Shown here piece after piece: positions 1 to 64,000 of a stretch of DNA of 64,000 bases. The stretch spans positions 1 through 64,000 of IMG/VR virus record IMGVR_UViG_3300020195_000020; one strand, written 5' to 3'. Origin of the DNA: a virus. Numbering within the stretch: position 1 is the first letter of the stretch; each line of letters starts with the position of its first letter. Below the pieces are notes generated by a model that ran no database searches, was not told the origin of the DNA, and was given only the letters and a program-made list of their open reading frames with translations. A program made the position numbers and the translations under genes.

Positions 1-125
1 CCCCGGGCAGTCACGCCCGATAGTAGGACCTGGCGGGCCGTGCGACGTGCACGGCTTGCGCCCGATCGTGGGCCAGCACAATGGCGGGCCCACGATCGGG
101 CGCCCCCTGGCGACGTCGCCAGGGG
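1..125. repeat. Structured intergenic repeat, copy 1 (may be truncated by the window edge)
   Basis: Near-identical to 1156-1277. Contains hairpins at 37-55 and 60-101 and a perfect 22-bp palindrome at 104-125 (CCCCTGGCGACGTCGCCAGGGG). Confidence 0.95.
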
Positions 126-139
126 ACCCCGCGGCCATG

Positions 140-1144
140 TTAGGCCGACATCGTGAGCGCCAGGTCGAACGCCCGCGCCTTGAGGGTCGCGCCGTCGCCA
201 TGGGTCACGCTCAAGAATCGGTTTTCCGCCCGGGCCCGTTCGTCGCGCGATTGGCGGGCCGCTTTCCCGTGGTCGACATACTCCGTCACCGAATTGACGA
301 GCGCCCACCACGTGCCGCGAATCGTCGCCAGGTTATTGGCTTCCGAAGCACGGGCCCGCGAGACTTCGGCCATCTTGCGCTCGAAGTTATTGCGGGTCTT
401 AATCGGGGCATCGTCGGCGGGCGCCGCGAACAGCTCCGCCAGGTATTCCCGCGCTTGCTGCGGGGTGCATCCAACCAGCAGCCGGCGGGCGCCATCGATA
501 TATCCGGAAAATTGCTTGTCGAATTGGGCCAGACCCTGGCGGGCGGTCGCCATTTTGCTGGCGACGTCGCCAGAATGCGGGATCCGGAATTCGCAAGTAT
601 GCTCCCCGAACGCCGCTTGCAAGGTATTCCAGCAGACCACGCGCGTATTGCACGGCTTGGCCCGGATAGCACCGCCACCAAACCACGTCGACAGCAGCAC
701 GTGCCGCAATTGGGGATCCTCGGGCGTGACATAGTCAACGGTCGGCATGCGGGCCAGCAGCACCACGCCGCGGCCGCCCTTAAGCGCGAACGCGCTTTCG
801 TAGGTCAAGATCCCATCGGGCAGCAGACCGTCAAGAAACGCGAACGCGTCGCGGTTCTGTAGGACCTGATATTCTGGCCCGACAACGGACAACGGGTCGC
901 GGGTATCCTGGCGCACGAGGGAATAAAACCCCGGCACGTCGCGCCCGTCGCGCTTCAATTGGATCTCTTCCTTCTCCACGCTCCAATCCAGGTGAGCCAG
1001 CGCCATGGCGGTTGCCGAGTCTGGCGCCCGATTGCCACCTTGGTCGAACGTCGCGCCCAATTTGTGCCACGCCGGCTTATTGGCGAACATGGCTTCGGAC
1101 ACCTGGCGGCCATCGATCATCACCTGCGAAATTTCATGGGCCAT
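140..1144 (-). CDS. DUF932 family phage/plasmid-like protein (TIGR03299-like)
   Basis: 334-aa ORF with PAWHKLG, LDWSVEK, RVVCWNTL, IRGTWWALVNSVTEYVDH and K.RAF motifs. GGAG RBS upstream. Confidence 0.85.
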   Translation of the reverse strand: MAHEISQVMIDGRQVSEAMFANKPAWHKLGATFDQGGNRAPDSATAMALAHLDWSVEKEEIQLKRDGRDVPGFYSLVRQDTRDPLSVVGPEYQVLQNRDAFAFLDGLLPDGILTYESAFALKGGRGVVLLARMPTVDYVTPEDPQLRHVLLSTWFGGGAIRAKPCNTRVVCWNTLQAAFGEHTCEFRIPHSGDVASKMATARQGLAQFDKQFSGYIDGARRLLVGCTPQQAREYLAELFAAPADDAPIKTRNNFERKMAEVSRARASEANNLATIRGTWWALVNSVTEYVDHGKAARQSRDERARAENRFLSVTHGDGATLKARAFDLALTMSA

Positions 1145-1155
1145 CGTAATTAGCT

Positions 1156-1277
1156 CCCCGGGCAGTCACGCCCGATAGTCAACCTGGCGGGCCGTGCGAC
1201 GTGCACGGCTTGCGCCCGATCGTGGGCCAGCACCTGGCGGGCCCACGATCGGGCGCCCCTGGCGACGTCGCCAGGGG
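1156..1277. repeat. Structured intergenic repeat, copy 2
   Basis: Direct repeat of 1-125. Fills the gap between the stop of 1290-1511 and the RBS of the DUF932 gene. Confidence 0.95.
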
Positions 1278-1289
1278 GCGCCGCGGCGG

Positions 1290-1511
1290 TCACGATTGCA
1301 GGCGGGCGGACATACGGGCCAGCAGCACGCTAGCCCGCGACAATCCGGCGGCCATCACCTGGCGGCCGATCTTGCCAGTTTGGGCCGCGGCGCGGCCGAT
1401 CAACTCCCGGGCATCGGCGGGCGCCGGCGCGGTCGCACCATAGGCCGATCCGATAAACGCGAACGGGCAGGCGGCCGCGGCGGGTTCGTTTGTTTTGGGT
1501 TCGCTGGTCAT
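1290..1511 (-). CDS. Small hypothetical early protein
   Basis: 73-aa ORF preceded by GGAGATCCTGACC-ATG, a leader shared with the next gene. Confidence 0.6.
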   Translation of the reverse strand: MTSEPKTNEPAAAACPFAFIGSAYGATAPAPADARELIGRAAAQTGKIGRQVMAAGLSRASVLLARMSARLQS

Positions 1512-1556
1512 GGTCAGGATCTCCGTTTGGGGTTTGTGGGAATGGGCGGGGGACGT

Positions 1557-1850
1557 TTAGCGCACGGCGTTTGCTTTGGCGACCGCGGCGGACAGCGCGG
1601 CCACTAGCTGGGCGGCCATCGGTGTTCCGTGGTCAGCCTTAAGCGCCGCATATTTCAGGGCAAATTCACAGGCGGCGAGCAGCTCAGCCGCGGCCGCAAT
1701 CAATGCGGCATTGGCGCGGGACTCTTCGGCGATAGCGGCCCGCGGATTGTCGACACCGTAGACGTATGCGATATAGCCTTTGCCGTCGTTCGCTTCGATC
1801 TTGTCTTGGTCAACAATCTTCCAGGGCGCGGGGGCATGCTTGGCGGCCAT
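1557..1850 (-). CDS. Small phage protein (H.P.PW...ANA.LIAAA.ELL family)
   Basis: Start moved to ATG 1850 (GGAG RBS). Contains the common phage motif ANAALIAAAAELLAAC. Confidence 0.75.
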   Translation of the reverse strand: MAAKHAPAPWKIVDQDKIEANDGKGYIAYVYGVDNPRAAIAEESRANAALIAAAAELLAACEFALKYAALKADHGTPMAAQLVAALSAAVAKANAVR

Positions 1851-1894
1851 GGTCAGGATCTCCGTTGTGGGTTTGTGGGTTGAATCGTGAGCAA

Positions 1895-2134
1895 CTAGGC
1901 CGATCGCGTGACGTCGCCAGCGGCGGAAACATGGATCCACCAGCGGGCGCCCGCCTTGGACACCTCGGGGCAATCGTCCGAATCTACGCGCACCTTGCCA
2001 CCAGCACCGGGCAGGATGAACACGCCATAACTTCCGGGAATCTTGCGGGCGGCCACGCATGCGGCCAGCACGCGGCGGACTCGCGGGCAGTCAATCCCTA
2101 GTTTGTTGCGATTGTGGCGGGCCGTGGTTTGCAT
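1895..2134 (-). CDS. Small hypothetical early protein
   Basis: First ORF after the sigma70 promoter. Start uncertain (ATG 2134 or TTG 2170). Confidence 0.5.
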   Translation of the reverse strand: MQTTARHNRNKLGIDCPRVRRVLAACVAARKIPGSYGVFILPGAGGKVRVDSDDCPEVSKAGARWWIHVSAAGDVTRSA

Positions 2135-2189
2135 GGTGTTTGCCGTGGTTTGTGGGGTGTTTGTTGTCAATCCGTCTCACCAGCACACA

Positions 2190-2218
2190 ATCCTAAGCAT
2201 GAGGTCTCATGTTGTCAA
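2190..2218 (-). promoter_or_regulatory. Strong sigma70-type promoter with a palindromic operator in the spacer
   Basis: Minus strand reads TTGACA-17 bp-TAGGAT. The spacer holds the inverted repeat CATGAG-N2-CTCATG (2198-2211). Confidence 0.8.
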
Positions 2219-2498
2219 TCGTATTGGACAAAGAATCTTGAATACCATGGCATAGCGTGCAAACCATGGCCATCTAGTGGCATGCGTCCGGGCGCCATCG
2301 CATGGACTCAAGACCATTGGACAATCGCCCGCCATTGTGGCAGGTTATGTCGTCGGTCTGATAACACCGAACAGCGCAAGCCATTGCGGGCCATCATGAT
2401 AGGACAGAGCACCGAACAGCCAGCGGGCGGCCAGCGGCACGCAATGGTCAGTGCGCCGGTAAGCATTCGCAAATCGTTGTGCCGCAATGACTTGCGGC

Positions 2499-2545
2499 GG
2501 GTCCTTCCCCGGGGGGGACACCCCGCGCGGGCGGCGGACCCCGCG
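2499..2545 (+). other. Putative cos site (cosQ + cosN-like)
   Basis: GGGTCCT (2499-2505), 23 nt, then GGGCGGCGGACCCCGCG (from 2529). Same motif and spacing as lambda cosQ-cosN as recalled, about 160 bp upstream of terS. Confidence 0.7.
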
Positions 2546-2705
2546 TTGTACTTGTCGCCAAAATTGAAAAAATCGAGGGGCCACCACCACCCCATAGTGT
2601 TATCGAATGGACCGCGGTGAGCTTCGCGCCGAATCGGTTTGACGCTACACTGCCCGCGTCGTCGATCGGACTGACGACTGTCAGCGCTGGCGGGATTCTG
2701 GATAG

Positions 2706-3380
2706 TTGGCACGCAAGAAACGCGCGACCAAACGCGCGGCTAAGGCTAAACGCAAGCCTCGGGCCGCCGCGCCCCCACCACCACCGCCGCCCCTTCTCAG
2801 CGTGAGCGCCGTCGCGAAAGCGGTCGGCGTCAATCGTCGCACTGTGGCCGAGTGGCGCGACAAAGGTTGCCCGCTCACCACGCTCAACGCCGTCATTCAA
2901 TGGCGGAACGAGAATCTGCGGTCCGATCGCCAGCCCATCGAACAGCGTGATGGCGGCGCCAGCTCGATGACTCGGCTGCACGAGGCCCAGGTCCAAGCCA
3001 ATATCCGGAAGATCAAAGGCGACACCAGGCTCCGGCACCAGCGTCTGTTGAAGGAAACCAACAAGCTGGTGGAACGCGTGTCGGTGGTGCGCGAGGTCGC
3101 CGAGCTCGTGGTCCGAGTGAAGGAGCGCATTCTGGCGCTGCCCGAGGAGCTCGAGAACCGCTTCGCGCCAGAGGTCCGCCTGCAGCTCAAGGAAGACGTC
3201 GACGAATTTGCCCGGCAGTTGCTGTTCGAAATGGCAACCTACGAGATTCTGGGCGATCCCACCGATGACTTGATTCTCGCCTCGGCCGATCTGATCCGCG
3301 CGAAGCGCGAACGGGCCGCGGCCAAGTCGACCCAGCCCCCGCCGGCAGAAGCCGGCTCCGAGACCGCGTCCAATTCATGA
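2706..3380 (+). CDS. Terminase small subunit (Nu1-like)
   Basis: N-terminal HTH (VSAVAKAVGVNRRTVAEW..KGCP), coiled coil and LV....V motif. Overlaps the terL start. Confidence 0.85.
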   Translation: MARKKRATKRAAKAKRKPRAAAPPPPPPPLLSVSAVAKAVGVNRRTVAEWRDKGCPLTTLNAVIQWRNENLRSDRQPIEQRDGGASSMTRLHEAQVQANIRKIKGDTRLRHQRLLKETNKLVERVSVVREVAELVVRVKERILALPEELENRFAPEVRLQLKEDVDEFARQLLFEMATYEILGDPTDDLILASADLIRAKRERAAAKSTQPPPAEAGSETASNS

Positions 3381-5362
3381 CCGCGTTCATCGTCGTTGCA
3401 GCCATGTTGCTGTCCGAGTCGTTTCGCCAATTCGCGCCCGATCCGCCGGTTCGCACGCTGGATTGGTGCTTGCGCGAGATCAAGAACGACCAAAGGCGCC
3501 CCTACAGCCATAGCGAATACCCGCACCTCGGCGCCCCTGGCGGGCCGATGGACGCCAACGACGATCCGACCATCCGCCGGATCGTTGAAATGTTCGCCAG
3601 CCGCCTGGGGAAAACCTTCTTTGGCCAATGCGTCCAGTTGAAGGCGGCTGACACGGCGCCGTGCCCGATGATGCTGGCCGCGTCGGTTGAGAAGCTGGCG
3701 CTAGACATCACGGCCCGCACCTATCGCATGGCCGAGCAATCGCGCAATCTGCGGCGCCAGCTTATGCCGGAGCGATTGCGACGCAAGGACCAACTCGAGT
3801 TTGAGAGTTGCCGGTTGCACCTGGCGTGGTCGCGGTCAGTCAACACTTTGGCTGACAAGAACATCAAAATCGGTCACGCTGCTGAACTCGACAAATGGAC
3901 TCGGGCACAGACCAGCACCGAAGCCGAGCCGCTGTTTCTCTTCCTGGAGCGGTTCAAAGACTTCGTGAATTACAAGGTCGTGCTAGAGAGTACGCCTACG
4001 GTCGCCGAAGTCTCTCGCATCGAGGCGTTGCTCAAGACGTCCAGCAATTGCCGGTTTAACGTGCCATGCCCGAATTGCCAACGGTATCAGGTATTGCACT
4101 TTGCCCGGCTTAAATGGGACCGCCTGCCCAACGGTGAGCACGATGTCGACGTCGCCGGTCGGACAGCCCGTTATCATTGCGACCACTGCAATGAGCCCTG
4201 CCACGATCACCATCGGGCCTGGATGATGCGCCGCGGCGTCTGGCTCCCGCATAACTGTCAGATCGATCATGAGAAGGCGCTCGAGGTGGCGGAACGCCGC
4301 AATCAGCAGTTAAAAGAGGGCACCTTCTCGGACGAGCCGGCCGGCCGCTATTGGAAGCACGGCTACGCGATCGGCGAGCCGACGCGCGATGGCAGCGTCG
4401 CCGGGTATCAACTCTCCAGCCTTTACGCGCTGTCGCTCACCTGGGGCCGGATTGCCGAGGAGTGGATCAGCGTCTACCAGGTCCCGGTCAACCGTCGCAA
4501 CTTCATCAACTCCTGGCTCGGGGAAACCTTTCGGGAGAAGAAACGCAGCGAGAAGTGGGAAAGCCTGGCCCGCCGGCTGATCGTGCAGATCCCCCGCGGA
4601 ATGGCGCCACTCTGGGCGTCGCTTCTGACCATGGGCATCGATCGCCAGAAGGACCATTACAAGTGGGTCGTCGACGCGTGGGGCCCGGGCGGCATGTCCC
4701 ACACGATGGACTATGGTCGCGCGGACGACCTGCGATCGATCCTCAAAGAACAGATTCTGAGGAAATGGCAGCACGCCGACGGCGGCACGATTGAAGTCGC
4801 GCGGGCGATGGTCGACGCCGGCTTCGACCCCGAGGAACCTTACACGGTTTCCAAGGAGTGCCTCGATGCCTCGCCGCGGATTGTCTTACTCTGCTGCCAC
4901 GGCTCGAGCCGGCCGCTGCAGGCGCCTTTCAAGATCACGGAATTAGACGAGCGGACCATCATGCCCGGTCTGCCCTACGTGCTGGTCGATGGCGATTGGA
5001 CGCAACTCGGACTCGAGCGCCAGCTCCACGAGCTGCGGCCCGGCGAAAGCGGCGCGATGTCGGTCTTCGAGGCGGAGCCGGCCGAGCATGAAGCCTTCTT
5101 CCGCGAGCTGCTCAACGACGAGCCGATCTGGGGAACCGATCGCCACAACAATCCACAGTGCAGTTGGGACCGGATCACCGAGGCCGATCCCAACGATCAC
5201 CGCGACTGCCGCAGGTACTCGACGGTCGGCCAACTGATTTACACCGAGGGAAAGCCGATTCTCAGTCGCGACCAGGAGCTGGCCAAACAGATGCCCCAGG
5301 TCACTGCCCCGCGGCTCATCACTCCCGATGGCCGGCCGTTCATGGCCGCGCCACGACGTTAA
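3377..5362 (+). CDS. Terminase large subunit, lambda GpA family
   Basis: Walker A variant ASRLGKT, ESTPT, CPNC...CDHC zinc motif, FINSWLGE, nuclease motifs MGIDRQ and NDHRDC..Y. Confidence 0.95.
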   Translation: MTAFIVVAAMLLSESFRQFAPDPPVRTLDWCLREIKNDQRRPYSHSEYPHLGAPGGPMDANDDPTIRRIVEMFASRLGKTFFGQCVQLKAADTAPCPMMLAASVEKLALDITARTYRMAEQSRNLRRQLMPERLRRKDQLEFESCRLHLAWSRSVNTLADKNIKIGHAAELDKWTRAQTSTEAEPLFLFLERFKDFVNYKVVLESTPTVAEVSRIEALLKTSSNCRFNVPCPNCQRYQVLHFARLKWDRLPNGEHDVDVAGRTARYHCDHCNEPCHDHHRAWMMRRGVWLPHNCQIDHEKALEVAERRNQQLKEGTFSDEPAGRYWKHGYAIGEPTRDGSVAGYQLSSLYALSLTWGRIAEEWISVYQVPVNRRNFINSWLGETFREKKRSEKWESLARRLIVQIPRGMAPLWASLLTMGIDRQKDHYKWVVDAWGPGGMSHTMDYGRADDLRSILKEQILRKWQHADGGTIEVARAMVDAGFDPEEPYTVSKECLDASPRIVLLCCHGSSRPLQAPFKITELDERTIMPGLPYVLVDGDWTQLGLERQLHELRPGESGAMSVFEAEPAEHEAFFRELLNDEPIWGTDRHNNPQCSWDRITEADPNDHRDCRRYSTVGQLIYTEGKPILSRDQELAKQMPQVTAPRLITPDGRPFMAAPRR

Positions 5363-5404
5363 TTCTCCGACTCAAATTATTCCAATTGCTATTCGAGGAG
5401 GACC

Positions 5405-6010
5405 GTGTCGATGGCCAAGAACAATCGCAAAGCTGCCGAGAAGTCGCAATCGCCTGTCGCCCCAACCGCGGAAGAGCTCGACGAGCAGCTCGATTCTGGG
5501 GCCGGCAACGAGACGCCGCCGGCGGGCGACGACGCTCCCGAGCAAGAGGGCCCCGAGGAAGAGGAGTCCAGTGAAGGGCCGCCGGCACCCGACTTGTCCA
5601 ATGAGTTTGGCGGCGGCGGCGATAGTGGCCCGCCAGAGTCAGCTCCGCCAGAGACGCCGCCTGCAGGAGCGACACCGGAAGAGGAGTCGCCGCCCGCAGA
5701 CGCGTGGCAACCGCCAACGCCGCCCGACGTGCACACGATCAGGGTCGCGTTTCCCGTGCTGGTGCCGCAGGATTACCCGGCCGGCGGTGCTCAGGCCCAG
5801 CGCCGCCAGCACTTCGACCTGCAGCTCTCGCCGCGGCAGGCCGAATCGGTCCGCCAGGTCTTCGCCGGTCTCAGGGAGCGGCCCCACCTGGTGCAAGAGA
5901 ACGGCCGGCCGATCGTCACTCAGGTCGACGCACTGCGTTGGATCCTTGAGCAGATCAGCACCCAGTTGCCAGAGTGCGAATTGCTGCCGCCGACTGGCGC
6001 GACGGACTGA
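5405..6010 (+). CDS. Hypothetical protein with an acidic/Pro-rich N-terminus and an RHH-like C-terminus
   Basis: GAGGAGG RBS. C-terminal strand-helix-helix pattern HFDLQL-SPRQAESVRQVF...TQVDALRWILEQI. Confidence 0.7.
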   Translation: MSMAKNNRKAAEKSQSPVAPTAEELDEQLDSGAGNETPPAGDDAPEQEGPEEEESSEGPPAPDLSNEFGGGGDSGPPESAPPETPPAGATPEEESPPADAWQPPTPPDVHTIRVAFPVLVPQDYPAGGAQAQRRQHFDLQLSPRQAESVRQVFAGLRERPHLVQENGRPIVTQVDALRWILEQISTQLPECELLPPTGATD

Positions 6011-6024
6011 CCAACCGCAGCGCA

Positions 6025-6098
6025 CAGAAAAATACGCTCTGTCCGTTCTGTCCGGACTTCGGACAGGGTAGGCGCTTGAGGCCGCGCGCCCGCACACT
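6025..6098 (+). promoter_or_regulatory. Putative late promoter/activator site, copy 1
   Basis: 30 bp identical to 52439-52468. CTGTCCG-TT-CTGTCCG-N5-CGGACAG, then TAGGCG-18 bp-CACACT. Confidence 0.75.
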
Positions 6099-6104
6099 CT
6101 GCGT

Positions 6105-6383
6105 ATGGCGCTCGACTTGGAAGTCGAATTAGAAGCGGCACAAACCGCCTACTTGGCAAATGCCGACTGGCAGTCCAGTAACAGCGTGGCGATGGCGCGG
6201 GCTTTCGTGGCTGCCTGCACCAAGCTGCTGTTGCTCGTGCCGACGATGTCCAAGCAAGCCGGGCGCTTCGAGGTCCAGTTCGACACGGGGGTGCTCGCGG
6301 CCCGTTTGAAAGTGGCCGAGAGCTTCGTGGCATCCCAGTCGTCTGGCAAAGCTGTTTCGTATTCGTTCGAAAACTCGCGCTAG
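6105..6383 (+). CDS. gpW-like head completion protein
   Basis: 92-aa helical ORF directly before the portal, the gpW position in lambdoid phages. Confidence 0.6.
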   Translation: MALDLEVELEAAQTAYLANADWQSSNSVAMARAFVAACTKLLLLVPTMSKQAGRFEVQFDTGVLAARLKVAESFVASQSSGKAVSYSFENSR

Positions 6384-6392
6384 CCGCGCATC

Positions 6393-7934
6393 ATGCCACG
6401 ACCCACCCGCACGCCCAAGATAGCCGAGTCGTTCTCCGAAATGCGAGCGGAGTATGACGCCGCGCGCGAGAACCAGTACCGCCGGCGTCGGTTCGGGGTC
6501 ACCGGGACGCCGCGGACCGCGGACTATCACGTCCGCAACGACGGCCGCTACTTCAAGATGATGGAAATCGCCCGGGACATGGATCGCAATGATCCCATGC
6601 TCGGGCAGGCCATTGATCGTGCGGTCGACAACACCATCCAAACAGGCCCAACGCTGGACCCTGATACGGGCGACAAGAAGCTCGACAAAGAGATTCGCAG
6701 CCGATTCAGCGACTGGGCCGACGATCCGGATATGTGCGACCTGGCTGGGGAAATGAACTTCCAGCAGATGGGGCGCACCGTCCTGCGGCAGTCGATCGTC
6801 GATGGCGACATCTTCCCGCTGCCGAACGAGAACGGCTCGATCGGCATGGCCGAGGCCCATCGCTGCCGGACGCCCTCGCGAATTCGCCGCAACGTCGTCA
6901 ACGGCGTGCTGTTAGACGACAACCGGCGGCGGGTGGAATACTGGTTCACCAAGGACGAGATTGACTCGGCAACGCCGATCTCGCTGGCTGACATCCAGCC
7001 GATCAAGGCCCGCGATAAGTCCGGTTATCGCCAGGTGTTGCAGGTTTACAACCCGCGGCGAGTCAGTCAGACCCGCGGCGTGACCGCCCTGGCGCCAATG
7101 GTCGACATCGCCAGCATCATGGGCGACACGGTTTTCGCCATCCTGGTCAAAATCCAGACCTCGGCCTGCTGGGCGGTTGTTCGAAACCGCAGTGTCGGCT
7201 TTAGCGGCCAGGGCGAACGGGTTAAGGCCGGTTCGCAGTCGACCGAATTCAACGCGGACGGCACAACCAGGACGGTCGAGGAAATCTACCCGGGCATGGA
7301 CATTCCCGGCCAGAATGGTGAGACCCTCACGCCATTCTCGCCCCAGGTTGTGGCGAACGAGTCGATCGAATTCATCGAAATGCTGCTGGGCTGGCTCGGC
7401 TGCAATATCGGCATGCCGATCGTGATGATGACGCTCGACAGCCGGCAGACCAATTTCTCAGGCTGGCGCGGCAGCTTCGAGCAGGCCAAGATGGGTTTCC
7501 GCGAAAACCAGCGGATGCTGACCAGGCGGTTCTACACGCCGGTCTATCAATGGAAGCTCCGCCACTGGATGGCCGAGGGAGACGAGTTCTCTCAACGGCT
7601 GCTGGGCGCCCCGCGGGCGTTCTCGCACCTCTGGGGCATGCCGAGCTGGCCATACATCGAGCCAGTCAAAGACGCGGCGGCCGACCTGCTGCAGATTCGC
7701 AACGGCCTGAACAGTCCGCGGCGGGTGCAGCAAGAACGCGGCCGCGACTTGAGTGACATCCAGGACGAGACGGTCGAAGACAACGGCCGCGCGATCGAGA
7801 TCGCGATCAAGAAGGCCAAGCAACTCACCGAAAGCCTGGGCGAACCGGTCAATTGGCGCGAGCTCTTGTGCTTGCCCACGCCCGATGGCGTCACGGTCAA
7901 ACTCGGAACCGACGAGGGGAGCCCCGCGAAATGA
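6393..7934 (+). CDS. Portal protein, lambda family
   Basis: ARDMDRND, IVDGDIF, VNGVLLD, R.SQTRGVT.LAP, NFSGWR and W.YIEPVKD motifs. Confidence 0.95.
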   Translation: MPRPTRTPKIAESFSEMRAEYDAARENQYRRRRFGVTGTPRTADYHVRNDGRYFKMMEIARDMDRNDPMLGQAIDRAVDNTIQTGPTLDPDTGDKKLDKEIRSRFSDWADDPDMCDLAGEMNFQQMGRTVLRQSIVDGDIFPLPNENGSIGMAEAHRCRTPSRIRRNVVNGVLLDDNRRRVEYWFTKDEIDSATPISLADIQPIKARDKSGYRQVLQVYNPRRVSQTRGVTALAPMVDIASIMGDTVFAILVKIQTSACWAVVRNRSVGFSGQGERVKAGSQSTEFNADGTTRTVEEIYPGMDIPGQNGETLTPFSPQVVANESIEFIEMLLGWLGCNIGMPIVMMTLDSRQTNFSGWRGSFEQAKMGFRENQRMLTRRFYTPVYQWKLRHWMAEGDEFSQRLLGAPRAFSHLWGMPSWPYIEPVKDAAADLLQIRNGLNSPRRVQQERGRDLSDIQDETVEDNGRAIEIAIKKAKQLTESLGEPVNWRELLCLPTPDGVTVKLGTDEGSPAK

Positions 7935-9481
7935 GAATTTCCGACGCCATCCCGCAAACGCTTGCGATTCCCCAGCACCGCATCGACGAGTATTTCGGCG
8001 TCTGGGCCGTGCTGGAGCACGAGTTTCGCGCGGGCATCGATCAGTTCTCGTCGGTCGATCTCAAGCTGCACCTGAGCGAGGCCATGGCTGCCCGCGGTGG
8101 TCAGCAGCAGCAGCAATCCAACATCGAATACGACGTAACTCCCAACGGCGTGGCGGTCGTGCGGTTGGAAGGCACCATGATGAAACATCAGTCGAGCTTT
8201 GGCGGCGCCTCGACGGTGCGGGTCAAGAATTCGCTACGAGCCGCTTCGCGTGACGAAAGCGTACGGGCCATCGCGCTAGTGATCGATTCGCCGGGCGGCA
8301 CCGTGTCGGGCACGTCCGACTTGGCTGCCGTCGTGGCGGGCATTGCGGCCAAGATGCCGCTTTATGCCTTCATCCAGGACACCGGCGCCAGTGCTGCCTA
8401 TTGGGTAGCGTCCAGCGCCACGAGGGTATTCGCCAATAGTGCCGAGGCCCGCGTGGGCTCGATCGGCACTTTCACGTCCCTGCAGGACAGCTCACGACGC
8501 TACGCGGAATTCGGCGTCGACGTCTACGTCGTCAACGACGGCGAGTTTAAGGGCATGGGCGAGCCGGGAACCAAGATCACTCCTGCCCACCTCGCGGCCA
8601 TGAAAGTCCTGATTACGGACATGAACAGCGAGTTTAAGGCCGCTGTGGCCACCGGCCGCAAGGTCAGCCAGGCCAAAGTCAACGAATGGGCCAACGGTCA
8701 AGTGTTCGTCGCCCGCAAGGCGCTGGCGATGGGAATGATCGACGGCGTCCAGAGTTTGGAAGCAACGCTCGAACAGTTGGCCGTGGCCAAGCCGCCCCGC
8801 GCGGCTGCGCAACCCAAGGCCAGCGATAGGACCACCGCATCATCGGAGCGTTCCGATGTCACTCAAGCCGAGGAGGACTTTTCGATGGATCATCAGACCG
8901 CGTCCGCTCCGATCGCGCCCCCGCAAGCCACTGCCCCAGCGGCCGCCCCGGCGGTTGCGCAACCGGCGCCGGTTGCGCAGGCCACCGCACCGGTGACCGC
9001 TCCGGCCCCCGCCGCGACCGCCCAGCTCGTCGCCCAGCCGGTCGCCGGCGAATCGCCGGCCACGTTCCACCAGCTCAAGGCCGCCTGCTGGGGTGCCGAC
9101 TCGACGTTCATCGTCGCGCAGCTCGAGGCCAATGCGACGATCGAAAGCGCCCAACGGGCGTGGCAAACCGAGTTGGTCCGTCAGCGCGACGAGGCCAACA
9201 GCAAGGCGGCGGCCGCGACGACGACCGCCACGAACGCGCAGCAGGCGCTGCAGAAGCCGGGCGTGCCGGCACCCAAGGCGACCAACGCCGCGGGCAACTC
9301 CCAGGTTAGCGCCGCCGACCCGACCGACGCGTTCAACGAGGCCGTGGCCGAGTACACGGCCAAGGGCAAATCGCGGCCCGACGCCGTCAAGGCCGTGATC
9401 GCCAACAAGCCGGACGTCTACCAGGCGTTCCTTGTGGCCACCAACGTGGCCGCCGGTCGCCCGGTGCCGCAGCTCAACTAG
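7931..9481 (+). CDS. S49 (SppA/gpC-like) prohead protease with C-terminal scaffold region
   Basis: IDSPGG, ASAAYWVAS and VGSIG motifs. Ala/Pro-rich tail with an internal GAGGAGG-ATG near 8885 (Nu3-like nested scaffold). Confidence 0.92.
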   Translation: MRISDAIPQTLAIPQHRIDEYFGVWAVLEHEFRAGIDQFSSVDLKLHLSEAMAARGGQQQQQSNIEYDVTPNGVAVVRLEGTMMKHQSSFGGASTVRVKNSLRAASRDESVRAIALVIDSPGGTVSGTSDLAAVVAGIAAKMPLYAFIQDTGASAAYWVASSATRVFANSAEARVGSIGTFTSLQDSSRRYAEFGVDVYVVNDGEFKGMGEPGTKITPAHLAAMKVLITDMNSEFKAAVATGRKVSQAKVNEWANGQVFVARKALAMGMIDGVQSLEATLEQLAVAKPPRAAAQPKASDRTTASSERSDVTQAEEDFSMDHQTASAPIAPPQATAPAAAPAVAQPAPVAQATAPVTAPAPAATAQLVAQPVAGESPATFHQLKAACWGADSTFIVAQLEANATIESAQRAWQTELVRQRDEANSKAAAATTTATNAQQALQKPGVPAPKATNAAGNSQVSAADPTDAFNEAVAEYTAKGKSRPDAVKAVIANKPDVYQAFLVATNVAAGRPVPQLN

Positions 9482-9573
9482 AGCCAGACAGTACCCGAGG
9501 TGCCGGCCTGACCGCCGGCGGGAGCTGCGTAGTTTAGAAATCGCAAATAGCCTCCAACTCAGGAGTTATCGTT

Positions 9574-10413
9574 ATGGCTCAACAGCGAGTCGACACTGGT
9601 TTTCGAACCTTCGTGGCCTCGGCGGCAATCGCCGAGTTCCTGCGGGTCAAGCTGAACTCGTCCGGACAACTGGCCGTCGCCGGTGCCAATGATCTGGGCA
9701 TCGGCTTCACGGAAGACGAAGCCTTCGCCGCGCTCGACCAGGTCGGGGTTTGCCTGCACTCCAAGCAAGGCACCTCGTGGGGCTTGGCCAGCGGCTCGAT
9801 CACGGTCGGTGCTCGGGTCTACCCGGCGGCGGCCGGCAAGGTCAGCGCCTCGGGCTCTGGCATGCCGATCTGGATCGCCGGCCAAACGGTTGGCGATGGC
9901 GAGATCGTGGAACTGATTCCGTTCCACAATCCGGGCGTCTCGGCGGGCATTGTGGCCGCGTCCACCGCGATCGCCAGCACGAACGTCGAAGCCGCCTTCG
10001 ACCAGACCGTGCCGATCCCGGCCAACTTCCTGCGTGCGGGCGACGTCCTGCGCGTGCGGGCCCTGGTCAGCGGCATCGGCGTTACCGCGACCCCGACCCT
10101 GACCCTCAAGGTCAAGATCGGCACCGTTGTGGTTTGCACCACGGGCGCCCTGACGGTGGCCGCGAACGACATCGGCGTGATCGACATCGACATTGTGCTG
10201 CGGACGGTCGGCGCCAGCGGCACCGTGATCGCGGGTGGCATGTTCAATCTCGGCGTGCCCGGGACCGCCAGCACGAAGGCCGTTTCCGCGGCCTCGGCCG
10301 CGATCGACACCACGGCGGCCTGTGACATTTCGGTCACCGCCACCTGGAGCGCGTCGAGCTCCAGCAACACCTGCCGGCTCGACATTCTCGACGTGACTCG
10401 GGTCACGGCCTAA
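9574..10413 (+). CDS. Head decoration/cement protein (DUF2190-like N-terminus plus beta-rich extension)
   Basis: Lies between protease and capsid. A.G.I..GA.VY.AA.GKV motif. Confidence 0.7.
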   Translation: MAQQRVDTGFRTFVASAAIAEFLRVKLNSSGQLAVAGANDLGIGFTEDEAFAALDQVGVCLHSKQGTSWGLASGSITVGARVYPAAAGKVSASGSGMPIWIAGQTVGDGEIVELIPFHNPGVSAGIVAASTAIASTNVEAAFDQTVPIPANFLRAGDVLRVRALVSGIGVTATPTLTLKVKIGTVVVCTTGALTVAANDIGVIDIDIVLRTVGASGTVIAGGMFNLGVPGTASTKAVSAASAAIDTTAACDISVTATWSASSSSNTCRLDILDVTRVTA

Positions 10414-10466
10414 GAGCCAAGACGGCGTTCGTTTCACGAATTCACTGAGGACTTGAGGAACACGGG

Positions 10467-10596
10467 GCCGCCCGACGACTCGGGCGGCAAACCAGATCGA
10501 AGGGTTGAAAAGCGGGAGTAGCTACCCGCCAGACAGCCATGAACTGTTGCTGGCCTTTCATGGGGGCCGCGCGATCGACGTGCGGCCCCATTTTTT
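10467..10596 (+). ncRNA. Candidate structured RNA (three-stem junction, c4-antisense-like) followed by an intrinsic terminator
   Basis: Hairpin 10467-10488. P1 10499-10506/10552-10559, P2 GCGGG-AGTAGCTA-CCCGC, P3 GACAG-CCATGAA-CTGTT. Terminator stem 10563-10589 plus T6. Confidence 0.5.
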
Positions 10597-10611
10597 GAAA
10601 GGATTAGCGAC

Positions 10612-11601
10612 ATGGGAGCTCCCACTACCGCTCTCGGCACTCTCCGACCCGAAATCGCGGCCAGCTTCGAAGAGTTTGGCCTGGAAGAAGATCGCCGCAA
10701 TTTCATCGGGACGCGTGTCGCCCCGGTGACCGAGGTGATGGAATCGGGCGGCGCCTTTGGCCGCATCCCGATCGAGCAACTGCTGGAAAACCCGGACGTC
10801 GCGCGGGCGCCGGGAACCGGCTACCACCGCGGCAAGTGGAAGTTCGAGCCGGACACCTACGTGACCCAGGAGTATGGTCATGAGGAGCCGGTCGACCGCA
10901 ACACCGCGAAGAAGTATCGCAACTACTTCGACGCCGAACTGATCGCCAGCAAGCGGGCGATGGACATCGTGTTGCGAGCCGCCGAGGTTCGCTGGGCCGC
11001 GAAGATCTTCAACACGACGACTTGGAACGGCGCTTCGTTGACCACGAACATTTCCGTGCCCTGGTCGACCATTGCGTCGGCTGTGCCGATCGCCGACGTG
11101 GAAGCGGCCGTCAACAAGGTCTACGACAACAGCGGCGTTTGGCCCAACACCCTGATCTTGACCAAGAAGGCGTTCCGGTATCTGCGTCGCTGCGACCAGA
11201 TCATCAGCCTGATCAAGTATTCGGGCAACCACAACCCGACCGCGTCCGGTATCACGGCGGATGTGCTGGCCGAGGTCTTCGACCTCGAGCAAGTGATCGT
11301 CGCCGGCGGCACCAAGAACACGGCGGGCAAGGGTCCCGGCATCGCGGCCACTCCGGCCTCGCTCTGGGATGCCACCAAGGCCATGGTCTGCTACGTCGCC
11401 CCCTCGGGCGAAATGTCGGACCTCTCTCGGCCGACGCTGGCCCGCACGTTCCATTGGGACGAGGACGGCAGCTTGATCGGTGGCGCGTTCGAGAGCTACG
11501 AGGACCCGGCGATCCGCGGTCAATGGTATCGCTGCCGCCACCAGGTGGGCGAGAAGATCATGTACAAGGAGCTTGGCCACCTGCTGACCAACGTGACCTG
11601 A
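10612..11601 (+). CDS. Major capsid protein (gpE-like, HK97 fold)
   Basis: 329 aa, expected position. FIG.RVAP, RAPGT, P..D.......V....G..PN.LIL motifs. Confidence 0.88.
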   Translation: MGAPTTALGTLRPEIAASFEEFGLEEDRRNFIGTRVAPVTEVMESGGAFGRIPIEQLLENPDVARAPGTGYHRGKWKFEPDTYVTQEYGHEEPVDRNTAKKYRNYFDAELIASKRAMDIVLRAAEVRWAAKIFNTTTWNGASLTTNISVPWSTIASAVPIADVEAAVNKVYDNSGVWPNTLILTKKAFRYLRRCDQIISLIKYSGNHNPTASGITADVLAEVFDLEQVIVAGGTKNTAGKGPGIAATPASLWDATKAMVCYVAPSGEMSDLSRPTLARTFHWDEDGSLIGGAFESYEDPAIRGQWYRCRHQVGEKIMYKELGHLLTNVT

Positions 11602-11708
11602 TCCACGCTGGTGTGACGGCGTCGCAATCGCAAGCGGCGCACGGTCGGGAAACCGGCCGTGCGCCCTTTTCCACCTCACTGTTTTGCGCCGACGGGCGCG
11701 GGTGCGCA

Positions 11709-12143
11709 ATGGGTCTTTCCGACAAGCTCTGGGCCGGCATCGGCATCCACCAGGTGCTTGCGCATCACCGGAAAACCGTTGTGCACTACCCGGGCGGCAA
11801 GCTCCCAAATACGAACCTTCCCGCGGGAGTCACGATCACCAATGCCCTGGTCGCGTTCGACACGATGATGGGCACCAACGAAATGAGCGGCGACGGCGCG
11901 ATCACTCGAGACGATTCGGGCGATCGTGAGCGCCGCACCGGGCACCTGGAGGTGCCGATGAGCGTCGAGGTCACTGAAAAAGACTTGTGGCTGATCGACG
12001 GCGACATCTGGACCACGCAGCGCATGGACGCCAAAGACTCGGGAACGGACGCACAGATGCAGGGTTGGCGGATCACCAGCAAGCTGGGCCGTCGCACGCA
12101 ACACGCACTACCGAAGACCGACCGACCGCTGCGTCGGGGCTGA
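11709..12143 (+). CDS. Head-tail joining/closure protein (putative)
   Basis: Start moved to ATG 11709. Follows the capsid gene. D.W.IDG..W beta-barrel pattern. Confidence 0.55.
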   Translation: MGLSDKLWAGIGIHQVLAHHRKTVVHYPGGKLPNTNLPAGVTITNALVAFDTMMGTNEMSGDGAITRDDSGDRERRTGHLEVPMSVEVTEKDLWLIDGDIWTTQRMDAKDSGTDAQMQGWRITSKLGRRTQHALPKTDRPLRRG

Positions 12144-12144
12144 A

Positions 12145-12744
12145 ATGGCGATCACGCTCAATACCACGAACTTCTCACTGCCGCGGATTCGTCTGTGCGA
12201 GCTCGTTGCCGCCTGCCCGTCGTTTCAGCAAGCGGTGGGCGTATCACCCAGCTCGAGCACGCCGCAGCTCGATGCCATGGCCCACGTGCTCTCGCCTTTT
12301 AGCGACGACCACGTTGTCAATGGCGTCATGGCCAACCCACGGCCGCGGGCCACGATCAATATCAATCGCTACACGCGGCACAAGCGTGGCACCGCCTTTG
12401 GCGCCAGCCAAGGTGGGCTAATTCTGTGCTTTGAGTTTCTCCCCAAGACTGAGCCCGTCATTATCGCGCCGCCCTTCGGTACAGAAGATTGGAACATCCA
12501 GGATCCCAACGAGCGGCTGGCCCACTTCGAAGAGCAGATTGGCAAGATCCTCGACGAAATGGAGGCGCGTGTTGCCCAGGACAAAGCGCCGGGCGACGCG
12601 ATCTTCACGGCCAGCGAGAACCCCGCGACCACCCATTTAAACCAGATCACGATCGACCTGGTGGCCGGGCCGGCAGAGTGCAACGAGCAGGAAGAAGAGG
12701 GCGACTTGTTCATGACCGCGATTTTCCTGGTGGACTACCAGTAA
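12145..12744 (+). CDS. Neck/tail-terminator-like protein (putative)
   Basis: Synteny and tight coupling only. Confidence 0.5.
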   Translation: MAITLNTTNFSLPRIRLCELVAACPSFQQAVGVSPSSSTPQLDAMAHVLSPFSDDHVVNGVMANPRPRATININRYTRHKRGTAFGASQGGLILCFEFLPKTEPVIIAPPFGTEDWNIQDPNERLAHFEEQIGKILDEMEARVAQDKAPGDAIFTASENPATTHLNQITIDLVAGPAECNEQEEEGDLFMTAIFLVDYQ

Positions 12745-12754
12745 GGGTTACGCC

Positions 12755-13348
12755 ATGCCGCGGATGAGCACACTGCCGAACCTGACCATCACGATCGGAA
12801 TGTCGGATGGTTTCTATCAATTGGTCAGCGGCGATCGGCTTTGGAATATCTACGCGCGGGCGGCGCTGGCGCACCAATTGATCAAGCACCACGAGACCCG
12901 CATTCCCAAGCACTTTCGGCTAGGGGCTCGTGGCACTTACCAGTACCACCGCCGTCGCAAATCGACGGAGCGGAAGAAGGTCAAGTATTGGCGCAAACCG
13001 CCGAACCTTGACTTGGTCCGCAGCGGCCAGACGAGCCTGGCCGTCATGCGGAAACGAACGATCACGTTTGCCGGTTCATTCGGTGGCCCGAAAGGGGCCG
13101 GCACGTTGCAGGGGCGGCTGAATATGTTCCTGCCCTACCCGTTGCGGCGCAACGACAAAGTAGGCGGCATTTCGCCCGAGGACATCGCGGCTGAGATCAC
13201 GTCGACTACCGACCAAGAGGCTCAGGAGATCGCGGAGGGCTATCGAGACGACCTCGCGCACCAAATCAACAGCTACCACGGCCCGATGCGCGTGCAGCGG
13301 CCCGGCGGCGGTGTCAACGGACTGGTCAACGCCCTGATGGGGCGCTAG
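12755..13348 (+). CDS. Basic virion morphogenesis/tail completion protein (putative)
   Basis: Arg/Lys-rich with an LVRSG motif, in the neck cluster. Confidence 0.55.
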   Translation: MPRMSTLPNLTITIGMSDGFYQLVSGDRLWNIYARAALAHQLIKHHETRIPKHFRLGARGTYQYHRRRKSTERKKVKYWRKPPNLDLVRSGQTSLAVMRKRTITFAGSFGGPKGAGTLQGRLNMFLPYPLRRNDKVGGISPEDIAAEITSTTDQEAQEIAEGYRDDLAHQINSYHGPMRVQRPGGGVNGLVNALMGR

Positions 13349-13364
13349 CAAAAGGAGTGATGCC

Positions 13365-14330
13365 ATGAGTTTTGATCGCTACGGAATCTATGCGGCTCGG
13401 ATTGGCGACATCCTGCTGCGCGACCTGTCGGACATAAGCTGGCGCTCGGCGAGCAAAAAGTCGGTCGTGATTCCTGGCGGCGACGTCCACCCGCGGGCGA
13501 TTGTCAACTGCTGCGCCGACCCGGTCATGGACTTCTCGACCAAAGCCCTCGACGCGCTCTTCGCCGGGGCCGCCACCGTCGACCCCTGGATCGGCTACGC
13601 CGTCAACACGGCCGGCTCGCCTAGCACCCCCTCGGCCCTGCTGCAATTTCAGAAACGGGTGGACGGCTCGACCTTCGCCAGCGGCGCGAATCACATCGTG
13701 GGCACCAACACCAAGGGGTTCCTGAACCCGGTCAGTATCTCGGCCCAGCAGGACGACGAGGCCGGCGTTAAGTGCATGCTGTCCTACTCGATTCTGTCGA
13801 CCGACGGCATGACACCGCCGATGACATGGAGCAACGCGGCGGCCCTGACCAGCGTGCCCAACTTCGACGGCATCTGGTTCCTGGGCCCGGCGACGATTGG
13901 CGTCGTCGGCAGTGCGGGAATCTTCCTGGGCAGTCTGCAAAGCATGGAGCTCCGCTTCGGCATCAATTACCGCTCGCCGCGCGGCGATGGCAACGTCTAT
14001 CCGGTCAACGGCTCGGTGCACTCGGTCGTGCCGGAGATCCGCTTCACGCTCTTGAACTTCCAGACGGACGTGTTTGCCATGGCTTATCCCTGGGGCTCGG
14101 CTTACTCCCAGGTCGGCGAGTGCGCCTTCCAGTTTTACCTGCAAAAGGGCGTGCATGGCGGGGCCCGAGTGTCCAGCGACGTCGCCGAGCATATCGCGAT
14201 CATCACGCACACGGGTGAGCGGACGCCCGAGACGTGCTCAGTGCGCGAGATTGACGACGCCCAGGTCGAAATCGTCCTGCGGCCGACCGGTGGCATCTTC
14301 ATCGCGGTGCAACAGACGATCTCGTTCTAG
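13365..14330 (+). CDS. Major tail (tube) protein, putative
   Basis: AAGGAG RBS, beta-rich 321 aa, upstream of the chaperone and tape measure genes. Confidence 0.55.
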   Translation: MSFDRYGIYAARIGDILLRDLSDISWRSASKKSVVIPGGDVHPRAIVNCCADPVMDFSTKALDALFAGAATVDPWIGYAVNTAGSPSTPSALLQFQKRVDGSTFASGANHIVGTNTKGFLNPVSISAQQDDEAGVKCMLSYSILSTDGMTPPMTWSNAAALTSVPNFDGIWFLGPATIGVVGSAGIFLGSLQSMELRFGINYRSPRGDGNVYPVNGSVHSVVPEIRFTLLNFQTDVFAMAYPWGSAYSQVGECAFQFYLQKGVHGGARVSSDVAEHIAIITHTGERTPETCSVREIDDAQVEIVLRPTGGIFIAVQQTISF

Positions 14331-14380
14331 CGTTCGGGGGTCGGTTTCCTCTTTACCAGCTTTCATCACGCGGGGTCGCC

Positions 14381-15700
14381 ATGGCTCTCAATTACACGAC
14401 GCTGTTCACCAATCGGATCGGCAACGGGTTCTACCTGCTGAACCTGTGCAATGAATTCCGTGGGGCCGCCGGCAGCGGTGCGATCGCCACTGATCTGGTC
14501 ACCGAATGGCAGGCGTTCGTCACGACCTACGACGGTGAGAACGCGCTGCTGCGCGCGGCCCTGGGCGATTCAACTGGCAGGCTCACGACGGCTTTGGGCG
14601 GCCTGGACGACATGACGAGTTGGATCGCGACGTCGCTATCGAACACGATCATCGAAATGATCGACGCCCAGAATCAGCTCTCCAAGAAGGAGATCAGCGA
14701 GGCCATGCAGGGACTGATCGACTTCATGGTCGCGGACGGTAAGACGGTCGACGCCAACGCCGTGACCGCCGCGGCCACTGCCGGCACCAACTCGGGCACC
14801 GGCACGATCGTGTTGAGCACGAAGGACGCCAACGGCAAGACGCTCGAGTATTGCTACGACGAGACGATCGACGTCACGTTTACGACCACGACCCAGGCGA
14901 AGTTTGTCGGCGAGGCCCGAGCCAAGAGCCTGCTCAGTTACCAGTTCCCGCTCGGGAGTGGCGCCTCGAAGAGCCTGACGCCGGCCGACGCGGCCAGCAC
15001 CAGCGGCATCCTGACCAATGGCACATTGGACGCGATTGTCGCCAACACGCCCACCGGCTGGACGATCATCAACGGCACCGCCGGCACGAATATCCTGGAA
15101 GAGGCGTCGGTTGTCTTCAAGGCCGGCAAGGCCGTAAAGTTCGTCGGCAACGGCTCGGCCACCCCAGGCATCACGCAGACCATTACCGGGCTCAAGAGTC
15201 GGACGCCCTATGCGGTCAATTTCTGGGGCAAAGTCGACTCGACCCCGGCCGCCGGCGTGATCACGGTCGATCTGTACGACGGCTCCGGCATCATCAACGA
15301 CGAGGCCGGGAATGCCAACTCGTTCACGGTCGACTTGACCGCGATCGGCACCAGCTATGTGCCCAAGGGCGGATTCTTCCGCCTGCCCGAACCGGTGCCG
15401 TCGACCGTGACCCTGCGGATCCGCGAGAGCACGGCCCTGTCGAACACCAAGAACTTCTATCTGGACCACGTCCAGATGATCGCCGGCACCCAGCTCTACT
15501 CTGGCGGACCGTATGCCGCCGCGTTTGTCGGATCGGTCGCATTCAGCACCGACGACACGTTTTCGGTGGCCGTCACGAACGACTATGGCGGCGCGGTGCA
15601 GACGCTGTTCTGGCGCTGCTTTGACATGCCCACCAAGGGGCTGGTCCTGCCGAGCAACGCCGCCGGCAGCGAGAACATTCTGGACTCGATTATCGCGTAA
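14381..15700 (+). CDS. Tail-associated protein with a CBM4/9-like carbohydrate-binding domain
   Basis: L.NG.......P.GW...ITQTITGL....Y.V.FW.K...YLD.V pattern. Confidence 0.6.
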   Translation: MALNYTTLFTNRIGNGFYLLNLCNEFRGAAGSGAIATDLVTEWQAFVTTYDGENALLRAALGDSTGRLTTALGGLDDMTSWIATSLSNTIIEMIDAQNQLSKKEISEAMQGLIDFMVADGKTVDANAVTAAATAGTNSGTGTIVLSTKDANGKTLEYCYDETIDVTFTTTTQAKFVGEARAKSLLSYQFPLGSGASKSLTPADAASTSGILTNGTLDAIVANTPTGWTIINGTAGTNILEEASVVFKAGKAVKFVGNGSATPGITQTITGLKSRTPYAVNFWGKVDSTPAAGVITVDLYDGSGIINDEAGNANSFTVDLTAIGTSYVPKGGFFRLPEPVPSTVTLRIRESTALSNTKNFYLDHVQMIAGTQLYSGGPYAAAFVGSVAFSTDDTFSVAVTNDYGGAVQTLFWRCFDMPTKGLVLPSNAAGSENILDSIIA

Positions 15701-15709
15701 GGAACCGTC

Positions 15710-16414
15710 ATGTCAGCGTATTTACTCTTCGTCGAAGGCGCGTCGCCCAACACCGCCAACGACTTGCCAAACCAACTGGGCATCGGGCAAATCGTCGGCC
15801 GCGGCGAGCCGGGGCTCCTCTGGGTGCATTGCCAGGCTGGCCCGGGCGGCAAGCCCGGCATGCTGGGCGGCTGGTGCGTTCACGCTGAAACGCCCACTTT
15901 CAATCCGGCCAAGCAAGAGTGGCGCCGTGCCCCGAGCGAGAACTTTTGGGTCGGCCAGTGGCGCGATCGCCCGCTCACGCCCGAGGACATCGTCCGGCAA
16001 AACGTCGGCGCAGTCTGCTACAGCGTGCCGCTGGAAGATGGCCAGAAGTGGCTGATTCCCGCCGCGCGGTGGCTGCCGCACCTCTGGACCATGAACAAGG
16101 AGCTGAAGCGCATCCGCGTGCCGGTGGCCGAGTATGTCGAGTTCTGTGAGCAGGCCGACGTCGTCTTCCAGGCGTTTGTGAAGAATGCCGCCGGCGGCCA
16201 ATTCGAGATCGAGTGCGAGTGGGAGTTTGTCTGCCGGGCGATCGAGATCAACTATCGGCTGGCGCCGGAGATCATCGCGACCCTGAAATTGATCGGCGAT
16301 CGCACGGGCAGCTCGATCCTCACGGCCGTGATCGAGTGGGAAGGAATCACCAAGGTGGTCCAGGAAAAAAAAAATGCGGAGTTAGCCACGACCGACGCTA
16401 CGCCACCTACGTGA
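15710..16414 (+). CDS. Tail assembly chaperone (gpG-like)
   Basis: Directly upstream of the tape measure gene. A10 slippery run at 16365-16374 near its 3' end. Confidence 0.75.
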   Translation: MSAYLLFVEGASPNTANDLPNQLGIGQIVGRGEPGLLWVHCQAGPGGKPGMLGGWCVHAETPTFNPAKQEWRRAPSENFWVGQWRDRPLTPEDIVRQNVGAVCYSVPLEDGQKWLIPAARWLPHLWTMNKELKRIRVPVAEYVEFCEQADVVFQAFVKNAAGGQFEIECEWEFVCRAIEINYRLAPEIIATLKLIGDRTGSSILTAVIEWEGITKVVQEKKNAELATTDATPPT

Positions 16415-16524
16415 CCTGGCGTAAGGGGTTGTTGCCCAGGCACGTGCCGACCTATTTCGACCGTTACTTTCTGCTGGAAGAGCACTCCACCGAAGAGCTG
16501 ATTCGGCAAGGTGGCAAGGGGTAA
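16365..16524 (+). CDS. -1 frameshift extension of the tail chaperone (gpGT-like)
   Basis: The -1 frame is open from the A10 run (KKCGVSHDRRY...) to a stop 3 nt before the tape measure ATG. Confidence 0.7.
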
Positions 16525-16527
16525 GCG

Positions 16528-18270
16528 ATGGGGCAGAAAGTCACCTTCACAATCGACGCCCAGCACGCTCCTGCGGTGGACGCGTTCCTGAAAGTCGCCC
16601 AGGCCGTGCAATTGACCGGCGGCCAGGGGCAAAAGGCCGGCCAGCAGATGCAGCAGGCCGGCGGTGCGGCCAGCGCCGCTTGGGAGAAGGGTCTCAACAT
16701 TATCTCCGGCTATCCGGCGGCTCTGGCCCGGATGGTGACCGGAGCGGCCGGCGTCTACGCCGTGATCGCCCAATTGCGGGCCGAGCTCGAACGGGTCGGC
16801 GAGCTGCAGAAGAAGGCCATGACCTCGATCGACACGGCCCAGGACCCTTATTACAAGGCCCGCCAGTCGGTCTCACCAGAGTATGCCAACAGCAAGCTGA
16901 GTCGCGTGCTCACCCGCGAGGGCATGCAAGCCTATGGCGACTCGGAGCCGGCGTCCTACCTGAACCTGCTGGCCAGCATGGAAAGTGCCCGGGGCGAATA
17001 CGGCCAGGTCGGCACGCACCGCGCGGCCAATGTCGTGGCCCAGGCGCGCGGCCGCATGAACATGGAGAACGAGTCGGCCACGGAGTTTGGCGGTGCCCTG
17101 CTGGACGCGATGAACGTCCAGAAGGCCCACGGCAAGAACTACACGCCCAAAGCTGTGGCCGGCAAGTTCATCAGCATGTACGGCGTGACGCGGTCGACCA
17201 ATATCCACGAGTTTGCCAAATACGACATGCGGACCATCAACACAATGGCCCGGTTCGGCTTCTCGATGGACCAGGCAATCGGCTTTCAGAGTGCGATCGC
17301 CGGCTCCAAGCCGGACCCGACCGGTCGAATCTCGGCCACTGGCATGGGCTTGCTGATGGGCGACATGGCCAAGGCGTACACCTATGCCCACCAGTACGGG
17401 ATGGGAATCAAAGGCCTGAACCCGGAAGACTACGAAAAGTCGGGCATGGGCATGTTCGACGTCGCCCGCGGGGACACCAAAACCGGTCGCGCGATGCAGG
17501 CCTATCTGTTCGGCGCGCGGGCCGGCAATAAGAAGGTCCGCGACCTGGCCATGGGCCTGCCGGACATGGGCCCGAGTTTCATGGGCCACGCGCGCGGCGA
17601 GAGTGGCTTCTTTGAGCTGGCTCGCGAGCTCTTGAACCCCAACGAGCAACTCTTCGGCCGAGCACAAGAGGCCTCCAGCCGCGTGGTTTCCGACGCCGAC
17701 GCCGAGAACTATTTCGACGAGATGATCAAGGGCACGCCGGGCGATCGGCACGAGGGTTACTACGCCAACCGGGCGGCCAGCCGCGGGGCATTGGCCGTCG
17801 GCAAGTGGGAGAACGTCGAGCAAGCGGCCCGCGGCAACGTCGTCGAGCTGCAGAGCGAGCTGGCCGACATCCTGGGCACGAGCGACATCGGCCAGAAGAT
17901 CGCCGGGACCCTGACCTCACTGCGGGCCAATGCTGCCGATCCGGCCATGCTCGGCAATCAGCAGCGCGAAGTGATCCAGGGGGGAATTGAATCGGTGCGG
18001 GCCGCCGCGGCCGACCGGGCCCGCATCAAGAAATACGGCGGCGAGCGAACCGCCTGGCTGCCGGACTACTTCAACCCGATCAGCGACAGTGAATCCAGCT
18101 CGCAAATGAACGAGCAGGAGCGGCTGCTTATCCAGACCCTAGAGCGGCTGATCGAGACACTGGCCAACCAGGAACTGACCGTCAAGGTCGAGGACCCGAC
18201 CGGCCGCCAGATGGGACGATCGACGTCGCGGCCGCGCGCCCTCGAGACGTTTAACGAGGACTCCGAATGA
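16528..18270 (+). CDS. Tape measure protein
   Basis: 580 aa, Ala/Gly/Met-rich and helical, follows the frameshifting chaperone. Confidence 0.75.
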   Translation: MGQKVTFTIDAQHAPAVDAFLKVAQAVQLTGGQGQKAGQQMQQAGGAASAAWEKGLNIISGYPAALARMVTGAAGVYAVIAQLRAELERVGELQKKAMTSIDTAQDPYYKARQSVSPEYANSKLSRVLTREGMQAYGDSEPASYLNLLASMESARGEYGQVGTHRAANVVAQARGRMNMENESATEFGGALLDAMNVQKAHGKNYTPKAVAGKFISMYGVTRSTNIHEFAKYDMRTINTMARFGFSMDQAIGFQSAIAGSKPDPTGRISATGMGLLMGDMAKAYTYAHQYGMGIKGLNPEDYEKSGMGMFDVARGDTKTGRAMQAYLFGARAGNKKVRDLAMGLPDMGPSFMGHARGESGFFELARELLNPNEQLFGRAQEASSRVVSDADAENYFDEMIKGTPGDRHEGYYANRAASRGALAVGKWENVEQAARGNVVELQSELADILGTSDIGQKIAGTLTSLRANAADPAMLGNQQREVIQGGIESVRAAAADRARIKKYGGERTAWLPDYFNPISDSESSSQMNEQERLLIQTLERLIETLANQELTVKVEDPTGRQMGRSTSRPRALETFNEDSE

Positions 18271-18701
18271 TCCAATTTGGCACCAGCGTGATTCCAGGCA
18301 CGCATCAGAGCCCAATCTTCACGGCGCCGGAGCTGCATGCCGTCCGCAATCATTTCGCGGGCGTTCGCTACGAGAGCGAGATCTTGCTGGGGACCGGCGG
18401 CCGGCCGGTGGTTATCCCCATCATGCTGCATAGCCAACTGCAGACGGCAATCGCGCTCGAGGGCTTGCTGAAAACGCTCAACACCATGGTCGGAATGCAC
18501 GAGCTGCTGGAGATTCTCGAGGGTCCTTATGGCGGCGTGCCCATGGAGTTCCCGAACTGCACCTTCGAGGGATTCACCAAGGACGGCAGCGACGACGCCG
18601 GCCCGCTGGCGGATATGGTCGGGCTACTGGACGGCGTCACGCCGAGCTGGTGGATCAAGGGCATGCTGATGTTCCGGCAGCTATCGACCGAGGAGCTCTA
18701 G
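18267..18701 (+). CDS. Distal tail protein (putative)
   Basis: Coupled to the tape measure gene by ATGA overlap. Confidence 0.55.
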   Translation: MIQFGTSVIPGTHQSPIFTAPELHAVRNHFAGVRYESEILLGTGGRPVVIPIMLHSQLQTAIALEGLLKTLNTMVGMHELLEILEGPYGGVPMEFPNCTFEGFTKDGSDDAGPLADMVGLLDGVTPSWWIKGMLMFRQLSTEEL

Positions 18702-18702
18702 C

Positions 18703-20721
18703 ATGCCCGGGCTGTCGCGAGAGGGTGTGAAGGTCTCGGCCGTCGTCGGCGGCTATCGCTCGCGCGCTTTCAAGGTGCTAGACGTCGAAACCTCGTCCGG
18801 CGGTGACAAGCTGGACCACGCCGTGATCTTGTTCGATCTGGGCGATCCGGAGGTCAAACAATACGTCGCCAATATCGACCTGGCGAAGCTGATCTTCTCA
18901 GTGCCAGGCGCCAACCAGATCAACCTGCAAGGCATCGATATTTCGATCGTGGCCGAGATCAATGGCGAAGAGCAGGTTTGGCACTGGGGCAAGGCCACGA
19001 TGCAGGAGCTGGAGATCGGGCCGAACGAGTCGATCAAGCTGATCAGCCGGCTAGAGAATGCCCACTTCGGCCGGCCGACCGACTTCCGCCGGGTTTACAA
19101 CCGGGCGTCAGAGTCGCACGAGTACATCGACCACTACATCACGTTCAACCCCGACGTTAAAGGCGGGATCATCGGCAACCGCAATCCCAACCCAGGTTCG
19201 CGGCGGGATGGCATCTACCCGGTGTTTGTCGAGCCGGCCAGCATGAAGACGGCCAACGCCGCGGCCTATCACGGCGTCGACTGGCTCGACCCCAACGATC
19301 CGGCCAATGTTTTCGAGCGCGCGGAGCAAAACTGGAATCTGATCGAGGCGGTGCTCTACCTCTGCGGCGAGTGCAACCTCGGCCAGACCTATATCAAGAA
19401 CCCGACCGAAGACGAGCTCGGCTCTATTCTCGACTCGGACCGCACGATCCTGAAAAATCACATCATCCGGCCGGGCCTGCATCTGCCCGAGGCGCTGGAC
19501 CAGCTCCTGAACCCGTACGGCTATCACTGGCGGATCGACTACAAGAGCCTGACCGAGCGAAAGATCGTGGTTTTCCAGGCCGGCGTCGGCACCGAGCACC
19601 CGCTGCTATTGCAGGGCGTCGGCAGCTCGCTGATTCCCTCGCAATCCAACACGCTCAAGGTGAGCCTGGGCTATGACGCGTCGATGGCGATCAACCAGGT
19701 GCGCGCGACGGGTGGATTCACGGAGCTGGAGCATACCTGGGAGCTCAAGCCGGCCTGGTCCGCCAGCTTCGACGATTCCACGATCGACATGCTCAACACG
19801 GGCGCCCCCGACTGGGAAACCAGGCCCATCTACCACCGCATTTGGCGGGACTGGGTGCTGGACGAGGCCGGCGACTACGGCCGCGAGTGGGCCGGCATGC
19901 CCGCCAACGCCCCCAACCCACTGGTGAGTGCCGCTTTTATCACAGCGTTCGGCGCTGCCCATTCGATCGTCGTGCCCAAACGCCGCAAGTTCCTGCCCAT
20001 GCTGACCCGCGGCGACGACAACGTGCCGCTGGGCAAGGTCGGCGGCTGCGTCGTGGAATGGTTCAACCCCGACGAGGGCGAAGGCGGGTCGTGGGTGCCT
20101 CTCGACCCAAACCTGGAATTCTTCACCTGCCGGCTACTCGAGGACGAGTGCGGCATCCACTTCGCCGGCTCGGTCCCCCCGATCTTCCTGATGAACCTGG
20201 GCACGGCCGCGCGCGTGCGGATTACAGCGACGGTCCAGAGTGACTATCGGATCGCGGCGCTCGAGACGCGGAAGACGACCAGCGTCAACCCCGACGTCAA
20301 CGAGGCCACGCTGGACGTTTCGTCGCGGTTCCATGGCCGGCTGCTGCATCCGGAGAGCAAGTATTTCGGCGACGTCGCCGGCGGCACGCTGCGGGCGGAC
20401 ACCAGCGATGGCCGCGCGGCGCTCGAGGATTTTGTGGAGGCGGCCAGGCTGGCATTCGACCGGGCCCAATGCTCTGGCACGGCCGTGATAGCCGGCATCG
20501 ATTACCCGGAATACAAGGTCGGCGACCTGGTGCCAGAAGTTGTCGGCCGGGAGGTGCTGTTTGGGCTCAATCACTCGGCCAGCGAAGAGCGGCGATTCCC
20601 GCAAATCATGGGCATCGTGCGTGAGGTCCAGTCGCAGCGAACGATCATCACGTTGAACGAGTTCAAAGATACGACGGCCTGGGTGGCCAGTTTTCTCCGC
20701 AAGACCAAGCGACTCAAATGA
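18703..20721 (+). CDS. Baseplate hub/tail tip protein (putative)
   Basis: 672 aa with L.EALDQLL...GY.W, NQVRATG and C-terminal Y.VGD.V hub-like motifs. Confidence 0.65.
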   Translation: MPGLSREGVKVSAVVGGYRSRAFKVLDVETSSGGDKLDHAVILFDLGDPEVKQYVANIDLAKLIFSVPGANQINLQGIDISIVAEINGEEQVWHWGKATMQELEIGPNESIKLISRLENAHFGRPTDFRRVYNRASESHEYIDHYITFNPDVKGGIIGNRNPNPGSRRDGIYPVFVEPASMKTANAAAYHGVDWLDPNDPANVFERAEQNWNLIEAVLYLCGECNLGQTYIKNPTEDELGSILDSDRTILKNHIIRPGLHLPEALDQLLNPYGYHWRIDYKSLTERKIVVFQAGVGTEHPLLLQGVGSSLIPSQSNTLKVSLGYDASMAINQVRATGGFTELEHTWELKPAWSASFDDSTIDMLNTGAPDWETRPIYHRIWRDWVLDEAGDYGREWAGMPANAPNPLVSAAFITAFGAAHSIVVPKRRKFLPMLTRGDDNVPLGKVGGCVVEWFNPDEGEGGSWVPLDPNLEFFTCRLLEDECGIHFAGSVPPIFLMNLGTAARVRITATVQSDYRIAALETRKTTSVNPDVNEATLDVSSRFHGRLLHPESKYFGDVAGGTLRADTSDGRAALEDFVEAARLAFDRAQCSGTAVIAGIDYPEYKVGDLVPEVVGREVLFGLNHSASEERRFPQIMGIVREVQSQRTIITLNEFKDTTAWVASFLRKTKRLK

Positions 20722-23700
20722 CGATCGAACGGAATCCAGACCGTCCTGGTTCGAACAGCGCCCCGCTCGTGATGCGCTTTCGCCTGCAGGAAACCTTGCA
20801 ACCTGGTGCGGCCGCCACGGCCAAGATCCTCAAATACAGTCAAGCGGCCACCGACCTGGTGGAGCTCGCCAGCGCCAACGTCGGCCTGAGCGTGCATGCG
20901 ACGTTCTTTCGGGCGTTCGGGGCCGAGGGTGAGGACGGCTGGGCCATGTGGCATGGCGACAGCCAGCGGTGGGAAGTGGTCTCGATGGAGGGATCGCTAC
21001 TGCGCCACGGCACCGCGGCTGAGACGATCGCGGAGAACGCTACCGGCGACGTCGCCTTGTATTGGAACGACGGCGGCAGCGAGGCCAGCCTTGGCATCAC
21101 GGTCCCAGCTCGCAATATCGGGTCCGAGGTCGAAAACGGCACGAAGGTGCAAATCTGGTACGAGCCGCACGGCGAAAAGTGGTACGTGGCCAGCGGCTCC
21201 GGCTCTGGCGGGGCGATCGTGAGCGTCGAGAGCTCCAGTTTTGGCGAGACGACTTGCCTGCTGCCCGGCAAGGTGCAGTCGATCGAGGGCACGTTCACGG
21301 CCGCGTGCTCCAGCCCGTTTACTCCGGGCGAGGACTGTTGGCTGCTGGTGCTCAATTCCGATGGCGGCTCGATGGGTTTTCCCAAGAAGCCGTTGAACGT
21401 CGGCGAGCTCTATCAGGGCACCCTGGTGACAACGCTCTCGGGCGTGTCGGTCTACGCGATTCGCGACGGCGGCACGAGCGCCGCGAAGGCCTGGCACGCG
21501 CTGGCCGTGGACGCCGTAGATGCCGGCGATTCTGGCACGTTCTCGCGGGTCGATGCGTCGGAAGTCGTCGCCGAAAACTGGACCAACGACTCGGATATGG
21601 CGCCTTACGACAAGGTCGTCATCATCCAGGACCCGATCGATGGGCAGTATTACGCGTTCATGGGCGGTTCGTCAGCGACGGTCGACGTCAGCACCGGCGT
21701 CGACATCATCATCCCCGGAGACACCGGCGACCTGGAGCTTTCGACCACCGTCGTCGTCGAAGTCACGAACCCCACCGATCTGTCGATCTTCGCGAACAAT
21801 AGTGCGATCTCGTTCATGCTCGATGGCGAACGCGTTGTCGTTCCGCAGGGCACGCATATTTTCCACCTGGTCTGCCCAACGCCAGGCGTCGACGCCGGCG
21901 AGACAATTTCGGTAACGCTTCCCGATGGCCGCCCTGTCGACGCGGTGAACTGGACGGGTTACAAGATCGTCACAGAGCAAAAGATCTTTGTTGGTTTGGA
22001 TCGGTCGGACGGGATTTGGTACATCTGGCCGAGCACCGACCCGCGGGTCTGGAATCATTTCCTGACGGAGCTGCAAAACCCCCTGCTCTCCAGCGACGCA
22101 AACGCGAACGTCAAGCCTTCGATTCCGTCCTGGAAATACACCGAGGTGGGCGAGATACCCATCGCACCCTACGACGTGCTGAACCCGCTCGGCCTCTATG
22201 GCAATGCCGGCGACAAGTGCATCGTGGCCGAGCTGCCTGGCATCGCCGACGGAGCGCCGACGGAAACCCGCTGTCGCGTGACCGCGGTTTTCAACCAGCA
22301 CCGGATTTACCACTCTACGGCGAGCGACGCGATTGCCGCTGGCGAAGACGGAGCGGTCTTACTCTCAACCGGCGAAGAGGTGGTCGCGACCAATTGGTCC
22401 GATGACAGCGACATAAAGGCCGAGGCCAAGATCCTGGTTTATCAGGACCCGGCGAACGGAAAGTATTATGCCCAGAATCCCAGCGGCAAGCCGGTTCAGA
22501 TTAAGCGATTCGAGCTCCTTGAGGCGCTTCCGCTCGGCGGAGTTTCCGTGGCCAACTTTGTGGTCTACGAAGCGGGGGAATGGGTAACAACTGTTGAAGG
22601 TGGCATCGTGGCCGACTTCACCGGCAACAGCTTTCGCGGAAGCGTGGGCGATCGCGGCTGGTGCATCGCGATGCCGGACGACAATGACCAGTACGAGATT
22701 CTCTGGCTTCGGGGTGAATTCATAATAACGGAGTGTATTGCCGGCGGGCCAATTCGAGTGCGGGAAGTTGGTGAAATTGCGGCCATGGGGGACTCGCTGT
22801 TTGCGATAAACATCGGTGCCGATCCGATCGAGGTCGGCAACACAGCTCTCCTAATCGTCGACACATACACCAACGACCAGCTAGTTTTTCGCACCGGCAC
22901 GCCTTTGCTCATTCGCATGCAGGGCAGCGACTTCGCTCAGGGCCCGATAAATTCTTATTGCATTGGGGCCATCCAGGGTGTTGAGGCGGCGTCCTATAGC
23001 GGATCGGTCGCCGTTAGCGTCCAACCACCAAACGCGACTTTCACTGGGCTGACGCTGCCTAACCACGTCGGCAATCTCGAGGAAACTCCGGATACGAGCT
23101 ACGACATTGGTAGCGCCCAGCAGTTGCAGATTGTCCACGTCGTGTATGCCGGTGAGACGCCACCCACGCTAGGCGATATGTGGGGCCCCAAGCCAGGCGA
23201 CACCCGGCTCTACAAGGGGCACCCCGGCTACGTTGCCATCGGAGCGGATTCTGAGCTGTACTACGGTGTCAATGGCGCGGCCCACACCGCTACCTTTGAG
23301 AAACAGCCGGTCCAGCTCCTACTCGTCAAGCTGACGAGCCAGGCACTCAACAACGACGCGACTCAGGACTATACGATTCAGTGTGGTAGCCAGGGCGCCG
23401 AAGCCGACGGCGGCTGGCCCGATGTCCCGCCAGCTTATAACCGCAGCGGAAGAGTGCTTGCATCGGATGAAATGTGCGTCGCAATTCGGCTTCCGAGCGG
23501 CTGGGAATTGGTGCCGCTACTGGCCGGGTCCACTGCCCTGCGTGAGTATTGGGGCTTTCTGACAGCCAACATGCTGCGCAGCGATTCCACGGGCGCGGTC
23601 GACGGAGTTCTCGCTCTCGACGGTGGCAGCGACCCCGGCATCACGACCGTTACAAACCTGCTCGACCTGGCCGGCTTGGACAATGACCGCTGCCTGATCG

Positions 23701-23771
23701 GTGAGGATAAATCCAACCCCGAGGAGACGGTCTACTTCTTCAAGAACATCATGCACCACGACTGCGATTGA
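20718..23771 (+). CDS. Tail fibre/spike protein made of repeated ~55-70 aa beta modules
   Basis: 1017 aa, acidic, with repeated V.A.NW......KV....D..dG.YY modules. Confidence 0.7.
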   Translation: MTIERNPDRPGSNSAPLVMRFRLQETLQPGAAATAKILKYSQAATDLVELASANVGLSVHATFFRAFGAEGEDGWAMWHGDSQRWEVVSMEGSLLRHGTAAETIAENATGDVALYWNDGGSEASLGITVPARNIGSEVENGTKVQIWYEPHGEKWYVASGSGSGGAIVSVESSSFGETTCLLPGKVQSIEGTFTAACSSPFTPGEDCWLLVLNSDGGSMGFPKKPLNVGELYQGTLVTTLSGVSVYAIRDGGTSAAKAWHALAVDAVDAGDSGTFSRVDASEVVAENWTNDSDMAPYDKVVIIQDPIDGQYYAFMGGSSATVDVSTGVDIIIPGDTGDLELSTTVVVEVTNPTDLSIFANNSAISFMLDGERVVVPQGTHIFHLVCPTPGVDAGETISVTLPDGRPVDAVNWTGYKIVTEQKIFVGLDRSDGIWYIWPSTDPRVWNHFLTELQNPLLSSDANANVKPSIPSWKYTEVGEIPIAPYDVLNPLGLYGNAGDKCIVAELPGIADGAPTETRCRVTAVFNQHRIYHSTASDAIAAGEDGAVLLSTGEEVVATNWSDDSDIKAEAKILVYQDPANGKYYAQNPSGKPVQIKRFELLEALPLGGVSVANFVVYEAGEWVTTVEGGIVADFTGNSFRGSVGDRGWCIAMPDDNDQYEILWLRGEFIITECIAGGPIRVREVGEIAAMGDSLFAINIGADPIEVGNTALLIVDTYTNDQLVFRTGTPLLIRMQGSDFAQGPINSYCIGAIQGVEAASYSGSVAVSVQPPNATFTGLTLPNHVGNLEETPDTSYDIGSAQQLQIVHVVYAGETPPTLGDMWGPKPGDTRLYKGHPGYVAIGADSELYYGVNGAAHTATFEKQPVQLLLVKLTSQALNNDATQDYTIQCGSQGAEADGGWPDVPPAYNRSGRVLASDEMCVAIRLPSGWELVPLLAGSTALREYWGFLTANMLRSDSTGAVDGVLALDGGSDPGITTVTNLLDLAGLDNDRCLIGEDKSNPEETVYFFKNIMHHDCD

Positions 23772-23772
23772 G

Positions 23773-26223
23773 ATGGTCGATAAGCTCTACACACAGCATG
23801 ACCGCCTGGTCACGCCCAATGACCGCCTCACAGCCAGCTCAGTCTGTTGCTGCCCGAGTTGCATCATCTGCGAGGATTCCTTCGAGCGATCGAACAACAG
23901 CAACATCAACACCGGCGCGCCCATGATCTGGGCGGGCGGCACGAGCGACTTCACGATCAACGGCAATCGGCTGCGGACTGTCGTTAGTGGCGCGGCAGTT
24001 ACTGGCTGCTCGGGCGATCGCGTCACCGTCTCGATCAAGCGAACGAACTCTGGCGGCACCTACACCACGAGCCAGGCGAGTGTCAAACTCGGCTCGGTCA
24101 TTGCGACCATCACGTTCCCGTCCAGTGCCGGCGAGCCCGGACGGATTGCCATCACGGGCGGCGGCGTCAACGTAGGAACCGTCAACTACGTTGATGTCCC
24201 TGAGATTGTCAATGAGGCCCAGATCACACTCTGCGTGCGGCAGATTCGCCCCTACAACGACACCGAGATCGGCTTGCTGGGCGTTCACCTATACTCAGCC
24301 CATGGCAATAAGACCGTCTCGGGGTACATCGGCTCGACGGCGTTCGATCCCGACGCGGGCACCTATGGCACGTCTGGCCTCGGAACTGGCACGATCGACA
24401 CCACGCATAGCCAGATATTCTTCATCGACTTCAAGGTGCAGCACCTACGAGGCGCCGAAGGGGACGACTACGAGGCGTGCCCGCAGTGCCGCCCCCGGCC
24501 TTGCTACGCCAGCTCGGACGGCGGCTTCGACCCGCTGGGGACCACGAGCGAGGGCAAGTGGACAGTCCTCAGTGGAACCTGGCCAGGCGGTCCCATCTCC
24601 ACCGTCGCCTACTCAACGGTCCAGAGCGATGCCCTGAAGTTCGACGGCTACGCCAGGGGCGGGTTCATCGAGTGCACCGTTGCTCACTACTCGACCGACA
24701 CGAATACCCGCATCTATATGACGCGAGCTGGCGCCGGAAGCGCGCTATCCGCTGCCGACTACGTTGAGCTGGTTCCTCCGCGTGGGCACCAGCAGGGCTG
24801 CGTGCGGTTGATGCGGCAAGCCAGCGTACTCGCGGCCGTGCCGTGGGAAGATGTGGACTTCCCATCGGATATTTATTGCATCTACGGCGCCGGGGTTTGG
24901 TATGTCGCGGTATCGGGAGCCCCTGGCATTCTGATCGGTCCACTTAGTCTCCAGCCATTTGAGCCGGCCATCGGCGTCGGCGCGGCGCCTGTGTCTGGGG
25001 GCGGCATTGAGATTTACGGCGCTACGATCGGCCACACAGCCGAGGATGGCTATTCCTACTGCACGAGGCACACGGCGGCTTGCGCCGTCTATGACACGTC
25101 TGGGCTCCTTTGGACGGACGCCGCCGCCACGCTGCCCAACTGCCAATGGAACGTACTCAGCGGGAGCTGGTCTTGGGTCGACACAGACTCGACCGGCTAC
25201 GTGGCACCGACCACAACCAGCGCCAACGCCTATATCCAGCGGCAGCAGCCTTACCCCACACTCGCTGCTGGCGGTTGCTTTGAGGCTACGATCGGCTTCA
25301 GAAATGTGAGTGACATTGAGGACCTGTTTGGTGCGGGCCTCAAGTGGGGATGGGACGGTGGGAATAGCCGCGTCGTGGTCAGGTTCCAGGACCCTGACAC
25401 CTACCTCCCGCTCGCGCCGCGAGGTATGGAGTTGACGTGCGCCGGCAACAAGAGCGTGTATACAGCCGAGCTATGGCTAGGCGGCGCGAAGGTTGACGAG
25501 GTGGGACCCTTCAGCTTGTGCTGGGGCCTGGACTTCAGGATGAAAATCTGCCTGGGTCAGGGCGTGGTTCGGGTCTCGGATGCACAGAACGGAATCACGC
25601 TGTTCCGTCACGCCACGGATGACTTCGGCAGCGACCCATACTGGGGTGTTGGCGTGGAGGATATGCCAGCCGGCGTCAAGTTCCGCGTTGCTGTAATGTC
25701 CTTGAATCACACGCGCGATCAGCAGTTCGACTACCTTCCGTCAACGATGCCCAGCAACTGCGAGATGGCGTTCACCCCGTACATCATCGCAGGCAGTGTC
25801 TGCGCTGGCAGTGACAACCTGCCAACCATGCTGAAGATCGTCACTACAGGGATCACGTCCTTTGACCCCATGTCGTGTAGCTGCGACGACGCCAATGGTA
25901 TCTTCTTCCTGCTGCCGGACTACATCGCCACATACGCCGGCAGCGGTCAAGCCCGCTACAGCTTTCCGTTACCGCCCAATGACCCAGCGACTTGCACGCG
26001 AACGGAAGTGCAGCTCGTAGCCGTGATCGGCACGAACTTTGTCTACGCCGGCTTCGAGGGCGTGCTGGTGCCTGGGTTCGCTCAGGAGTGGCAGTACAAC
26101 GACTTCTCGACGCCACCCTACTCGTGCCTGGAGGACCTCGTTGACCTCAGCCTCCCTCCCATCAATTCAAGCGTTAGCTGTGACACCTCGTCCAGCACCC
26201 TCAAGGTAACGACGATCCGATGA
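23773..26223 (+). CDS. Cys-rich tail-tip/receptor-binding protein (putative)
   Basis: Start moved to ATG 23773. CCCPSC..C.D.F.R N-terminus and repeated W.VLSG.W lectin-like modules. Confidence 0.65.
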   Translation: MVDKLYTQHDRLVTPNDRLTASSVCCCPSCIICEDSFERSNNSNINTGAPMIWAGGTSDFTINGNRLRTVVSGAAVTGCSGDRVTVSIKRTNSGGTYTTSQASVKLGSVIATITFPSSAGEPGRIAITGGGVNVGTVNYVDVPEIVNEAQITLCVRQIRPYNDTEIGLLGVHLYSAHGNKTVSGYIGSTAFDPDAGTYGTSGLGTGTIDTTHSQIFFIDFKVQHLRGAEGDDYEACPQCRPRPCYASSDGGFDPLGTTSEGKWTVLSGTWPGGPISTVAYSTVQSDALKFDGYARGGFIECTVAHYSTDTNTRIYMTRAGAGSALSAADYVELVPPRGHQQGCVRLMRQASVLAAVPWEDVDFPSDIYCIYGAGVWYVAVSGAPGILIGPLSLQPFEPAIGVGAAPVSGGGIEIYGATIGHTAEDGYSYCTRHTAACAVYDTSGLLWTDAAATLPNCQWNVLSGSWSWVDTDSTGYVAPTTTSANAYIQRQQPYPTLAAGGCFEATIGFRNVSDIEDLFGAGLKWGWDGGNSRVVVRFQDPDTYLPLAPRGMELTCAGNKSVYTAELWLGGAKVDEVGPFSLCWGLDFRMKICLGQGVVRVSDAQNGITLFRHATDDFGSDPYWGVGVEDMPAGVKFRVAVMSLNHTRDQQFDYLPSTMPSNCEMAFTPYIIAGSVCAGSDNLPTMLKIVTTGITSFDPMSCSCDDANGIFFLLPDYIATYAGSGQARYSFPLPPNDPATCTRTEVQLVAVIGTNFVYAGFEGVLVPGFAQEWQYNDFSTPPYSCLEDLVDLSLPPINSSVSCDTSSSTLKVTTIR

Positions 26224-26636
26224 AGCGTTGCATCCCAGTAGTTGTCAACAAGCAACTCACCTGCCTCGGGTGCGGTATCCCGTTCTCGGGTCCGTTCGCC
26301 ATCTCCGAGGCCGAGATGATTGCGATCGGCAGCGACCTCAACAAGATTCACCGGCCGTGCGGTCACGTAGCTATATTGCGAGTTGCGCAGAGCGCCAACC
26401 TACACGCGGCGAATCAAGGGATCACGCAGTCGGCGCCACCGCAACCGAGAGTGGACTACGCCGGGTGCGTTCATCGCGGTGAGCCGTCGCGGCTAGAGGA
26501 ATGCCCGACCTGTAGCGGCAGGGTGCAGGTCAAGGTGTTTAAGTGCGCCGTCCACGGCGAGTGCCAGCTCGAAGCCAAGATCGGCGGCATCAACGTCTGC
26601 GGCAGTAGCTGCGAGCAGTTCAGTCCGCCGACCTAA
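26220..26636 (+). CDS. Small Cys-rich protein at the end of the tail operon
   Basis: CVHRG...ECPTC......VFKC.VHGEC........C..C pattern, ATGA overlap. Confidence 0.7.
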   Translation: MKRCIPVVVNKQLTCLGCGIPFSGPFAISEAEMIAIGSDLNKIHRPCGHVAILRVAQSANLHAANQGITQSAPPQPRVDYAGCVHRGEPSRLEECPTCSGRVQVKVFKCAVHGECQLEAKIGGINVCGSSCEQFSPPT

Positions 26637-26865
26637 ACTCGCAGCCGCAGACCTGACAGCGGTTCAGGTAGGTCGACGGGGCGACGCGGATCGAGGATGC
26701 CTCGCAGTATGGGCACGGCTTGCGAGAGAATTCCGGAACCGACGCGATGACGGGAGCGGACTTGGCCGCTGGCTCATCGCCCGGCAAACGAACGAACAGC
26801 ATCGCCGCCATCACGATTGCCGCGAAGGCTCCAACGATCCAGATTAGGGCCGCGCCAGGGTTCAT
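26620..26865 (-). CDS. Small membrane protein with a C-terminal Zn ribbon
   Basis: ATG overlaps the stop of the DUF1559 gene. N-terminal TM segment, CPYC...CQVC. Confidence 0.7.
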   Translation of the reverse strand: MNPGAALIWIVGAFAAIVMAAMLFVRLPGDEPAAKSAPVIASVPEFSRKPCPYCEASSIRVAPSTYLNRCQVCGCEFRSAD

Positions 26866-28037
26866 GGGATGTCGGTTTCGCTTGGTATGACTGTTGACCA
26901 TGGCGGGCCGCAGAGAGCCGGCATCCCGCTTTGACCAGCGTACATGGTTTCCGTCCCGTGACTCGACATGAGGATCGCGTAGATCGAGTACCTGATGTCC
27001 TCGCCGATAAACCTTACCGAGCCATCGGCATAGGCCACATTGAACCCGCCTGGATGGTTGCTCGCCGGCCGGGCGAACCACCACGCTTTAATATCGGCCG
27101 CAGTGACGGCACCAACTGCCGGCGGCAATATCGGCATGCGGTTGACTTGAATCGGCGGAAGATCAGGGCCAGCAGGGGGAACGCCCCAGAGCGCTCCCAG
27201 ACGCCACTCTTCGTCGCCGTAGTTGCGCCAGGTCATGTTCCAGTTTACCGTCACCGGGATGCCCAGCGTCTCGCCAATCTCGGCGCCGCGATTCTCAGCG
27301 AGCATGATCGTCCGGCTCACGCCATCCTGCCTGGTGAGCGTCGCCGGGTCCATTTTGACGAACGGCTTCTTGTTGCCCGCGGAGCCCGCGTATGCCTGAT
27401 TAAAGCAGAGCCCGTTCGCGGGCCAGTCGAGCGGGATTGATTGCGCGTTGTCCACGTCGGCCATCCCGGCGTTCGGGAAGTAGTTCATGGCCGGGCCTTG
27501 CAGCGTGGTTACGGAATCGCTGGGGCACAGCAGGACTTCGATCGGTCGGTTCGGCAGATTGCCCGTCATGCGATACTGCGTATAGATGTCGTTGCGCTCC
27601 ATATAAGGCAGCAGAGCCGGCACCCAACCAACGTACCCAGGTGTCGGCACGCCGGTCGGATTTTCACGGGCGTAGACCAACCCAGGAAAGTAGTCCTTGC
27701 TGGTGCAGACCTGGATCATCGCCATCGCGGTCTGCCGGATATTGTTCGTGCAGGTCGCGCGCCGGCCGGCCTCGCGGGCTCGTTGCACGGCCGGAATCAA
27801 CAGGCCCATCAGCATGGCGATAATGGCGATCACAACCAGCAACTCGACGAGGGTGAAGGCGCGCCGTTTCATTTTGTTACCTTGAATTGAAGTGCATGCC
27901 CGGCGAAGCGTTGCTCGCACCCAATTCGAGAGGTCCATGCCGGACTTCTCGGCTTCGGCAAGAAACGCTTGCTTCTCTTCCTTGGTCAGGCGCAGCTCGC
28001 AGCGTGCGGTGCGCTCAGGTCGAATCGTTGTGGCCAT
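26862..28037 (-). CDS. Ribbon-helix-helix domain fused in frame to a DUF1559 prepilin-type protein
   Basis: aa 1-55 are RHH-like (CELRLTKEEK..F...AE..GM.LSNWVR..L). Then KRRA|FTLVELLVVIAII..L.GLL.PAVQ.AREA.RR..C.NN.RQ and C-terminal HPGGFNVAYADG (H-X9-DG). Alternative start at 27872. Confidence 0.9.
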   Translation of the reverse strand: MATTIRPERTARCELRLTKEEKQAFLAEAEKSGMDLSNWVRATLRRACTSIQGNKMKRRAFTLVELLVVIAIIAMLMGLLIPAVQRAREAGRRATCTNNIRQTAMAMIQVCTSKDYFPGLVYARENPTGVPTPGYVGWVPALLPYMERNDIYTQYRMTGNLPNRPIEVLLCPSDSVTTLQGPAMNYFPNAGMADVDNAQSIPLDWPANGLCFNQAYAGSAGNKKPFVKMDPATLTRQDGVSRTIMLAENRGAEIGETLGIPVTVNWNMTWRNYGDEEWRLGALWGVPPAGPDLPPIQVNRMPILPPAVGAVTAADIKAWWFARPASNHPGGFNVAYADGSVRFIGEDIRYSIYAILMSSHGTETMYAGQSGMPALCGPPWSTVIPSETDIP

Positions 28038-28039
28038 GC

Positions 28040-28073
28040 CGTACAGTGTACGTACGACGCGAACTTGATACAA
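28040..28073 (-). promoter_or_regulatory. Leaderless-type sigma70 promoter with an overlapping palindromic operator
   Basis: TTGTAT-17-TACACT-7 nt-ATG. The palindrome CGTACA-N-TGTACG (28040-28052) covers the -10. Confidence 0.7.
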
Positions 28074-28103
28074 GCTGCACGCCCGATCAGTCGTAGCGTG
28101 CGC

Positions 28104-28307
28104 CTATTGGCTATACCCGAGCTCGCCGCCGGCCGGCTCGCGGGGATCGTCGCCGCTCTTCACCTGGTTGATAATGCGCACCAGGGCGCGATCGCCAATA
28201 TGCGGCGCGTGGGCCCGCAAGATCCGCTCGACCCGGCCATGCTCACGCTCTAGCGCCGCGTCGACAGCTTGATCGACTGCCGCTTGAACTTCCTCGTTGG
28301 TGGCCAT
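28104..28307 (-). CDS. Small helical hypothetical protein
   Basis: 67 aa with a GGAGG RBS. Confidence 0.6.
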   Translation of the reverse strand: MATNEEVQAAVDQAVDAALEREHGRVERILRAHAPHIGDRALVRIINQVKSGDDPREPAGGELGYSQ

Positions 28308-28376
28308 CGTCCAGCCCTCCCATGGCAGATTATCATACCCTTCCGATGGCTAGTCTCTGTTAGGGCGGCAGATGCG

Positions 28377-29369
28377 TCAACGACTGAGGCCGGCTTTTCG
28401 GCCGAACCAGCGGCGAACCAGTGCGATCGTGCGGCGTGTAAGTCCAATTCGTGGCAATTCTTGGGTGACTGCTGGCAAGCCTGGCCTGGGAAGTATTTTT
28501 GCCGCCGACTGCTGTCCGCAGATGGTGGGGTCGAGGTACTTTCGGGTCGTCTTGCCGTCCTCGTGTCCGAGCATCAATTGAGGATCGAGTCCCAGCCGCT
28601 TGCCGTGCGTTGCGGCGCTCTTGCGGAGACAGTGAAAGCGGAATTGGCGACTGCTCGGCAGGCCCGCGCGGCGCTGCACTTCGGCGTAGCGATAGTAGAT
28701 GTGGCTCTCGGAAAATGGCCAAGGAAAGACTTCGTCGCCCTTGGAGAAGGTCCGCAGCCGCCGCAGTAGCGCCACCGTCTCGGCATGCAGCTCGTAGGTC
28801 ATGTCTTTGCGTTTGCCTTTGCGGAATTCGGCCGGCACCCGCACCCAGCCGCCGTCCAGGTCGAACCATTCCCATCGCGATTTACGCAGCGGAGAAATCC
28901 GCTCGGCGGTGTCCCAGCCGAGGTTGTGCAAAGTCTCCCACCAGAGGCCCGCCGGCACGGGACCAATGTAGCCTGGCGTGGCGCGGCAGGCGGCAAACAG
29001 CGACTCGAGTTGCGGCATGGTCCAGGCCCGTGGATCGCGATCGGGCTGCACTTCCGGGTCGACGTCGGGCCATTCCTGCAGAAAGCCTTTGCGGCAGGCA
29101 AATCGCCAGATGGCCAGGAGCTGCGATCGCTCCTTGTTGGCGCTGGATGGGCTCAGGCCGCGGCCCATCATCCACGCCATGAGCCGCGAGACGTTGTCGT
29201 CGGTTAGATCGACGAGCAATGCGTCGCGCTGGAGAAAGGTGCTGAAGTTTCGCACCGAGAACGCGTACAGCCGGCGAGTGTTGTCGGCGCGGCCGCGCAA
29301 CTTCAAGGGGATGTACTGGTCCTCAAAAAACGACTTTAACGACTGTCCAGGACAAATCATTGCGTTCAC
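28377..29369 (-). CDS. int: Tyrosine recombinase/integrase
   Basis: Catalytic residues R (TAERISP), K (RKGK), HxxR (FHCLRK), H (LGH) and Y (TTRKYLDP). N-terminal SAM-like domain. Confidence 0.92.
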   Translation of the reverse strand: MNAMICPGQSLKSFFEDQYIPLKLRGRADNTRRLYAFSVRNFSTFLQRDALLVDLTDDNVSRLMAWMMGRGLSPSSANKERSQLLAIWRFACRKGFLQEWPDVDPEVQPDRDPRAWTMPQLESLFAACRATPGYIGPVPAGLWWETLHNLGWDTAERISPLRKSRWEWFDLDGGWVRVPAEFRKGKRKDMTYELHAETVALLRRLRTFSKGDEVFPWPFSESHIYYRYAEVQRRAGLPSSRQFRFHCLRKSAATHGKRLGLDPQLMLGHEDGKTTRKYLDPTICGQQSAAKILPRPGLPAVTQELPRIGLTRRTIALVRRWFGRKAGLSR

Positions 29370-29588
29370 CTGATGCCCCGGGTGCTACCCCGCCCCACCT
29401 GGGCGTTGTGCTATCCCGAACAACCCTACCACGGGTTTGGTCTCGCGCTCCTCGTAAACGACCCATCTTGGGCACTCCTCTCCTAGTTTTTCTGATCGCC
29501 AAAATGAAAAACCGGCAAAGTTTTCCAGGCCGACGCCGCATGGATCGAACAGCCCTTGCCAAGTCCTGTCCTCTCCGTTCGCTATCGC

Positions 29589-29617
29589 ACGTTAATTGGC
29601 GAGGAAATTGAAGTCAA
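29589..29617 (-). promoter_or_regulatory. Putative integrase promoter
   Basis: Minus strand reads TTGACT-17-TAACGT. Confidence 0.5.
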
Positions 29618-29825
29618 CAAGTTTGCCGAATCGCACGGGACACAGTCGCAAATCTCTGCGGAATTCCTTACGTGCTCCGCGCAATCGGCCAGTGAAAACG
29701 ATCGACGAGTTGATGGCGGCGCCAGAGTAGCCGCGCAGCGAAGTGTGAAAAAGAAAATCGGCGGGGCCGGTGCAAGCCGGGCGGCGCTGCTAACGAGCCG
29801 TTTGCAACCCCGCCGATTTTCTTGA

Positions 29826-29853
29826 TTGAAAAGTCTAATTCTTGCCTTACAAT
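29826..29853 (+). promoter_or_regulatory. Putative leaderless promoter of the HTH gene
   Basis: TTGAAA-16-TACAAT-7 nt-ATG. The spacer contains AAGTCTAA. Confidence 0.6.
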
Positions 29854-29860
29854 TGGGGCC

Positions 29861-30100
29861 ATGTCAATGTCCATCGGAACACTGCTAACGACCCAGGAAG
29901 TCGCTGACCTGTTAGGGGTTAATACCTCTCGGGTGAGCCAGCTCGTGGGTGAGGGACGGATGCGGCCCAAGCAACGGGTCGGATCCGCAATGCTGTTTGA
30001 ACGCGACGATGTGATAGCTTTCTCGAAAATACCGCGGGCGACCGGTCGCCCGAAGGATTCTGCAAAAAAAGTTCGAAGGTCTATTGCAAAGTCTAAGTGA
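29861..30100 (+). CDS. HTH_17/MerR-like DNA-binding protein (excisionase or repressor)
   Basis: LLTTQEVADLLGV...RV.QL...G and GRPK tail. Divergent from int. Confidence 0.85.
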   Translation: MSMSIGTLLTTQEVADLLGVNTSRVSQLVGEGRMRPKQRVGSAMLFERDDVIAFSKIPRATGRPKDSAKKVRRSIAKSK

Positions 30101-30112
30101 GCGCTTAGACTT
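30084..30112 (+). promoter_or_regulatory. Putative early promoter with a palindromic operator
   Basis: TTGCAA-16-TAGACT overlapped by AAGTCTAAG-N6-CTTAGACTT. Confidence 0.65.
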
Positions 30113-30397
30113 ATCCGCGTTGAGGCCAACCCGGCATGCAAACCGGCTGGTCTCTGAGTTTCGTTAGCGTCTCTTGCCCACCTCTGGGCATCCGACGCAC
30201 TGCGTTGCGTTGGTTCTAACCGTCGGTCTAAGGGCTCCCTCATTACGCCTTCACTCGGCGCGTGGCTCGTCGCCGCGCTTTAGTTGCCCCCACTCCCGCG
30301 GTTGGAACTTCGTTGGCTCGGTTGCCCAGGGGACCCGCATTTGTCCCCTGGGCCCCGGGTTCGTGTGGAACCGTCAACCGCTTGGAGGACTGCGCCA

Positions 30398-30724
30398 ATG
30401 GTTAGCTTTGAGGCGACTCCCGAGGAATTTCAGGCGATGCGCGCGATTGCCGTGCGATCGCGGAAGGTACTGACCGGCGAAAACGCCCGGTATGGCGACA
30501 CGGCCATGGACCTGTCCGCCTGCCACGCCAACGGATGCCCGTTGGATTTTGAGAAGTTGCTCGCCGCTCCCGACTTCGACTTCATCCATGACGTGCTGGG
30601 CATTCGTCGCCACCTCGATCGGGCGACGGGCAATCTGATGGATTGCTTTGTGCCGCGGTGCGCCAAGCCGGAGAAGCCGACGCGTGTCCGCCGCCGCCCG
30701 TCTCGATCCAAGGTTTCCTCGTGA
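30398..30724 (+). CDS. Conserved phage protein (DUF6874-like)
   Basis: MDL.ACHANGCPLD...LL.A.DFDF.HDV.GI.RHLDR.TG.L..CF.PR. GGAGG RBS. Confidence 0.75.
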   Translation: MVSFEATPEEFQAMRAIAVRSRKVLTGENARYGDTAMDLSACHANGCPLDFEKLLAAPDFDFIHDVLGIRRHLDRATGNLMDCFVPRCAKPEKPTRVRRRPSRSKVSS

Positions 30725-30739
30725 TTCTGGGATTAGATC

Positions 30740-30916
30740 ATGGCCAAAGTGAGCACCTCCTACGCCAAAGTCGTTGAGCACCTCGAGGAGGCCCGCTCGG
30801 TGATTGATGGTGAGGTGGATTGCGAATCGCCCGAATACCGCGCGTTGGACGAGCTCCACCGTGCGGTCGACGAGCTGCATACGGTCGTCGGGTTGATCGT
30901 CAGGGAAAACAAGTAG
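30740..30916 (+). CDS. Small helical-hairpin protein (58 aa, below the ORF-track cutoff)
   Basis: Own translation: MAKVSTSYAKVVEHLEEARS...IVRENK. Confidence 0.55.
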   Translation: MAKVSTSYAKVVEHLEEARSVIDGEVDCESPEYRALDELHRAVDELHTVVGLIVRENK

Positions 30917-30985
30917 GACCAGGTCGGCAGGATTCTTTCGAGCAAGGAACGCGGGAGCCGGTACGCCGGCCATGGATACGACGCC

Positions 30986-31291
30986 ATGCACTCGACTCAG
31001 CAGTTTCTCAATTTCGAAGGAGCGATTCCCCTGGCCCGCGCGACCGACCATGAGTCGAGCCACGCGGCGGCCGAGCGGAAGGAATCCAGCGGCTGCGCCA
31101 AGCAAGACCGGGTGCGGGTGCTGGAATCCCTGCGGAAACTCGGCAAAGCGGTGACCAGCAAGCAACTCGCGGCCGTGATGGGCGTCGACCGGTACATGAC
31201 CGCCAGGCGGTTACCGGACCTGGCCAAGATGGGCCTCGTGAAGTGCGAGGCCTACGAAGGCCGCGAGCTGATGTGGAGTGCGAAGGAGTAG
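30986..31291 (+). CDS. Winged-helix DNA-binding protein
   Basis: AR.TD..SSH.AA motif followed by T.KQLA........RRL.DL...GLV. Confidence 0.75.
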   Translation: MHSTQQFLNFEGAIPLARATDHESSHAAAERKESSGCAKQDRVRVLESLRKLGKAVTSKQLAAVMGVDRYMTARRLPDLAKMGLVKCEAYEGRELMWSAKE

Positions 31292-31355
31292 GGGCCGGCG
31301 AACGATTCGCCCGCCAGGACAGGAAGTTTCAATACCGTCAGAGAAGGAGCGCGTG

Positions 31356-31538
31356 ATGCTGGTTCTATCCAGGAAAAAGAACGAATCGATCGTGATCAAT
31401 AGCGACATCACGATCACGGTCGTCGAAATCCGCGGTGACAAGGTCCGCCTCGGCATCGAGGCACCCAAGGACATTCCCGTTCACCGCCGCGAAGTGAAGG
31501 ACGCGATCGATCGCGAGATCGCCGCCCACAAAACGTAA
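31356..31538 (+). CDS. csrA: Carbon storage regulator CsrA/RsmA
   Basis: MLVLSRKKNESIVI..DITITVVEIRGDKVRLGIEAPKDIPVHRREV. Confidence 0.97.
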   Translation: MLVLSRKKNESIVINSDITITVVEIRGDKVRLGIEAPKDIPVHRREVKDAIDREIAAHKT

Positions 31539-31689
31539 GCCAGTATGTGCCGGCCCGCGCGCGATTCTTGCCTGATCTCGCCGCGGGGCTGACGCAACCC
31601 AGGGAACCGGGTTGCTCTCACGGTGCCGGGTGAAACAGGACTGTTGATCCCGGCGACTTTTTACAAACCATCCAGACACGGGGGCGATT

Positions 31690-32634
31690 ATGGCCAAGCG
31701 AGCGAAGAAGGACGACAGCGAGCGCAAAAAGAAAAAGGTTTCGATCAAGTCACTCGATCGCAAGCCGGAAAAGAAGGGCGACCCACAGCCGCATGCCTAT
31801 CGAATCCTCGACTTCCTGCTCGAGGAGAAGCACTCAGACCTGATCAAGGCCGAGGCGCGGATTGCGATCGCCTACCAAATGTCCGCCATTCGCGAGGACA
31901 TGGATGGCACGATGGGGTTCGGCAAGGTCAAGCTGGGCAGCGATCTCGATCGAGCCTACGCCGATTACGACTTCGTGTTCATCATCCCCCACGAGCTGTG
32001 GCAGCATAGCGACGAGTACCGTCGCCACGCGATCATCGACTACCACCTGTGCGCCTGCGCCATTCGCAAGGGGCCCAGTGGCGAAGACCAGGTCGATGAT
32101 GAAGACCGGACCGTGTTCCGCGTCCGCAAGCCGATCAAGGTCTTCCCAGAGAACGTCGGCCGGTATGGGCTCTGGCAGAGTGAAAGCGTGCTGGACGCTG
32201 TCAAGCGTTACAACGACAGCCGGCGACCGCTGCTTCCCGATGATCGTCCGCGGGCCCATTCGTTCAGCGAGGGCGCTCCCAAATCGCCCAGCGAGACCAG
32301 CACCACCACGCCCGACGGCATTGCTGCCAACGACCCCGACGCCGAAGTCGACAAGGTCAACGGCAAAGCCCATACCAACGGCCACGGCGGCGCCTGGAAG
32401 GCGATCAGGGTCGAGCTGCTCGGCGATGTGCCGGCTCCGTTGCTCAAGTCGTTGCACTCGGCTGGTCTGCCGACGCTGGGCATGATCGCCCAGTTTGAAG
32501 AGTCGAACGGCCGCGAGGCGTTCAATGACTTGAAGGGCATGGGCGAAGGTCGGGCCAACATGCTCCGCGAGCTGATGGCCGATCATCGCAACGCGAACCC
32601 CAAGCTGTATCCCGAGTTGGCCGCGGCCAACTGA
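31690..32634 (+). CDS. Phage metallopeptidase-like protein with a degenerate active site and an HhH-like C-terminus
   Basis: GK.......YDFVFII....W.......R.A.IDYHLC.C pattern, with the HExxH motif altered. Confidence 0.6.
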   Translation: MAKRAKKDDSERKKKKVSIKSLDRKPEKKGDPQPHAYRILDFLLEEKHSDLIKAEARIAIAYQMSAIREDMDGTMGFGKVKLGSDLDRAYADYDFVFIIPHELWQHSDEYRRHAIIDYHLCACAIRKGPSGEDQVDDEDRTVFRVRKPIKVFPENVGRYGLWQSESVLDAVKRYNDSRRPLLPDDRPRAHSFSEGAPKSPSETSTTTPDGIAANDPDAEVDKVNGKAHTNGHGGAWKAIRVELLGDVPAPLLKSLHSAGLPTLGMIAQFEESNGREAFNDLKGMGEGRANMLRELMADHRNANPKLYPELAAAN

Positions 32635-32740
32635 GCGTATCGAGAGGCCCCGTTGGCGTCGGACCGGTTTCTATTCACCCGGCTTAAACCCGACGCCAAC
32701 GGCTCTTTTCTGCCAACCGTCACACGAGGGACTACCGAAC

Positions 32741-33289
32741 ATGCAATCTGGCAACACCGCGGCGCCGCTCCGGATGGTCGAGCTGCGCAATATCGAGATC
32801 TTCGATATTCCAGAAATCCGCCGCATACACCGGCTGTGCTTCGAGTCGATCACGTCCGAAGCCGAGCTCATGACCGAGCTCGCGGCGCCCAACCGCTGCT
32901 GCATCGCTCTCGATGAGCCGGCCCCGCGGCTGACCCTTTCCATGCGGGGCTTCCTGGTCTTCGCCCACACGCCCAACGTGCTGACGATCACGGCCATGGC
33001 TGTCTCGCCCGAATATCAGCGGGCTGGCTACGGCGCCATGCTGGTCGGCCACCTGATGCACGCGCTGGCCGAGGGAACCTGGTCGCGGATCGAGGCCTAT
33101 GTGCGCGAGAGCAACGACCGCGGGGCCTTGTTCCTGCAGCGGCTGGGGTTCCGCGCGGCCCGACTGATTCCCGGGCACTTTGCCAACCCGGTGGAAGACG
33201 CCTACCGGATGGTCTATCGCAAGCCGGCCGTGGTGAAACCGGTGGTCCGGCCCGCCGACGATGCCTGCGGAGAGGAGGGCGGTTCGTGA
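32741..33289 (+). CDS. GNAT acetyltransferase, RimI-like
   Basis: AVSPEYQRAGYG, VRESN..A-like, F.QRLGF and EDAY.M motifs. Confidence 0.9.
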   Translation: MQSGNTAAPLRMVELRNIEIFDIPEIRRIHRLCFESITSEAELMTELAAPNRCCIALDEPAPRLTLSMRGFLVFAHTPNVLTITAMAVSPEYQRAGYGAMLVGHLMHALAEGTWSRIEAYVRESNDRGALFLQRLGFRAARLIPGHFANPVEDAYRMVYRKPAVVKPVVRPADDACGEEGGS

Positions 33290-33588
33290 GCGAATACTTT
33301 GTCGCACCTGCCGACGACCTGTCCGACCAGGTGCACCTCGACGAGCTCGCCGACAAGCTCCGCGCGTGTGCGAACACCCGCGAAGTGATTCGGGTTCGCG
33401 ACGAGTACCTGGGCAGCAAGACCCCGCTCAAGCGGAAGCGGGCGATCGACTATGCCCGCGATCTCTGTTGGGAGCGTAGCCACACTCTGTTTCCGCCGCC
33501 GGCCATCGGCACCCCCGGAAAGGCTGCCGCCGATGCCGCCCTGGCCAATCGTGAACAACTAGCGCGTGAACAGGAGCCCCGATCGTGA
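33286..33588 (+). CDS. Hypothetical protein
   Basis: GGAGG RBS, GTGA overlaps on both sides. Confidence 0.6.
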   Translation: MSEYFVAPADDLSDQVHLDELADKLRACANTREVIRVRDEYLGSKTPLKRKRAIDYARDLCWERSHTLFPPPAIGTPGKAAADAALANREQLAREQEPRS

Positions 33589-34709
33589 GCACCGATACGA
33601 ATACCGCCGTCGACAACCCTGACGCCGAGCCGGCCGACGATCTAATCGTGCAACCCAAGCCGGAGTTTGCGTTGTCGGCGGAGCTGGAAGACCAGGCCAG
33701 CAAGATCGACGCGATCGTCGAAAACTGCGGGCTGGTTGCCGCCGGAGAAGTGGAGACGTTCGGCCGGGCATTGCGGCTGGCGCGCGGCATGAACCAACTC
33801 CGCGAAGTCATGAGCGGGCCGATCCTGCAGGAGCTGATGGCTCTCAAGGGCAACGTCCTGGGGTTCCGGACCGATCGCGACAAGCTCTCCGAGGAAGACC
33901 TGCGCAAGGGGAAGCGGCCTTACGACGACGACGAGATCCGCGACGCGCTCTGCGTCGGCCTGCTGAAAGGGGCTCATGCCACCAACGACGAGATCAACGT
34001 CATTGGCGGCAACTGCTACCTGACCAAGTCGTATTACACCCGCCGCATTTTGGAACTTCCCGAGCTGACCGAGCTGGCGGTGCTGCCCGGCGCGATCATG
34101 TTCAACTCGGACGGGTCTGTCGCCTATGTGACGATCGAAGCCAGTTGGAAATATCGCGGCGTGGCGGATCGCATCTTGCGCACCCGCGGCAAAGACGAGA
34201 AGGGTATTGACTATGACCATCGCATCCAAATCCGCGTCAACCGCGGCCAGGGTCCTGACGCCGTGCTGGGCAAGGCGGAAAAGAAGGTCCTGGCGGCAAT
34301 CTGGAGGCTCGTGACCGGGCGACGCCTGGAGCAAGACGCCGACTTCGACCCACCGCACGACGACAGTGTCGTCGACGCGCCCAGCACTCAGGGGTCGGAG
34401 TCGCAAATCGTCCCGGACAACCGCGGGACCTATTCCCAGGATGTCACCGAATCGGATGAATTCGGCGAAGGCAATCCGCACTACGAGGTGCTGATGCAAT
34501 ACGGCCAGATGCTCGACCTGGCACCCGAGAGCGAGCGGCCGATCGTGGCTGCTGGCAAGGCCCGGGCGTGGGCCAGAGACAAGGCCAAAGGTGCCCCGCC
34601 GGCCGTGATCTTCAAGATCGACGAAATGCACGACGAGTGCGTGAAATTGCTCCGCGAACGGAAGCGCGCACCCGTCGAAAACCAAGCGCAGGGAGCCAAC
34701 AAACAGTGA
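33585..34709 (+). CDS. Hypothetical protein, possibly an ssDNA-annealing recombinase
   Basis: 374-aa coupled ORF with an acidic tail. Function inferred from context only. Confidence 0.45.
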   Translation: MSTDTNTAVDNPDAEPADDLIVQPKPEFALSAELEDQASKIDAIVENCGLVAAGEVETFGRALRLARGMNQLREVMSGPILQELMALKGNVLGFRTDRDKLSEEDLRKGKRPYDDDEIRDALCVGLLKGAHATNDEINVIGGNCYLTKSYYTRRILELPELTELAVLPGAIMFNSDGSVAYVTIEASWKYRGVADRILRTRGKDEKGIDYDHRIQIRVNRGQGPDAVLGKAEKKVLAAIWRLVTGRRLEQDADFDPPHDDSVVDAPSTQGSESQIVPDNRGTYSQDVTESDEFGEGNPHYEVLMQYGQMLDLAPESERPIVAAGKARAWARDKAKGAPPAVIFKIDEMHDECVKLLRERKRAPVENQAQGANKQ

Positions 34710-35272
34710 TTGAAACCATCTATCTCGATATGGACGGCGTGCTGGTCGACTTCGAACGGTCGGCCTGCCGCGAGCACGGGCTCTATGTGGACGAGGTTTA
34801 CACCCGTCCGGGCTTGCTGGGCTCCTATCCGCTCTCTGCAGGGCTGAACATGACGCCCGAGGATTTTTGGGAGCCGATCCACCTGGCCGGCGCCAGCTTC
34901 TGGACCGACCTGCCCATGTACCCCTGGGCTCCGATGCTGATCGAGCGGTGCCGCGACATCGCGGAGACCGTGATTCTGAGCACGCCATGTGATCATCCCG
35001 GCAGTGCGGCCGGCAAGCTGGCCTGGCTGCATACGCAATTCGGGCCCAACTTCCGCGACTACATGCTGGGTTGGAAGAAGGAGCTGCTGGCCCGCGAGGC
35101 CACGCTACTGATCGACGACCACGAGGAAAACTGTGAAGCCTTCGCCAAGCGAGGGCAGTCAATTTTATTTCCCGGCCGCTGCAACAAGCTCCACGCGGAT
35201 CGGGCCAATCCCTGTCCGCGAGTGCTGGCGTTGCTCGATCGCCTCACCCGAGGCGAACGATTGGCCGGCTGA
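34706..35272 (+). CDS. HAD-family 5'(3')-deoxyribonucleotidase
   Basis: IYLDMDGVLVDF, FW.DLP, ILS.P, GK..WL and LLIDD motifs. Confidence 0.9.
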   Translation: MIETIYLDMDGVLVDFERSACREHGLYVDEVYTRPGLLGSYPLSAGLNMTPEDFWEPIHLAGASFWTDLPMYPWAPMLIERCRDIAETVILSTPCDHPGSAAGKLAWLHTQFGPNFRDYMLGWKKELLAREATLLIDDHEENCEAFAKRGQSILFPGRCNKLHADRANPCPRVLALLDRLTRGERLAG

Positions 35273-35350
35273 ACAAGCGCGGTGGCCCGTGACGCGAGTT
35301 GGCTCGTCGTCAACCGCGTCGCGGGCTGCTTTTAACAAGATCGAATCTCG

Positions 35351-37156
35351 ATGTTCAAAATTGCCGACAAACTGTCGCTCCCGCGGGAAGCTCTGACGCA
35401 GAAGTTTGCGTTCTTGGGGCGCTCTGGCTCTGGCAAGAGCACCGCGGCCACCGACCTGGCCGAAGAGTTCTTGGAGCACAACTATCCGATCGCCTGGATC
35501 GATCCGACCGGCGTCGCCTGGGGATTGCAGAGCAGCGCCGATGGCAAGCGGCCCGGCTACCCGGTCGTGATCTTCGGCGGCGAACATGCACACTTGCCAC
35601 TCGAGGCCACCGCCGGCCGCGTCGTGGCCGACTTCGTGGTCAAGGAGCGGATGCCGACGATCTTGGACACGTCGCTGCTGGGCGAGAACGACATGAAGCG
35701 GCTGGTGGGCGACTTTGTCGACCAGCTCTACCGGACCAACCGCGATGCTCTGCACCTGTTCGTCGACGAGGCCGATGAGTTTGCACCGCAGGGCGCCGCC
35801 GGCGGCCCGGCCGCCAAGTGCCACGGCGCCATGCAAAACGTCGTCCGCCGCGGGCGGGCCAAGGGGATCGGCGTGACGCTGATCACCCAACGGTCGGCCG
35901 TGATCGACAAGTCGATCCTCTATCAAACCGAGTGCCTGGTGGCGATGCAGCTCACCGGACCACTGGACCAGAAGGCGGTCGAGGGCTGGATCAAATATCA
36001 CGGCAGCACCGACGAGCGGGACCAGCTCATGCGGTCGCTGGCCAAGCTACCGCGCGGCGAGGGCTGGGTTTCGAGCCCTTCGTGGCTGCAAATCATTGAG
36101 CGGGTGAAGTTTAGGGCCGCGCGGACGTTTGATAGTCGACGCACCCCCGAGGCCGGCAAACCCAAGCCGCTGCCCAAGCGGATCGCAGACGTCGATCTGT
36201 CGCGGGTCGAGTCGCAGATGGCCGCCACGGTCCAGGCCGCCAAGGACAACGACCCCAGGCTGCTCAAGGCAGAGATCGCGGCCCTGAAAAAGCAATTGGC
36301 TGCCAAGCCGGCTCCCCAGCCGGCGCCGGCGCCCGAGATCAAGACCGTCGAAGTGCCAATGCTGACCGCTGCCGAGCGGAAGGTGCTGGAGCGGGTTGCT
36401 GATCGGCTGGAGAAGGTGCACGAGGTGACCAAGGCGTTCCGTGATCTGACCAAGGTTATGGACGACCGGCACGCGACCGCGCAGCGCGAGTCGAATCTGC
36501 AGCGGCCTATCTCGACCAAGTTCAACGGCGATTTAGTCCACACGGGTCGGCTCATGAGCGAAAAACGACCCTTTGCGACTGGCCTAGTTTCGCCGGCGAA
36601 CACGGTAGGTAGTCCACCGCGGCCGGCGGCCCGTGATCACGAGCCTGCCGAAGGGGTCTCGGCCCCGCAGCAACGGATCCTCGACGCGCTGGCCTGGTTG
36701 GAGTCGGCCGGAATTCACAACCCGACCGGCGTTCAGCTCGGCCCGGTCGCGATGATCGATTGCTCCGGTGGCTACTTCTCCAACCTGGCAGGCTCACTTT
36801 CGAGTGCTGGCCTGATCCAACGCGGCCGCGGAACGACGCAACTCACCACTGCCGGCCGTGCCATGGCCAACAAGCCAGAAGCGCCGCCGACGTTGGCGGA
36901 TTTTCACGAGTCGCTGCGGACACGCATTCGCCAGCTCAAGTCGGCTGGCGGCAAGACGATCGAAGTCCTGAACGTGATCATCGCCAACCGCGGGCGGACG
37001 CTGACCAGCGAACAGCTCGGGGCCGCGATCGGCGTCGACCATACGGGCGGCTACTTCTCGAACCTGATTGGCCCGCTGGGAGGCCTCGGGCTGATCGAGC
37101 GGTCGCGGGGCGAGGTGACGGCGACTGAGCTGCTATTTCCCGAGGGGCTGCAATGA
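35351..37156 (+). CDS. HerA/DUF87-like P-loop ATPase with C-terminal winged-helix repeats
   Basis: Walker A GRSGSGKS, Walker B LFVDEAD, RRGR..GIG..LITQR. Two GGYFSNL.G.L...GLI.R repeats. Confidence 0.88.
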   Translation: MFKIADKLSLPREALTQKFAFLGRSGSGKSTAATDLAEEFLEHNYPIAWIDPTGVAWGLQSSADGKRPGYPVVIFGGEHAHLPLEATAGRVVADFVVKERMPTILDTSLLGENDMKRLVGDFVDQLYRTNRDALHLFVDEADEFAPQGAAGGPAAKCHGAMQNVVRRGRAKGIGVTLITQRSAVIDKSILYQTECLVAMQLTGPLDQKAVEGWIKYHGSTDERDQLMRSLAKLPRGEGWVSSPSWLQIIERVKFRAARTFDSRRTPEAGKPKPLPKRIADVDLSRVESQMAATVQAAKDNDPRLLKAEIAALKKQLAAKPAPQPAPAPEIKTVEVPMLTAAERKVLERVADRLEKVHEVTKAFRDLTKVMDDRHATAQRESNLQRPISTKFNGDLVHTGRLMSEKRPFATGLVSPANTVGSPPRPAARDHEPAEGVSAPQQRILDALAWLESAGIHNPTGVQLGPVAMIDCSGGYFSNLAGSLSSAGLIQRGRGTTQLTTAGRAMANKPEAPPTLADFHESLRTRIRQLKSAGGKTIEVLNVIIANRGRTLTSEQLGAAIGVDHTGGYFSNLIGPLGGLGLIERSRGEVTATELLFPEGLQ

Positions 37157-37848
37157 CCAAACCGCTCTACCAAATCCTGGGCGCCAGCGAGACCGACGAC
37201 CCGGCGACTATCGCCGCGGCCTATCGTCGGCTCTCGAAGAGGTTCCACCCCGACAAGAATCCGGGCGACGATGCCGCGGCCGAGCACTTCAAACAAATCG
37301 CCGAGGCCTTCGAGATCTTGAACGACCCGGGGCGGCGGGCCGGGTACGACCGCACCGGTGAGATTCCCCACTCGACCGAGCAAGCCGACCGCCGCGAGGC
37401 TTTGCGGGTGCTGCAAAGCGTGATCCACCAGATCGTTGGCAAGGACCTGAAGCACGGGGTCAGAACCATCCAGCGAAAGCTGCTGGTGGACGTCGGCGAA
37501 GTGCTCGATGGCGCGATTGAACACATCGAACACGACCTGGACAAGATGCGCCGTGCCCAGACCCGGCTCGAAGAAGTCGCCGGCCGCATTTCATCACAGG
37601 ACGGCCAAGAGAATCTGCTCGCCGCTCTCACTCTGGAGCCGGTCAAGAAGATCGAGGCCGACATCGAACAGAGCCAGCGCTATCTGGCAATCCACAAGTT
37701 GGCCTGGGAGATCCTCAGGCAATTCAACTTCCGCTCGGACGCCCCGGCCGCGTCGGTCTGGGCAACTGGCAGGCAGGCGCGAGGGTTCATGCCTGACAGC
37801 GCCAACTGGCGGGAATTCGTAAGTGGCGATTTCGGTTGGGGAGATTGA
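37153..37848 (+). CDS. J-domain protein
   Basis: LYQILG...I.AAYRRL...FHPDKNPGD...F.QI.EAF.IL.D..RR..YD. Confidence 0.92.
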   Translation: MTKPLYQILGASETDDPATIAAAYRRLSKRFHPDKNPGDDAAAEHFKQIAEAFEILNDPGRRAGYDRTGEIPHSTEQADRREALRVLQSVIHQIVGKDLKHGVRTIQRKLLVDVGEVLDGAIEHIEHDLDKMRRAQTRLEEVAGRISSQDGQENLLAALTLEPVKKIEADIEQSQRYLAIHKLAWEILRQFNFRSDAPAASVWATGRQARGFMPDSANWREFVSGDFGWGD

Positions 37849-37852
37849 TCAG

Positions 37853-38059
37853 ATGCCCAAAAAACCCAAATGCCCGCAGTGCAAGCGGCCCGGCAAGAAG
37901 GTCTCGGATCGGCGGTACAAGTGCCCGATTCACGGCTATTTCGACGACATGCCGAACGAGGGCGGCGACTACGCGGCCAATCCGGCCAAACGCATCGAGC
38001 GCCGCGAGGAGCTGGACGAGGCCCGCAAATTCAACGATCGCCGGATGGGGAGAAGTTAG
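37853..38059 (+). CDS. Small Zn-ribbon protein
   Basis: CPQC...CPIH. Confidence 0.55.
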   Translation: MPKKPKCPQCKRPGKKVSDRRYKCPIHGYFDDMPNEGGDYAANPAKRIERREELDEARKFNDRRMGRS

Positions 38060-38063
38060 CTCA

Positions 38064-38234
38064 ATGGAGGTTTGCCTACGCACCGGGAAAGTTCGGCACA
38101 AGACCAAAGCCAAGGCACACAGGGCGCTGCGGAGTTTGAAGCTGCGCACGAGTCGGGACTATCAGGGCGAGGCCTACCGCTGCCAGATCTGCGGCGATTG
38201 GCATTTTGGCAAACAGCGGCCCAAGGCTCGCTAG
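38064..38234 (+). CDS. Small basic phage Zn-finger protein
   Basis: C..TGK.R...AYRC..CG.WH. Confidence 0.65.
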   Translation: MEVCLRTGKVRHKTKAKAHRALRSLKLRTSRDYQGEAYRCQICGDWHFGKQRPKAR

Positions 38235-38250
38235 GAGGAATTGCCGAGCG

Positions 38251-38529
38251 ATGGGACACCAAGAGATCGAGCTCACGCTGGAGGAGTTCAAGCTGCTATT
38301 CGAGCTGCGGGGAATTCCGCAGCGAAACAGTCATTTCATGTACGTGCACGGCGAGGAGCGAATTGCGGTGGCTGCCGGCCTGGTCAAGCGCGGACTCTTG
38401 GAGGAAAGCGAAGGCCTGGAGAAAGGCGATCGGACGTTTCGGCTCAACAAGCCAGGTCGTGAGGCGCTTAAGACCGAATGGCTGGAGCGCGGCGCGCCCA
38501 ACTACAAGGACATCTTTGGGGACAAGTGA
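38251..38529 (+). CDS. Winged-helix-like hypothetical protein
   Basis: AGGAGG RBS, LVKRGLL...FRL...GREAL. Confidence 0.55.
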   Translation: MGHQEIELTLEEFKLLFELRGIPQRNSHFMYVHGEERIAVAAGLVKRGLLEESEGLEKGDRTFRLNKPGREALKTEWLERGAPNYKDIFGDK

Positions 38530-39650
38530 TGGGCGAGAACAGCAAAATTCAGTGGACCGATCACACGTTTAACCCGTGGCGTGGTTGTACGCACGCGACG
38601 CTGGCCGATGGGACAGCTCACCCGGGTTGTGAGCACTGCTATGCCGAGACGATGAGCAAGCGGAATCCGCAGGCGCTGGGCAAGTGGGGGCGTGACGGCG
38701 TGCGGGTCGTCGGTGCGCCTGCCTATTGGAAACTGCCGCTCAAGTGGAACGCCGCGGCCGAGAAGGAAGTCGTGCGCAAGCGGGTGTTCTGCGCCAGCCT
38801 GGCCGACGTGTTCGAGGACTGGCCAACTCTGCTGAATGATCATCGTGGGTGTATCCTTTCTTCGTGCCGCGAGTGTGGAAAGATCTTTGCAAAAGGTGCT
38901 GATCCCGCTTGCGAATGCCACCCCCGAGAGCATGACATTTGTCGCCTCGCCGACGTGCGTCTCAAGCTGTTTCGTCTTATCGACGCAACCCCCTGGCTCG
39001 ACTGGCTGCTGCTGACCAAGCGACCCGGCAACATTCGCCGCATGCTGATGCCGTGGCTGCGAGACCGCATGGGTGCCGGCCGCGAATCTCCGGACGATGC
39101 CTGGAAACAGGGCTTGCCGCTCAACAACGTCTGGCTGCTGACCAGCGTGAGCGATCAGGCCACCGCCGACGCTCTCGTGCCCGAGTTGCTCAGGTGCCGC
39201 CACTTGGTGCCAGTACTTGGGCTCTCTGCCGAACCGCTCTTGGGACCGATCAATCTCCAACGGACCAACGTGATCTGGTTCGACAAGACGGATGGAGCAC
39301 CCGTCGAGTACATCGGCAACGCGCTCAACGGACATATTCCCTTCAACCGAAGCGGCCACCCCGATAGCTCGCTGGTTGGCGCGCACTTGGATCTGATCAT
39401 CGCCGGCGGCGAAAGCGGCGGCCATGCGCGGCCCATGCAGCCCGAGTGGGCCAGGTCGCTCCGCGATCAGTGTCAGTCCGCCGGCACGGCCTTTTTCTTC
39501 AAGCAATGGGGCGAGTGGCGCCCGCCGGAGATCGGCGAAGACGTTTACGGCGCGATCCCCAGACTGAGCAAAGTCGGCAAGTCCCGGGCCGGGCGCCTGC
39601 TGGACGGCGTCGAACACAACGGCATGCCCGAACCGGCGAGGGCCCATTGA
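38529..39650 (+). CDS. DUF5131 (phage Gp37/Gp68) family protein
   Basis: S.IQWTDHTFNPW.GC...PGCEHCYA, VFCASLADVF, LLTKRP, I.GGESG..ARPM.P.W.RSLRDQC and FFFKQWG motifs. Confidence 0.95.
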   Translation: MGENSKIQWTDHTFNPWRGCTHATLADGTAHPGCEHCYAETMSKRNPQALGKWGRDGVRVVGAPAYWKLPLKWNAAAEKEVVRKRVFCASLADVFEDWPTLLNDHRGCILSSCRECGKIFAKGADPACECHPREHDICRLADVRLKLFRLIDATPWLDWLLLTKRPGNIRRMLMPWLRDRMGAGRESPDDAWKQGLPLNNVWLLTSVSDQATADALVPELLRCRHLVPVLGLSAEPLLGPINLQRTNVIWFDKTDGAPVEYIGNALNGHIPFNRSGHPDSSLVGAHLDLIIAGGESGGHARPMQPEWARSLRDQCQSAGTAFFFKQWGEWRPPEIGEDVYGAIPRLSKVGKSRAGRLLDGVEHNGMPEPARAH

Positions 39651-40006
39651 TGCCGCGGAACATGAGCTTCGCCCTGACCACCGAGCAAATTCGCGATCGG
39701 TCCAAGACCGAAACGCGGCGAGTCGGCTGGGGCCGCCTGCGGCCCGGCGAACAGTTTTGGGCGGTCGTGAAGGCCCAGGGTCTCAAGAAGGGCGAGAAGA
39801 TCGAGCGTATCGCCCTGCTCGAGTGTGTGACCAATAACCGCGAGTGGCTGACCGCGATGACGCCGGCGGCCTGCAGGCGTGAAGGCTTCCCGGACATGAC
39901 ACCCGCCGAGTTCATCGAAATGTTTTGCCGGAACATGAACATCGGCCAGCAGCGTGAGATCAACGTGATCCGTTTCAAGTACATCGACGGGCCGCCGGCG
40001 CCCTGA
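39650..40006 (+). CDS. ASCH/PUA-like protein
   Basis: MSFALT..QI....KT.TRR.GW..L.PG and REGFP motifs. Confidence 0.75.
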   Translation: MPRNMSFALTTEQIRDRSKTETRRVGWGRLRPGEQFWAVVKAQGLKKGEKIERIALLECVTNNREWLTAMTPAACRREGFPDMTPAEFIEMFCRNMNIGQQREINVIRFKYIDGPPAP

Positions 40007-40046
40007 CTACGAACCACTAACCCCTGACCACGATACGGAGATTCCC

Positions 40047-41087
40047 ATGGTCTCAGCCCTCAAACAACTTGAAGTCCGCAACGCCGAAGACGTGATCGCC
40101 AAGATCGAACGCGACAACAAGGTCTTGCGCTACGTCTGGAGCACCGACCACACTCCCGCCGGAAGATGCAATGCCCTGCGGGCCGCCGGCCCGGCACTGG
40201 ACTCTGGCGACACGTTGCGCATCCAGCCGGGGGACTGGGATTTTGGCGACCAATACGTCGCGCTGCCCAACGGCATCGTGCTGGCCGGCTGCGGGATGGG
40301 CGTGACGCGGTTGATCAATCGGCAACTCGATCAGGCCAACCGCTGCGGCTTTCAGATCGGTGGCCGCGGGCTGTCGCTGCGGGAGCTGTCGCTGATCTGG
40401 GAGCCAGCCGACAAGACCAAGCCGTACGGTGGCCAGACGCTGGGCATGACCGGCAACAACGGCATCAGCATGACCGCCGCCTCGGCGACCGAGATCGAAG
40501 CGATCAGCTACGGCGGCGCCGCGATCTACTTCTGGAGCGACGGCAAGGGACACCAATTCAAGGCCAAGAAGTCGAACTTCTATTCGGGCCGCTGGTGCGG
40601 TTGCCTGGGCGCTGGCAGCGCTGAGGATTCGGCGCTGCTCACGTTCGTCGACTGCAACTTCACGACCGATTTTGGCAAATACGGCGGCGCGGGCGGCCTA
40701 ATGGGGATGCCACCGAATACGGTCGGCTTTGTCAGCCGCGGCGGTCGGACCACGATCACGGGCGGCAGCATCAACGTCAAGGGTTACCCGGGCAGTGGCG
40801 TCGTCGGGGACAACAACAAGGACCCGTTCAAGATGGTCTACGGCGCTGCCTGCAGCAGCCTTGGCGACCCGGGCAATCCGCTGCCCGAGTACACGTGGGC
40901 CTGGCCGTATCTCACGATCGACGGCGTCACGTTCAATATCCAGCCGAATGGCATCGCCGACTGGGCCGACGTTTGGGCTCACATCGGCACGACGCTGATC
41001 AGGGGCGGCCGCGGCTCGGGCCTGAACGGCGCGTACGTGCTGAAAGGCAAACGCTACTCGCTGGAAGGCGGTGCGATCGCGGCGTGA
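40047..41087 (+). CDS. Right-handed beta-helix (pectin-lyase-like) protein
   Basis: GDTL.I.PG.W, I.L.G.G.G.T.L, Gly-rich beta repeats. Confidence 0.6.
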   Translation: MVSALKQLEVRNAEDVIAKIERDNKVLRYVWSTDHTPAGRCNALRAAGPALDSGDTLRIQPGDWDFGDQYVALPNGIVLAGCGMGVTRLINRQLDQANRCGFQIGGRGLSLRELSLIWEPADKTKPYGGQTLGMTGNNGISMTAASATEIEAISYGGAAIYFWSDGKGHQFKAKKSNFYSGRWCGCLGAGSAEDSALLTFVDCNFTTDFGKYGGAGGLMGMPPNTVGFVSRGGRTTITGGSINVKGYPGSGVVGDNNKDPFKMVYGAACSSLGDPGNPLPEYTWAWPYLTIDGVTFNIQPNGIADWADVWAHIGTTLIRGGRGSGLNGAYVLKGKRYSLEGGAIAA

Positions 41088-41161
41088 GTCGTAGGGGCCA
41101 GGGACTAGTGGCCGGTGGTTAGTTACGAACGATTCGAGGTTTCGACACAAAGGAGTGATTT

Positions 41162-41737
41162 ATGGATTGGATTTTCGATTCGCTGCTCTATTTCGCCGGA
41201 TGGCTGCTCGCTGGCTTATGTGCATGGCGATGGCTGGTCAGTCTGCTGGGTTGGTACACGTCTGACCGCGAACTGCAAAAACTTCGCGACAGGTTATGCC
41301 GAGAGGGCTACGGACTTTGGGAACCTGACCGACACACCGGCACGCCGCAATTCGAGTTGCAACCTATTTCTTACGGCGCGCTCAAGCAACACGTTGAGTC
41401 GACGGACTCCCGTTACAACTCGCTGTCTAGAACGTACGACAAAAATAACCTTGAATTGCAGAAGCTCAAGGCGGATCGCGAGCAGGATATTGCTTGCTCC
41501 CAGGCAAGCGACCGGGGGCTCCTGGAAAAGTTGGCCAAGGAGCGGGACGAAGCGGTCGAATCGCTGGCCGCGACCAAGGCCGAGCTTGAGAAGGCGCTGG
41601 CCGACTCATCGATCAATTCATGGCGCCAGGCGCAGCTTGACCATGTCCTAGCTCAGACCGAGCTGCTCACGGCCCAGGCGGCGCAAACCCGCGGCTTGAC
41701 GCAGCCCTCTGTCCGTTCACGGCGGAGAGCTTCGTAA
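41162..41737 (+). CDS. Membrane-anchored coiled-coil protein
   Basis: AAGGAG RBS, N-terminal TM segment, heptad-rich C-terminus. Confidence 0.65.
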   Translation: MDWIFDSLLYFAGWLLAGLCAWRWLVSLLGWYTSDRELQKLRDRLCREGYGLWEPDRHTGTPQFELQPISYGALKQHVESTDSRYNSLSRTYDKNNLELQKLKADREQDIACSQASDRGLLEKLAKERDEAVESLAATKAELEKALADSSINSWRQAQLDHVLAQTELLTAQAAQTRGLTQPSVRSRRRAS

Positions 41738-42246
41738 TGCCAGGTCGCAAGGGCATCGGTGGTCACACTCTGGCGAATCGTGGCGCAAGCGACGATTGGA
41801 TCACGCCGCGCGCGATCATCGATGCCCTCGGGCCGTTCGACCTGGACCCCTGCGCGTGCGATCCCCAGCCGTGGCCAACGGCCAATGCGATGCTGACCAA
41901 GGGTGGGTTGTTGGTGCCGTGGACCGGTCGCGTCTGGTGCAACCCGCCTTACGGACCGGAAACCGGCAAGTGGCTGAATCGGCTGGCGAGCCATGGCGAT
42001 GGGATTGCCCTGATCTTCGCCAGGACCGAGACGGAAATGTTTCACAAGTATGTCTGGGGAGCGGCGACCGCCGCGCTGTTTCTGCGGGGGCGGCTGAACT
42101 TCTACACGCCGGCCGGCCAGCGTTCGCGCTACAACGCCGGCGGCCCGAGTGTGCTGGTGGCTTATGGAGAGTTGAACGCCGGAGCGATCTGGACCGCCGT
42201 GATCAGCGGCAAGTTGAAAGGGCACGTTGTTGAAACCAAACGATAA
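41737..42246 (+). CDS. Phage DNA N6-adenine methyltransferase (Dam-like)
   Basis: D.W.TP, FDLDPCA, VWCNPPYG, ARTET..F and FLRGRL.F motifs. Confidence 0.92.
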   Translation: MPGRKGIGGHTLANRGASDDWITPRAIIDALGPFDLDPCACDPQPWPTANAMLTKGGLLVPWTGRVWCNPPYGPETGKWLNRLASHGDGIALIFARTETEMFHKYVWGAATAALFLRGRLNFYTPAGQRSRYNAGGPSVLVAYGELNAGAIWTAVISGKLKGHVVETKR

Positions 42247-42256
42247 GGAAACCGTC

Positions 42257-42955
42257 ATGAAACGTCGTATTGCTGAGTGCGTGTTGGGCGTCGCCTGCAT
42301 CTTCGCCCTGGCCTTTACACCTGGCCCCGAGCCAGCGCCGCGGGGGCCATCGCGGCCAGGCCTGCTCAATAGTGGCCTGCTGCACTACGAAGCGGGAACC
42401 GACGGCATGCTGACGTCGTACGTGGGCCCGCCGCGCGGCGTCAACGGTGAACCGCACGAGGCCGACGACGTCGAGGACCTGTTTCGAGAGAGCGGGCCTG
42501 GCGTCGACGACCCGTTTCGCGAGGCCGAAGAGTTGCCCAAACCGGAGCCCGACGCGCCGCAATTCGAACCGAACCTCGTCGCACGTCCGATCGCGCTGAA
42601 ATCGATCGGCGACCTAGTTCAAGTCGGCGACGTGTTGTATCAGATCACGACCGAGCCGGCAGTGCCCAACCCGCACCGCGGCATGTTCCTGTCCCCGGTT
42701 GACAGCCTGCCGCCAGCTCCGCCTGAGCCGCCGGTTGGGATGTCGCCCATTGCCGGTCCCGAGGAACCCAAGCACTGGTTCACGATTGAAGTCCTGCCAA
42801 CGCTTCGCGAGGGCCATAGGGACTGGCCGCCAATGGTACTGGTGCTCGACCAGGTGACCGGCACGATCGACCAGTTTCACTCCCTGCCGGAGGGCAAGAT
42901 CTTGTGGAAAGGTCGATCCAAGCCGATCTACATACCGCCGAAGGGGAAGCGATGA
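42257..42955 (+). CDS. Secreted/membrane Pro-rich hypothetical protein
   Basis: Signal-like N-terminus MKRRIAECVLGVACIFALA. Confidence 0.6.
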   Translation: MKRRIAECVLGVACIFALAFTPGPEPAPRGPSRPGLLNSGLLHYEAGTDGMLTSYVGPPRGVNGEPHEADDVEDLFRESGPGVDDPFREAEELPKPEPDAPQFEPNLVARPIALKSIGDLVQVGDVLYQITTEPAVPNPHRGMFLSPVDSLPPAPPEPPVGMSPIAGPEEPKHWFTIEVLPTLREGHRDWPPMVLVLDQVTGTIDQFHSLPEGKILWKGRSKPIYIPPKGKR

Positions 42956-43239
42956 GCCCAATGACACCCGAAGACTTTGCCAAGGATCTGGACGTCGCCG
43001 GCCACCTTCGCAAAATCGCCCAATTGAACGACCAGATCAAGGCGGTCGAGGACAACCTCTCGATCCACGTCGTGCTAGTTCGGCCCGGCAGCCTGCCAAA
43101 CATCAATGTGAATGTGTCTCCCGAGCATCGCGACGCGATTTTGCAAATGCTCCGGGAAACGCTGGCGCCAGAGCTCAAGACCCAAAAGGAAGCGTTGGAC
43201 ACGGCCCTGGACTCACTTACCACCACGGAACAGAAATGA
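42952..43239 (+). CDS. Hypothetical protein
   Basis: Coupled ORF. Confidence 0.55.
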   Translation: MSPMTPEDFAKDLDVAGHLRKIAQLNDQIKAVEDNLSIHVVLVRPGSLPNINVNVSPEHRDAILQMLRETLAPELKTQKEALDTALDSLTTTEQK

Positions 43240-43814
43240 ACTCTCTCCCCATCGTTGAAAACTGCGACGGCTGCGGCGCCTGCTGCATGGCGATGCGCAC
43301 GCCGCCGTTTCTCATCTTCTGGCCCCACGGTGAAGATCAGCCGCTGGCGCCCGACGGCCAGCGCGGCAGCGATCCGGTCGACTACGCGTTTCTGATGGGT
43401 GCGCCCGAGGAAGCCCGCCGGATCATGCGTGAGCGGCTGCTGACGCCGCATGACAGCGTGCCCGACGAGGCCCCTTGCTCGTGGCTGGACCTGGAAACCA
43501 AGCGCTGCCGGTTCCACGAGCATCGGCCGGAGCTCTGCCGGGATTTTCCCGTGGGCGGCGATGGCTGCCTGCGCAATCGCATCTTTCAGGGCGTGGCCGG
43601 ACCGCTGGAGCCCGCCGCGCTGGCGGACATGGTGCGAAAGGAAGCGTATTGGGAGAAGAAACGAGTTCGCCAGGTGCCCAAAAAGGAGCGGCTGGCGAGC
43701 CGGTCGCGCACCGCACGCGCGATGCGAATGCTGGAGCGCGAAGAGATCAACCGAATGGTCGGCAACCCCATGCCGGCAGACCCGAGACCGCGGCCGGACG
43801 ATCCGGCCAGTTAG
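43236..43814 (+). CDS. YkgJ family cysteine-cluster protein
   Basis: CDGCGACC ... PCSWLD....C..HE.RP.LCRDF. Confidence 0.88.
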   Translation: MNSLPIVENCDGCGACCMAMRTPPFLIFWPHGEDQPLAPDGQRGSDPVDYAFLMGAPEEARRIMRERLLTPHDSVPDEAPCSWLDLETKRCRFHEHRPELCRDFPVGGDGCLRNRIFQGVAGPLEPAALADMVRKEAYWEKKRVRQVPKKERLASRSRTARAMRMLEREEINRMVGNPMPADPRPRPDDPAS

Positions 43815-43934
43815 CACCGTTCGCGGTGGCCGGCCTTACCCGGCGCCGGACGTTCCGATCGCGGGGGAGTTTGCCCCTCGACCTGCGAAGCCGGGCGGCC
43901 GCCGCGTCATTTTTCACTCTGACCGAAAGACAGC

Positions 43935-45626
43935 ATGATCAAACTCGACCCTAAGTTTCGCTTTGCCGACCTGTTTTGCGGTGCCGGCGGTTTCACCAGC
44001 GGCGCCGAGGCCTCGGGCGTGGCCCGCGGCGTGCTGGCCATCAATCACTGGCGGCCGGCCGTCTCGACCCACCTGCAAAACCATCCCCACGTGCGGCACG
44101 TCTGTGCGTCGATCGATCACGTCGACCCGCGGGACTTCGAGAAGGATGGGATCAACCTGCTCTTGGCGTCGCCGGAGTGCGTGTTTCACAGTGTGGCCCG
44201 CGGCGGCCGGCCAGTGGATGACCAGCGCCGCGCTACCGCCTGGTGCGTGCCGCGATGGCTGGAGGCGATCAAACCCAAGTGGGCGATCATCGAGAACGTC
44301 CGAGAGTTCGTCGATTGGGGGCCGCTGGGATGCGACGACCGCCCGCTCAAGAGCAAGAAGGGGCTGATCTTCCAAGCCTGGGTGCAGGCGATCCGGGCGC
44401 TGGGCTATCACGTCGAATGGAAACTCTTGAACGCGGCCGACTATGGCGAGGCAACCAAGCGGATTCGCCTGTTCGTCGTTTGCCGCCGCGGCCGCTCGAC
44501 CAAGCCAATCCCCTGGCCAACACCCACGCACGCCAAAGAGAACTGGACGCCGGCCTGGAAGATCATCGACTGGTCCAAGCCCTGCCCAAGCATCTTCGGC
44601 CGCAAGCGGCCGCTGGCCGAAAAGACGCTGCGACGCATCGAGCAAGGACTGCGGAAATTCTGCCGGCCGGAGATCGTCGAACCCTTCCTGGTGAAGATGC
44701 GCGGCACCAACAACGCCGCCAGCGTGCACGACCCGGCGCCGACAGTCACCGCCGGCGGGAATCACCTGGGCGTGGCCATGCCATTTCAACTCAAGGCCGC
44801 TGGCCGCTGCCCGGGCCTGACAAAACCGATCACAGACCCTCTGCCATCAGTTTTGGGGCGAGAGAACCACGCGATCGTCGTGCCTTTCCTTACGCAGTTT
44901 CACAATGGCCCAGACGGCGACCAGCGAAACTATCCGGTCGACCAGCCGGTCCCGACGCTCGATACGCAGAATCGCTATGGCGTGGTGGCGCCGTTCATCG
45001 TGCCCAACTTCGGCGAGCGAGACGGCCAGGCCCCGCGGACCCACGACGTCAACGATCCGCTGCCGACGGCCACCAGCCACGGCGCCGGCGGTCTGGTGTT
45101 CCCGTTCATGGTCGATACGAATTGGGGTGAAAACCGCGACGGTCGGAACCGTGTGCACGATCTCAATTCGCCTTTACCAACTGTGACAACGCAACACGGT
45201 CAGGCCGTTGTCGCGCCCTTTCTGCTGCCGCGCCAGGGCCACTACGACTGTCAAAAGGACAAGCCGGCCAAGGGCGTCGACGAACCGCTGGGAACGATCC
45301 TGGCAAATCACTCGCCGGCCCACCTGGTGCTGCCATTCCTGACCTCTTACTACGGCACCGGGCACGCGATGCCGGTGACCGAGCCGATCACGTCGCTGAC
45401 CACCAAGCACCGCCACGGCCTGGCCCTGGTGGAAACCATGCGGGAGTTGGGAATCGTCGACATCGGTTTCCGGATGCTCGACGTCGACGAGCTCGCCGCC
45501 GCCCAGGGCTTTGCCAGCGACTATTTCCTGCATGGCACCAAGGCCGAGCAGGTCAAGCAAATCGGCAACGCGGTCTGCCCGGGAGTGGCCCGGGCGCTGG
45601 TCGAAGCCATCGGGAGGGCCGCATGA
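43935..45626 (+). CDS. DNA cytosine-C5 methyltransferase
   Basis: DLFCGAGG, ASPEC, IENVREF, LNAADYG..T.R.RLF and QIGNAV motifs. The variable region is built of repeats. Confidence 0.95.
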   Translation: MIKLDPKFRFADLFCGAGGFTSGAEASGVARGVLAINHWRPAVSTHLQNHPHVRHVCASIDHVDPRDFEKDGINLLLASPECVFHSVARGGRPVDDQRRATAWCVPRWLEAIKPKWAIIENVREFVDWGPLGCDDRPLKSKKGLIFQAWVQAIRALGYHVEWKLLNAADYGEATKRIRLFVVCRRGRSTKPIPWPTPTHAKENWTPAWKIIDWSKPCPSIFGRKRPLAEKTLRRIEQGLRKFCRPEIVEPFLVKMRGTNNAASVHDPAPTVTAGGNHLGVAMPFQLKAAGRCPGLTKPITDPLPSVLGRENHAIVVPFLTQFHNGPDGDQRNYPVDQPVPTLDTQNRYGVVAPFIVPNFGERDGQAPRTHDVNDPLPTATSHGAGGLVFPFMVDTNWGENRDGRNRVHDLNSPLPTVTTQHGQAVVAPFLLPRQGHYDCQKDKPAKGVDEPLGTILANHSPAHLVLPFLTSYYGTGHAMPVTEPITSLTTKHRHGLALVETMRELGIVDIGFRMLDVDELAAAQGFASDYFLHGTKAEQVKQIGNAVCPGVARALVEAIGRAA

Positions 45627-45982
45627 TCACCGACGCCCAGGCTCTGACGGCGCCCGCCGGCGATGAATTCGACCGCTGGCTGCACGCCCGAGTGTTCAAC
45701 CTGAACCCCAAGAAATGGCCCTGGCCCTACTCCAAGGAGGTGCAGGACGCGTTGGAGTTTATCGGCGGCGAGCTCCGTCGCCAGGGCTGGCTAATCCTGT
45801 TGCGTGAGCCGTTCGAGGGGTTTTGGGAATGCCAGTTTTCTAACCACACGCGGCACTTGCACGCGACCGGTCACGGCGACACGCCGGCCCTGGCGATCTG
45901 CCACACCGCGGCCCTGGTGGTCGTGTTGCACAACAACCAACCCCAAACCGCACACGCCACCGCAGGAGCAACGAGCCCATGA
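45623..45982 (+). CDS. Hypothetical phage protein
   Basis: YS.....A...T.ALAIC..AL motif common in phage early proteins. Confidence 0.6.
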   Translation: MITDAQALTAPAGDEFDRWLHARVFNLNPKKWPWPYSKEVQDALEFIGGELRRQGWLILLREPFEGFWECQFSNHTRHLHATGHGDTPALAICHTAALVVVLHNNQPQTAHATAGATSP

Positions 45983-46347
45983 TGGACCCCAACAGCTACT
46001 TCTGCCGTGGCGGCCTGCCAATAGTGTCGGACCAAATCTATTGGTCGCACCTGAGCGTGCCGATCCTGAATTGCCTGATCGGCCAGCCGTGGGACGAAGT
46101 GGCACTGGCGCTGGTCGTGGCCCACAAGCCGACCCGGCTACGCGTGACCACTGGTGAGGTTTTCACCGATTCCTGGTCCGGCCGCGTGACGGTCTACGTC
46201 GATCGCCAGCCGAAGCTGATCGGCGTGCCGGCGACCATCGAGTGGATCGAGCAGGAGGTGACCCTACCGATGCCGCGGGACCTGAAAAACGGTCACGAGC
46301 TGATGATTTACCTGGAAGACCGCGGCGTGAAAATCAGTCAACCCTAG
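45979..46347 (+). CDS. Hypothetical protein
   Basis: Coupled ORF with a GGAG RBS. Confidence 0.55.
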   Translation: MMDPNSYFCRGGLPIVSDQIYWSHLSVPILNCLIGQPWDEVALALVVAHKPTRLRVTTGEVFTDSWSGRVTVYVDRQPKLIGVPATIEWIEQEVTLPMPRDLKNGHELMIYLEDRGVKISQP

Positions 46348-46359
46348 CAGGAAGCTCCC

Positions 46360-47346
46360 ATGAGTGAGGCGTTTATCAAGGCGGATAAGAAGCTCCCGGC
46401 CAGCGTCAAGGTGGCGCTGCTGTCGACGCTCACCGGCATCGATCGCGACGGCGTGCTCGGCCGGCTGTGGCGGTTCTGGAGTTGGGTGGATGATCACATC
46501 AAGCGTGACGGCGCGTTACGCCTGAGCGCCGAACAATTGTCCCAGACCGTTATGGTCGAGTTATGCCTGCTCGATGCCATGTCGGACCAGCGAGTCGACT
46601 GGTTGCGGGTCGCCGCCGATGGCAGCACGATCATCCCGCGGACTGATAAATGGTTCCTTGGCGGCCAGAGGCATCGGAGCAAAAGTGCCCAGCGTCAAAA
46701 GGCTTATCGCGATCGTCGTGCCAAGGTCAAGACGACTCGAGCGGCCGAGCCGGAGGCATCGCCAAGCTCCAACGGCGACGCGCAACGCGTTACGTCACGC
46801 GTTACGTCACGCGTTGCGCAACGCGCTGCGTTACGTAACGGCACAGAGGAGAGGAGAGAAGAGAAGAGAAGAGAAGAGGGGACTACGTCGACGTCAGACC
46901 CTGACCTGGCCTCTGACGTTGCCCCTGACACTGCCGCCGAGAGACGCAAGGGAGCCAAGACCCGCAAAGCCCACCAGGTGGCGACCGACGCCGTGCGGGC
47001 GCTGGCCATCCGGGTCGACGACAAGCTGCGGGTGCCCAAGCCGATCTGCGACGAGGACCGCAGCGTCGTGCTCAAGACGGCGTGGCTGGTCGAGGTCGGC
47101 CTGATCAGCGAACACGAGTTGTGGGCCTCGATCGAGTCGGTCACCAAGAAGTTCGACAGCCCTGGGCGGCGCGGCCCGCGCCAGGGAAAACGCATGGGCT
47201 ACTGGCATGCCACGCTCACGGGAATGCTCGGCGAGCGTGAGACTCCGGCCAGCTTCAACGCGATGCTGAAAACCGTGACGCTGCCCGTCGATCTGTTCAA
47301 GCCGACCCAACCCCACGCGGCCAAACCGGTCGCCGCCGCCTGCTGA
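46360..47346 (+). CDS. Replication initiator-like protein (O-like)
   Basis: G.L.RFWSW.D N-domain, A.RQ..YR.R and REEKRREE linker, internal iterons. Confidence 0.7.
   Translation: MSEAFIKADKKLPASVKVALLSTLTGIDRDGVLGRLWRFWSWVDDHIKRDGALRLSAEQLSQTVMVELCLLDAMSDQRVDWLRVAADGSTIIPRTDKWFLGGQRHRSKSAQRQKAYRDRRAKVKTTRAAEPEASPSSNGDAQRVTSRVTSRVAQRAALRNGTEERREEKRREEGTTSTSDPDLASDVAPDTAAERRKGAKTRKAHQVATDAVRALAIRVDDKLRVPKPICDEDRSVVLKTAWLVEVGLISEHELWASIESVTKKFDSPGRRGPRQGKRMGYWHATLTGMLGERETPASFNAMLKTVTLPVDLFKPTQPHAAKPVAAAC
46785..46880. repeat. 12-bp iteron-like repeats plus a purine tract (putative origin)
   Basis: ACGCGTTACGTC twice, then ACGCGTTGCGCA and ACGCGCTGCGTT, then an (AGAGA)n tract. Confidence 0.6.
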
Positions 47347-47387
47347 GAAGAAGCACCGCCAAGCGCTTGGAACGAAGGAGATTCACC

Positions 47388-48122
47388 GTGGCCGATGTGC
47401 TGAAAGTTTTATACCCCGACCCGAACCGGGACTTGAACGCCGTGATCAATCAGCACCTGCAATGGCTGCGCGAGGCGATCCAGGGGATGGGTCTGAAAGT
47501 GGGCGATGTCGAGTTTATCACGACGCAACTGAAACCGGACCAGTGGCGTGTCCGAGTGAGCATCAACGGCTCGTGGTGGGTTGTAATCGAGGATACCCGC
47601 GACAAAGTGCTGGAGAGCTGCCGGAACCTGCATCGTGACGTAGCCAATGGGGTTCGCCACTCTGCGGCCAAGGACCGTGATAGCAACGATCCGATGCTCG
47701 CTCAGGCGCAATCGCGCGCCGCCGAGACAGCACCGCCGGCGAATACGCTGGCCAGTGATGAGTTTGCGGCCTACTGGAAACGGCTGATCACTCTCGGCAT
47801 ACCAGCGACGGGCGAGCCGGGCAGCAAGAAGGCCGAAGACATCCGGGAGTGGTTGGCCGCCATGATCTCCGAGCGTGACCATCTGGTCATGGCCACGCAG
47901 TCTCGCACGCTGCTCATGCACGCGACCATGTGCATCGATTGCGGTGAATTGTTCGAGCTCGAGACCAAGGCCAAGGATGGCGACAAGCTCCGCGAGGAGA
48001 TTGCCAGACTGCGGTCCGCGATCGAGAGGCACGACGCCCGGCGTAAGAACGGCCAAGGCGTTGAGTATCCCTGGGACCACGAGCTTTACACGGAGTTGCG
48101 GCCGACGGTAGCGGCCAAATGA
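47388..48122 (+). CDS. Hypothetical protein
   Basis: AAGGAG-GTG start, C-terminal D.ELY..L motif. Confidence 0.6.
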   Translation: MADVLKVLYPDPNRDLNAVINQHLQWLREAIQGMGLKVGDVEFITTQLKPDQWRVRVSINGSWWVVIEDTRDKVLESCRNLHRDVANGVRHSAAKDRDSNDPMLAQAQSRAAETAPPANTLASDEFAAYWKRLITLGIPATGEPGSKKAEDIREWLAAMISERDHLVMATQSRTLLMHATMCIDCGELFELETKAKDGDKLREEIARLRSAIERHDARRKNGQGVEYPWDHELYTELRPTVAAK

Positions 48123-48295
48123 TCTCGCGGGAGTTTGAATCACGTCGGTGCCCTTATTGCTCTGGTCGGTGCCAGGTGGCCGAAGTGCGCTGCCCGGACT
48201 GTTTGGGCACCGGCGTGGTTTGCAACCTCTGCGGAGAGCCCCGAGTCAACTGCGAGTGTGCCGTTTACGAACCAATCAGGAGGGATTACACGTGA
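48119..48295 (+). CDS. Small DnaJ-type Zn-finger protein (58 aa, below the ORF-track cutoff)
   Basis: CPYCSG...CPDCLGTG..CNLC...CEC. Overlaps both neighbours by 4 nt. Confidence 0.6.
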   Translation: MISREFESRRCPYCSGRCQVAEVRCPDCLGTGVVCNLCGEPRVNCECAVYEPIRRDYT

Positions 48296-48492
48296 TAGCC
48301 AAGATTGAAGCCTTTGAAGCTGGCGGCGCGTGGCTGTGGCAGGTGCGGGCGATGGACAAAGACAGCGAGGCGACCATGTCCGTCGCCGCAAACTCCGCCC
48401 GCGACTATCCCACCGAGGAGGAGGCTCTGGCCGTCGCGCAGGACGTGGCAAAGAAACTGGGGCTGCAGCTTCCCGAGTCAAAGGAAGCCTGA
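48292..48492 (+). CDS. Small YegP/DUF1508-like protein
   Basis: W.WQV.A......A.S...Y.TEEEAL. AGGAGG RBS. Confidence 0.5.
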   Translation: MIAKIEAFEAGGAWLWQVRAMDKDSEATMSVAANSARDYPTEEEALAVAQDVAKKLGLQLPESKEA

Positions 48493-48494
48493 CC

Positions 48495-48899
48495 ATGCCC
48501 AAGGAATACCCCAACTGGCCCGGCAAAATCTTCGCCAAGGTCGCTATCCCGCGCGTCGGGATGCCGGCGTCGATGTACCTGAGCGAGTTCGGAACGCTCG
48601 TCTGGCACGCGTTCGGGACTATGCCCTACCTGGTCGGATCGGCGCTGCGAACGCGCCAATGGAAAGACGTCGACGTGCGGTTGATCCTGGACGACGAGGT
48701 CTATGCGGCAATGGGATTCGGCGAGCCAGGGTATGGCCAGCACAACGGCAAGTGGGTCTCGCTGTGCATGGCCTACTCGGCACTGGGTCGGCACATGACT
48801 GGGCTGCCAATCGACTTTCAGATTGATCAACAGACCTTTGCAAACAATGCCCACGACGGCCCGCGCAGCGCGCTGGGCAGGCTTTTCACGCAAGCATAA
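48495..48899 (+). CDS. Minimal nucleotidyltransferase-like protein
   Basis: YLVGS-x8-DVDVR and a later IDFQ (pol-beta-type signature). Confidence 0.65.
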   Translation: MPKEYPNWPGKIFAKVAIPRVGMPASMYLSEFGTLVWHAFGTMPYLVGSALRTRQWKDVDVRLILDDEVYAAMGFGEPGYGQHNGKWVSLCMAYSALGRHMTGLPIDFQIDQQTFANNAHDGPRSALGRLFTQA

Positions 48900-48908
48900 G
48901 GAGGTCCC

Positions 48909-49028
48909 ATGTTCTGGCGCCTGATCGCCGAGTTCGACACGAGCAAGATCGATAGTTGGCCGTCGGCCGTGGTCACGTGCGTACTGATCATCGCCGTGGC
49001 GTACATCGTTGGCAAACTGTTTGGGTAA
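48909..49028 (+). CDS. 39-aa membrane peptide
   Basis: Perfect TAAGGAGGT RBS, one TM segment. Confidence 0.6.
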   Translation: MFWRLIAEFDTSKIDSWPSAVVTCVLIIAVAYIVGKLFG

Positions 49029-49061
49029 TTAACCACTCTCACCCTGATCGGAGTCCTAGCC

Positions 49062-49349
49062 ATGCCCGACAACAAATCGAAGAAGAAGATCGACGGCAAG
49101 TTGATCTCACTCAAGGAGCGGCACGAGGTCAGCTATTGGACGCAGGCCCTCGGCGTCAACCGGAGCCAGCTCGAGGCCGCGGTCAAGAAGGTCGGCCATC
49201 GCGCGGTGGACGTGCGGCGGTGGTTGGCGCTGCCCCGCATGAAAGCGGATCTCAAGGAGATTCGGGCGTCGCTGCGGGAGAATCAATCGCACGCGGCGAT
49301 GCAGTCGGCGGCCGCGGCGATCAAGTTCTTGGACGCGTGCGGAAAGTAG
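49062..49349 (+). CDS. DUF3606 domain protein
   Basis: D...I.L.E.HEV.YW...LGV...QL..AV.KVG.....VR..L. Confidence 0.8.
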   Translation: MPDNKSKKKIDGKLISLKERHEVSYWTQALGVNRSQLEAAVKKVGHRAVDVRRWLALPRMKADLKEIRASLRENQSHAAMQSAAAAIKFLDACGK

Positions 49350-49351
49350 CG

Positions 49352-49555
49352 ATGCAGTTTGAACCGATCCGCTGCGAGCTGTGTGGCGACGTGCTGCTGA
49401 TCGGCACGATGGGCCTGGTCTGCGGTCGCGGGCATGGGCCCATCGTTTACTACGGCTACAAGGAAATGCTCAAACACTGCCCCGAGCTGAGAATCGAGCA
49501 CGAGTTGAGCACCCGCCAGCGGGCGGACCGGCTGAAAGGGATCTTGGGAGAATAG
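49352..49555 (+). CDS. Small Zn-ribbon protein
   Basis: CELCG...C..GH. Confidence 0.5.
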   Translation: MQFEPIRCELCGDVLLIGTMGLVCGRGHGPIVYYGYKEMLKHCPELRIEHELSTRQRADRLKGILGE

Positions 49556-49580
49556 TTATCCACTCCCGAGCGAAGGCGTC

Positions 49581-49796
49581 ATGAGCGATACCCCAAAACT
49601 AGCGGATGAGTGCAAGAAGCTGCTGGACAACGGACATTGCATCGTGCTCTACGCCAACGCGTTGGGGAGCTATACGGCTGCGACCTTGACGCAGGATCAG
49701 GTTGACGAGTTGGACACCGGCGAGTTGACCGATGACTTTGAACCGTCGCAGGCGCTCTACCGACTGACCGAGAAGGTATTCGGGAATATCGTTTAG
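49581..49796 (+). CDS. Hypothetical protein
   Basis: Co-oriented small ORF. Confidence 0.55.
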   Translation: MSDTPKLADECKKLLDNGHCIVLYANALGSYTAATLTQDQVDELDTGELTDDFEPSQALYRLTEKVFGNIV

Positions 49797-49822
49797 CCCC
49801 GCCACCCTACGGAGCGAAAGCC

Positions 49823-50020
49823 ATGAGCGGAGACCGAGACTTTAACGCAGGTGTATTCTTCGCCGCGCAGTTTATTGCCCTCGATCACGACGAGCCGACT
49901 TTGGCGGCTGAGATTCTGAGGCAGGCCGGCTTCGACAGGGAGATGGCTATCTGCGAAGCGGCGCGGTCTGGATACGAGTACGAGCGGACCAAAGAGTTCC
50001 TTGACGAAGAGTTCAAATAA
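49823..50020 (+). CDS. Hypothetical protein
   Basis: GGAG RBS. Confidence 0.55.
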   Translation: MSGDRDFNAGVFFAAQFIALDHDEPTLAAEILRQAGFDREMAICEAARSGYEYERTKEFLDEEFK

Positions 50021-50066
50021 CCGACCCCCGCCGCCCCAGCGGGCGAGCAGACTGAGGGAGAGCGAA

Positions 50067-50300
50067 ATGGCGAAGAAACCGAAAACCATTTGGCTGGTCT
50101 GGGATTATCAGGAATACGAGCCATCGACATTACTCGCCACGTCGGCGTCAGAGCGGAACGCTCGGCGATGGGTGTTTAGGTACATCCGCGATAATGTCGC
50201 AACGGCGACCGAGGACCTCAGGAACTACTGGAACTTCACTTGGTACGACGGCTTCCCGTCATCACTGTCGATCAAGATTGTGGAAAGCGATTTGGTTTAG
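50067..50300 (+). CDS. Hypothetical protein
   Basis: GGGAG RBS. Confidence 0.55.
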   Translation: MAKKPKTIWLVWDYQEYEPSTLLATSASERNARRWVFRYIRDNVATATEDLRNYWNFTWYDGFPSSLSIKIVESDLV

Positions 50301-50342
50301 CCCCCCTGCGTCCCGCCCCTAACCTGGAGGAAAGAACACGCG

Positions 50343-50699
50343 ATGGCAGAGAATCAAAGCGTTTATGCCGGTGTCTCTTTAGATCACGAGGTGTTCGCAC
50401 TTAGGGACCACGAGTCAATCCAACTCTGGAACGAGCGACCGGGTAGTGGGCGATACATCGCCGTCATGGCCCGCAGTATCGAGATGCCCGATGGACCTCG
50501 ATCCAAGCTGCGAGTGTGCGACGGTGCGCCCGTTGAGCAGGCCGCGATTCTGGCGGCGGAGTTCAGCCACGAAAACGAATGTTGGCACTGGCTGCAAATC
50601 TCGCCGCCCAGTAAGGAACGGATTGGCGACATGCTGTTCAGCAATGCCGCTGACCTGGATCGGTGGTACTACCTTAGCGTGACTGATTTGAAGTCCTGA
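50343..50699 (+). CDS. Hypothetical protein
   Basis: GGAGG RBS. Confidence 0.55.
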   Translation: MAENQSVYAGVSLDHEVFALRDHESIQLWNERPGSGRYIAVMARSIEMPDGPRSKLRVCDGAPVEQAAILAAEFSHENECWHWLQISPPSKERIGDMLFSNAADLDRWYYLSVTDLKS

Positions 50700-50769
50700 C
50701 CCGCCGTCGCGCAGGATCGAGCGAGGAGTGAGGGAAACTGGAAAACTTAACCACCTTCAGGAGATACCG

Positions 50770-51369
50770 ATGACCATCAAACGAAAGTACGACATTGGCT
50801 CTGGCATCACGATCGAGGATGACGGCTATTCGCTGGTCGCGAAGTGGGAGCCCGACGACAAATCCGGCCACTCGATCGGCTGCCCGCGCCCCGTCTACAT
50901 GCCGCCCGGACAGCCCGCGGAATGGGCCGATCGGTTTCCCGATCAGCTCTCATGCCTGTTCAGTCTGGACGGTCGGCATTTCTATGTGGAGAAGTTCGGT
51001 CTTTCGGTCCGCGCGTGGCTGGGAGTTAAAGCCTATGGCTCGCGTGAAGAGCTGAACGCAGACCTAAAGCCGACGCCGTTCGGTTCGGATGGTGCAGTGT
51101 TCGTAGACGAGACCACTGGCGCGCAGCGTTTCCGCTCAGTGCTAATGTTCAGCATGTGGAAAGTGCAGCACGAGACGACGCCTCGCTCGATTGCGAGAAC
51201 AGACGAAGGCGTTGCCGACTACTTGACGCTGGCGCAGCAGTACGACAACGAACAAATGGCGCGATTCAACGAGGCCATCGCTTTCAGCGGTCGGACGTTT
51301 GCCTGGATCTTGAACAAGATCGGGAAGTGGCACCCCGTGGCGGAGCTGCCCGTGGTGAAGCTGGCATGA
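50770..51369 (+). CDS. Hypothetical protein
   Basis: AGGAG RBS. Confidence 0.6.
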   Translation: MTIKRKYDIGSGITIEDDGYSLVAKWEPDDKSGHSIGCPRPVYMPPGQPAEWADRFPDQLSCLFSLDGRHFYVEKFGLSVRAWLGVKAYGSREELNADLKPTPFGSDGAVFVDETTGAQRFRSVLMFSMWKVQHETTPRSIARTDEGVADYLTLAQQYDNEQMARFNEAIAFSGRTFAWILNKIGKWHPVAELPVVKLA

Positions 51370-51905
51370 CGCCACCCGCCAAACGTATCCTGGCACTCGA
51401 CTTGGCGCTGGAAACGGGCTGGGCACATTCGTGTGGCGAGTCGGGTATCTGGCACCTTGGCATTGGCGATAGCGAGCACGCCGGCAACCGGCTGGTGCGA
51501 CTCGAGGGCAGAATCATGGCCATGCACCTGGAATGGGGCATCGACCAGGTCGCCTTTGAAGTGGCTGCCTACGGCTCGCACCACGCCAACACCCGACAGT
51601 TTCACGACCAGGTCATGGGCGTTGTGCTGCTCTCAGCCGCCAAGATCTGTGCGCCGTGGGTCGGCTACTCGCCCACCGAGATCAAGAAGTTTTGGACCGG
51701 GCACGGCCAGGCCGACAAGGCCGCCATGATCCGGGCCTGCCAGACCTTCCTCGGCCGGACAGTGACCAACGACAACGAGGCCGACGCGCTGGCGATCCTG
51801 GAGCTGGCCAAGCACCAGGCCACCAGCAAGCTGGCGGCGGCGATCGAGAAGAAAACCAAACGACCGCGGCCGGCAAAGCAAATGAAGCTCGGGTATCAGC
51901 CGTAG
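51366..51905 (+). CDS. RuvC-like Holliday junction resolvase
   Basis: ILALDL...TGWA, VAFE, P.EIKK..TG.G.ADK..M and DNEADALAI motifs. Confidence 0.9.
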   Translation: MTPPAKRILALDLALETGWAHSCGESGIWHLGIGDSEHAGNRLVRLEGRIMAMHLEWGIDQVAFEVAAYGSHHANTRQFHDQVMGVVLLSAAKICAPWVGYSPTEIKKFWTGHGQADKAAMIRACQTFLGRTVTNDNEADALAILELAKHQATSKLAAAIEKKTKRPRPAKQMKLGYQP

Positions 51906-51914
51906 CATTTCCCT

Positions 51915-51973
51915 TTACCTATTTGGTAAGAGAATGGGAACGGGCCCCGGCGAAAGTCTTACCTTTATGGTAA
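51915..51973. promoter_or_regulatory. Pair of palindromic sites TTACC-N5-GGTAA
   Basis: At 51915-51929 and 51959-51973, in an AT-rich intergenic gap. Confidence 0.55.
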
Positions 51974-51982
51974 AGAAACCAG

Positions 51983-52432
51983 ATGTCAGCGATCCTCGAA
52001 ACCCTTTGCGACCACTGCCTCGCCCCGGCCGTGATCATGGTGCCGGGGCGGGCCCGCTGCCGGGCGCACGACCAGGTGGCGCCGCCACCACCGCCCGCCG
52101 AGCGAGACAGTGACCAGCGGACCTATTGGATCATCTGGGCGCGCGAAGGCGTGGTCGAAGATCTCACCGCCGTGCCGCTGCAGGACCAGCGGACCACGCT
52201 CGCCTGGCTGACCGACGACCCGCACATCGCCACGGCGCTGGTCTTCGACGACGAGACCTTCGCTCGCTGCGTGCACTTCTGGGTTTCTGTCGGCTGGTCC
52301 TCGAGCAGCGGCAATCCACACGCCACGGTCAGTGAAGAGACCGCATTGCCAGAGTACATCCGCTGGTCGCCAGAGGATGCCCGCTATTTGCGCCGCACGG
52401 TCGCCGAGGTGCTCGACCGCGCCGGCTGGTAG
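51983..52432 (+). CDS. Hypothetical protein
   Basis: CDHC...C..H N-terminus. Confidence 0.55.
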   Translation: MSAILETLCDHCLAPAVIMVPGRARCRAHDQVAPPPPPAERDSDQRTYWIIWAREGVVEDLTAVPLQDQRTTLAWLTDDPHIATALVFDDETFARCVHFWVSVGWSSSSGNPHATVSEETALPEYIRWSPEDARYLRRTVAEVLDRAGW

Positions 52433-52438
52433 CCCGCG

Positions 52439-52512
52439 CAGAAAAATACGCTCTGTCCGTTCTGTCCGACGCTCGGACAGCCTAGGCGCACTTCTGCGGC
52501 CGGGCGCACCAT
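52439..52512 (+). promoter_or_regulatory. Putative late promoter/activator site, copy 2
   Basis: Same 30-mer as 6025-6054, same N5-CGGACAG-NN-TAGGCG, then 18 bp and CACCAT. Confidence 0.75.
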
Positions 52513-52556
52513 ACCCTCAAGACACCGATCGAGTCCTCGCAGGAGGTGCGGACCCG

Positions 52557-52754
52557 ATGAGTGGCCGCAGGAATTCGTATTTCAACCTGGGCTGGCTCGC
52601 GGGAAAAGCCGACTGGCCCAAGCCACCGTCACCGCTGGCTCACTACCGAAGTTCGCCCCCCGACGAATGCACGCCGGCGCAACTCAGGTGGTGGCAAGAA
52701 GGTTACCGAGCATGGCTTTCCGGCCGGACCGACGACCAGCAACACCGCCGCTAG
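52557..52754 (+). CDS. Small Rmf-like protein (tentative)
   Basis: AGGAGGT RBS. F..GW.AG...P...W..GY spacing resembles ribosome modulation factor. Confidence 0.5.
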   Translation: MSGRRNSYFNLGWLAGKADWPKPPSPLAHYRSSPPDECTPAQLRWWQEGYRAWLSGRTDDQQHRR

Positions 52755-52759
52755 ACGAA

Positions 52760-52996
52760 ATGGCGCGCCGGCAAACCGTCTGGTTCTGGCTGGCCCTGAT
52801 CGCCCTGGCCGCCGTCGCCGGCTGGGCGAGCAACCGACCCGAGCGGCCCACGCTCTGGACCTGGTCGACCCCGGTGCACGTCCGCGAGTTGCACGGCGCC
52901 CTGCTGGAATCCGAGCCCAAGGTGACCAATGCGATCGCCAGGCTCGGCGCCGACCACCGCTACGAGCTGGAACTGAGCCTGCGGAGAACCCGGTAA
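52760..52996 (+). CDS. Small membrane/secreted protein
   Basis: N-terminal hydrophobic segment. Confidence 0.55.
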   Translation: MARRQTVWFWLALIALAAVAGWASNRPERPTLWTWSTPVHVRELHGALLESEPKVTNAIARLGADHRYELELSLRRTR

Positions 52997-53119
52997 ATGT
53001 TCACCTTCACGAATTTGATGTTTTACACCGCGGGAGTGGCCTCGGGCATCGGCCTGTCGGTTGGCGTCTGGAAATTGATCGACTCCATCCTCAACAACTG
53101 GCAGGGCCCCGGCTCATGA
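52997..53119 (+). CDS. 40-aa single-TM peptide
   Basis: Own translation MFTFTNLMFYTAGVASGIGLSVGVWKLIDSIL... Abuts or overlaps both neighbours. Confidence 0.55.
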   Translation: MFTFTNLMFYTAGVASGIGLSVGVWKLIDSILNNWQGPGS

Positions 53120-53490
53120 CGCGCACACGAACCTACCGCTGGCTGGCCATGGCGCTGGCACTGACCGCCGGCTACCTGGTGGCGCTGGCACTACCGGAGC
53201 CCGTGCAAGCCGAGCCGGTCGTGATCGAGTTCTCGGCCCCCTGGTGCGAATTCTGCCAGGCCGCCAAGAAAGACGTGGCGGGGCTCCAGAAAGAGGGTTT
53301 CGACATCCGCATCGTCAACGTCGACGACGAGCCCAAGCGGGTGGACGAGTACCGCATCAAGACCATTCCCGCGTTTGTGGTGGTCGAGACCACAACCGCT
53401 AAGGAGCTCGAGCGACGCGTCGGGAAGACCGACGGCGCGCAATTGCGGGCCCTGATGACCAAGCACGCCATGAAACCGAAGGCCAAATGA
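53116..53490 (+). CDS. Exported thioredoxin-family protein
   Basis: Signal/TM segment, then F.APWCEFC, VNVD and cis-Pro motif I.TIPAF. Confidence 0.9.
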   Translation: MTRTRTYRWLAMALALTAGYLVALALPEPVQAEPVVIEFSAPWCEFCQAAKKDVAGLQKEGFDIRIVNVDDEPKRVDEYRIKTIPAFVVVETTTAKELERRVGKTDGAQLRALMTKHAMKPKAK

Positions 53491-53699
53491 TGTTCATCAT
53501 CCTGGATGAAGAGACCCAGTTGCCGATCACGCACCGCGAATTCGATTGCAGCAACCCGCGATCGATCGCGATGTTCGCCAACGAAGATCTGGCCGAGGGG
53601 GCGCTCCGCGAGACGATCAACCGCCATAGCCGCCAGCTCAAGGTCATGAGCTGGATCGACTGGATGGAAAAAGCCGGGCACGCCAAATCGCAAGCATGA
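53487..53699 (+). CDS. Hypothetical protein
   Basis: Coupled small ORF. Confidence 0.55.
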   Translation: MMFIILDEETQLPITHREFDCSNPRSIAMFANEDLAEGALRETINRHSRQLKVMSWIDWMEKAGHAKSQA

Positions 53700-54106
53700 A
53701 CCAATCGACCGACACCCGCCGTGGTTTCCTGGGTCGCACGCTCGCAGCGGCCGCGGCAGTGGTCTGCGCCCCGCTGGTGCGGTTTGCCCCGGCGGCTTCG
53801 AAGCCATGGAGCGCTGCGGCGGTCGATCACGCCGCCGCTTTGGCCGATTCTCCTCATTGCCGCATTGTGGTTCGGACGTTCCAGGGCAGGGTCAAAAGCA
53901 TCGCCGGCGAGCGGGCGCAATTGGTGGCCGAGGATCCGATCACCGGCGAGGTCACAGAGATCGACGCATTGCTCTGGATGGCCCTGGTGCCAAGCGTGGG
54001 CGATGGGGCCATCGCCATCTGGGATCCCACTGTCTCGGACTGGTTTGTGGTCTTGCAAATCTGGACCAAACCGCCCGTCGCCTACCTCGACCCGGTCAAA
54101 TCATGA
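53696..54106 (+). CDS. Tat-signal protein with a small beta-barrel domain
   Basis: TRRGFLG followed by a hydrophobic stretch. Confidence 0.7.
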   Translation: MNQSTDTRRGFLGRTLAAAAAVVCAPLVRFAPAASKPWSAAAVDHAAALADSPHCRIVVRTFQGRVKSIAGERAQLVAEDPITGEVTEIDALLWMALVPSVGDGAIAIWDPTVSDWFVVLQIWTKPPVAYLDPVKS

Positions 54107-55155
54107 CTCTCTTCCAACTGCCGCCGTACCACATGAAGGTCGTGATGAGCGCCGCCCAGGTTGGGCAGGCGATCGACTGGGGCATCACGTATTTGAAGGC
54201 CCTCGAGATTCACAAGACGACCAAGGGCGCCGGCATCAACGTGGCCGTGCTCGACACCGGCATCGACATGAGCCACCCCGATTTTCAGGGGGCGATCGTC
54301 GCGGCGCAGGACTTCACCGGCAGCGTGCACGGCGTGATGGACGCGAACGGTCACGGCACGCACACCGCCGGCACGATCGGGGCCCGCGACAACGGCGTCG
54401 GCAGCGTCGGCATGGCGCCCGAGTGTGGCCTGATCATCTGCAAAGTGCTGGGGGACGATGGCGCTGGCGACGACGAAATGATCGCCGCCGGCATCCGCTG
54501 GGCGGTGACCATGGGCGCCCAGATTCTGAGTATGTCGTTTGAGTCGCCCAGCCCCTCGCCCGTGATCCGCGCGGCGATCGACGACGCGGTGCAAAAAGGC
54601 CGGTTGGTGGTCTGCGCGGCAGGCAACCGCGGCATCGCCGGCAACGGTTATCCGGCCGCCTGGGATGACGTCTGCCAGAGTATCGCGGCCAACGATCAGA
54701 AGGGGCGGATCGCCGACTTCTCGGGCGTGGGCCCGCAGGTCGACGTCTGCGCGCCGGGCGTGCACATCCTGAGTTGCTGGCCTGGCGGCAGCTACGCCTA
54801 TCTCGACGGCACCAGCATGGCCTGCCCGCACGTGTCGGGCGGTCTGGCTCTGGTGGCCGCCTATCGCCGCGCGAAGGCCCTGCCGCAGATCGCCAGCCAG
54901 GCCGAGCTGAACAATGCCCTGCATGCGACGGCCATCGCGCTGGAGCCGACGCCGCCGCCAAATCAGCGGTGGGGCTATGGCGTGTTCAATCCCACCGCCC
55001 TGCTGGACTACGCCACGGCGCCGCCCAATGCTCCGCCCGCCGCCGCGCCGCGCAAGGCCCGCCGCTGGGCGATTCCTTTCCTGTATGGCTACCAGGACTG
55101 TGAATGGGCGATCACCGCCAACCCGATCGTCAAACCCGCGGCCCCGGCCGCTTGA
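54103..55155 (+). CDS. S8 subtilisin-like serine protease without a signal peptide
   Basis: VAVLDTG, HGTHTAG, AAGN and GTSMACPHVSG motifs. N-terminal LPPY. Confidence 0.96.
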   Translation: MTLFQLPPYHMKVVMSAAQVGQAIDWGITYLKALEIHKTTKGAGINVAVLDTGIDMSHPDFQGAIVAAQDFTGSVHGVMDANGHGTHTAGTIGARDNGVGSVGMAPECGLIICKVLGDDGAGDDEMIAAGIRWAVTMGAQILSMSFESPSPSPVIRAAIDDAVQKGRLVVCAAGNRGIAGNGYPAAWDDVCQSIAANDQKGRIADFSGVGPQVDVCAPGVHILSCWPGGSYAYLDGTSMACPHVSGGLALVAAYRRAKALPQIASQAELNNALHATAIALEPTPPPNQRWGYGVFNPTALLDYATAPPNAPPAAAPRKARRWAIPFLYGYQDCEWAITANPIVKPAAPAA

Positions 55156-55191
55156 TTCGTTGTTTCGTTATCCCGTAACTGGAGAACCGTT

Positions 55192-55647
55192 ATGAAGTTT
55201 GCTCAAGCGTCCGCGAAAGCGGCCCTGTTCGACCGCTGGAAGAATCGTCCGCTGCCCGACCCGAATCGCCCGCGCCCCGTGCTCGATGCGATCAAAGGCG
55301 CGTTGACCGAGCTGGTCAAGAATGGCGCCTCGACCATGATGCCGATGCTGCTGCAGCTCGCCCAGAAATACCTGAGCGGTCTGAGCACGCCCTCGAGCGC
55401 CGAGGCCTCGCTGCATGCGGACACGCTGGAAATGCTCGGCGAAGAGATCGCCAAGCACGGCAGCAGCGCCGCGAGCACCAGCGCGGATTGGGTTTGGCTC
55501 GGTCCCTGGCTGGAAGCTGGACTCAAGCAAGCCGGTCCGGTCGTGATTATGGACCTGCTCATGCTCTTGAATCTGACCGGTGCGCCGACCACGGCCGCCG
55601 AAGCTGGCGCGGACCCCGCGGCCGAAGCCAGCAGCGCGGCCGACTAG
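55192..55647 (+). CDS. Amphipathic helical hypothetical protein
   Basis: GGAG RBS, hydrophobic helices. Confidence 0.6.
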   Translation: MKFAQASAKAALFDRWKNRPLPDPNRPRPVLDAIKGALTELVKNGASTMMPMLLQLAQKYLSGLSTPSSAEASLHADTLEMLGEEIAKHGSSAASTSADWVWLGPWLEAGLKQAGPVVIMDLLMLLNLTGAPTTAAEAGADPAAEASSAAD

Positions 55648-55710
55648 TCGGCCAGCAACAACAACGCTAACGCTTCGACTTCGCAGGGACGCATGGCGGA
55701 GGCGTGACGG

Positions 55711-55944
55711 ATGGACAGATACACGGTGCAGGCGGCGCTCGAGGAAGCAACTGACGCCCAAGGGGTGTCCGAGGACATACGACAGTTCACGGACCAGGCC
55801 CTGTTGGGCGAAATGCTTCGCCGGCGCCGCCTGCATCTGGCGGGGCGAACCAGCAAAGTCAACGAGCAACAGCTCTTAGACCACTGGCGAGACCTGCTGG
55901 AGGGAGTAACCGAACCGTCCAGTCTGCAAGGAACCGTACCATGA
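55711..55944 (+). CDS. Hypothetical protein
   Basis: GGAGG RBS, overlaps the next start. Confidence 0.55.
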   Translation: MDRYTVQAALEEATDAQGVSEDIRQFTDQALLGEMLRRRRLHLAGRTSKVNEQQLLDHWRDLLEGVTEPSSLQGTVP

Positions 55945-57113
55945 AAACATTCTCGAAAACTCTGCTCGTCGCGCTGTGCCTTTGCACCTATTTGATTTCG
56001 GGGAGCGCCGGCGCCGACGAGCGAGTATTGCTCGCCCAGAAAAACGACGAGCAAGTTTCTCAGCCGCAGCCCAAGATCTCGCCGCAGCAGCGGGCACTGG
56101 TGACCTTGGGCGAAGCGCTCTACTTCGACACCCGAGTGTCGAGCGACAACACCACGAGCTGCAGCAGTTGCCATAGCCCTGAGCACGGGTTTGGCGATGG
56201 CCGCGACCTGGCCGTCGGTCGCATTGGCAGCCCCGAGAGCAACGGCCGCCGAGGTTTCGTCGGCACCCGCCGGACGCAACCGAACCTGAACACAATGCTG
56301 CGCGAGTACCTGAAAGACGAGCGAATGTTTTGGGACCTGCGCGCGGCTAACTCCGTTGCCCAAGCCACGATGCCGATCGAGAACCCGATCGAAATGGGGA
56401 ACCAGACTGTCGGCCAGGTCGCCGCCCGCCTGAACCAACTGCAGGGCTACCGGGATATGACCCGGGCAGCCTTCGGCGCCGACGAGCTCACGCCGCGGCG
56501 GATGGCCGAGGCTCTGGTGGCCTACCAGCGGACCGAGATTGTGGCAGTCGACACGCCGCTCAACCGCTATTACCAGGGCAAGGAAGATGCCGTCAGCGAG
56601 CAGGGCAAGCGGGGCGCGGCGCTGTTCAAGACCCACTGCATTTCTTGCCACTCGCCGCCGCTGTTCACCACGGGCGAGGCCTTCAACACCGGGATGGAGG
56701 ATCGCTTTAGCCGGCAACTCACCGCCGAAGCGGCCGCGCGCGGGGAGATTCGCCGCGAAGATCTTGGCCTGGAGCGGACGACCAAGAACCCCAACGACCG
56801 CCGCAAGTTCAAGACGCCCGGCATCATCGGACTGACTGCTCGCCGGCCGCCGTTGAACCTCAACCATCACGGCCAGATTCACTCAGTGCGCGACCAGATT
56901 GTGCACTATGCCGCCGCGGGCAACTATCGCCTGGGCGGCAACACTCAGACCTACCGCGACCCGTCGATCGACCCGCGGGTCGCCAAGATCAAGCTCGCTG
57001 ACAACCCTGCCGCGCTGGAACAGGCCATCTTGGACCTGGAGCACACCGTGCTCGTGGACCTGATGCCTGACGATTATCCAACTGGCGTTCGACGCCCGGA
57101 GCGGCTCCCCTGA
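55941..57113 (+). CDS. Di-haem cytochrome c peroxidase (bCcP/MauG superfamily)
   Basis: Signal peptide, LG.ALYFD.R.S, CSSCH, FWD.RA, Q...PI.NP.EM, CISCH and FKTP motifs. Confidence 0.93.
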   Translation: MKTFSKTLLVALCLCTYLISGSAGADERVLLAQKNDEQVSQPQPKISPQQRALVTLGEALYFDTRVSSDNTTSCSSCHSPEHGFGDGRDLAVGRIGSPESNGRRGFVGTRRTQPNLNTMLREYLKDERMFWDLRAANSVAQATMPIENPIEMGNQTVGQVAARLNQLQGYRDMTRAAFGADELTPRRMAEALVAYQRTEIVAVDTPLNRYYQGKEDAVSEQGKRGAALFKTHCISCHSPPLFTTGEAFNTGMEDRFSRQLTAEAAARGEIRREDLGLERTTKNPNDRRKFKTPGIIGLTARRPPLNLNHHGQIHSVRDQIVHYAAAGNYRLGGNTQTYRDPSIDPRVAKIKLADNPAALEQAILDLEHTVLVDLMPDDYPTGVRRPERLP

Positions 57114-58249
57114 TGTTTCGCTCACTGTTTGCCACGCTGATACTCGCGGCCCTGCTGGTGCCAGGCGAGCCCCTGCCGCATATCGCGGCCGATTCTGTCA
57201 AACCAGCTTTACAAAACCGCCCGGAGCCTGCGCAGTTTGCGTTACAGGACCAGGATGACCTGGCCGCCGACATCGCCCAACGCCTTACCGAGAAGTTCTC
57301 GACTGCGTGGGACCTGGCTGGCTGGGAAGTTGCGGCGATTGACGTGCCGCCAGAGGCCACCGGCGCCACGCCGCAAGCCAGGAAACTGTTCGCCAAAATG
57401 CGAGCCGCGGTGGCCGCCGACGGTCCGCCGACCGCACCGGTAGACGATGACCTGCCCCCGGCACCGCCGCCGCCGGCCCCGCCTCCACCAGCCGACGCGG
57501 CGCCGAAGTCCGAGCCCGCGAAACCGGACCCGCCGAAGCCTGAGACTCCCAAGCCGGAGCCAGAGCCCAAGAAGCCCGAGACCAAGAAGCCGGCCGACCC
57601 GCCGGTAGTTCGCATCCGGATCAACGGCGAAGACGCCCGCGACAACACGGCCACGGTCGACCTGGGAAAGCTGGTCGAGATTGAATTCTCAGAGTCTGGC
57701 GGCCCGGTGCGCGAACGGTCGATCACGATCGGCCCCAAACTCGACACTACGCACATGCGCAAGCTCGATACGACGCACGTCATTCTGGCGGCGCCGCCGG
57801 GCATTTACGACGTGCGCGTGATCGCGATCGGCACCGAGCGGGGCTTCTCAGAGCACCGGATCAAGCTGGTCATTCGCGACCCGCGTGCTGCCGAAATGGC
57901 AGAGCAAGCTAAGGCCCAGGCTGCCGCGGCCAGCCAACCCAAGACGCCGTCCGACCCGTTTGCCGAACTGCGCAAGCTGGCCGCCGGCATCGAGTCGCCC
58001 AACCGCTCGATCGAGGCCGCCGAGGTGGCCAAGGCCTTTGCCAGCCGCACCTCACTGGCCGACTCGATTGGTGCCGCGCGACTCGCCCTGATTGGAATCG
58101 GCGCGAACGCAACCAACTGGCAACCGTTCTTTGCGGGTGCCGAGCGAATCTTCGGCGACGTCCGCACGGAGCTGCGGACCGCTGGCAAGACTGTTGACGA
58201 GGGCAGGTTTCTCAAGGAGCTGGCCAAGATGCTGGGCGAAACGCCCTGA
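57113..58249 (+). CDS. Secreted Pro-rich multidomain protein
   Basis: Signal peptide, PKPE linker, Ig-like APPG.Y.V.V segment, helical C-terminus. Confidence 0.75.
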   Translation: MFRSLFATLILAALLVPGEPLPHIAADSVKPALQNRPEPAQFALQDQDDLAADIAQRLTEKFSTAWDLAGWEVAAIDVPPEATGATPQARKLFAKMRAAVAADGPPTAPVDDDLPPAPPPPAPPPPADAAPKSEPAKPDPPKPETPKPEPEPKKPETKKPADPPVVRIRINGEDARDNTATVDLGKLVEIEFSESGGPVRERSITIGPKLDTTHMRKLDTTHVILAAPPGIYDVRVIAIGTERGFSEHRIKLVIRDPRAAEMAEQAKAQAAAASQPKTPSDPFAELRKLAAGIESPNRSIEAAEVAKAFASRTSLADSIGAARLALIGIGANATNWQPFFAGAERIFGDVRTELRTAGKTVDEGRFLKELAKMLGETP

Positions 58250-58310
58250 CAGTAAGCGTATTCACGGGGCAGAAGAATGCCCCTTTCCCTGTTCGCAAAG
58301 GAGGACTGCT

Positions 58311-58688
58311 ATGTTCCGAATTCTGAGCGTTGCGTGCGTCGCGTTGGCCCTGATGCTGATGGCCAACACGGCCGAAGCCGGTCGGCGCGGCGGTGGCGGT
58401 TGCTCGAGTGGCGGGTGCAGCACGGGCGGCGGCGGTTGCAATGTCGGTGGCAGCAGTGGCTGCAATATCGGCCAGAGCAACACGTCGGCCTCGCAGCGTG
58501 ATCTGCAGCAGTCGCCGGCGCTGTCGATTCCCGCTCCGGCCGTGACGGCCAAGAAGCGTGCCGACGCCGCGATCGCCCAGGCGAAGCGGACCCCCAAGTA
58601 CGACCTGGCCAAGTGCGAGAAGCTGGCCGGCGCTGTCGACGCGGTCGAGCCGACTGGTAGTCGTCTCGAGATGCTGGCCCAGCGGTAA
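58311..58688 (+). CDS. Secreted Gly/Cys-rich protein
   Basis: AAGGAGG RBS, signal ending AEA, then GGGGCSSGGCSTGGGGCNVGGSSGC. Confidence 0.75.
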   Translation: MFRILSVACVALALMLMANTAEAGRRGGGGCSSGGCSTGGGGCNVGGSSGCNIGQSNTSASQRDLQQSPALSIPAPAVTAKKRADAAIAQAKRTPKYDLAKCEKLAGAVDAVEPTGSRLEMLAQR

Positions 58689-58791
58689 GCGTGCTTTCCG
58701 GCGCGGGTTACCGCGTCTCTGAATCAACCCGAGCGGCTGACGGCCGCAGTGGAGCTTGCTTTTTTCAACCGCTTTTTGAGGAGGTGCTTTG

Positions 58792-59448
58792 ATGCGTTCG
58801 AACCGATTCTTTCCGATGATCCTGGCCGCTGCGGTGGCCATCGCCATGGTGGGAACTGCCGTTGCCCAGACCGCCAGCGCGACCGCCGGCAACGGCTTTG
58901 CGGCTTCGCAGGCGGGCCCGGCAACGCCGGCCCCGAGTGACGCGGCCAACCAGTTCGCGGCCCCCGCGGCCACGAGCTCTGCCACCACCACGACGGCCGT
59001 CGCTCCGGCGGCGACCACCACGATCGCCGTGGTCCCGGGGGTTGTTGCCAGCAATGGCTCCAGCCGATCGCGATCGCGGACCAAGACCACGACGACGACC
59101 TCGGTCCAGCCCAATGTGAGCACGGGCACGGTCGTAACTTCTCAGGCTACGGCGCTGGTGCCGCAGACTGTATTGGTGCCTCAGACTGTGATGGTGCCGG
59201 TGCAAACCGCCACGATCGCGGCCAACACCGTCGCGGCCAACACGGGTAGTAGTACCGTGACGAGCACCACAACGACCCGCACGAATAGCCGCGTGAGCCT
59301 GGCGGATCGCCTGGCGGCTATGAAGGCGAGTCGCGCGGCGTCGCGAAGTTCTACCGTTTCGAGCTCGACGTGCAGTACCAACTGCAACACGGGCGGGGCC
59401 CGCACTCGGAGCCGGTCGTCCAGCCGGTCGACGAGCCGCAGCTATTAG
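58792..59448 (+). CDS. Secreted Ala/Thr/Ser-rich low-complexity protein
   Basis: GAGGAGGT RBS, signal ending AVA-Q, RS-rich tail with CSTNC. Confidence 0.75.
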   Translation: MRSNRFFPMILAAAVAIAMVGTAVAQTASATAGNGFAASQAGPATPAPSDAANQFAAPAATSSATTTTAVAPAATTTIAVVPGVVASNGSSRSRSRTKTTTTTSVQPNVSTGTVVTSQATALVPQTVLVPQTVMVPVQTATIAANTVAANTGSSTVTSTTTTRTNSRVSLADRLAAMKASRAASRSSTVSSSTCSTNCNTGGARTRSRSSSRSTSRSY

Positions 59449-59546
59449 TCCGGCTCGATAGCCCTTCGCGCCCGGATCTGTCTACGGCCACGGCGACAGT
59501 CCGGTGCGCGAAGGTTCTTTTCTCTCCTTCATCCCGAGGCACCACC

Positions 59547-60293
59547 ATGTGGCGCATCCTGGTCCAAAAGCTGCGACGTCGGAAGAAGCGGCCAGTCGTG
59601 GAAGTGCTGGGGATGGAGAACGTCGTCGGCGGCCTGGTCCTGATTCAGGCGGAGCTGCGGATGATGCGTCAACTACTCCGCTTGATCGACAAGAACCTCT
59701 CACGTTTGGTGGCGCCGCCGCCCGTGCGATGGTTGAGCTATATCCAATACGATGAAAGGTTTGCCATGGGAAAGCATTGGCTGATTTACCGCGTCAACTG
59801 GGACCCTGTGCCGGCCACGCAGAAAGACGTCGTCAAGCGGGTACTCAAGATCACATCCGACGGCGTGAGCCAGCTCAAGGAGTATCCGCCCGAAACGACT
59901 TTCGTCGACGGCATCGAGCTGCTCAAAGACTCGACCTGCCAACTCTCGATCACGCAGGTCGACGGCGACGGCAACGCGTCGGAGCCGGTCGCGTCGCCGA
60001 TCTTTGTCGTGCATGACAAGGTGGCGCCGCCGAGCGTGACCGGGTTCGGCTTGAATCAGTATTCCGAGCGGTTCGAGGAAGACCCCGCGCCCGAGGAGCC
60101 CGCTCCGGAAGAGCCCGCTCCGGAAGAGCCGGCCCCCGAGAACCCGGCGCCCGAGAATCCGGCGCCGGAAGAGCCCGCGCAGCCCGCGCCCGAGAACCCG
60201 GCGCCAGAAGAGCCGGCGCCCGAGCAGCCGCCGAGTGGCGACGGGCAGCCGCCCGTGCAATCCACCACGCCGCCTGACGAGCTGGTGGACTGA
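59547..60293 (+). CDS. Fn3/Ig-like protein with acidic EEPAP repeats
   Basis: V.WDPV...VD.DGN.SEP pattern. Possible internal start at 59766. Confidence 0.7.
   Translation: MWRILVQKLRRRKKRPVVEVLGMENVVGGLVLIQAELRMMRQLLRLIDKNLSRLVAPPPVRWLSYIQYDERFAMGKHWLIYRVNWDPVPATQKDVVKRVLKITSDGVSQLKEYPPETTFVDGIELLKDSTCQLSITQVDGDGNASEPVASPIFVVHDKVAPPSVTGFGLNQYSERFEEDPAPEEPAPEEPAPEEPAPENPAPENPAPEEPAQPAPENPAPEEPAPEQPPSGDGQPPVQSTTPPDELVD
60076..60225 (+). repeat. 15-bp coding tandem repeats (E[E/N]PAP)
   Basis: GAAGAGCCCGCTCCG-like units in tandem. Confidence 0.9.
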
Positions 60294-60327
60294 CCCGACC
60301 TTCCCGGTCTGACGGTTCCGGGAAACC

Positions 60328-60373
60328 GCGGCTGGCGCCCGAAGGACTGGGAGCCACGCCAGCCGCATTTTTT
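60328..60373 (+). terminator. Putative intrinsic terminator
   Basis: GCGGCTGGCG...CGCCAGCCGC followed by ATTTTTT. Confidence 0.5.
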
Positions 60374-60395
60374 ATCCCCCTGACAGAGAACGACC

Positions 60396-60707
60396 ATGCC
60401 AGACAATCGAGAGCGCCGCCTCAAGATCTACACCATGTCACGCCACGTCTTGCTGGCCGTGCTCAATGGACTGCCCAACGACGTGCATTGCCTGCCCATC
60501 CACGGTGAGATTCCGGAGGGGGCGGAAGTCATTGACGTGCGCGACGACTGGTCGCGGCAGTGCCTAACCCTGATCGTCTTTCACGAGAGTTTCCCGATCG
60601 TGCCCGACGGCAACGAACTGGAGATCGTAATGGACCTTGGCCGCCACCTGGTCAAGCGACCGGTCGAAGCGACACACGAGCTCGTCGAGCAAGCGGCCCT
60701 GTTGTAA
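60396..60707 (+). CDS. Hypothetical protein
   Basis: IP.GA.V..V......HESF..VP.G motif. Confidence 0.6.
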   Translation: MPDNRERRLKIYTMSRHVLLAVLNGLPNDVHCLPIHGEIPEGAEVIDVRDDWSRQCLTLIVFHESFPIVPDGNELEIVMDLGRHLVKRPVEATHELVEQAALL

Positions 60708-60741
60708 GGAAGCGACACCATCCAATCAGGAGCCCCGAACC

Positions 60742-61089
60742 ATGATGGTCCGAGAGCCCCAAGGCGACCGCGTACGACTCACCATCCCAACGCAGCTCGC
60801 AATTGTAGGCCTGGCGCTGGCGATCATCGTTCCACTGGGCGGCGCTATGGCAACGGCTTGGAGCTGGACTTCGAACGTCGACGTCCGCTTTACGAAGCTG
60901 GAGATGACCGCGACGCAGGCCTCTGAGAACACCAAAAACACCAACGAAACCGTGAACAAGTCGATCCAGAAACTCGAGACCAGCGGCGAAAAAACCCACG
61001 AGCTATCCGAGAAAATCCAGCACGACCTGACCGATCTGAGCAAGCGCCTCCGCCGCATTGAAAAAGCGGCCGGCACTGCGCAGCCATAG
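60742..61089 (+). CDS. Single-TM coiled-coil protein (holin/XhlA-like architecture)
   Basis: AGGAG RBS, TM segment then heptads ending RLRRIE. Confidence 0.6.
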   Translation: MMVREPQGDRVRLTIPTQLAIVGLALAIIVPLGGAMATAWSWTSNVDVRFTKLEMTATQASENTKNTNETVNKSIQKLETSGEKTHELSEKIQHDLTDLSKRLRRIEKAAGTAQP

Positions 61090-61101
61090 GAGCAAATTGC
61101 C

Positions 61102-61293
61102 ATGCGAATCAATGCCAACGACTTGAGCCCCCGCGAGTGCATTCCCGCGGCCACCGATCTGCCCATCAACGTGGCCGAGCTCGGCGGCCCGGGCGACCTG
61201 GTGGCCGGCGACGTCGCCCGCCTCTCGGCGAGCTGCGAACCCAACCGCGACGTTGCCGACCTGCCGCCCGGCACGAAGACGGTCCGGTCCTAA
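61102..61293 (+). CDS. Small hypothetical protein
   Basis: AGGAG RBS. Confidence 0.5.
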   Translation: MRINANDLSPRECIPAATDLPINVAELGGPGDLVAGDVARLSASCEPNRDVADLPPGTKTVRS

Positions 61294-61335
61294 CCCGCTC
61301 GCCTTGCCAGCACGTCCCGCACTCTGGAGAGCCCG

Positions 61336-64000
61336 ATGACCATTCGCAATCGCAGCCGCATGCGAGTCCGCCGCCCGGCCCGGGACTTTAACAATCGCCG
61401 GCCGGCGGACCGGTCGCGGCTCTACACGGGCCAAGGCGCCTATGGCAGCGTCCAACCGTTCGGCGACATCTCGACCCGCAAGTTCACGGTGGGCGGCACG
61501 GCTAGCTCGAACCTCGGCGTCCTCTGCTCGGTCGAGCGATGCCCAATGGTCATCAAGCTCGGCGGCAAGAACCTACTGGAGATCACCCAGGTCTCGCAGG
61601 ACAACGCCTTCGACTACAGCTTCTCGGCCATCATCGCGCGCAACTCCACGGACGGCGGCGTGACCTGGGGCGTGGCCAGGGAAATCTTCCGCCTCTCCGC
61701 GTATCAGGAAGGCGTCGAGTGGCTTAACGGGTTCATGGCCAGCGAGGAGCTGGACAACGCAGGCCAGATTCACATCCTGTTCTGCATCTTCACGGGCACG
61801 GGGGGCGTGATCGAGCGACCCTATGCGATGAAGCTCACCAGCACGGACCTGGGGGTGACCTGGAACTCGCCGGCACGATGCACATACTCGGCGGGCTACG
61901 TCAATGGCGTGGGTGAGATCAGTCAGCAGGTCATCAAGGTCAGCAACGCGGTCCCGGCCGGGATGCCGACCTGCTACACCACGGGCGACCTGAGCCTCGA
62001 CGCGCCGTGGGTTCACTACGCCTTCGGCCCTGGCAAGATCGTCAAGAAGGCGGACGGCACGCTCGTCGCCTTCGCCAATCACCGCTACTCGACGACCGGA
62101 ACCGCGACCCAGAAGCAGTCGTGGACCCACTGCATCTATTCGACCGACAACGGTGCGACGTGGGCGCTCGGCGGTGGCTACATCGAGCAGAATAGCACCA
62201 CGCAGTCGAACACGAATGAAGTGACGGCGTGCATCATCGACTCTTCCGACTCGATCCTGATCTCGTCACGCTGCACGAGTGGCTCGGGCCAGGTATGGCG
62301 GGCGATCACGACGATCACCAGCCACACGGCGAACTGGAGTTCCCCCACGTTCACGACCGACATGGGTGGCGCTGATTGCTGCGGCTCCATGTGCTGCCCG
62401 ACCAAGGGCGGGCCGATCTATCACTCGCTGGTCAGCAACGTCAACTCCAACAACACGTCCCAGCGAAATCACTTGGGGCTCTGGAAGTCCACGGACGCCG
62501 GCGCTACGTGGTCGCTGATCCAGACAATCAACCACGAGACGAGCGCCTACTCGGACCTCATCTACATCCCGGCCAGTCGCAGTTTCCATTGCACATTCGA
62601 GCGCTGCCGAGACGTATCGACGTTCCAGGCTTTTGCGGGCGAGATCAGCCGCAAGCTGTTTACGAAGAAGTGGGCCGACCTGCCGCAGGTTCGCATGGCC
62701 AGCTTCCCATTCAACGAGGATTCGTCTGGGGCGATCCCAACTACTGGACGACCGTTGATCTGCCACGGAAACATCGACGGCGGGGGCTGGGGCGGTGCTG
62801 GTGCGTCCTATAGCGCGACTGGCGCCGTGACCAACGGCACTAGTAACGGCATCTTCCTCCAGCTCGTCCAGACAGGAGCCAATGCCGGAGGCGGATACGC
62901 CAATCAGCGTGGCGGGCCGTGGGACTGGCCAGCCGGCGAAGCGATCACCTTGCAACTGATCGGCATCAAGACCGTCAGCGGCAGCAACCCCGCCCTCGGC
63001 AAAACCATCATTGGTAACCGTGATTCCGGTAACGGCACTGGCTGGCAGATCAATTCCGCTGGCAGCGGCTCGTTGACCGCCACGGCGTTCGATGGCCGCG
63101 GTACAGACGCCAGTGGGAGTTCGGGAACTGGCTCGACGGTAAAGGCTAGTGGCACCGCCGCGCTGAATGGTACGCGGCGAACGATGGCCCTCACTATCAG
63201 CGCTGACCGCACCCGCGTGCGCTGGTGGAAGGAAGCGGCAGACGGGACATTCTCGGCCGGCACAGCCGCTGACTGGAGCCTGCTGACCAAGGGGATCACC
63301 GGGTCGGTGTCAACGCTCATCGGCAATCAGCTCTCGTCGCCGAGTGATACCTTTGTCGCGTCCACTGGCGAGGCGGTGGACATCTACGAGGTGCGGATTG
63401 AACATGGCATCGAGCGCGACTCCGGGTTCACCGCATTCGCGTCGCTGGTCAAGGAGTCGCCGGCAGCGTTCATCAACGCGCCCACCGCACCGAGCATCCC
63501 AGCCAACGACCCGACGCTGATCGGCTCTGGGCTCCAGTCGTGGCTGCTCGCCACCCGCGACAACGGCTACAACGCCAAGGTCGATCCCTACGGCCGACTG
63601 CCAGCGTACATGCCGCGACAAAAGGGCTCTGGTGTCCTGAGCTACGCGGACATGATCGCCTCGTCGCGCGTGTTCACGGTGTCCAGCACCTCGCGCGGCC
63701 TGCACTACGACACTGACTCGATGGTCGGGCCGTGCTACCGCATGCAGTATTCGTCTGGCGCACACGCCTCGGGATACATGATCGCACCTGCGATCGGAAT
63801 CGCCGACTGGCAGTTAACGATGGCCTTTAGCTTCGCCGGCATCTTCTGGTTCAACAGCGAGACCGGATCGAGCCAGGTCATACTTGACTCCTGCCTCGGC
63901 GGCAATCTCCATGCCGGTGTTTGGCTCGCTCGGGTCAACAGTACCGGCAAGATTCAGCTCATCATCTCCAAGGACGGAACCAACACGTCGGCTTACGCAT
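61336..64000 (+). CDS. Sialidase (GH33-like beta-propeller) with LamG/ConA-like domains, truncated by the window end
   Basis: Not in the ORF track because it has no stop in the window. Own translation shows four Asp-boxes (STDGGVTW, STDLGVTW, STDNGATW, STDAGATW), ERCP, GPG, TNE, QR..L and SAYSDL. Confidence 0.85.
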   Translation, partial: MTIRNRSRMRVRRPARDFNNRRPADRSRLYTGQGAYGSVQPFGDISTRKFTVGGTASSNLGVLCSVERCPMVIKLGGKNLLEITQVSQDNAFDYSFSAIIARNSTDGGVTWGVAREIFRLSAYQEGVEWLNGFMASEELDNAGQIHILFCIFTGTGGVIERPYAMKLTSTDLGVTWNSPARCTYSAGYVNGVGEISQQVIKVSNAVPAGMPTCYTTGDLSLDAPWVHYAFGPGKIVKKADGTLVAFANHRYSTTGTATQKQSWTHCIYSTDNGATWALGGGYIEQNSTTQSNTNEVTACIIDSSDSILISSRCTSGSGQVWRAITTITSHTANWSSPTFTTDMGGADCCGSMCCPTKGGPIYHSLVSNVNSNNTSQRNHLGLWKSTDAGATWSLIQTINHETSAYSDLIYIPASRSFHCTFERCRDVSTFQAFAGEISRKLFTKKWADLPQVRMASFPFNEDSSGAIPTTGRPLICHGNIDGGGWGGAGASYSATGAVTNGTSNGIFLQLVQTGANAGGGYANQRGGPWDWPAGEAITLQLIGIKTVSGSNPALGKTIIGNRDSGNGTGWQINSAGSGSLTATAFDGRGTDASGSSGTGSTVKASGTAALNGTRRTMALTISADRTRVRWWKEAADGTFSAGTAADWSLLTKGITGSVSTLIGNQLSSPSDTFVASTGEAVDIYEVRIEHGIERDSGFTAFASLVKESPAAFINAPTAPSIPANDPTLIGSGLQSWLLATRDNGYNAKVDPYGRLPAYMPRQKGSGVLSYADMIASSRVFTVSSTSRGLHYDTDSMVGPCYRMQYSSGAHASGYMIAPAIGIADWQLTMAFSFAGIFWFNSETGSSQVILDSCLGGNLHAGVWLARVNSTGKIQLIISKDGTNTSAYA

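Follow-up and report, generated by a model that had tools for sequence, protein, structure and literature searches.

The region described here lies in a 64,000-nucleotide stretch of DNA (the window) from a metagenome-assembled record of a complete virus of 74 kb with direct terminal repeats, the genome of a temperate, uncultivated phage with a host in the Planctomycetota. A tyrosine integrase gene on the minus strand (28377-29369; PF00589; phrog_1, E 1.6e-33) is followed on the same strand by an ORF of 67 aa with an SD-like motif and no assigned family (28104-28307), a segment encoding a NikA-like ribbon-helix-helix (RHH) domain (27873-28037), a DUF1559 prepilin-like gene (26862-27872) and a gene for a small membrane protein of 81 aa (26620-26865). 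From the integrase, this block can be recognized as the lysogeny-proximal end of the phage. The 81-aa protein matches no Pfam or PHROG family, and combines a single TM helix at its N-terminus with a Cys4 zinc-ribbon-like tail (CPYC...CQVCGC). Its gene does lie directly downstream of the pilin gene, as an earlier note on this DNA had it, with its start overlapping the pilin stop as ATGA.

The RHH segment has no stop codon of its own. Its 55 codons, with the domain core at residues 9-47, open a single frame of 391 codons that runs uninterrupted on the minus strand from the ATG at 28037 to the TGA at 26864-26862, so that the RHH-like domain reads without a stop into KRRA↓FTLVELL (arrow, predicted cleavage site), just as the earlier note described. 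The order in the fused product is the NikA-like RHH domain, an 8-aa linker, and a DUF1559 prepilin with an HX9DG motif that begins MKRRA↓FTLVELL, the junction reading ...RRACTSIQGNK-MKRRA↓FTLVELL.

When residues 1-55 were scanned alone, residues 9-43 matched PF21983 (NikA-like) at 28.6 bits for a cut-off of 27; within the whole 391-aa protein the same family scored 24.4 bits, under that cut-off. Weaker matches of the segment to DUF6290, MobC_2, RelB antitoxin, MobA and MbpA all point to RHH. The AF2 model features an extended stretch at residues 11-17 and helices at 19-32 and 36-52 (pLDDT 71-86), and its structural neighbours in the Atlas are stand-alone NikA-like, Arc and TacA proteins of 51-63 aa, viral ones included (TM score 0.72-0.78). 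Foldseek with the whole model returned weak rows only, NikA, TacA, AtaR and ParG among them. A PDB sequence search with the segment gave no match, and word-indexed protein searches of 5.8 billion clusters gave no close homologue. Codon-usage log-odds over codons 1-44 amount to +8.0 bits in frame, versus -22 and -19 in the other two frames; GC3 alone fails to separate the frames here, and its value for the RHH core (0.68) is lower than the phage mean (0.80). By family score and modelled beta-alpha-alpha fold, the segment is a member of the RHH superfamily, with DNA binding as a predicted function. A reading as a TacA-like antitoxin, prompted by the Atlas neighbours and by a GNAT gene at 32741-33289, was set aside, as the GNAT gene is 5 kb off and on the opposite strand.

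The prepilin-like gene has its own ATG at 27872, from which 336 aa are encoded, with the leader MKRRA and a predicted cut before Phe (codon 27857-27855). In the numbering of the fused protein, the N_methyl domain occupies residues 56-80, DUF1559 residues 85-348 and HX9DG residues 325-344. The sequence KRRA↓FTLVELLVVIAIIAMLMGLL matches PF07963 at 30.8 bits (cut-off 21.2) as well as TIGR02532, and the remaining domains match PF07596 (DUF1559, E 1.9e-28) and TIGR04294 (HX9DG, E 4.9e-10). All features of a class III signal peptide are present, i.e. Ala at -1, Phe at +1 and Glu at +5 followed by a hydrophobic stretch, and the model contains a long alpha1 helix at residues 63-114. Proteins of this type are numerous: 211,958 library representatives are DUF1559 prepilin-like matches at E<=0.001, DUF1559 relatives are present on over 240 viral contigs, and PHROGs includes 'pilin' morons. 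The public representative, at 100% identity, is the 336-aa form. The best homologues share 53-42% identity with it across the full length and begin at the same residue (M56), as do all top matches of a HMMER query with the 391-aa protein against 1.84 billion representatives, and all near homologues begin with M(R/K)xx[AG]FTLVELL there. The N-terminal extensions of three proteins (P0034, P0060 and P0070) proved to be low-complexity upstream read-through and not RHH. Prepilin leaders are seen as short, disposable peptides, and we know of no protein for which cleavage of a 60-aa leader by prepilin peptidase has been shown. Described leaders range from <10 to about 30 aa (PMC4471445). The leader in question is 5 aa long from ATG 27872, and 60 aa long, with a folded domain, in the 391-aa form.

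The linker (residues 48-55, CTSIQGNK; 27873-27896, minus strand) resembles, in composition and motifs, what was once an intergenic spacer. Rich in AT and non-coding-like in its codon usage (-4.1 bits in frame), it features an SD-like AAGG (27883-27880) that provides the pilin ATG with its own SD-like motif, an out-of-frame TAA (27879-27877), and a CAA codon (27884-27882) one transition away from TAA. A single substitution (TAA to CAA) or a single indel separates it from a normal two-gene layout. The CAAGG-N7-ATG geometry of the linker equals that of the TAAGG-N7-ATG (stop and SD) preceding the gene at 15710; the TAAGGG-N7-ATG ahead of the gene at 12755 has nearly the same geometry. Both other frames carry stops within 4 nt of ATG 27872. 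SD-like motifs were found at 20 of 35 gene starts of this phage (57%) versus 19 of 220 internal ATGs (8.6%); none precedes the RHH ATG at 28037, as is the case for 43% of phage gene starts. A hairpin masking the pilin SD was ruled out (z = -0.5). The SD-like AAGG, the non-coding-like linker and the junction stops in the other frames had been overlooked in the first reading of this DNA.

Upstream of the RHH ATG, a promoter and an operator had been proposed to yield a leaderless, autoregulated transcript. The mRNA of lambda cI is of the leaderless type, in which transcription starts at the A of the start codon. The hexamers TTGTAT-17-TACACT are indeed present (28045-28073, minus strand), and they match the consensus at 7 of 12 positions; sites equal or better occur in the window at 1.85 per kb per strand. 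A promoter scan, with Planctomycetota promoter rules outside its scope, did not list them. The palindrome CGTACA-N-TGTACG (28040-28052), directly upstream of the RHH ATG and thus a candidate operator, is likewise real and perfect, but the window contains 180 perfect palindromes of the 6+6 kind with a spacer of 0-4 bases, which corresponds to a chance of about 14% of finding one in a given 66-nt gap. Since neither element goes beyond chance, the leaderless autoregulated transcript is a conjecture. The accompanying remark that no cI-like repressor is visible holds insofar as no repressor of the HTH_3/S24 type was found among the ORFs scanned; two DNA-binding candidates, HTH_17 (29822-30100) and MarR-like (30986-31291), nevertheless sit beside the integrase, so that the RHH is not the sole candidate repressor.

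The RHH-prepilin fusion is a singleton in everything searched. The earlier note had called for other RHH-DUF1559 fusions to be sought, but across proteins and viral, genome and metagenome loci the fusion turned out to be unique: none was found among 174 prepilin-like frames at 160 such loci, and word-indexed searches with the RHH part gave no RHH fusion among proteins of 215-685 aa or 30-97 aa. At 80 viral loci obtained with an alignment query, no RHH was present in frame or close by, and a single-protein query of viral contigs gave no matches. No upstream extension at 80 genome-contig loci is an RHH; upstream open extensions of at least 45 aa are common in the GC-rich genomes of this set. None of about 118 PF21983 matches in 401 Planctomycetota genomes is fused to a prepilin, and the seven of these that lie in long open frames were inspected, none being a prepilin. 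A Pfam scan of the closest upstream ORFs of 33 prepilin genes found no RHH, and a metagenome scan yielded only DUF1559 relatives at about 30% identity and no fusion. In the protein cluster, two 'members' of 55 aa (P0161 and P0162) are unrelated, phosphatase-like fragments. Searches for relatives of the phage via its integrase, a 661-aa ORF (3377-5362) which we take to be a candidate large terminase, and the DNA pattern of the junction found none; no divergent relative having come to light, conservation and dN/dS speak neither for nor against selection on the fusion.

The explanation that we favour, with about as much confidence as doubt, is a recent one-nucleotide run-on fusion that gives rise to two isoforms and is tolerated, with the host peptidase probably cutting the long form, and not a proven regulatory device. 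The small leftward block downstream of the integrase consists, in this view, of the 67-aa ORF, an RHH gene, a DUF1559 prepilin-like 'moron' and the small TM/Zn-ribbon gene. The RHH gene would have lost its stop, or would never have had one once the pilin cassette arrived, and would thus have come to read in frame into the prepilin. The junction still resembles an ordinary intergenic stop-SD-start spacer, with the pilin retaining its own ribosome-binding site and ATG, and the canonical prepilin made from ATG 27872 is probably the main source of pilin. By analogy with prophage-encoded minor pilins, this prepilin may modify the type IV filaments of the host or keep out rival phages. The long RHH-prepilin from ATG 28037 would insert N-in as a signal anchor, leaving the RHH domain in the cytoplasm, and would most likely be cut after Ala60 by the prepilin peptidase of the host, giving a free RHH of about 60 aa. 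No prepilin peptidase gene was found in the phage, so that any cleavage would need the host enzyme. The argument of the earlier note that the leader stays in the cytoplasm and is cut at the cytoplasmic face fits established type IV pilin biology, in which leaders end in Gly/Ala and the peptidase cuts at that face (PMC10191384). The fusion would be tolerated because the host peptidase separates both parts again. We infer the use of both starts, the membrane topology, the cleavage and any DNA binding.

The same features may instead belong to an evolved device, i.e. a leaderless, autoregulating RHH (lysogeny) repressor that is tethered to the membrane and freed by host prepilin peptidase, thereby reporting pilus biogenesis. 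We consider this rather unlikely. In its favour, both topology and the Ala↓Phe site are as such a device would require (PMC10191384), more than one contig carries the fused ORF, the RHH start is directly adjoined by a perfect palindrome, a repressor of the HTH_3/S24 type is missing among the scanned ORFs, and domain-bearing leaders exist in a conserved GYF_2-prepilin family (see below). However, promoter and palindrome lie within chance, the HTH_17 and MarR-like genes by the integrase provide alternative regulators, and the fusion has not been met with elsewhere in any search, while an internal SD and ATG that are still in place, and a linker that looks like a spacer, point to a recent accident. 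Moreover, Planctomycetota encode very many DUF1559 prepilin-like proteins, so that constant activity of their peptidase can be presumed, which would convey little regulatory information. With a fusion unique in everything searched and a spacer-like linker, the proposed switch linking phage control to pilus biogenesis is not indicated. It is also unlikely that only the prepilin from ATG 27872 is made and that the RHH-like stretch is untranslated or decaying, having been disrupted by insertion of the pilin cassette. Such a remnant would be in keeping with a public gene-calling source that has the 336-aa form only, with the lack of an SD at ATG 28037, with an RHH GC3 under that of phage genes, and with the lack of a close RHH homologue in 5.8 billion clusters. 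Yet the RHH frame is unbroken by stops all the way from its ATG to the junction, and its product has the size of complete stand-alone RHH proteins, exceeds the Pfam cut-off, is predicted by AF2 as beta-alpha-alpha, and scores +8 bits in frame versus about -20 out of frame.

A sequencing or assembly error, the true phage having two genes with a TAA at 27884-27882 or a one-nucleotide difference, appears improbable. The record is metagenome-assembled, and any of three single-nucleotide changes would give back the textbook layout; for instance, a one-nucleotide difference in the GGG run at 27899-27897 would bring the TAA at 27879-27877 or an ATGA-overlap TGA in frame. The error would, however, have to recur in different assemblies: the identical 391-aa product is encoded by four contigs (JGI/IMG, Logan) besides the 74-kb record, each of at most 29.6 kb and possibly not independent, and the Atlas also contains the 391-aa form. 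The 336-aa form is called on four contigs (JGI/IMG, ENA). With four contigs recording this very 391-aa product, a one-off assembly error is unlikely; we take the fusion to be real at the DNA level. It is very unlikely that the long form escapes cleavage altogether and acts as an anchored one-component regulator of the ToxR/CadC kind, with a cytoplasmic RHH, one TM and a periplasmic DUF1559 sensor. The long form is like that class in domain order and predicted topology, and a folded domain by the cleavage site could block access of the peptidase; against this, the protein has a canonical class III signal peptide (Ala-1, Phe+1, Glu+5), the linker comprises just 8 + 5 residues, and we know of no other DUF1559 protein that acts as a sensor.

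That a phage regulator serves as a prepilin leader, the long form being made, inserted N-in and matured by host peptidase into a cytoplasmic DNA-binding protein, is a tentative and rather improbable proposition. If true, this protein and the GYF_2-DUF1559 proteins would represent one class of prepilins with functional cytoplasmic domains for 'leaders', which the peptidase would release or keep at the membrane; prepilin peptidase would gain a second role in the release of cytoplasmic effectors, and the phage could deliver a regulator together with a surface-modifying pilin by means of one ORF. Should the fusion be no more than a tolerated accident, it would be a natural test of the leader length and structure that the peptidase accepts. 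As a singleton with an intact internal start, the phage case is moderately interesting and not striking, and the GYF_2-prepilin family suggests that the leader question applies more widely in Planctomycetota.

In modelled fold and in size, the phage RHH segment agrees with small stand-alone RHH regulators such as the N-terminal domain of NikA, Arc and Mnt of P22, and the TacA and AtaR antitoxins. Unlike these, it lacks a stop codon and continues into a membrane protein, and it has neither a partner toxin nor a relaxase adjacent, its DNA binding being putative. Residues 56-391 are a typical full-length member of the type IV prepilin-like proteins of Planctomycetota (DUF1559/SBP_bac_10, N_methyl, HX9DG), but whereas those homologues have leaders of about 5-20 aa without RHH, the present one is phage-borne and preceded in frame by a 55-aa RHH. 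Prophage minor pilins that exclude phages are known, as exemplified by P-FimU of Pseudomonas F10-like phages (PMC12952977), and P-FimU and the phage DUF1559 gene are both pilin-like accessory genes of temperate phages. P-FimU belongs to another pilin family and another host phylum and, unlike the RHH-prepilin, has no fused DNA-binding domain. In superinfection exclusion of the P-FimU type, the pilin is expressed from the prophage, enters the host pilus and blocks phages that depend on pili; for the phage DUF1559 gene, with its pilin family and its position beside the integrase, a like role is plausible. [quoted passage not shown] Here, the protease would be prepilin peptidase and its target a class III signal peptide, which to our knowledge is the case for no transcription factor. 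A parallel in architecture is provided by conserved GYF_2-N_methyl-DUF1559 proteins found in Planctomycetaceae (e.g. L113:3779-5002), which likewise have a folded cytoplasmic domain before [AG]↓FTLVELL, with a 'leader' of about 77 aa. They form seven clusters with an N-terminal part 61-100% identical and a variable 22-aa linker, and differ from the singleton RHH fusion with its internal SD and ATG in being conserved and in having no internal start. This family shows that long, domain-bearing prepilin leaders are viable in Planctomycetota.

The IMG/VR record is 74,145 bp long, carries direct terminal repeats and is rated complete, the window covering its first 64 kb. Most window genes lie on the plus strand, with a short minus-strand block between large plus-strand genes (ending at 26636) and the early region. 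This block contains a tyrosine integrase (29369-28377; PF00589, phrog_1), a 67-aa ORF (28307-28104), the RHH-prepilin ORF (391 open codons, from ATG 28037 to TGA 26864-26862) and an 81-aa gene (26865-26620). Just beyond the integrase, an HTH_17/excisionase-like gene (29822-30100) and a MarR-like winged-helix gene (30986-31291), both on the plus strand, are alternative candidates for the lysogeny regulator; no cI-type repressor of the HTH_3/S24 kind was found among the scanned window ORFs. NikA/TacA-type RHH proteins are frequent antitoxins of GNAT toxins; a GNAT acetyltransferase gene (32741-33289, plus strand; PF00583, E 2e-10) lies 5 kb from the RHH, on the opposite strand. Close to the genome's left end, a gene for a DUF932 protein (140-1144; PF06067, E 2e-39) lies on the minus strand.

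The earlier note had described an RHH domain running without a stop into a prepilin and a downstream gene coupled to the pilin end; the open frame and an overlap of the two genes are borne out. Residues 9-43 match a NikA-like RHH family (28.6 bits with residues 1-55 scanned alone, the cut-off being 27), with weaker matches to other RHH families, and are followed by the prepilin N-methylation motif (residues 56-80), DUF1559 (85-348) and an HX9DG motif (325-344). The AlphaFold model shows an extended stretch (11-17) and helices 19-32 and 36-52 with pLDDT of 71-86, then a low-confidence linker (53-60) and a long pilin helix (63-114). In the ESM Atlas the N-terminal part has proteins of 51-63 aa as neighbours, stand-alone members of the NikA-like, Arc and TacA types. 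Taken separately, both parts are ordinary: a DUF1559 prepilin (C-terminal 336 aa) and a small RHH (N-terminal 55 aa). The 81-aa gene, whose product has a single TM helix and a Cys4 tail, overlaps the pilin stop in an ATGA. A Cys-rich 138-aa ORF (CPTCSG...CAVHGEC; 26220-26636, plus strand) converges on it with a 17-nt overlap of its end, and the 9-mer CAAGGTAAC is common to the regions upstream of this ORF's ATG and of the pilin ATG.

Within the data searched, both the fusion and the adjacency of RHH and pilin are unique to this phage. Further RHH-DUF1559 fusions, for which the earlier note had proposed to look, were found neither among the proteins searched nor in 160 loci nor in 401 genomes. 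Searches with the RHH part gave no match among proteins of 215-685 aa or 30-97 aa, and the 391-aa protein, used as query in a full HMMER search, returned 211,958 DUF1559 relatives, the best of them 53-42% identical and all starting at the internal Met, M(R/K)xx[AG]FTLVELL. Across 160 loci from viruses, genomes and metagenomes, 174 prepilin-like frames were inspected and no RHH lay in frame with or close to any of them; 401 Planctomycetota genomes gave about 118 NikA-like matches, none of which was fused to a prepilin, and the ORFs immediately upstream of 33 other prepilin genes included no RHH. Relatives of the phage were found neither via the integrase, nor via the junction pattern, nor via the 661-aa ORF 3377-5362, a presumed candidate for the large terminase. 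Two 55-aa "members" of the protein cluster of P0004 (P0161 and P0162) are unrelated phosphatase-like fragments, which looks like an indexing oddity of the collection rather than biology.

Clues to the origin of the fusion come from the junction. Codon usage of the RHH core is coding-like in frame (+8.0 bits over codons 1-44, where the two alternative frames score -22 and -19), and the last 11 codons, linker included, score -4.1 bits. The linker DNA, ACT TCA ATT CAA GGT AAC AAA ATG, is AT-rich compared with a 62% GC genome, and the last G of its AAGG lies seven bases upstream of ATG 27872; such SD-like motifs stand before 20 of the phage's 35 gene starts, compared with just 19 of 220 in-frame ATGs inside genes. 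This CAAGG-N7-ATG has the same geometry as the TAAGG-N7-ATG upstream of the 15710 gene and is close to the TAAGGG-N7-ATG upstream of 12755; in both cases the TAA ends the gene before it, and therefore a single TAA-to-CAA transition would give the present junction. In the remaining two frames there is a TAA 4 nt upstream of the ATG and a TGA that overlaps it as ATGA. An alternative route to the fusion would be one indel close to the GGG run (27899-27897). The simplest history is that of an RHH gene followed by a prepilin gene with its own ribosome-binding site, turned into a single frame by a one-nucleotide event or by a recombination joint formed when the pilin cassette arrived.

A leaderless, autoregulated transcript, as earlier envisaged, is possible but unsupported. 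The hexamers TTGTAT-17-TACACT are present, but match 7 of 12 consensus positions, were unlisted by the promoter scan and are equalled or bettered by 1.85 sites per kb per strand. The palindrome at 28040-28052 is perfect, but so are 180 sites of the 6+6 type with spacers of 0-4 bases in the window, so that a 66-nt gap would contain one about 14% of the time. A hairpin masking the pilin SD was rejected (z = -0.5, not significant).

For the pilin itself, the best reading is an accessory gene associated with lysogeny. More than 240 viral contigs carry DUF1559 relatives, PHROGs includes "pilin" morons, and prophage-encoded FimU-like pilins are incorporated into host pili and block pilus-dependent phages (PMC12952977). 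Downstream of many DUF1559 genes on phages lies the gene for a small conserved protein (...WKPRDFYLVYKMWTDEEYRNVN), which overlaps the pilin stop by 14 nt in four loci (L038, L042, L043, L050) and is called shorter in six (L019, L036, L067, L072, L073, L077). Its full-length calls have an N-terminal hydrophobic segment; its position is analogous to that of the 81-aa gene here, although it lacks the Cys motif. Downstream of chromosomal DUF1559 genes there is often instead a lipoprotein with a CarboxypepD_reg-like domain.

The ORF combines two plausible starts in a single frame with a class III signal peptide of canonical form. SRP/Sec targets prepilins, whose leader stays in the cytoplasm, and a peptidase with its active site on the cytoplasmic side cleaves them behind Gly or Ala (PMC10191384); no phage-borne prepilin peptidase was found. 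Ribosomes starting at 27872 would make a normal prepilin and those starting at 28037 a signal-anchored RHH-prepilin, which the host peptidase would probably cut after Ala60, freeing an RHH of roughly 60 aa. Loss of the stop may have been nearly neutral because the peptidase would re-separate RHH and pilin, which would explain why the fusion has lasted with the internal start still in place and no other later adaptation. We give this reading, a run-on fusion with two starts whose long form is probably cut by the host, about an even chance. That the RHH is an untranslated remnant is distinctly unlikely. Sequence error is less likely again: the exact 391-aa sequence is present in a 15-billion-protein collection (JGI/IMG and Logan, 4 contigs, the longest 29,572 bp) and in ESM Atlas, and the 336-aa call comes from JGI/IMG and ENA (4 contigs, of which the 74,145-bp record itself is the longest). 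An uninterrupted frame identical across different assemblies argues against a one-off assembly error, even if these contigs are not necessarily independent samples. Least likely of all is an uncleaved, ToxR-like anchor.

The evolved switch of the earlier note is kept alive by a precedent. A Planctomycetaceae MAG contig (JBJTRH010000481.1, locus L113:3779-5002, plus strand) encodes a 408-aa protein whose residues 5-54 match GYF_2 (43 bits; cut-off 25.8), ahead of N_methyl and DUF1559, and a strong AGGAGG lies upstream of its ATG. This architecture recurs in seven database clusters (P0154-P0160, alignment A4; 406-412 aa) whose N-terminal parts are 61-100% identical; all seven conserve the GYF domain, vary in the 22-aa linker, keep [AG]|FTLVELL invariant and lack an internal start. 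A folded cytoplasmic domain ahead of the prepilin motif is thus shown to be viable and can be kept by selection. The RHH fusion, however, displays neither such conservation nor such loss of the internal start, and a switch that evolved as such is unlikely. The broader proposition, of a prepilin with a phage regulator as leader and prepilin peptidase as the maturation protease of the RHH, is doubtful. At about 77 aa, the GYF_2 "leader" far exceeds the prepilin leaders described in reviews, which range from less than 10 aa to some 30 aa (PMC4471445). The literature searched contained no paper on a pairing of GYF with a prepilin. Pilins carried by phages are a known kind, and so are membrane-tethered transcription factors; the element that appears new, judging from sequence, is an RHH joined to a pilin via a class III signal peptide, in a single phage lineage, and if this joint is true, prepilin peptidase would act as the releasing protease of a DNA-binding protein.

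Follow-up and report, generated by a model that had tools for sequence, protein, structure and literature searches.

A subtilisin and a MauG-like di-haem enzyme in a candidate envelope-directed module of a phage genome without a recognisable endolysin

How might a phage leave its host when its complete genome appears to hold no recognisable cell-wall-degrading enzyme, and could a block of genes for small membrane proteins, a thioredoxin, a subtilisin and a di-haem enzyme take that part? The question is raised by a single contig of 74,145 bp, of which bases 1–64,000 are the window analysed here (64,000 nt). The last 113 bases of the contig are a copy of its first 113 bases, and the phage record is classed in IMG/VR as carrying direct terminal repeats and rated 100% complete by CheckV; the source genome is that of a temperate, lambda-like phage, complete and circular, and carries marker genes of Planctomycetes. 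Genes were annotated from our own ORF calls (n = 100) with Pfam and PHROGs, and transmembrane (TM) segments and signals were assigned by hydropathy scan and sequence motifs; the labels "exported" and "Tat substrate" are based on motifs and hydropathy rather than on a dedicated predictor. Many ORFs lacked any match, including g73, g76, g84–g86 and the large tail proteins. The features from g65 to g83 described below lie on the + strand.

The first-pass annotation had recognised no endolysin in the 64 kb, and this absence extends to the complete genome. Pfam searches of all 100 called ORFs (E ≤ 1e-3) found no lysin, nor did a six-frame genome search at E ≤ 1 with PF00959, PF01510, PF01464, PF01183, PF13539, PF01520, PF00877, and PF01551. 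In PHROG searches of the block and of 52 endolysin-sized ORFs elsewhere, no lysin was among the matches listed (25/30 families). The absence of known lysin families is compatible with a muralytic enzyme of unrecognisable sequence.

It is by its position that the block suggests a lysis slot. It comes right after a RuvC-like Holliday-junction resolvase gene, g65 (51,366..51,905; PF02075, E 3.2e-6; phrog_159, E 2.1e-18), and g66 (51,983..52,432), which encodes a 149-aa protein with an N-terminal, Zn-ribbon-like C-x2-C-x14-C-x2-H motif and had no match in Pfam and PHROG searches, and it stands behind a repeated element common to the head operon. As g66 lies directly upstream of this element, it is possibly a late regulator. 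The element is a 55-nt block with two direct and one inverted CTGTCCG, present in only two copies in the 74 kb (6021–6075 and 52,435..52,489), which match exactly over 30 nt (at 6025 and 52,439) and at 87% across the 55 nt. The first copy lies 3' of TerS, TerL, and g7 and 5' of the gpW-like and portal genes; thus, the earlier claim that the block starts at an element preceding the head genes stands for the copy at 52,439 and for the head genes, but not for the terminase. A sigma-70 consensus and an intrinsic terminator were looked for around the element and neither was found, and its motif occurs on no other IMG/VR contig. The first ORF behind it (65 aa, 52,557..52,754) came from a start-codon scan, has GGAGG 8 nt upstream, no Pfam match, and was skipped by the gene caller, making it an uncertain gene. 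Separately, the early/replication region ends at g65. Our leading reading, a tentative one, is that the block would be expressed late as an envelope-directed module in the lysis slot, most likely providing or sharing the exit function.

The block opens with small membrane peptides. g67 (52,760..52,996) encodes a single-pass peptide of 78 aa (TM residues 6–24 by hydropathy scan) that is holin-like in size and unmatched in Pfam and PHROGs, and the abutting g68 (52,997..53,119) encodes a hydrophobic peptide of 40 aa, unmatched in PHROG. Such peptides had been described as holin-like, but none of them matched a holin family. The next gene, g69 (53,116..53,490), overlaps g68 by 4 nt and encodes a thioredoxin-fold protein with a WCEFC motif and an N-terminal signal or anchor (PF00085, E 1.9e-10; phrog_22, E 3e-7); a hydrophobic segment spans residues 9–27, and residues 29–118 align with PDB thioredoxins, including the CxxC and the cis-Pro (in "TIPAF"). 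It is followed by g70 (53,487..53,699; 70 aa, signal-less), translationally coupled at both ends and left without a functional assignment after Pfam and PHROG searches, and by g71 (53,696..54,106; 136 aa), which carries the twin-arginine motif TRRGFLG and whose stop overlaps the start of the S8 gene (ATGA). The g71 protein is an ORFan among 1.84 billion representatives, and its Atlas model shows at most a weak similarity to small beta-barrels. From g67 to the S8 gene, six genes in a row each abut or overlap the next, and in many block genes the stop codon overlaps the next start codon (4-nt overlaps at 53,116, 53,487, 53,696, 54,103, and 55,941; a 1-nt overlap at 57,113), which bears out the tight coupling first described.

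This coupling, which ties the thioredoxin to the membrane peptides and, via g70 and g71, to the subtilisin, supports the stricter scheme of the first-pass annotation, in which holin-like peptides free the cytoplasmic subtilisin and the exported thioredoxin reduces disulfide cross-links in a cystine- and proline-rich protein wall, reduction and proteolysis together replacing an endolysin; position and the lack of a lysin favour it as they favour our leading reading. A periplasmic thioredoxin would, however, have to draw its electrons from a partner (for example DsbD or CcdA), and no such source is encoded; moreover, the direction of the redox reaction is not readable from the CxxC dipeptide. 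Planctomycetes also possess peptidoglycan, which must still be breached.

The protease itself, g72 (54,103..55,155; PF00082 (Peptidase_S8), E 7.2e-47; phrog_3677, E 2.6e-69), is an S8A subtilisin without signal peptide or I9 prodomain. Its S8A domain shares ~40% identity with the intracellular subtilisins (ISPs) of Bacillus and Planococcus (PDB 2X8J, 2WV7, 6F9M, 7Y6M), which likewise have a C-terminal extension, in g72 a Pro/Ala linker with a short conserved C-tail. All 43 relatives share D51, H84, N175, and S238, and judged from these features g72 is of the ISP type with complete catalytic residues. Its 21-residue N-extension precedes residue 22, where alignments with mature subtilisins begin, whereas those with ISP structures begin at residues 3–6 and align the Pro-Tyr motif of the extension with the ISP pro-peptide; this motif is LPPY (RLPP[YF] in the clade) and not the [LVI]-[IFLV]-P-[YFH] of ISPs. 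By definition, subtilisins of the ISP type are housekeeping enzymes of the cytoplasm, a point against an exit function; unlike them, g72 is phage-encoded beside exported proteins and belongs to a clade whose members are restricted to Planctomycetes and the PVC group and show links with haem-c proteins and with phage packaging genes. In ISPs, the pro-peptide inhibits and calcium activates the enzyme (PMC6220982). In our leading reading, the subtilisin would build up inactive in the cytoplasm, probably kept latent by the LPPY extension as in Bacillus ISPs, and would reach the periplasm through lesions made by the small membrane peptides as possible holins, or alternatively be carried there by g71, the Tat-signal protein whose gene overlaps its own; once activated there, it would attack envelope proteins.

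Downstream of the protease gene lie g73 (55,192..55,647; 151 aa, helical, low-complexity) and g74 (55,711..55,944; 77 aa, signal-less), which runs into the start of g75 (55,941..57,113), the gene for the haem enzyme. The latter encodes a predicted secreted protein of the di-haem CCP/MauG family (PF03150 (CCP_MauG), E 2.1e-38) with two CxxCH motifs. Its PDB matches include bCCPs (E 1e-23) and MauG (E 3e-17), the best sequence matches being bCCPs (profile E 2e-55). The protein shares with bCCPs (e.g. PDB 3O5C, 1IQC, 2C1U) the two CxxCH motifs as well as the Trp of FWD(G/L)RA and the Glu of NP-x-EM. In contrast to bCCPs, g75 lacks the distal His loop ligand, this position being Arg or Ile in profile alignments, and a Tyr ("EHY") aligns with the bCCP Met ligand (..NTM, ..KIM), a feature of the g75 group and one shared, together with the di-haem CCP_MauG fold, with MauG. 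With the distal His ligand missing and Tyr in place of the Met ligand, simple peroxide scavenging is doubtful. In our leading reading, the enzyme would oxidise a protein substrate instead of just removing peroxide, and would act from the periplasm on the envelope that the protease attacks. We know of no role for a di-haem oxidase in lysis.

The MauG-like ligand features also support a serious rival, which we nevertheless hold to be rather unlikely: a MauG/Qhp-like maturation module, in which the di-haem enzyme would oxidatively modify or cross-link an exported protein (candidates g71, g76, and g77), the anchored thioredoxin would handle substrate or haem-attachment cysteines in the manner of MauD or CcmG, and the cytoplasmic subtilisin would, like QhpE, clip off a leader peptide ahead of export. 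Instead of lysis, the product would act in envelope remodelling or superinfection exclusion, or have a role in the virion or in interaction with the host. In quinohemoprotein amine dehydrogenase biogenesis, the leader peptidase QhpE, subtilisin-like and cytoplasmic, shares its operon with the genes for a di-haem subunit and a small Cys-rich subunit (PMC7876137). In the block, too, a signal-less subtilisin-like protease, compared with QhpE at the level of the S8 fold, is encoded beside a di-haem protein and a small exported protein rich in Cys. The mau cluster (MauG, thioredoxin-like MauD, membrane protein MauE, and the Cys-rich, Tat-exported MauA) has parallels in the anchored thioredoxin, the small membrane proteins, the Tat-signal protein, and the Cys-rich secreted protein encoded together here, but the haem enzyme is the sole homologue and its partners share no sequence similarity. 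MauE was searched for and is absent, as are methylamine dehydrogenase or other amine-dehydrogenase-like subunits, and the block lacks the radical-SAM QhpD, the flavoprotein QhpG, and the ABC exporter QhpF. Such a module would also leave the missing endolysin unexplained.

Coupled to g75 is g76 (57,113..58,249; 378 aa), a predicted secreted, Pro-rich protein with a TonB-like (K/E)P-rich spacer, unmatched in Pfam and PHROG and returning only itself from a search of 5.8 billion proteins. It is followed by the predicted secreted proteins g77 (58,311..58,688; 125 aa, Gly/Cys-rich, 6 Cys, no credible Pfam or PHROGs family) and g78 (58,792..59,448; 218 aa, Ser/Thr/Ala-rich), both with signal-like N-termini, and by g79 (59,547..60,293; 248 aa), which has (P-A-P-E-E/N) repeats, 15-nt tandem repeats at 60,074–60,248, no clear signal, and no match in Pfam or PHROGs. 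All components listed by the first-pass annotation, from the small TM proteins to the secreted Pro-, Cys-, and Ser-rich proteins, were thus recovered by Pfam, PHROGs, motifs, or hydropathy scan. Further downstream, g81 (60,742..61,089; 115 aa, TM residues 19–37 by hydropathy scan) encodes an N-anchored, i-spanin-like coiled-coil protein that weakly matches Rz-like spanin families (phrog_739, E 2.4e-3; phrog_89, E 2.8e-3), and no lipobox ORF that could be its o-spanin partner occurs within 52–66 kb. The end originally placed at 61,293 is arbitrary: same-strand genes run on to 65,707 via g83 (61,336..64,000, ending at 64,329, past the window), a BNR/sialidase-like protein of 997 aa (PF13088 BNR_2, E 2.9e-12) that, on the block's gene string, is probably a receptor-binding or depolymerase protein.

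This continuation into a receptor-binding-like protein, the predominance of ORFans and lineage-specific genes in the block, and the many unannotated ORFs of the genome favour another alternative, namely functionally unrelated accessory genes (for a periplasmic oxidative-stress peroxidase, a thioredoxin, a protease, and surface proteins, plus a receptor-binding module out of its usual place), with lysis left to an endolysin and a holin that are encoded elsewhere and not recognised as such. S8 homologues also occur outside phages, including a close one in a non-phage chromosomal setting of a Methylacidiphilales MAG. We consider this mixture unlikely: the stop/start overlaps across six genes favour co-function, the element common to the head operon speaks against lysogeny-type moron expression, and the base composition is not atypical. 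Furthermore, the order S8, small membrane proteins, di-haem enzyme is kept in three elements at 29–54% identity.

Besides the phage itself, one of these is a second prophage (G023:C14), in which RuvC (homologous to g65) is followed by a 113-aa gene, S8, a gene for a papain-fold peptidase of 148 aa, genes for two TM proteins (73 and 48 aa), and CCP; its 67 ORFs match 21 Pfam families, none of them lytic. The other, a metagenome fragment (L144), encodes S8 (54%), directly followed by a g73-like gene (52% identity over 122 aa), two small TM ORFs, and then CCP; g73 is absent from 401 Pirellulales genomes searched. In Pirellulales islands, S8 and, after it, two genes for secreted haem-c proteins stand directly 5' of TerS-like and lambda-family portal genes at 12–14 of 20 loci, an arrangement found in at least 12 genomes. 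Haem-c motifs are unusually common among Planctomycete secreted proteins. Across the order, S8 is found in 41/301 genomes vs. 6/301 for Phage_lysozyme. Cultured phages with S8 genes are mostly large Bacillus phages, and in them these genes lie apart from the lysis genes. The recurrence represents about two independent lineages only, and points to a conserved core of signal-less subtilisin, small membrane proteins, and MauG-like di-haem enzyme.

The pairing of S8 with the di-haem enzyme is in line with protein maturation, but g71, g76, g77, and the thioredoxin are missing in the relatives that retain it; g78 and g79 do not recur either. The thioredoxin is also absent from the Pirellulales islands. 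Of the thioredoxin, protease and TM-peptide cluster whose recurrence in endolysin-less phages had been proposed as a test, S8 and TM proteins do recur (in G023:C14), the thioredoxin does not. Reductive opening of the wall is weakened because the thioredoxin does not recur and the haem enzyme, the protease's conserved partner, is unaccounted for; we regard that scheme as distinctly improbable. In our leading reading, the anchored thioredoxin would more likely be a CcmG/ResA/MauD-like helper of the co-encoded haem-c and Cys-rich exported proteins than a host-wall reductant, and the Pro-, Cys-, and Ser-rich proteins would be lineage-specific accessories.

Compared with the lambdoid holin–endolysin–spanin cassette, the block shares the slot after the resolvase/late-regulator region, the location upstream of packaging genes in related islands, the opening with small membrane peptides, a signal-less enzyme, and an anchored coiled-coil protein downstream. 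It differs in that its enzyme is a subtilisin, with no known muralytic family, holin family match, or lipoprotein o-spanin, and in its conserved di-haem oxidase, to which nothing in known lysis cassettes corresponds. The original lysis/envelope interpretation thus loses the support expected from thioredoxin, holin, and o-spanin, but retains that of the slot, the lysin absence, and the recurring core, and the block remains a credible, if unproven, candidate exit system of an unusual kind.

The 74,145-bp phage genome is a single contig in which 113 bases at the start recur at the end, so the assembly is circular; IMG/VR classes the record as a virus with direct terminal repeats, and CheckV estimates its completeness at 100%. 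Our own codon-bias gene calling yielded 100 ORFs (g-numbers below). The lambda-type packaging and head module comprises a TerS-like protein, a gpA-type TerL (3377-5362), a lambda-family portal, an S49 protease, and a major head protein. Tail genes extend to about 26.6 kb and are followed by an integrase region, and a long early/replication region encodes CsrA, DnaJ, GNAT, and DUF5131 proteins, C5 and Dam methylases, and a prepilin-like DUF1559 protein, from a family that has expanded greatly in Planctomycetes. A TerL search of IMG/VR found no relative. The nearest protein relatives of the phage are found in Pirellulales MAGs, and the planctomycete host proposed in the first-pass annotation is therefore reasonable. 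At the start of the genome, an exact 52-nt direct repeat (28-79 and 1182-1233) lies on both sides of a DUF932 gene on the minus strand (140-1144), which itself contains a 75% copy of the repeat (640-667).

The same annotation had described a tightly coupled gene block, starting at a copy of the element that precedes the head genes, as a candidate lysis or envelope system. The element copy at the start, the gene content, and the coupling were all confirmed. Only two copies of the 55-nt element exist in the 74 kb (6021-6075 and 52435-52489), identical over 30 nt and 87% identical over 55 nt. Each has the heptamer CTGTCCG in two direct and one inverted orientation, and the loop between the heptamers varies between the copies. 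Copy 1 follows the TerS and TerL genes and g7 and lies immediately ahead of the gpW-like and portal genes. Neither copy has a sigma-70 consensus or an intrinsic terminator, and a motif search detected the element in no other IMG/VR contig; a function as promoter or activator site is plausible. Directly upstream of copy 2, and preceded by a RuvC-like resolvase gene (51366-51905), g66 (51983-52432) encodes a 149-aa protein with an N-terminal C-x2-C-x14-C-x2-H motif, which could, by position only, be a late activator of the Ogr/Q type.

Downstream of the element, a possible ORF of 65 aa, preceded by a strong Shine-Dalgarno site, is followed by g67 (78 aa, one TM segment and a charged tail), g68 (40 aa, hydrophobic), the thioredoxin gene g69, g70 (70 aa), g71 (136 aa), and the S8 peptidase gene g72. 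Two genes, g73 and g74, separate g72 from the CCP_MauG gene g75, whose product carries a signal peptide. Next come three genes for secreted proteins, g76 (with a TonB-like (K/E)P spacer), g77 (rich in Gly and Cys), and g78 (rich in Ser and Thr), then g79 (PAPEE repeats) and the anchored coiled-coil gene g81, flanked by g80 and g82. Neighbouring genes from g67 to g72 either abut or share 4 nt, and so do the pairs g74/g75 and g75/g76. The block does not end at 61293, as had been proposed, since the same-strand string runs on to 65707 with a gene for a 997-aa BNR/sialidase-like protein and three further genes. The BNR/sialidase-like gene (61336 to 64329 of the genome) encodes a Gly-rich stretch and a C-terminal part that is probably lectin-like. 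It belongs to this string, remote from the main tail operon, and probably represents a receptor-binding or depolymerase gene that has been displaced.

The claim that no lysin is recognisable in the first 64 kb was borne out and can be extended to the whole genome, as a search of the remaining sequence with endolysin HMMs also detected none. Lytic Pfam families had no match in any called ORF of the genome at E ≤ 1e-3. A six-frame genome search at E ≤ 1 detected no Phage_lysozyme, Amidase_2, SLT, GH25, Peptidase_M15_4, Amidase_3, NlpC/P60, or M23 domain, with control genomes giving matches in the same search. PHROGs profiles identified neither an endolysin nor a holin in the block, and for the 52 endolysin-sized ORFs outside it neither was among the best 25 of the 30 families matched. 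Thus, in contrast to a holin-endolysin-spanin cassette, no muralytic enzyme (glycosidase, amidase, or endopeptidase) was recognised in this phage. This result refers to known families and is not proof of absence, because many ORFs are unannotated, and the genome may still encode an unrecognised lysin. The products of g67 and g68 are holin-like by size and position only and matched no family. The g81 product weakly matches two Rz-like spanin families (E 2.4e-3 and 2.8e-3), the only lysis-flavoured signal in the genome, and no lipobox ORF that could encode an o-spanin was found in the 52-66 kb region. Planctomycetes have thin peptidoglycan and an enlarged periplasm, and the older literature describes a protein-rich wall. 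In the literature searched, no paper dealt with the lysis genes of planctomycete phages, and non-lytic release has been claimed for a different planctomycete phage of 21.9 kb (PMC10945688).

The protease encoded by g72 is a complete S8A subtilisin, with the Asp-His-Ser triad and the oxyanion Asn in subtilisin order (D51 in DTG, H84 in HGTH, N175, and S238 in GTSMA), all invariant among 43 aligned relatives. It matches the full PF00082 profile (E 7.2e-47) and is about 45% identical to subtilisin BPN'. Like ISPs, it has a short N-terminal extension and no signal peptide, I9 prodomain, or hydrophobic N-terminal segment. Alignments with mature subtilisins begin at residue 22 of g72, and those with the ISP structures 2X8J, 2WV7, 6F9M, and 7Y6M at residues 3-6, taking in the extension. 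This extension reads Q-L-P-P-Y (clade consensus RLPP[YF]) and is close but not identical to the ISP motif [LVI]-[IFLV]-P-[YFH], as its second position is Pro instead of [IFLV]. In ISPs, this LIPY/F pro-peptide motif inhibits the active site until calcium-dependent processing (PMC6220982). The ISP-like alignment start and the LPPY extension thus suggest that g72 encodes an ISP-type cytoplasmic protease that is probably latent.

Proteins of the g72 clade (4,439 matches) are mostly from Planctomycetes. In a sample of 301 genomes of the order to which the Rhodopirellula MAG belongs, 41 encode homologues, some in 3-4 copies, and only six encode a Phage_lysozyme. Among cultured phages, an S8 homologue is present in only 66 of 50,697 records, mostly of large Bacillus phages; the Tsamsa copy is surrounded by early or metabolic genes. 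The closest relatives (P0002-P0011) share 50-57% identity with the phage protein, and some are located on contigs of about 72 kb. Searches of genome and metagenome contigs with S8 yielded, among the matches listed, generic subtilisin motifs, and only one metagenome fragment (L144) was useful. IMG/VR contigs with S8 genes at 24-42% identity have no other block gene in common, and their sole shared neighbour is a DnaJ-domain gene beside S8 on jumbo-phage contigs. This gene, which resembles the phage's own DnaJ gene g39 (37153-37848), is found about 0.8 kb downstream of S8 in the AT-rich large-phage contigs L002, L004 (both IMG/VR jumbo-phage contigs), L148, L150, L153, L154, L178, and L200.

The exported haem protein encoded by g75 has the two haem-c motifs of the CCP_MauG family (CSSCH and CISCH; PF03150, E 2.1e-38) and matches both bCCPs and MauG in the PDB (profile E 2e-55). 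Its C-terminal 121 residues alone had no PDB match. It retains the Trp of FWDxRA and the Glu of NPxEM. Unlike canonical bCCPs, which have a His/Met electron-transfer haem and a distal His loop, it has a Tyr ("EHY") aligned with the Met ligand (..NTM in 3O5C, ..KIM in 2C1U), as do the homologues at L135 and L011, and at the distal-His "GH" loop position g75 and its relatives carry Arg or Ile, both by alignment only. MauG-type enzymes, whose substrates for oxidation are proteins, characteristically have Tyr as a ligand and a peroxidatic haem that is five-coordinate. On these alignments with bCCPs, we infer that g75 may be MauG-like.

These enzymes could also form a MauG/Qhp-like maturation module, the main rival to an exit function, in which the cytoplasmic subtilisin would trim a leader and the thioredoxin would serve exported Cys/haem proteins. 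QhpE, a cytoplasmic subtilisin that trims a leader peptide, provides a precedent (PMC7876137), and g76, translationally coupled downstream of g75, is in the position of a candidate substrate. Yet g76 is an ORFan and absent in relatives, the putative substrates in general are not conserved, and no MauE was found, making this explanation rather doubtful.

The thioredoxin assignment of g69 is supported by its WCEFC and TIPAF motifs, which align with the WCGxC and IPT (cis-Pro loop) of thioredoxins, and by PF00085 (E 1.9e-10); an N-terminal hydrophobic segment is also present. The g71 protein contains T-R-R-G-F-L-G followed by an Ala-rich hydrophobic segment, which as a motif reading fits the Tat motif S/T-R-R-x-F-L-K. 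It is an ORFan among 1.84 billion representatives, and its Atlas model has only weak likeness to a small beta-barrel. Small twin-arginine-like proteins (TRRQAL.. and HRRFCLQAL..) also adjoin signal-less S8 genes at two other Pirellulales loci (L133:10632-10898 and L136:8788-9003), echoing the g71-S8 pair. For g73, no match was found in 401 Pirellulales genomes, and the Atlas search was uninformative. None of g71, g73, and g76 looks like a lysin, though any of them may still be one.

Part of the block recurs in other genomes. A prophage in a Pirellula MAG (contig G023:C14, about 94-145.7 kb) has CsrA (77%), RuvC, S8, CCP (33%), a DUF4942-type methylase gene, and an integrase in common with the phage; its morphogenesis module is a different one. 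In this prophage, RuvC is followed in turn by a 113-aa gene, S8, a 148-aa gene, TM proteins of 73 and 48 aa, and CCP. Among its 67 ORFs of at least 60 aa, 21 Pfam families were matched, none of them lytic. The 2.35-kb groundwater contig L144 encodes, in order, S8 (54%), a g73 homologue (52%), two small TM ORFs, and CCP (29%).

In addition, 12-14 of the 20 Pirellulales chromosomal S8 loci (L124-L143) have the gene in a syntenic island of about 10 kb (e.g. L127:1336-11212). The island starts with a TM protein, a helical protein (about 135 aa), the ISP-like S8, and a secreted protein (about 455 aa) whose SCxRCH haem-c motif is near-invariant. It continues with a second secreted protein, which has a cytochrome-c domain (about 180 aa in all), small proteins that are secreted or anchored, a ParB-like protein, and ATPase+GNAT, and ends with a TerS-like protein, a 541-aa protein, and a lambda-family portal (E 2e-21), after which it stops. 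Housekeeping genes flank the island, which looks like a domesticated phage remnant or GTA-like unit. The 541-aa protein was considered as a TerL, which was not confirmed. With this order, S8 and the exported haem-c proteins occupy exactly the place of S-R-Rz in lambda, shortly ahead of the packaging genes. A quick tree without assessed support groups the phage S8 and its nearest metagenomic relatives in a clade with a long branch that falls within the island S8s.

The thioredoxin, g71, g76, and g77-g79 do not recur in relatives, and g73 does so only in L144. Of the suggested thioredoxin, protease, and TM-peptide cluster, the S8 and TM proteins thus recur, together with CCP, but the thioredoxin does not. 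The conserved unit is not thioredoxin plus protease. It consists of an ISP-type subtilisin, small membrane proteins, and a MauG-like or haem-c exported protein, and its conservation makes it probably functional. A strict reduce-and-proteolyse system, in which the thioredoxin would open disulfide cross-links for the protease, fits the content of this block but not that of its relatives and is distinctly improbable.

The 148-aa protein after the prophage S8 (L135:10571-11014, corresponding to G023:C14:102070-102516) belongs to an unannotated phage family of about 145 aa and at least 100 clusters, with invariant GDCWRCC, HHAVV, and YDPHPS motifs (alignment A10). Folding of the single sequence gave a pLDDT of 41, and the AF2 model built with 45 homologues has a pLDDT of 94. 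The fifty best structural matches of this model are all papain-like peptidases; among them are staphopain (Z 8.6), C39 domains (Z 8.0-8.3), and PeiR, a pseudomurein endoisopeptidase of prophage origin (Z 8.5). This predicted papain-fold protein could be the lysin of the G023 prophage. The family is absent from our phage, and its members in nine IMG/VR contigs have small early-type genes as neighbours and not S8, CCP, or membrane proteins. The protein is therefore no proof of a lysis cassette, and it does not explain this phage either. That the block is unrelated cargo and lysis depends on a hidden endolysin is compatible with the many unannotated ORFs, and we consider it unlikely.

Taken together, the position of the block, the element common to the head operon, the translational coupling, and the lack of known lysins in two complete elements lead us to favour, tentatively and with somewhat less than even confidence, a role in phage exit. 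The subtilisin would be made latent in the cytoplasm, be freed through lesions in the membrane or exported along with the overlapping Tat protein g71, and become activated outside the cytoplasm. Against this role, ISPs are cytoplasmic enzymes, an S8 homologue lies in a non-phage context, and no holin or spanin family was convincingly matched; we also know of no part played by a haem oxidase in lysis. A further-reaching proposal is that tailed planctomycete phages of this group exit without a muralytic endolysin, the latent subtilisin, released or co-exported late, dismantling the protein-rich envelope together with a MauG-like di-haem protein oxidase. The subtilisin, membrane peptides, and haem enzyme would then be a new kind of lysis cassette, also surviving in domesticated form beside terminase and portal genes in many Pirellulales; this appears improbable.

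S8 proteases, thioredoxins, and CCP/MauG proteins are ordinary families. As far as we could find, neither the S8-haem linkage in the lysis slot of endolysin-less planctomycete phages nor the Pirellulales island of S8, haem-c, and packaging genes has been described, the latter hinting at a domesticated phage remnant. With a common module of protease, membrane peptides, and haem enzyme in the lysis slot of a complete temperate phage and a second prophage that both lack recognisable lysin families, there is a concrete and testable lysis candidate. Should the module prove to lyse cells, it would be the first known case of a bacterial tailed phage that exits by means of a protease and an oxidase, and it would supply enzymes that act on planctomycete envelopes. 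If it is not lytic, the conserved pairing of an ISP-type subtilisin with a MauG-like or haem-c protein would still point to an undescribed protein-maturation pathway.
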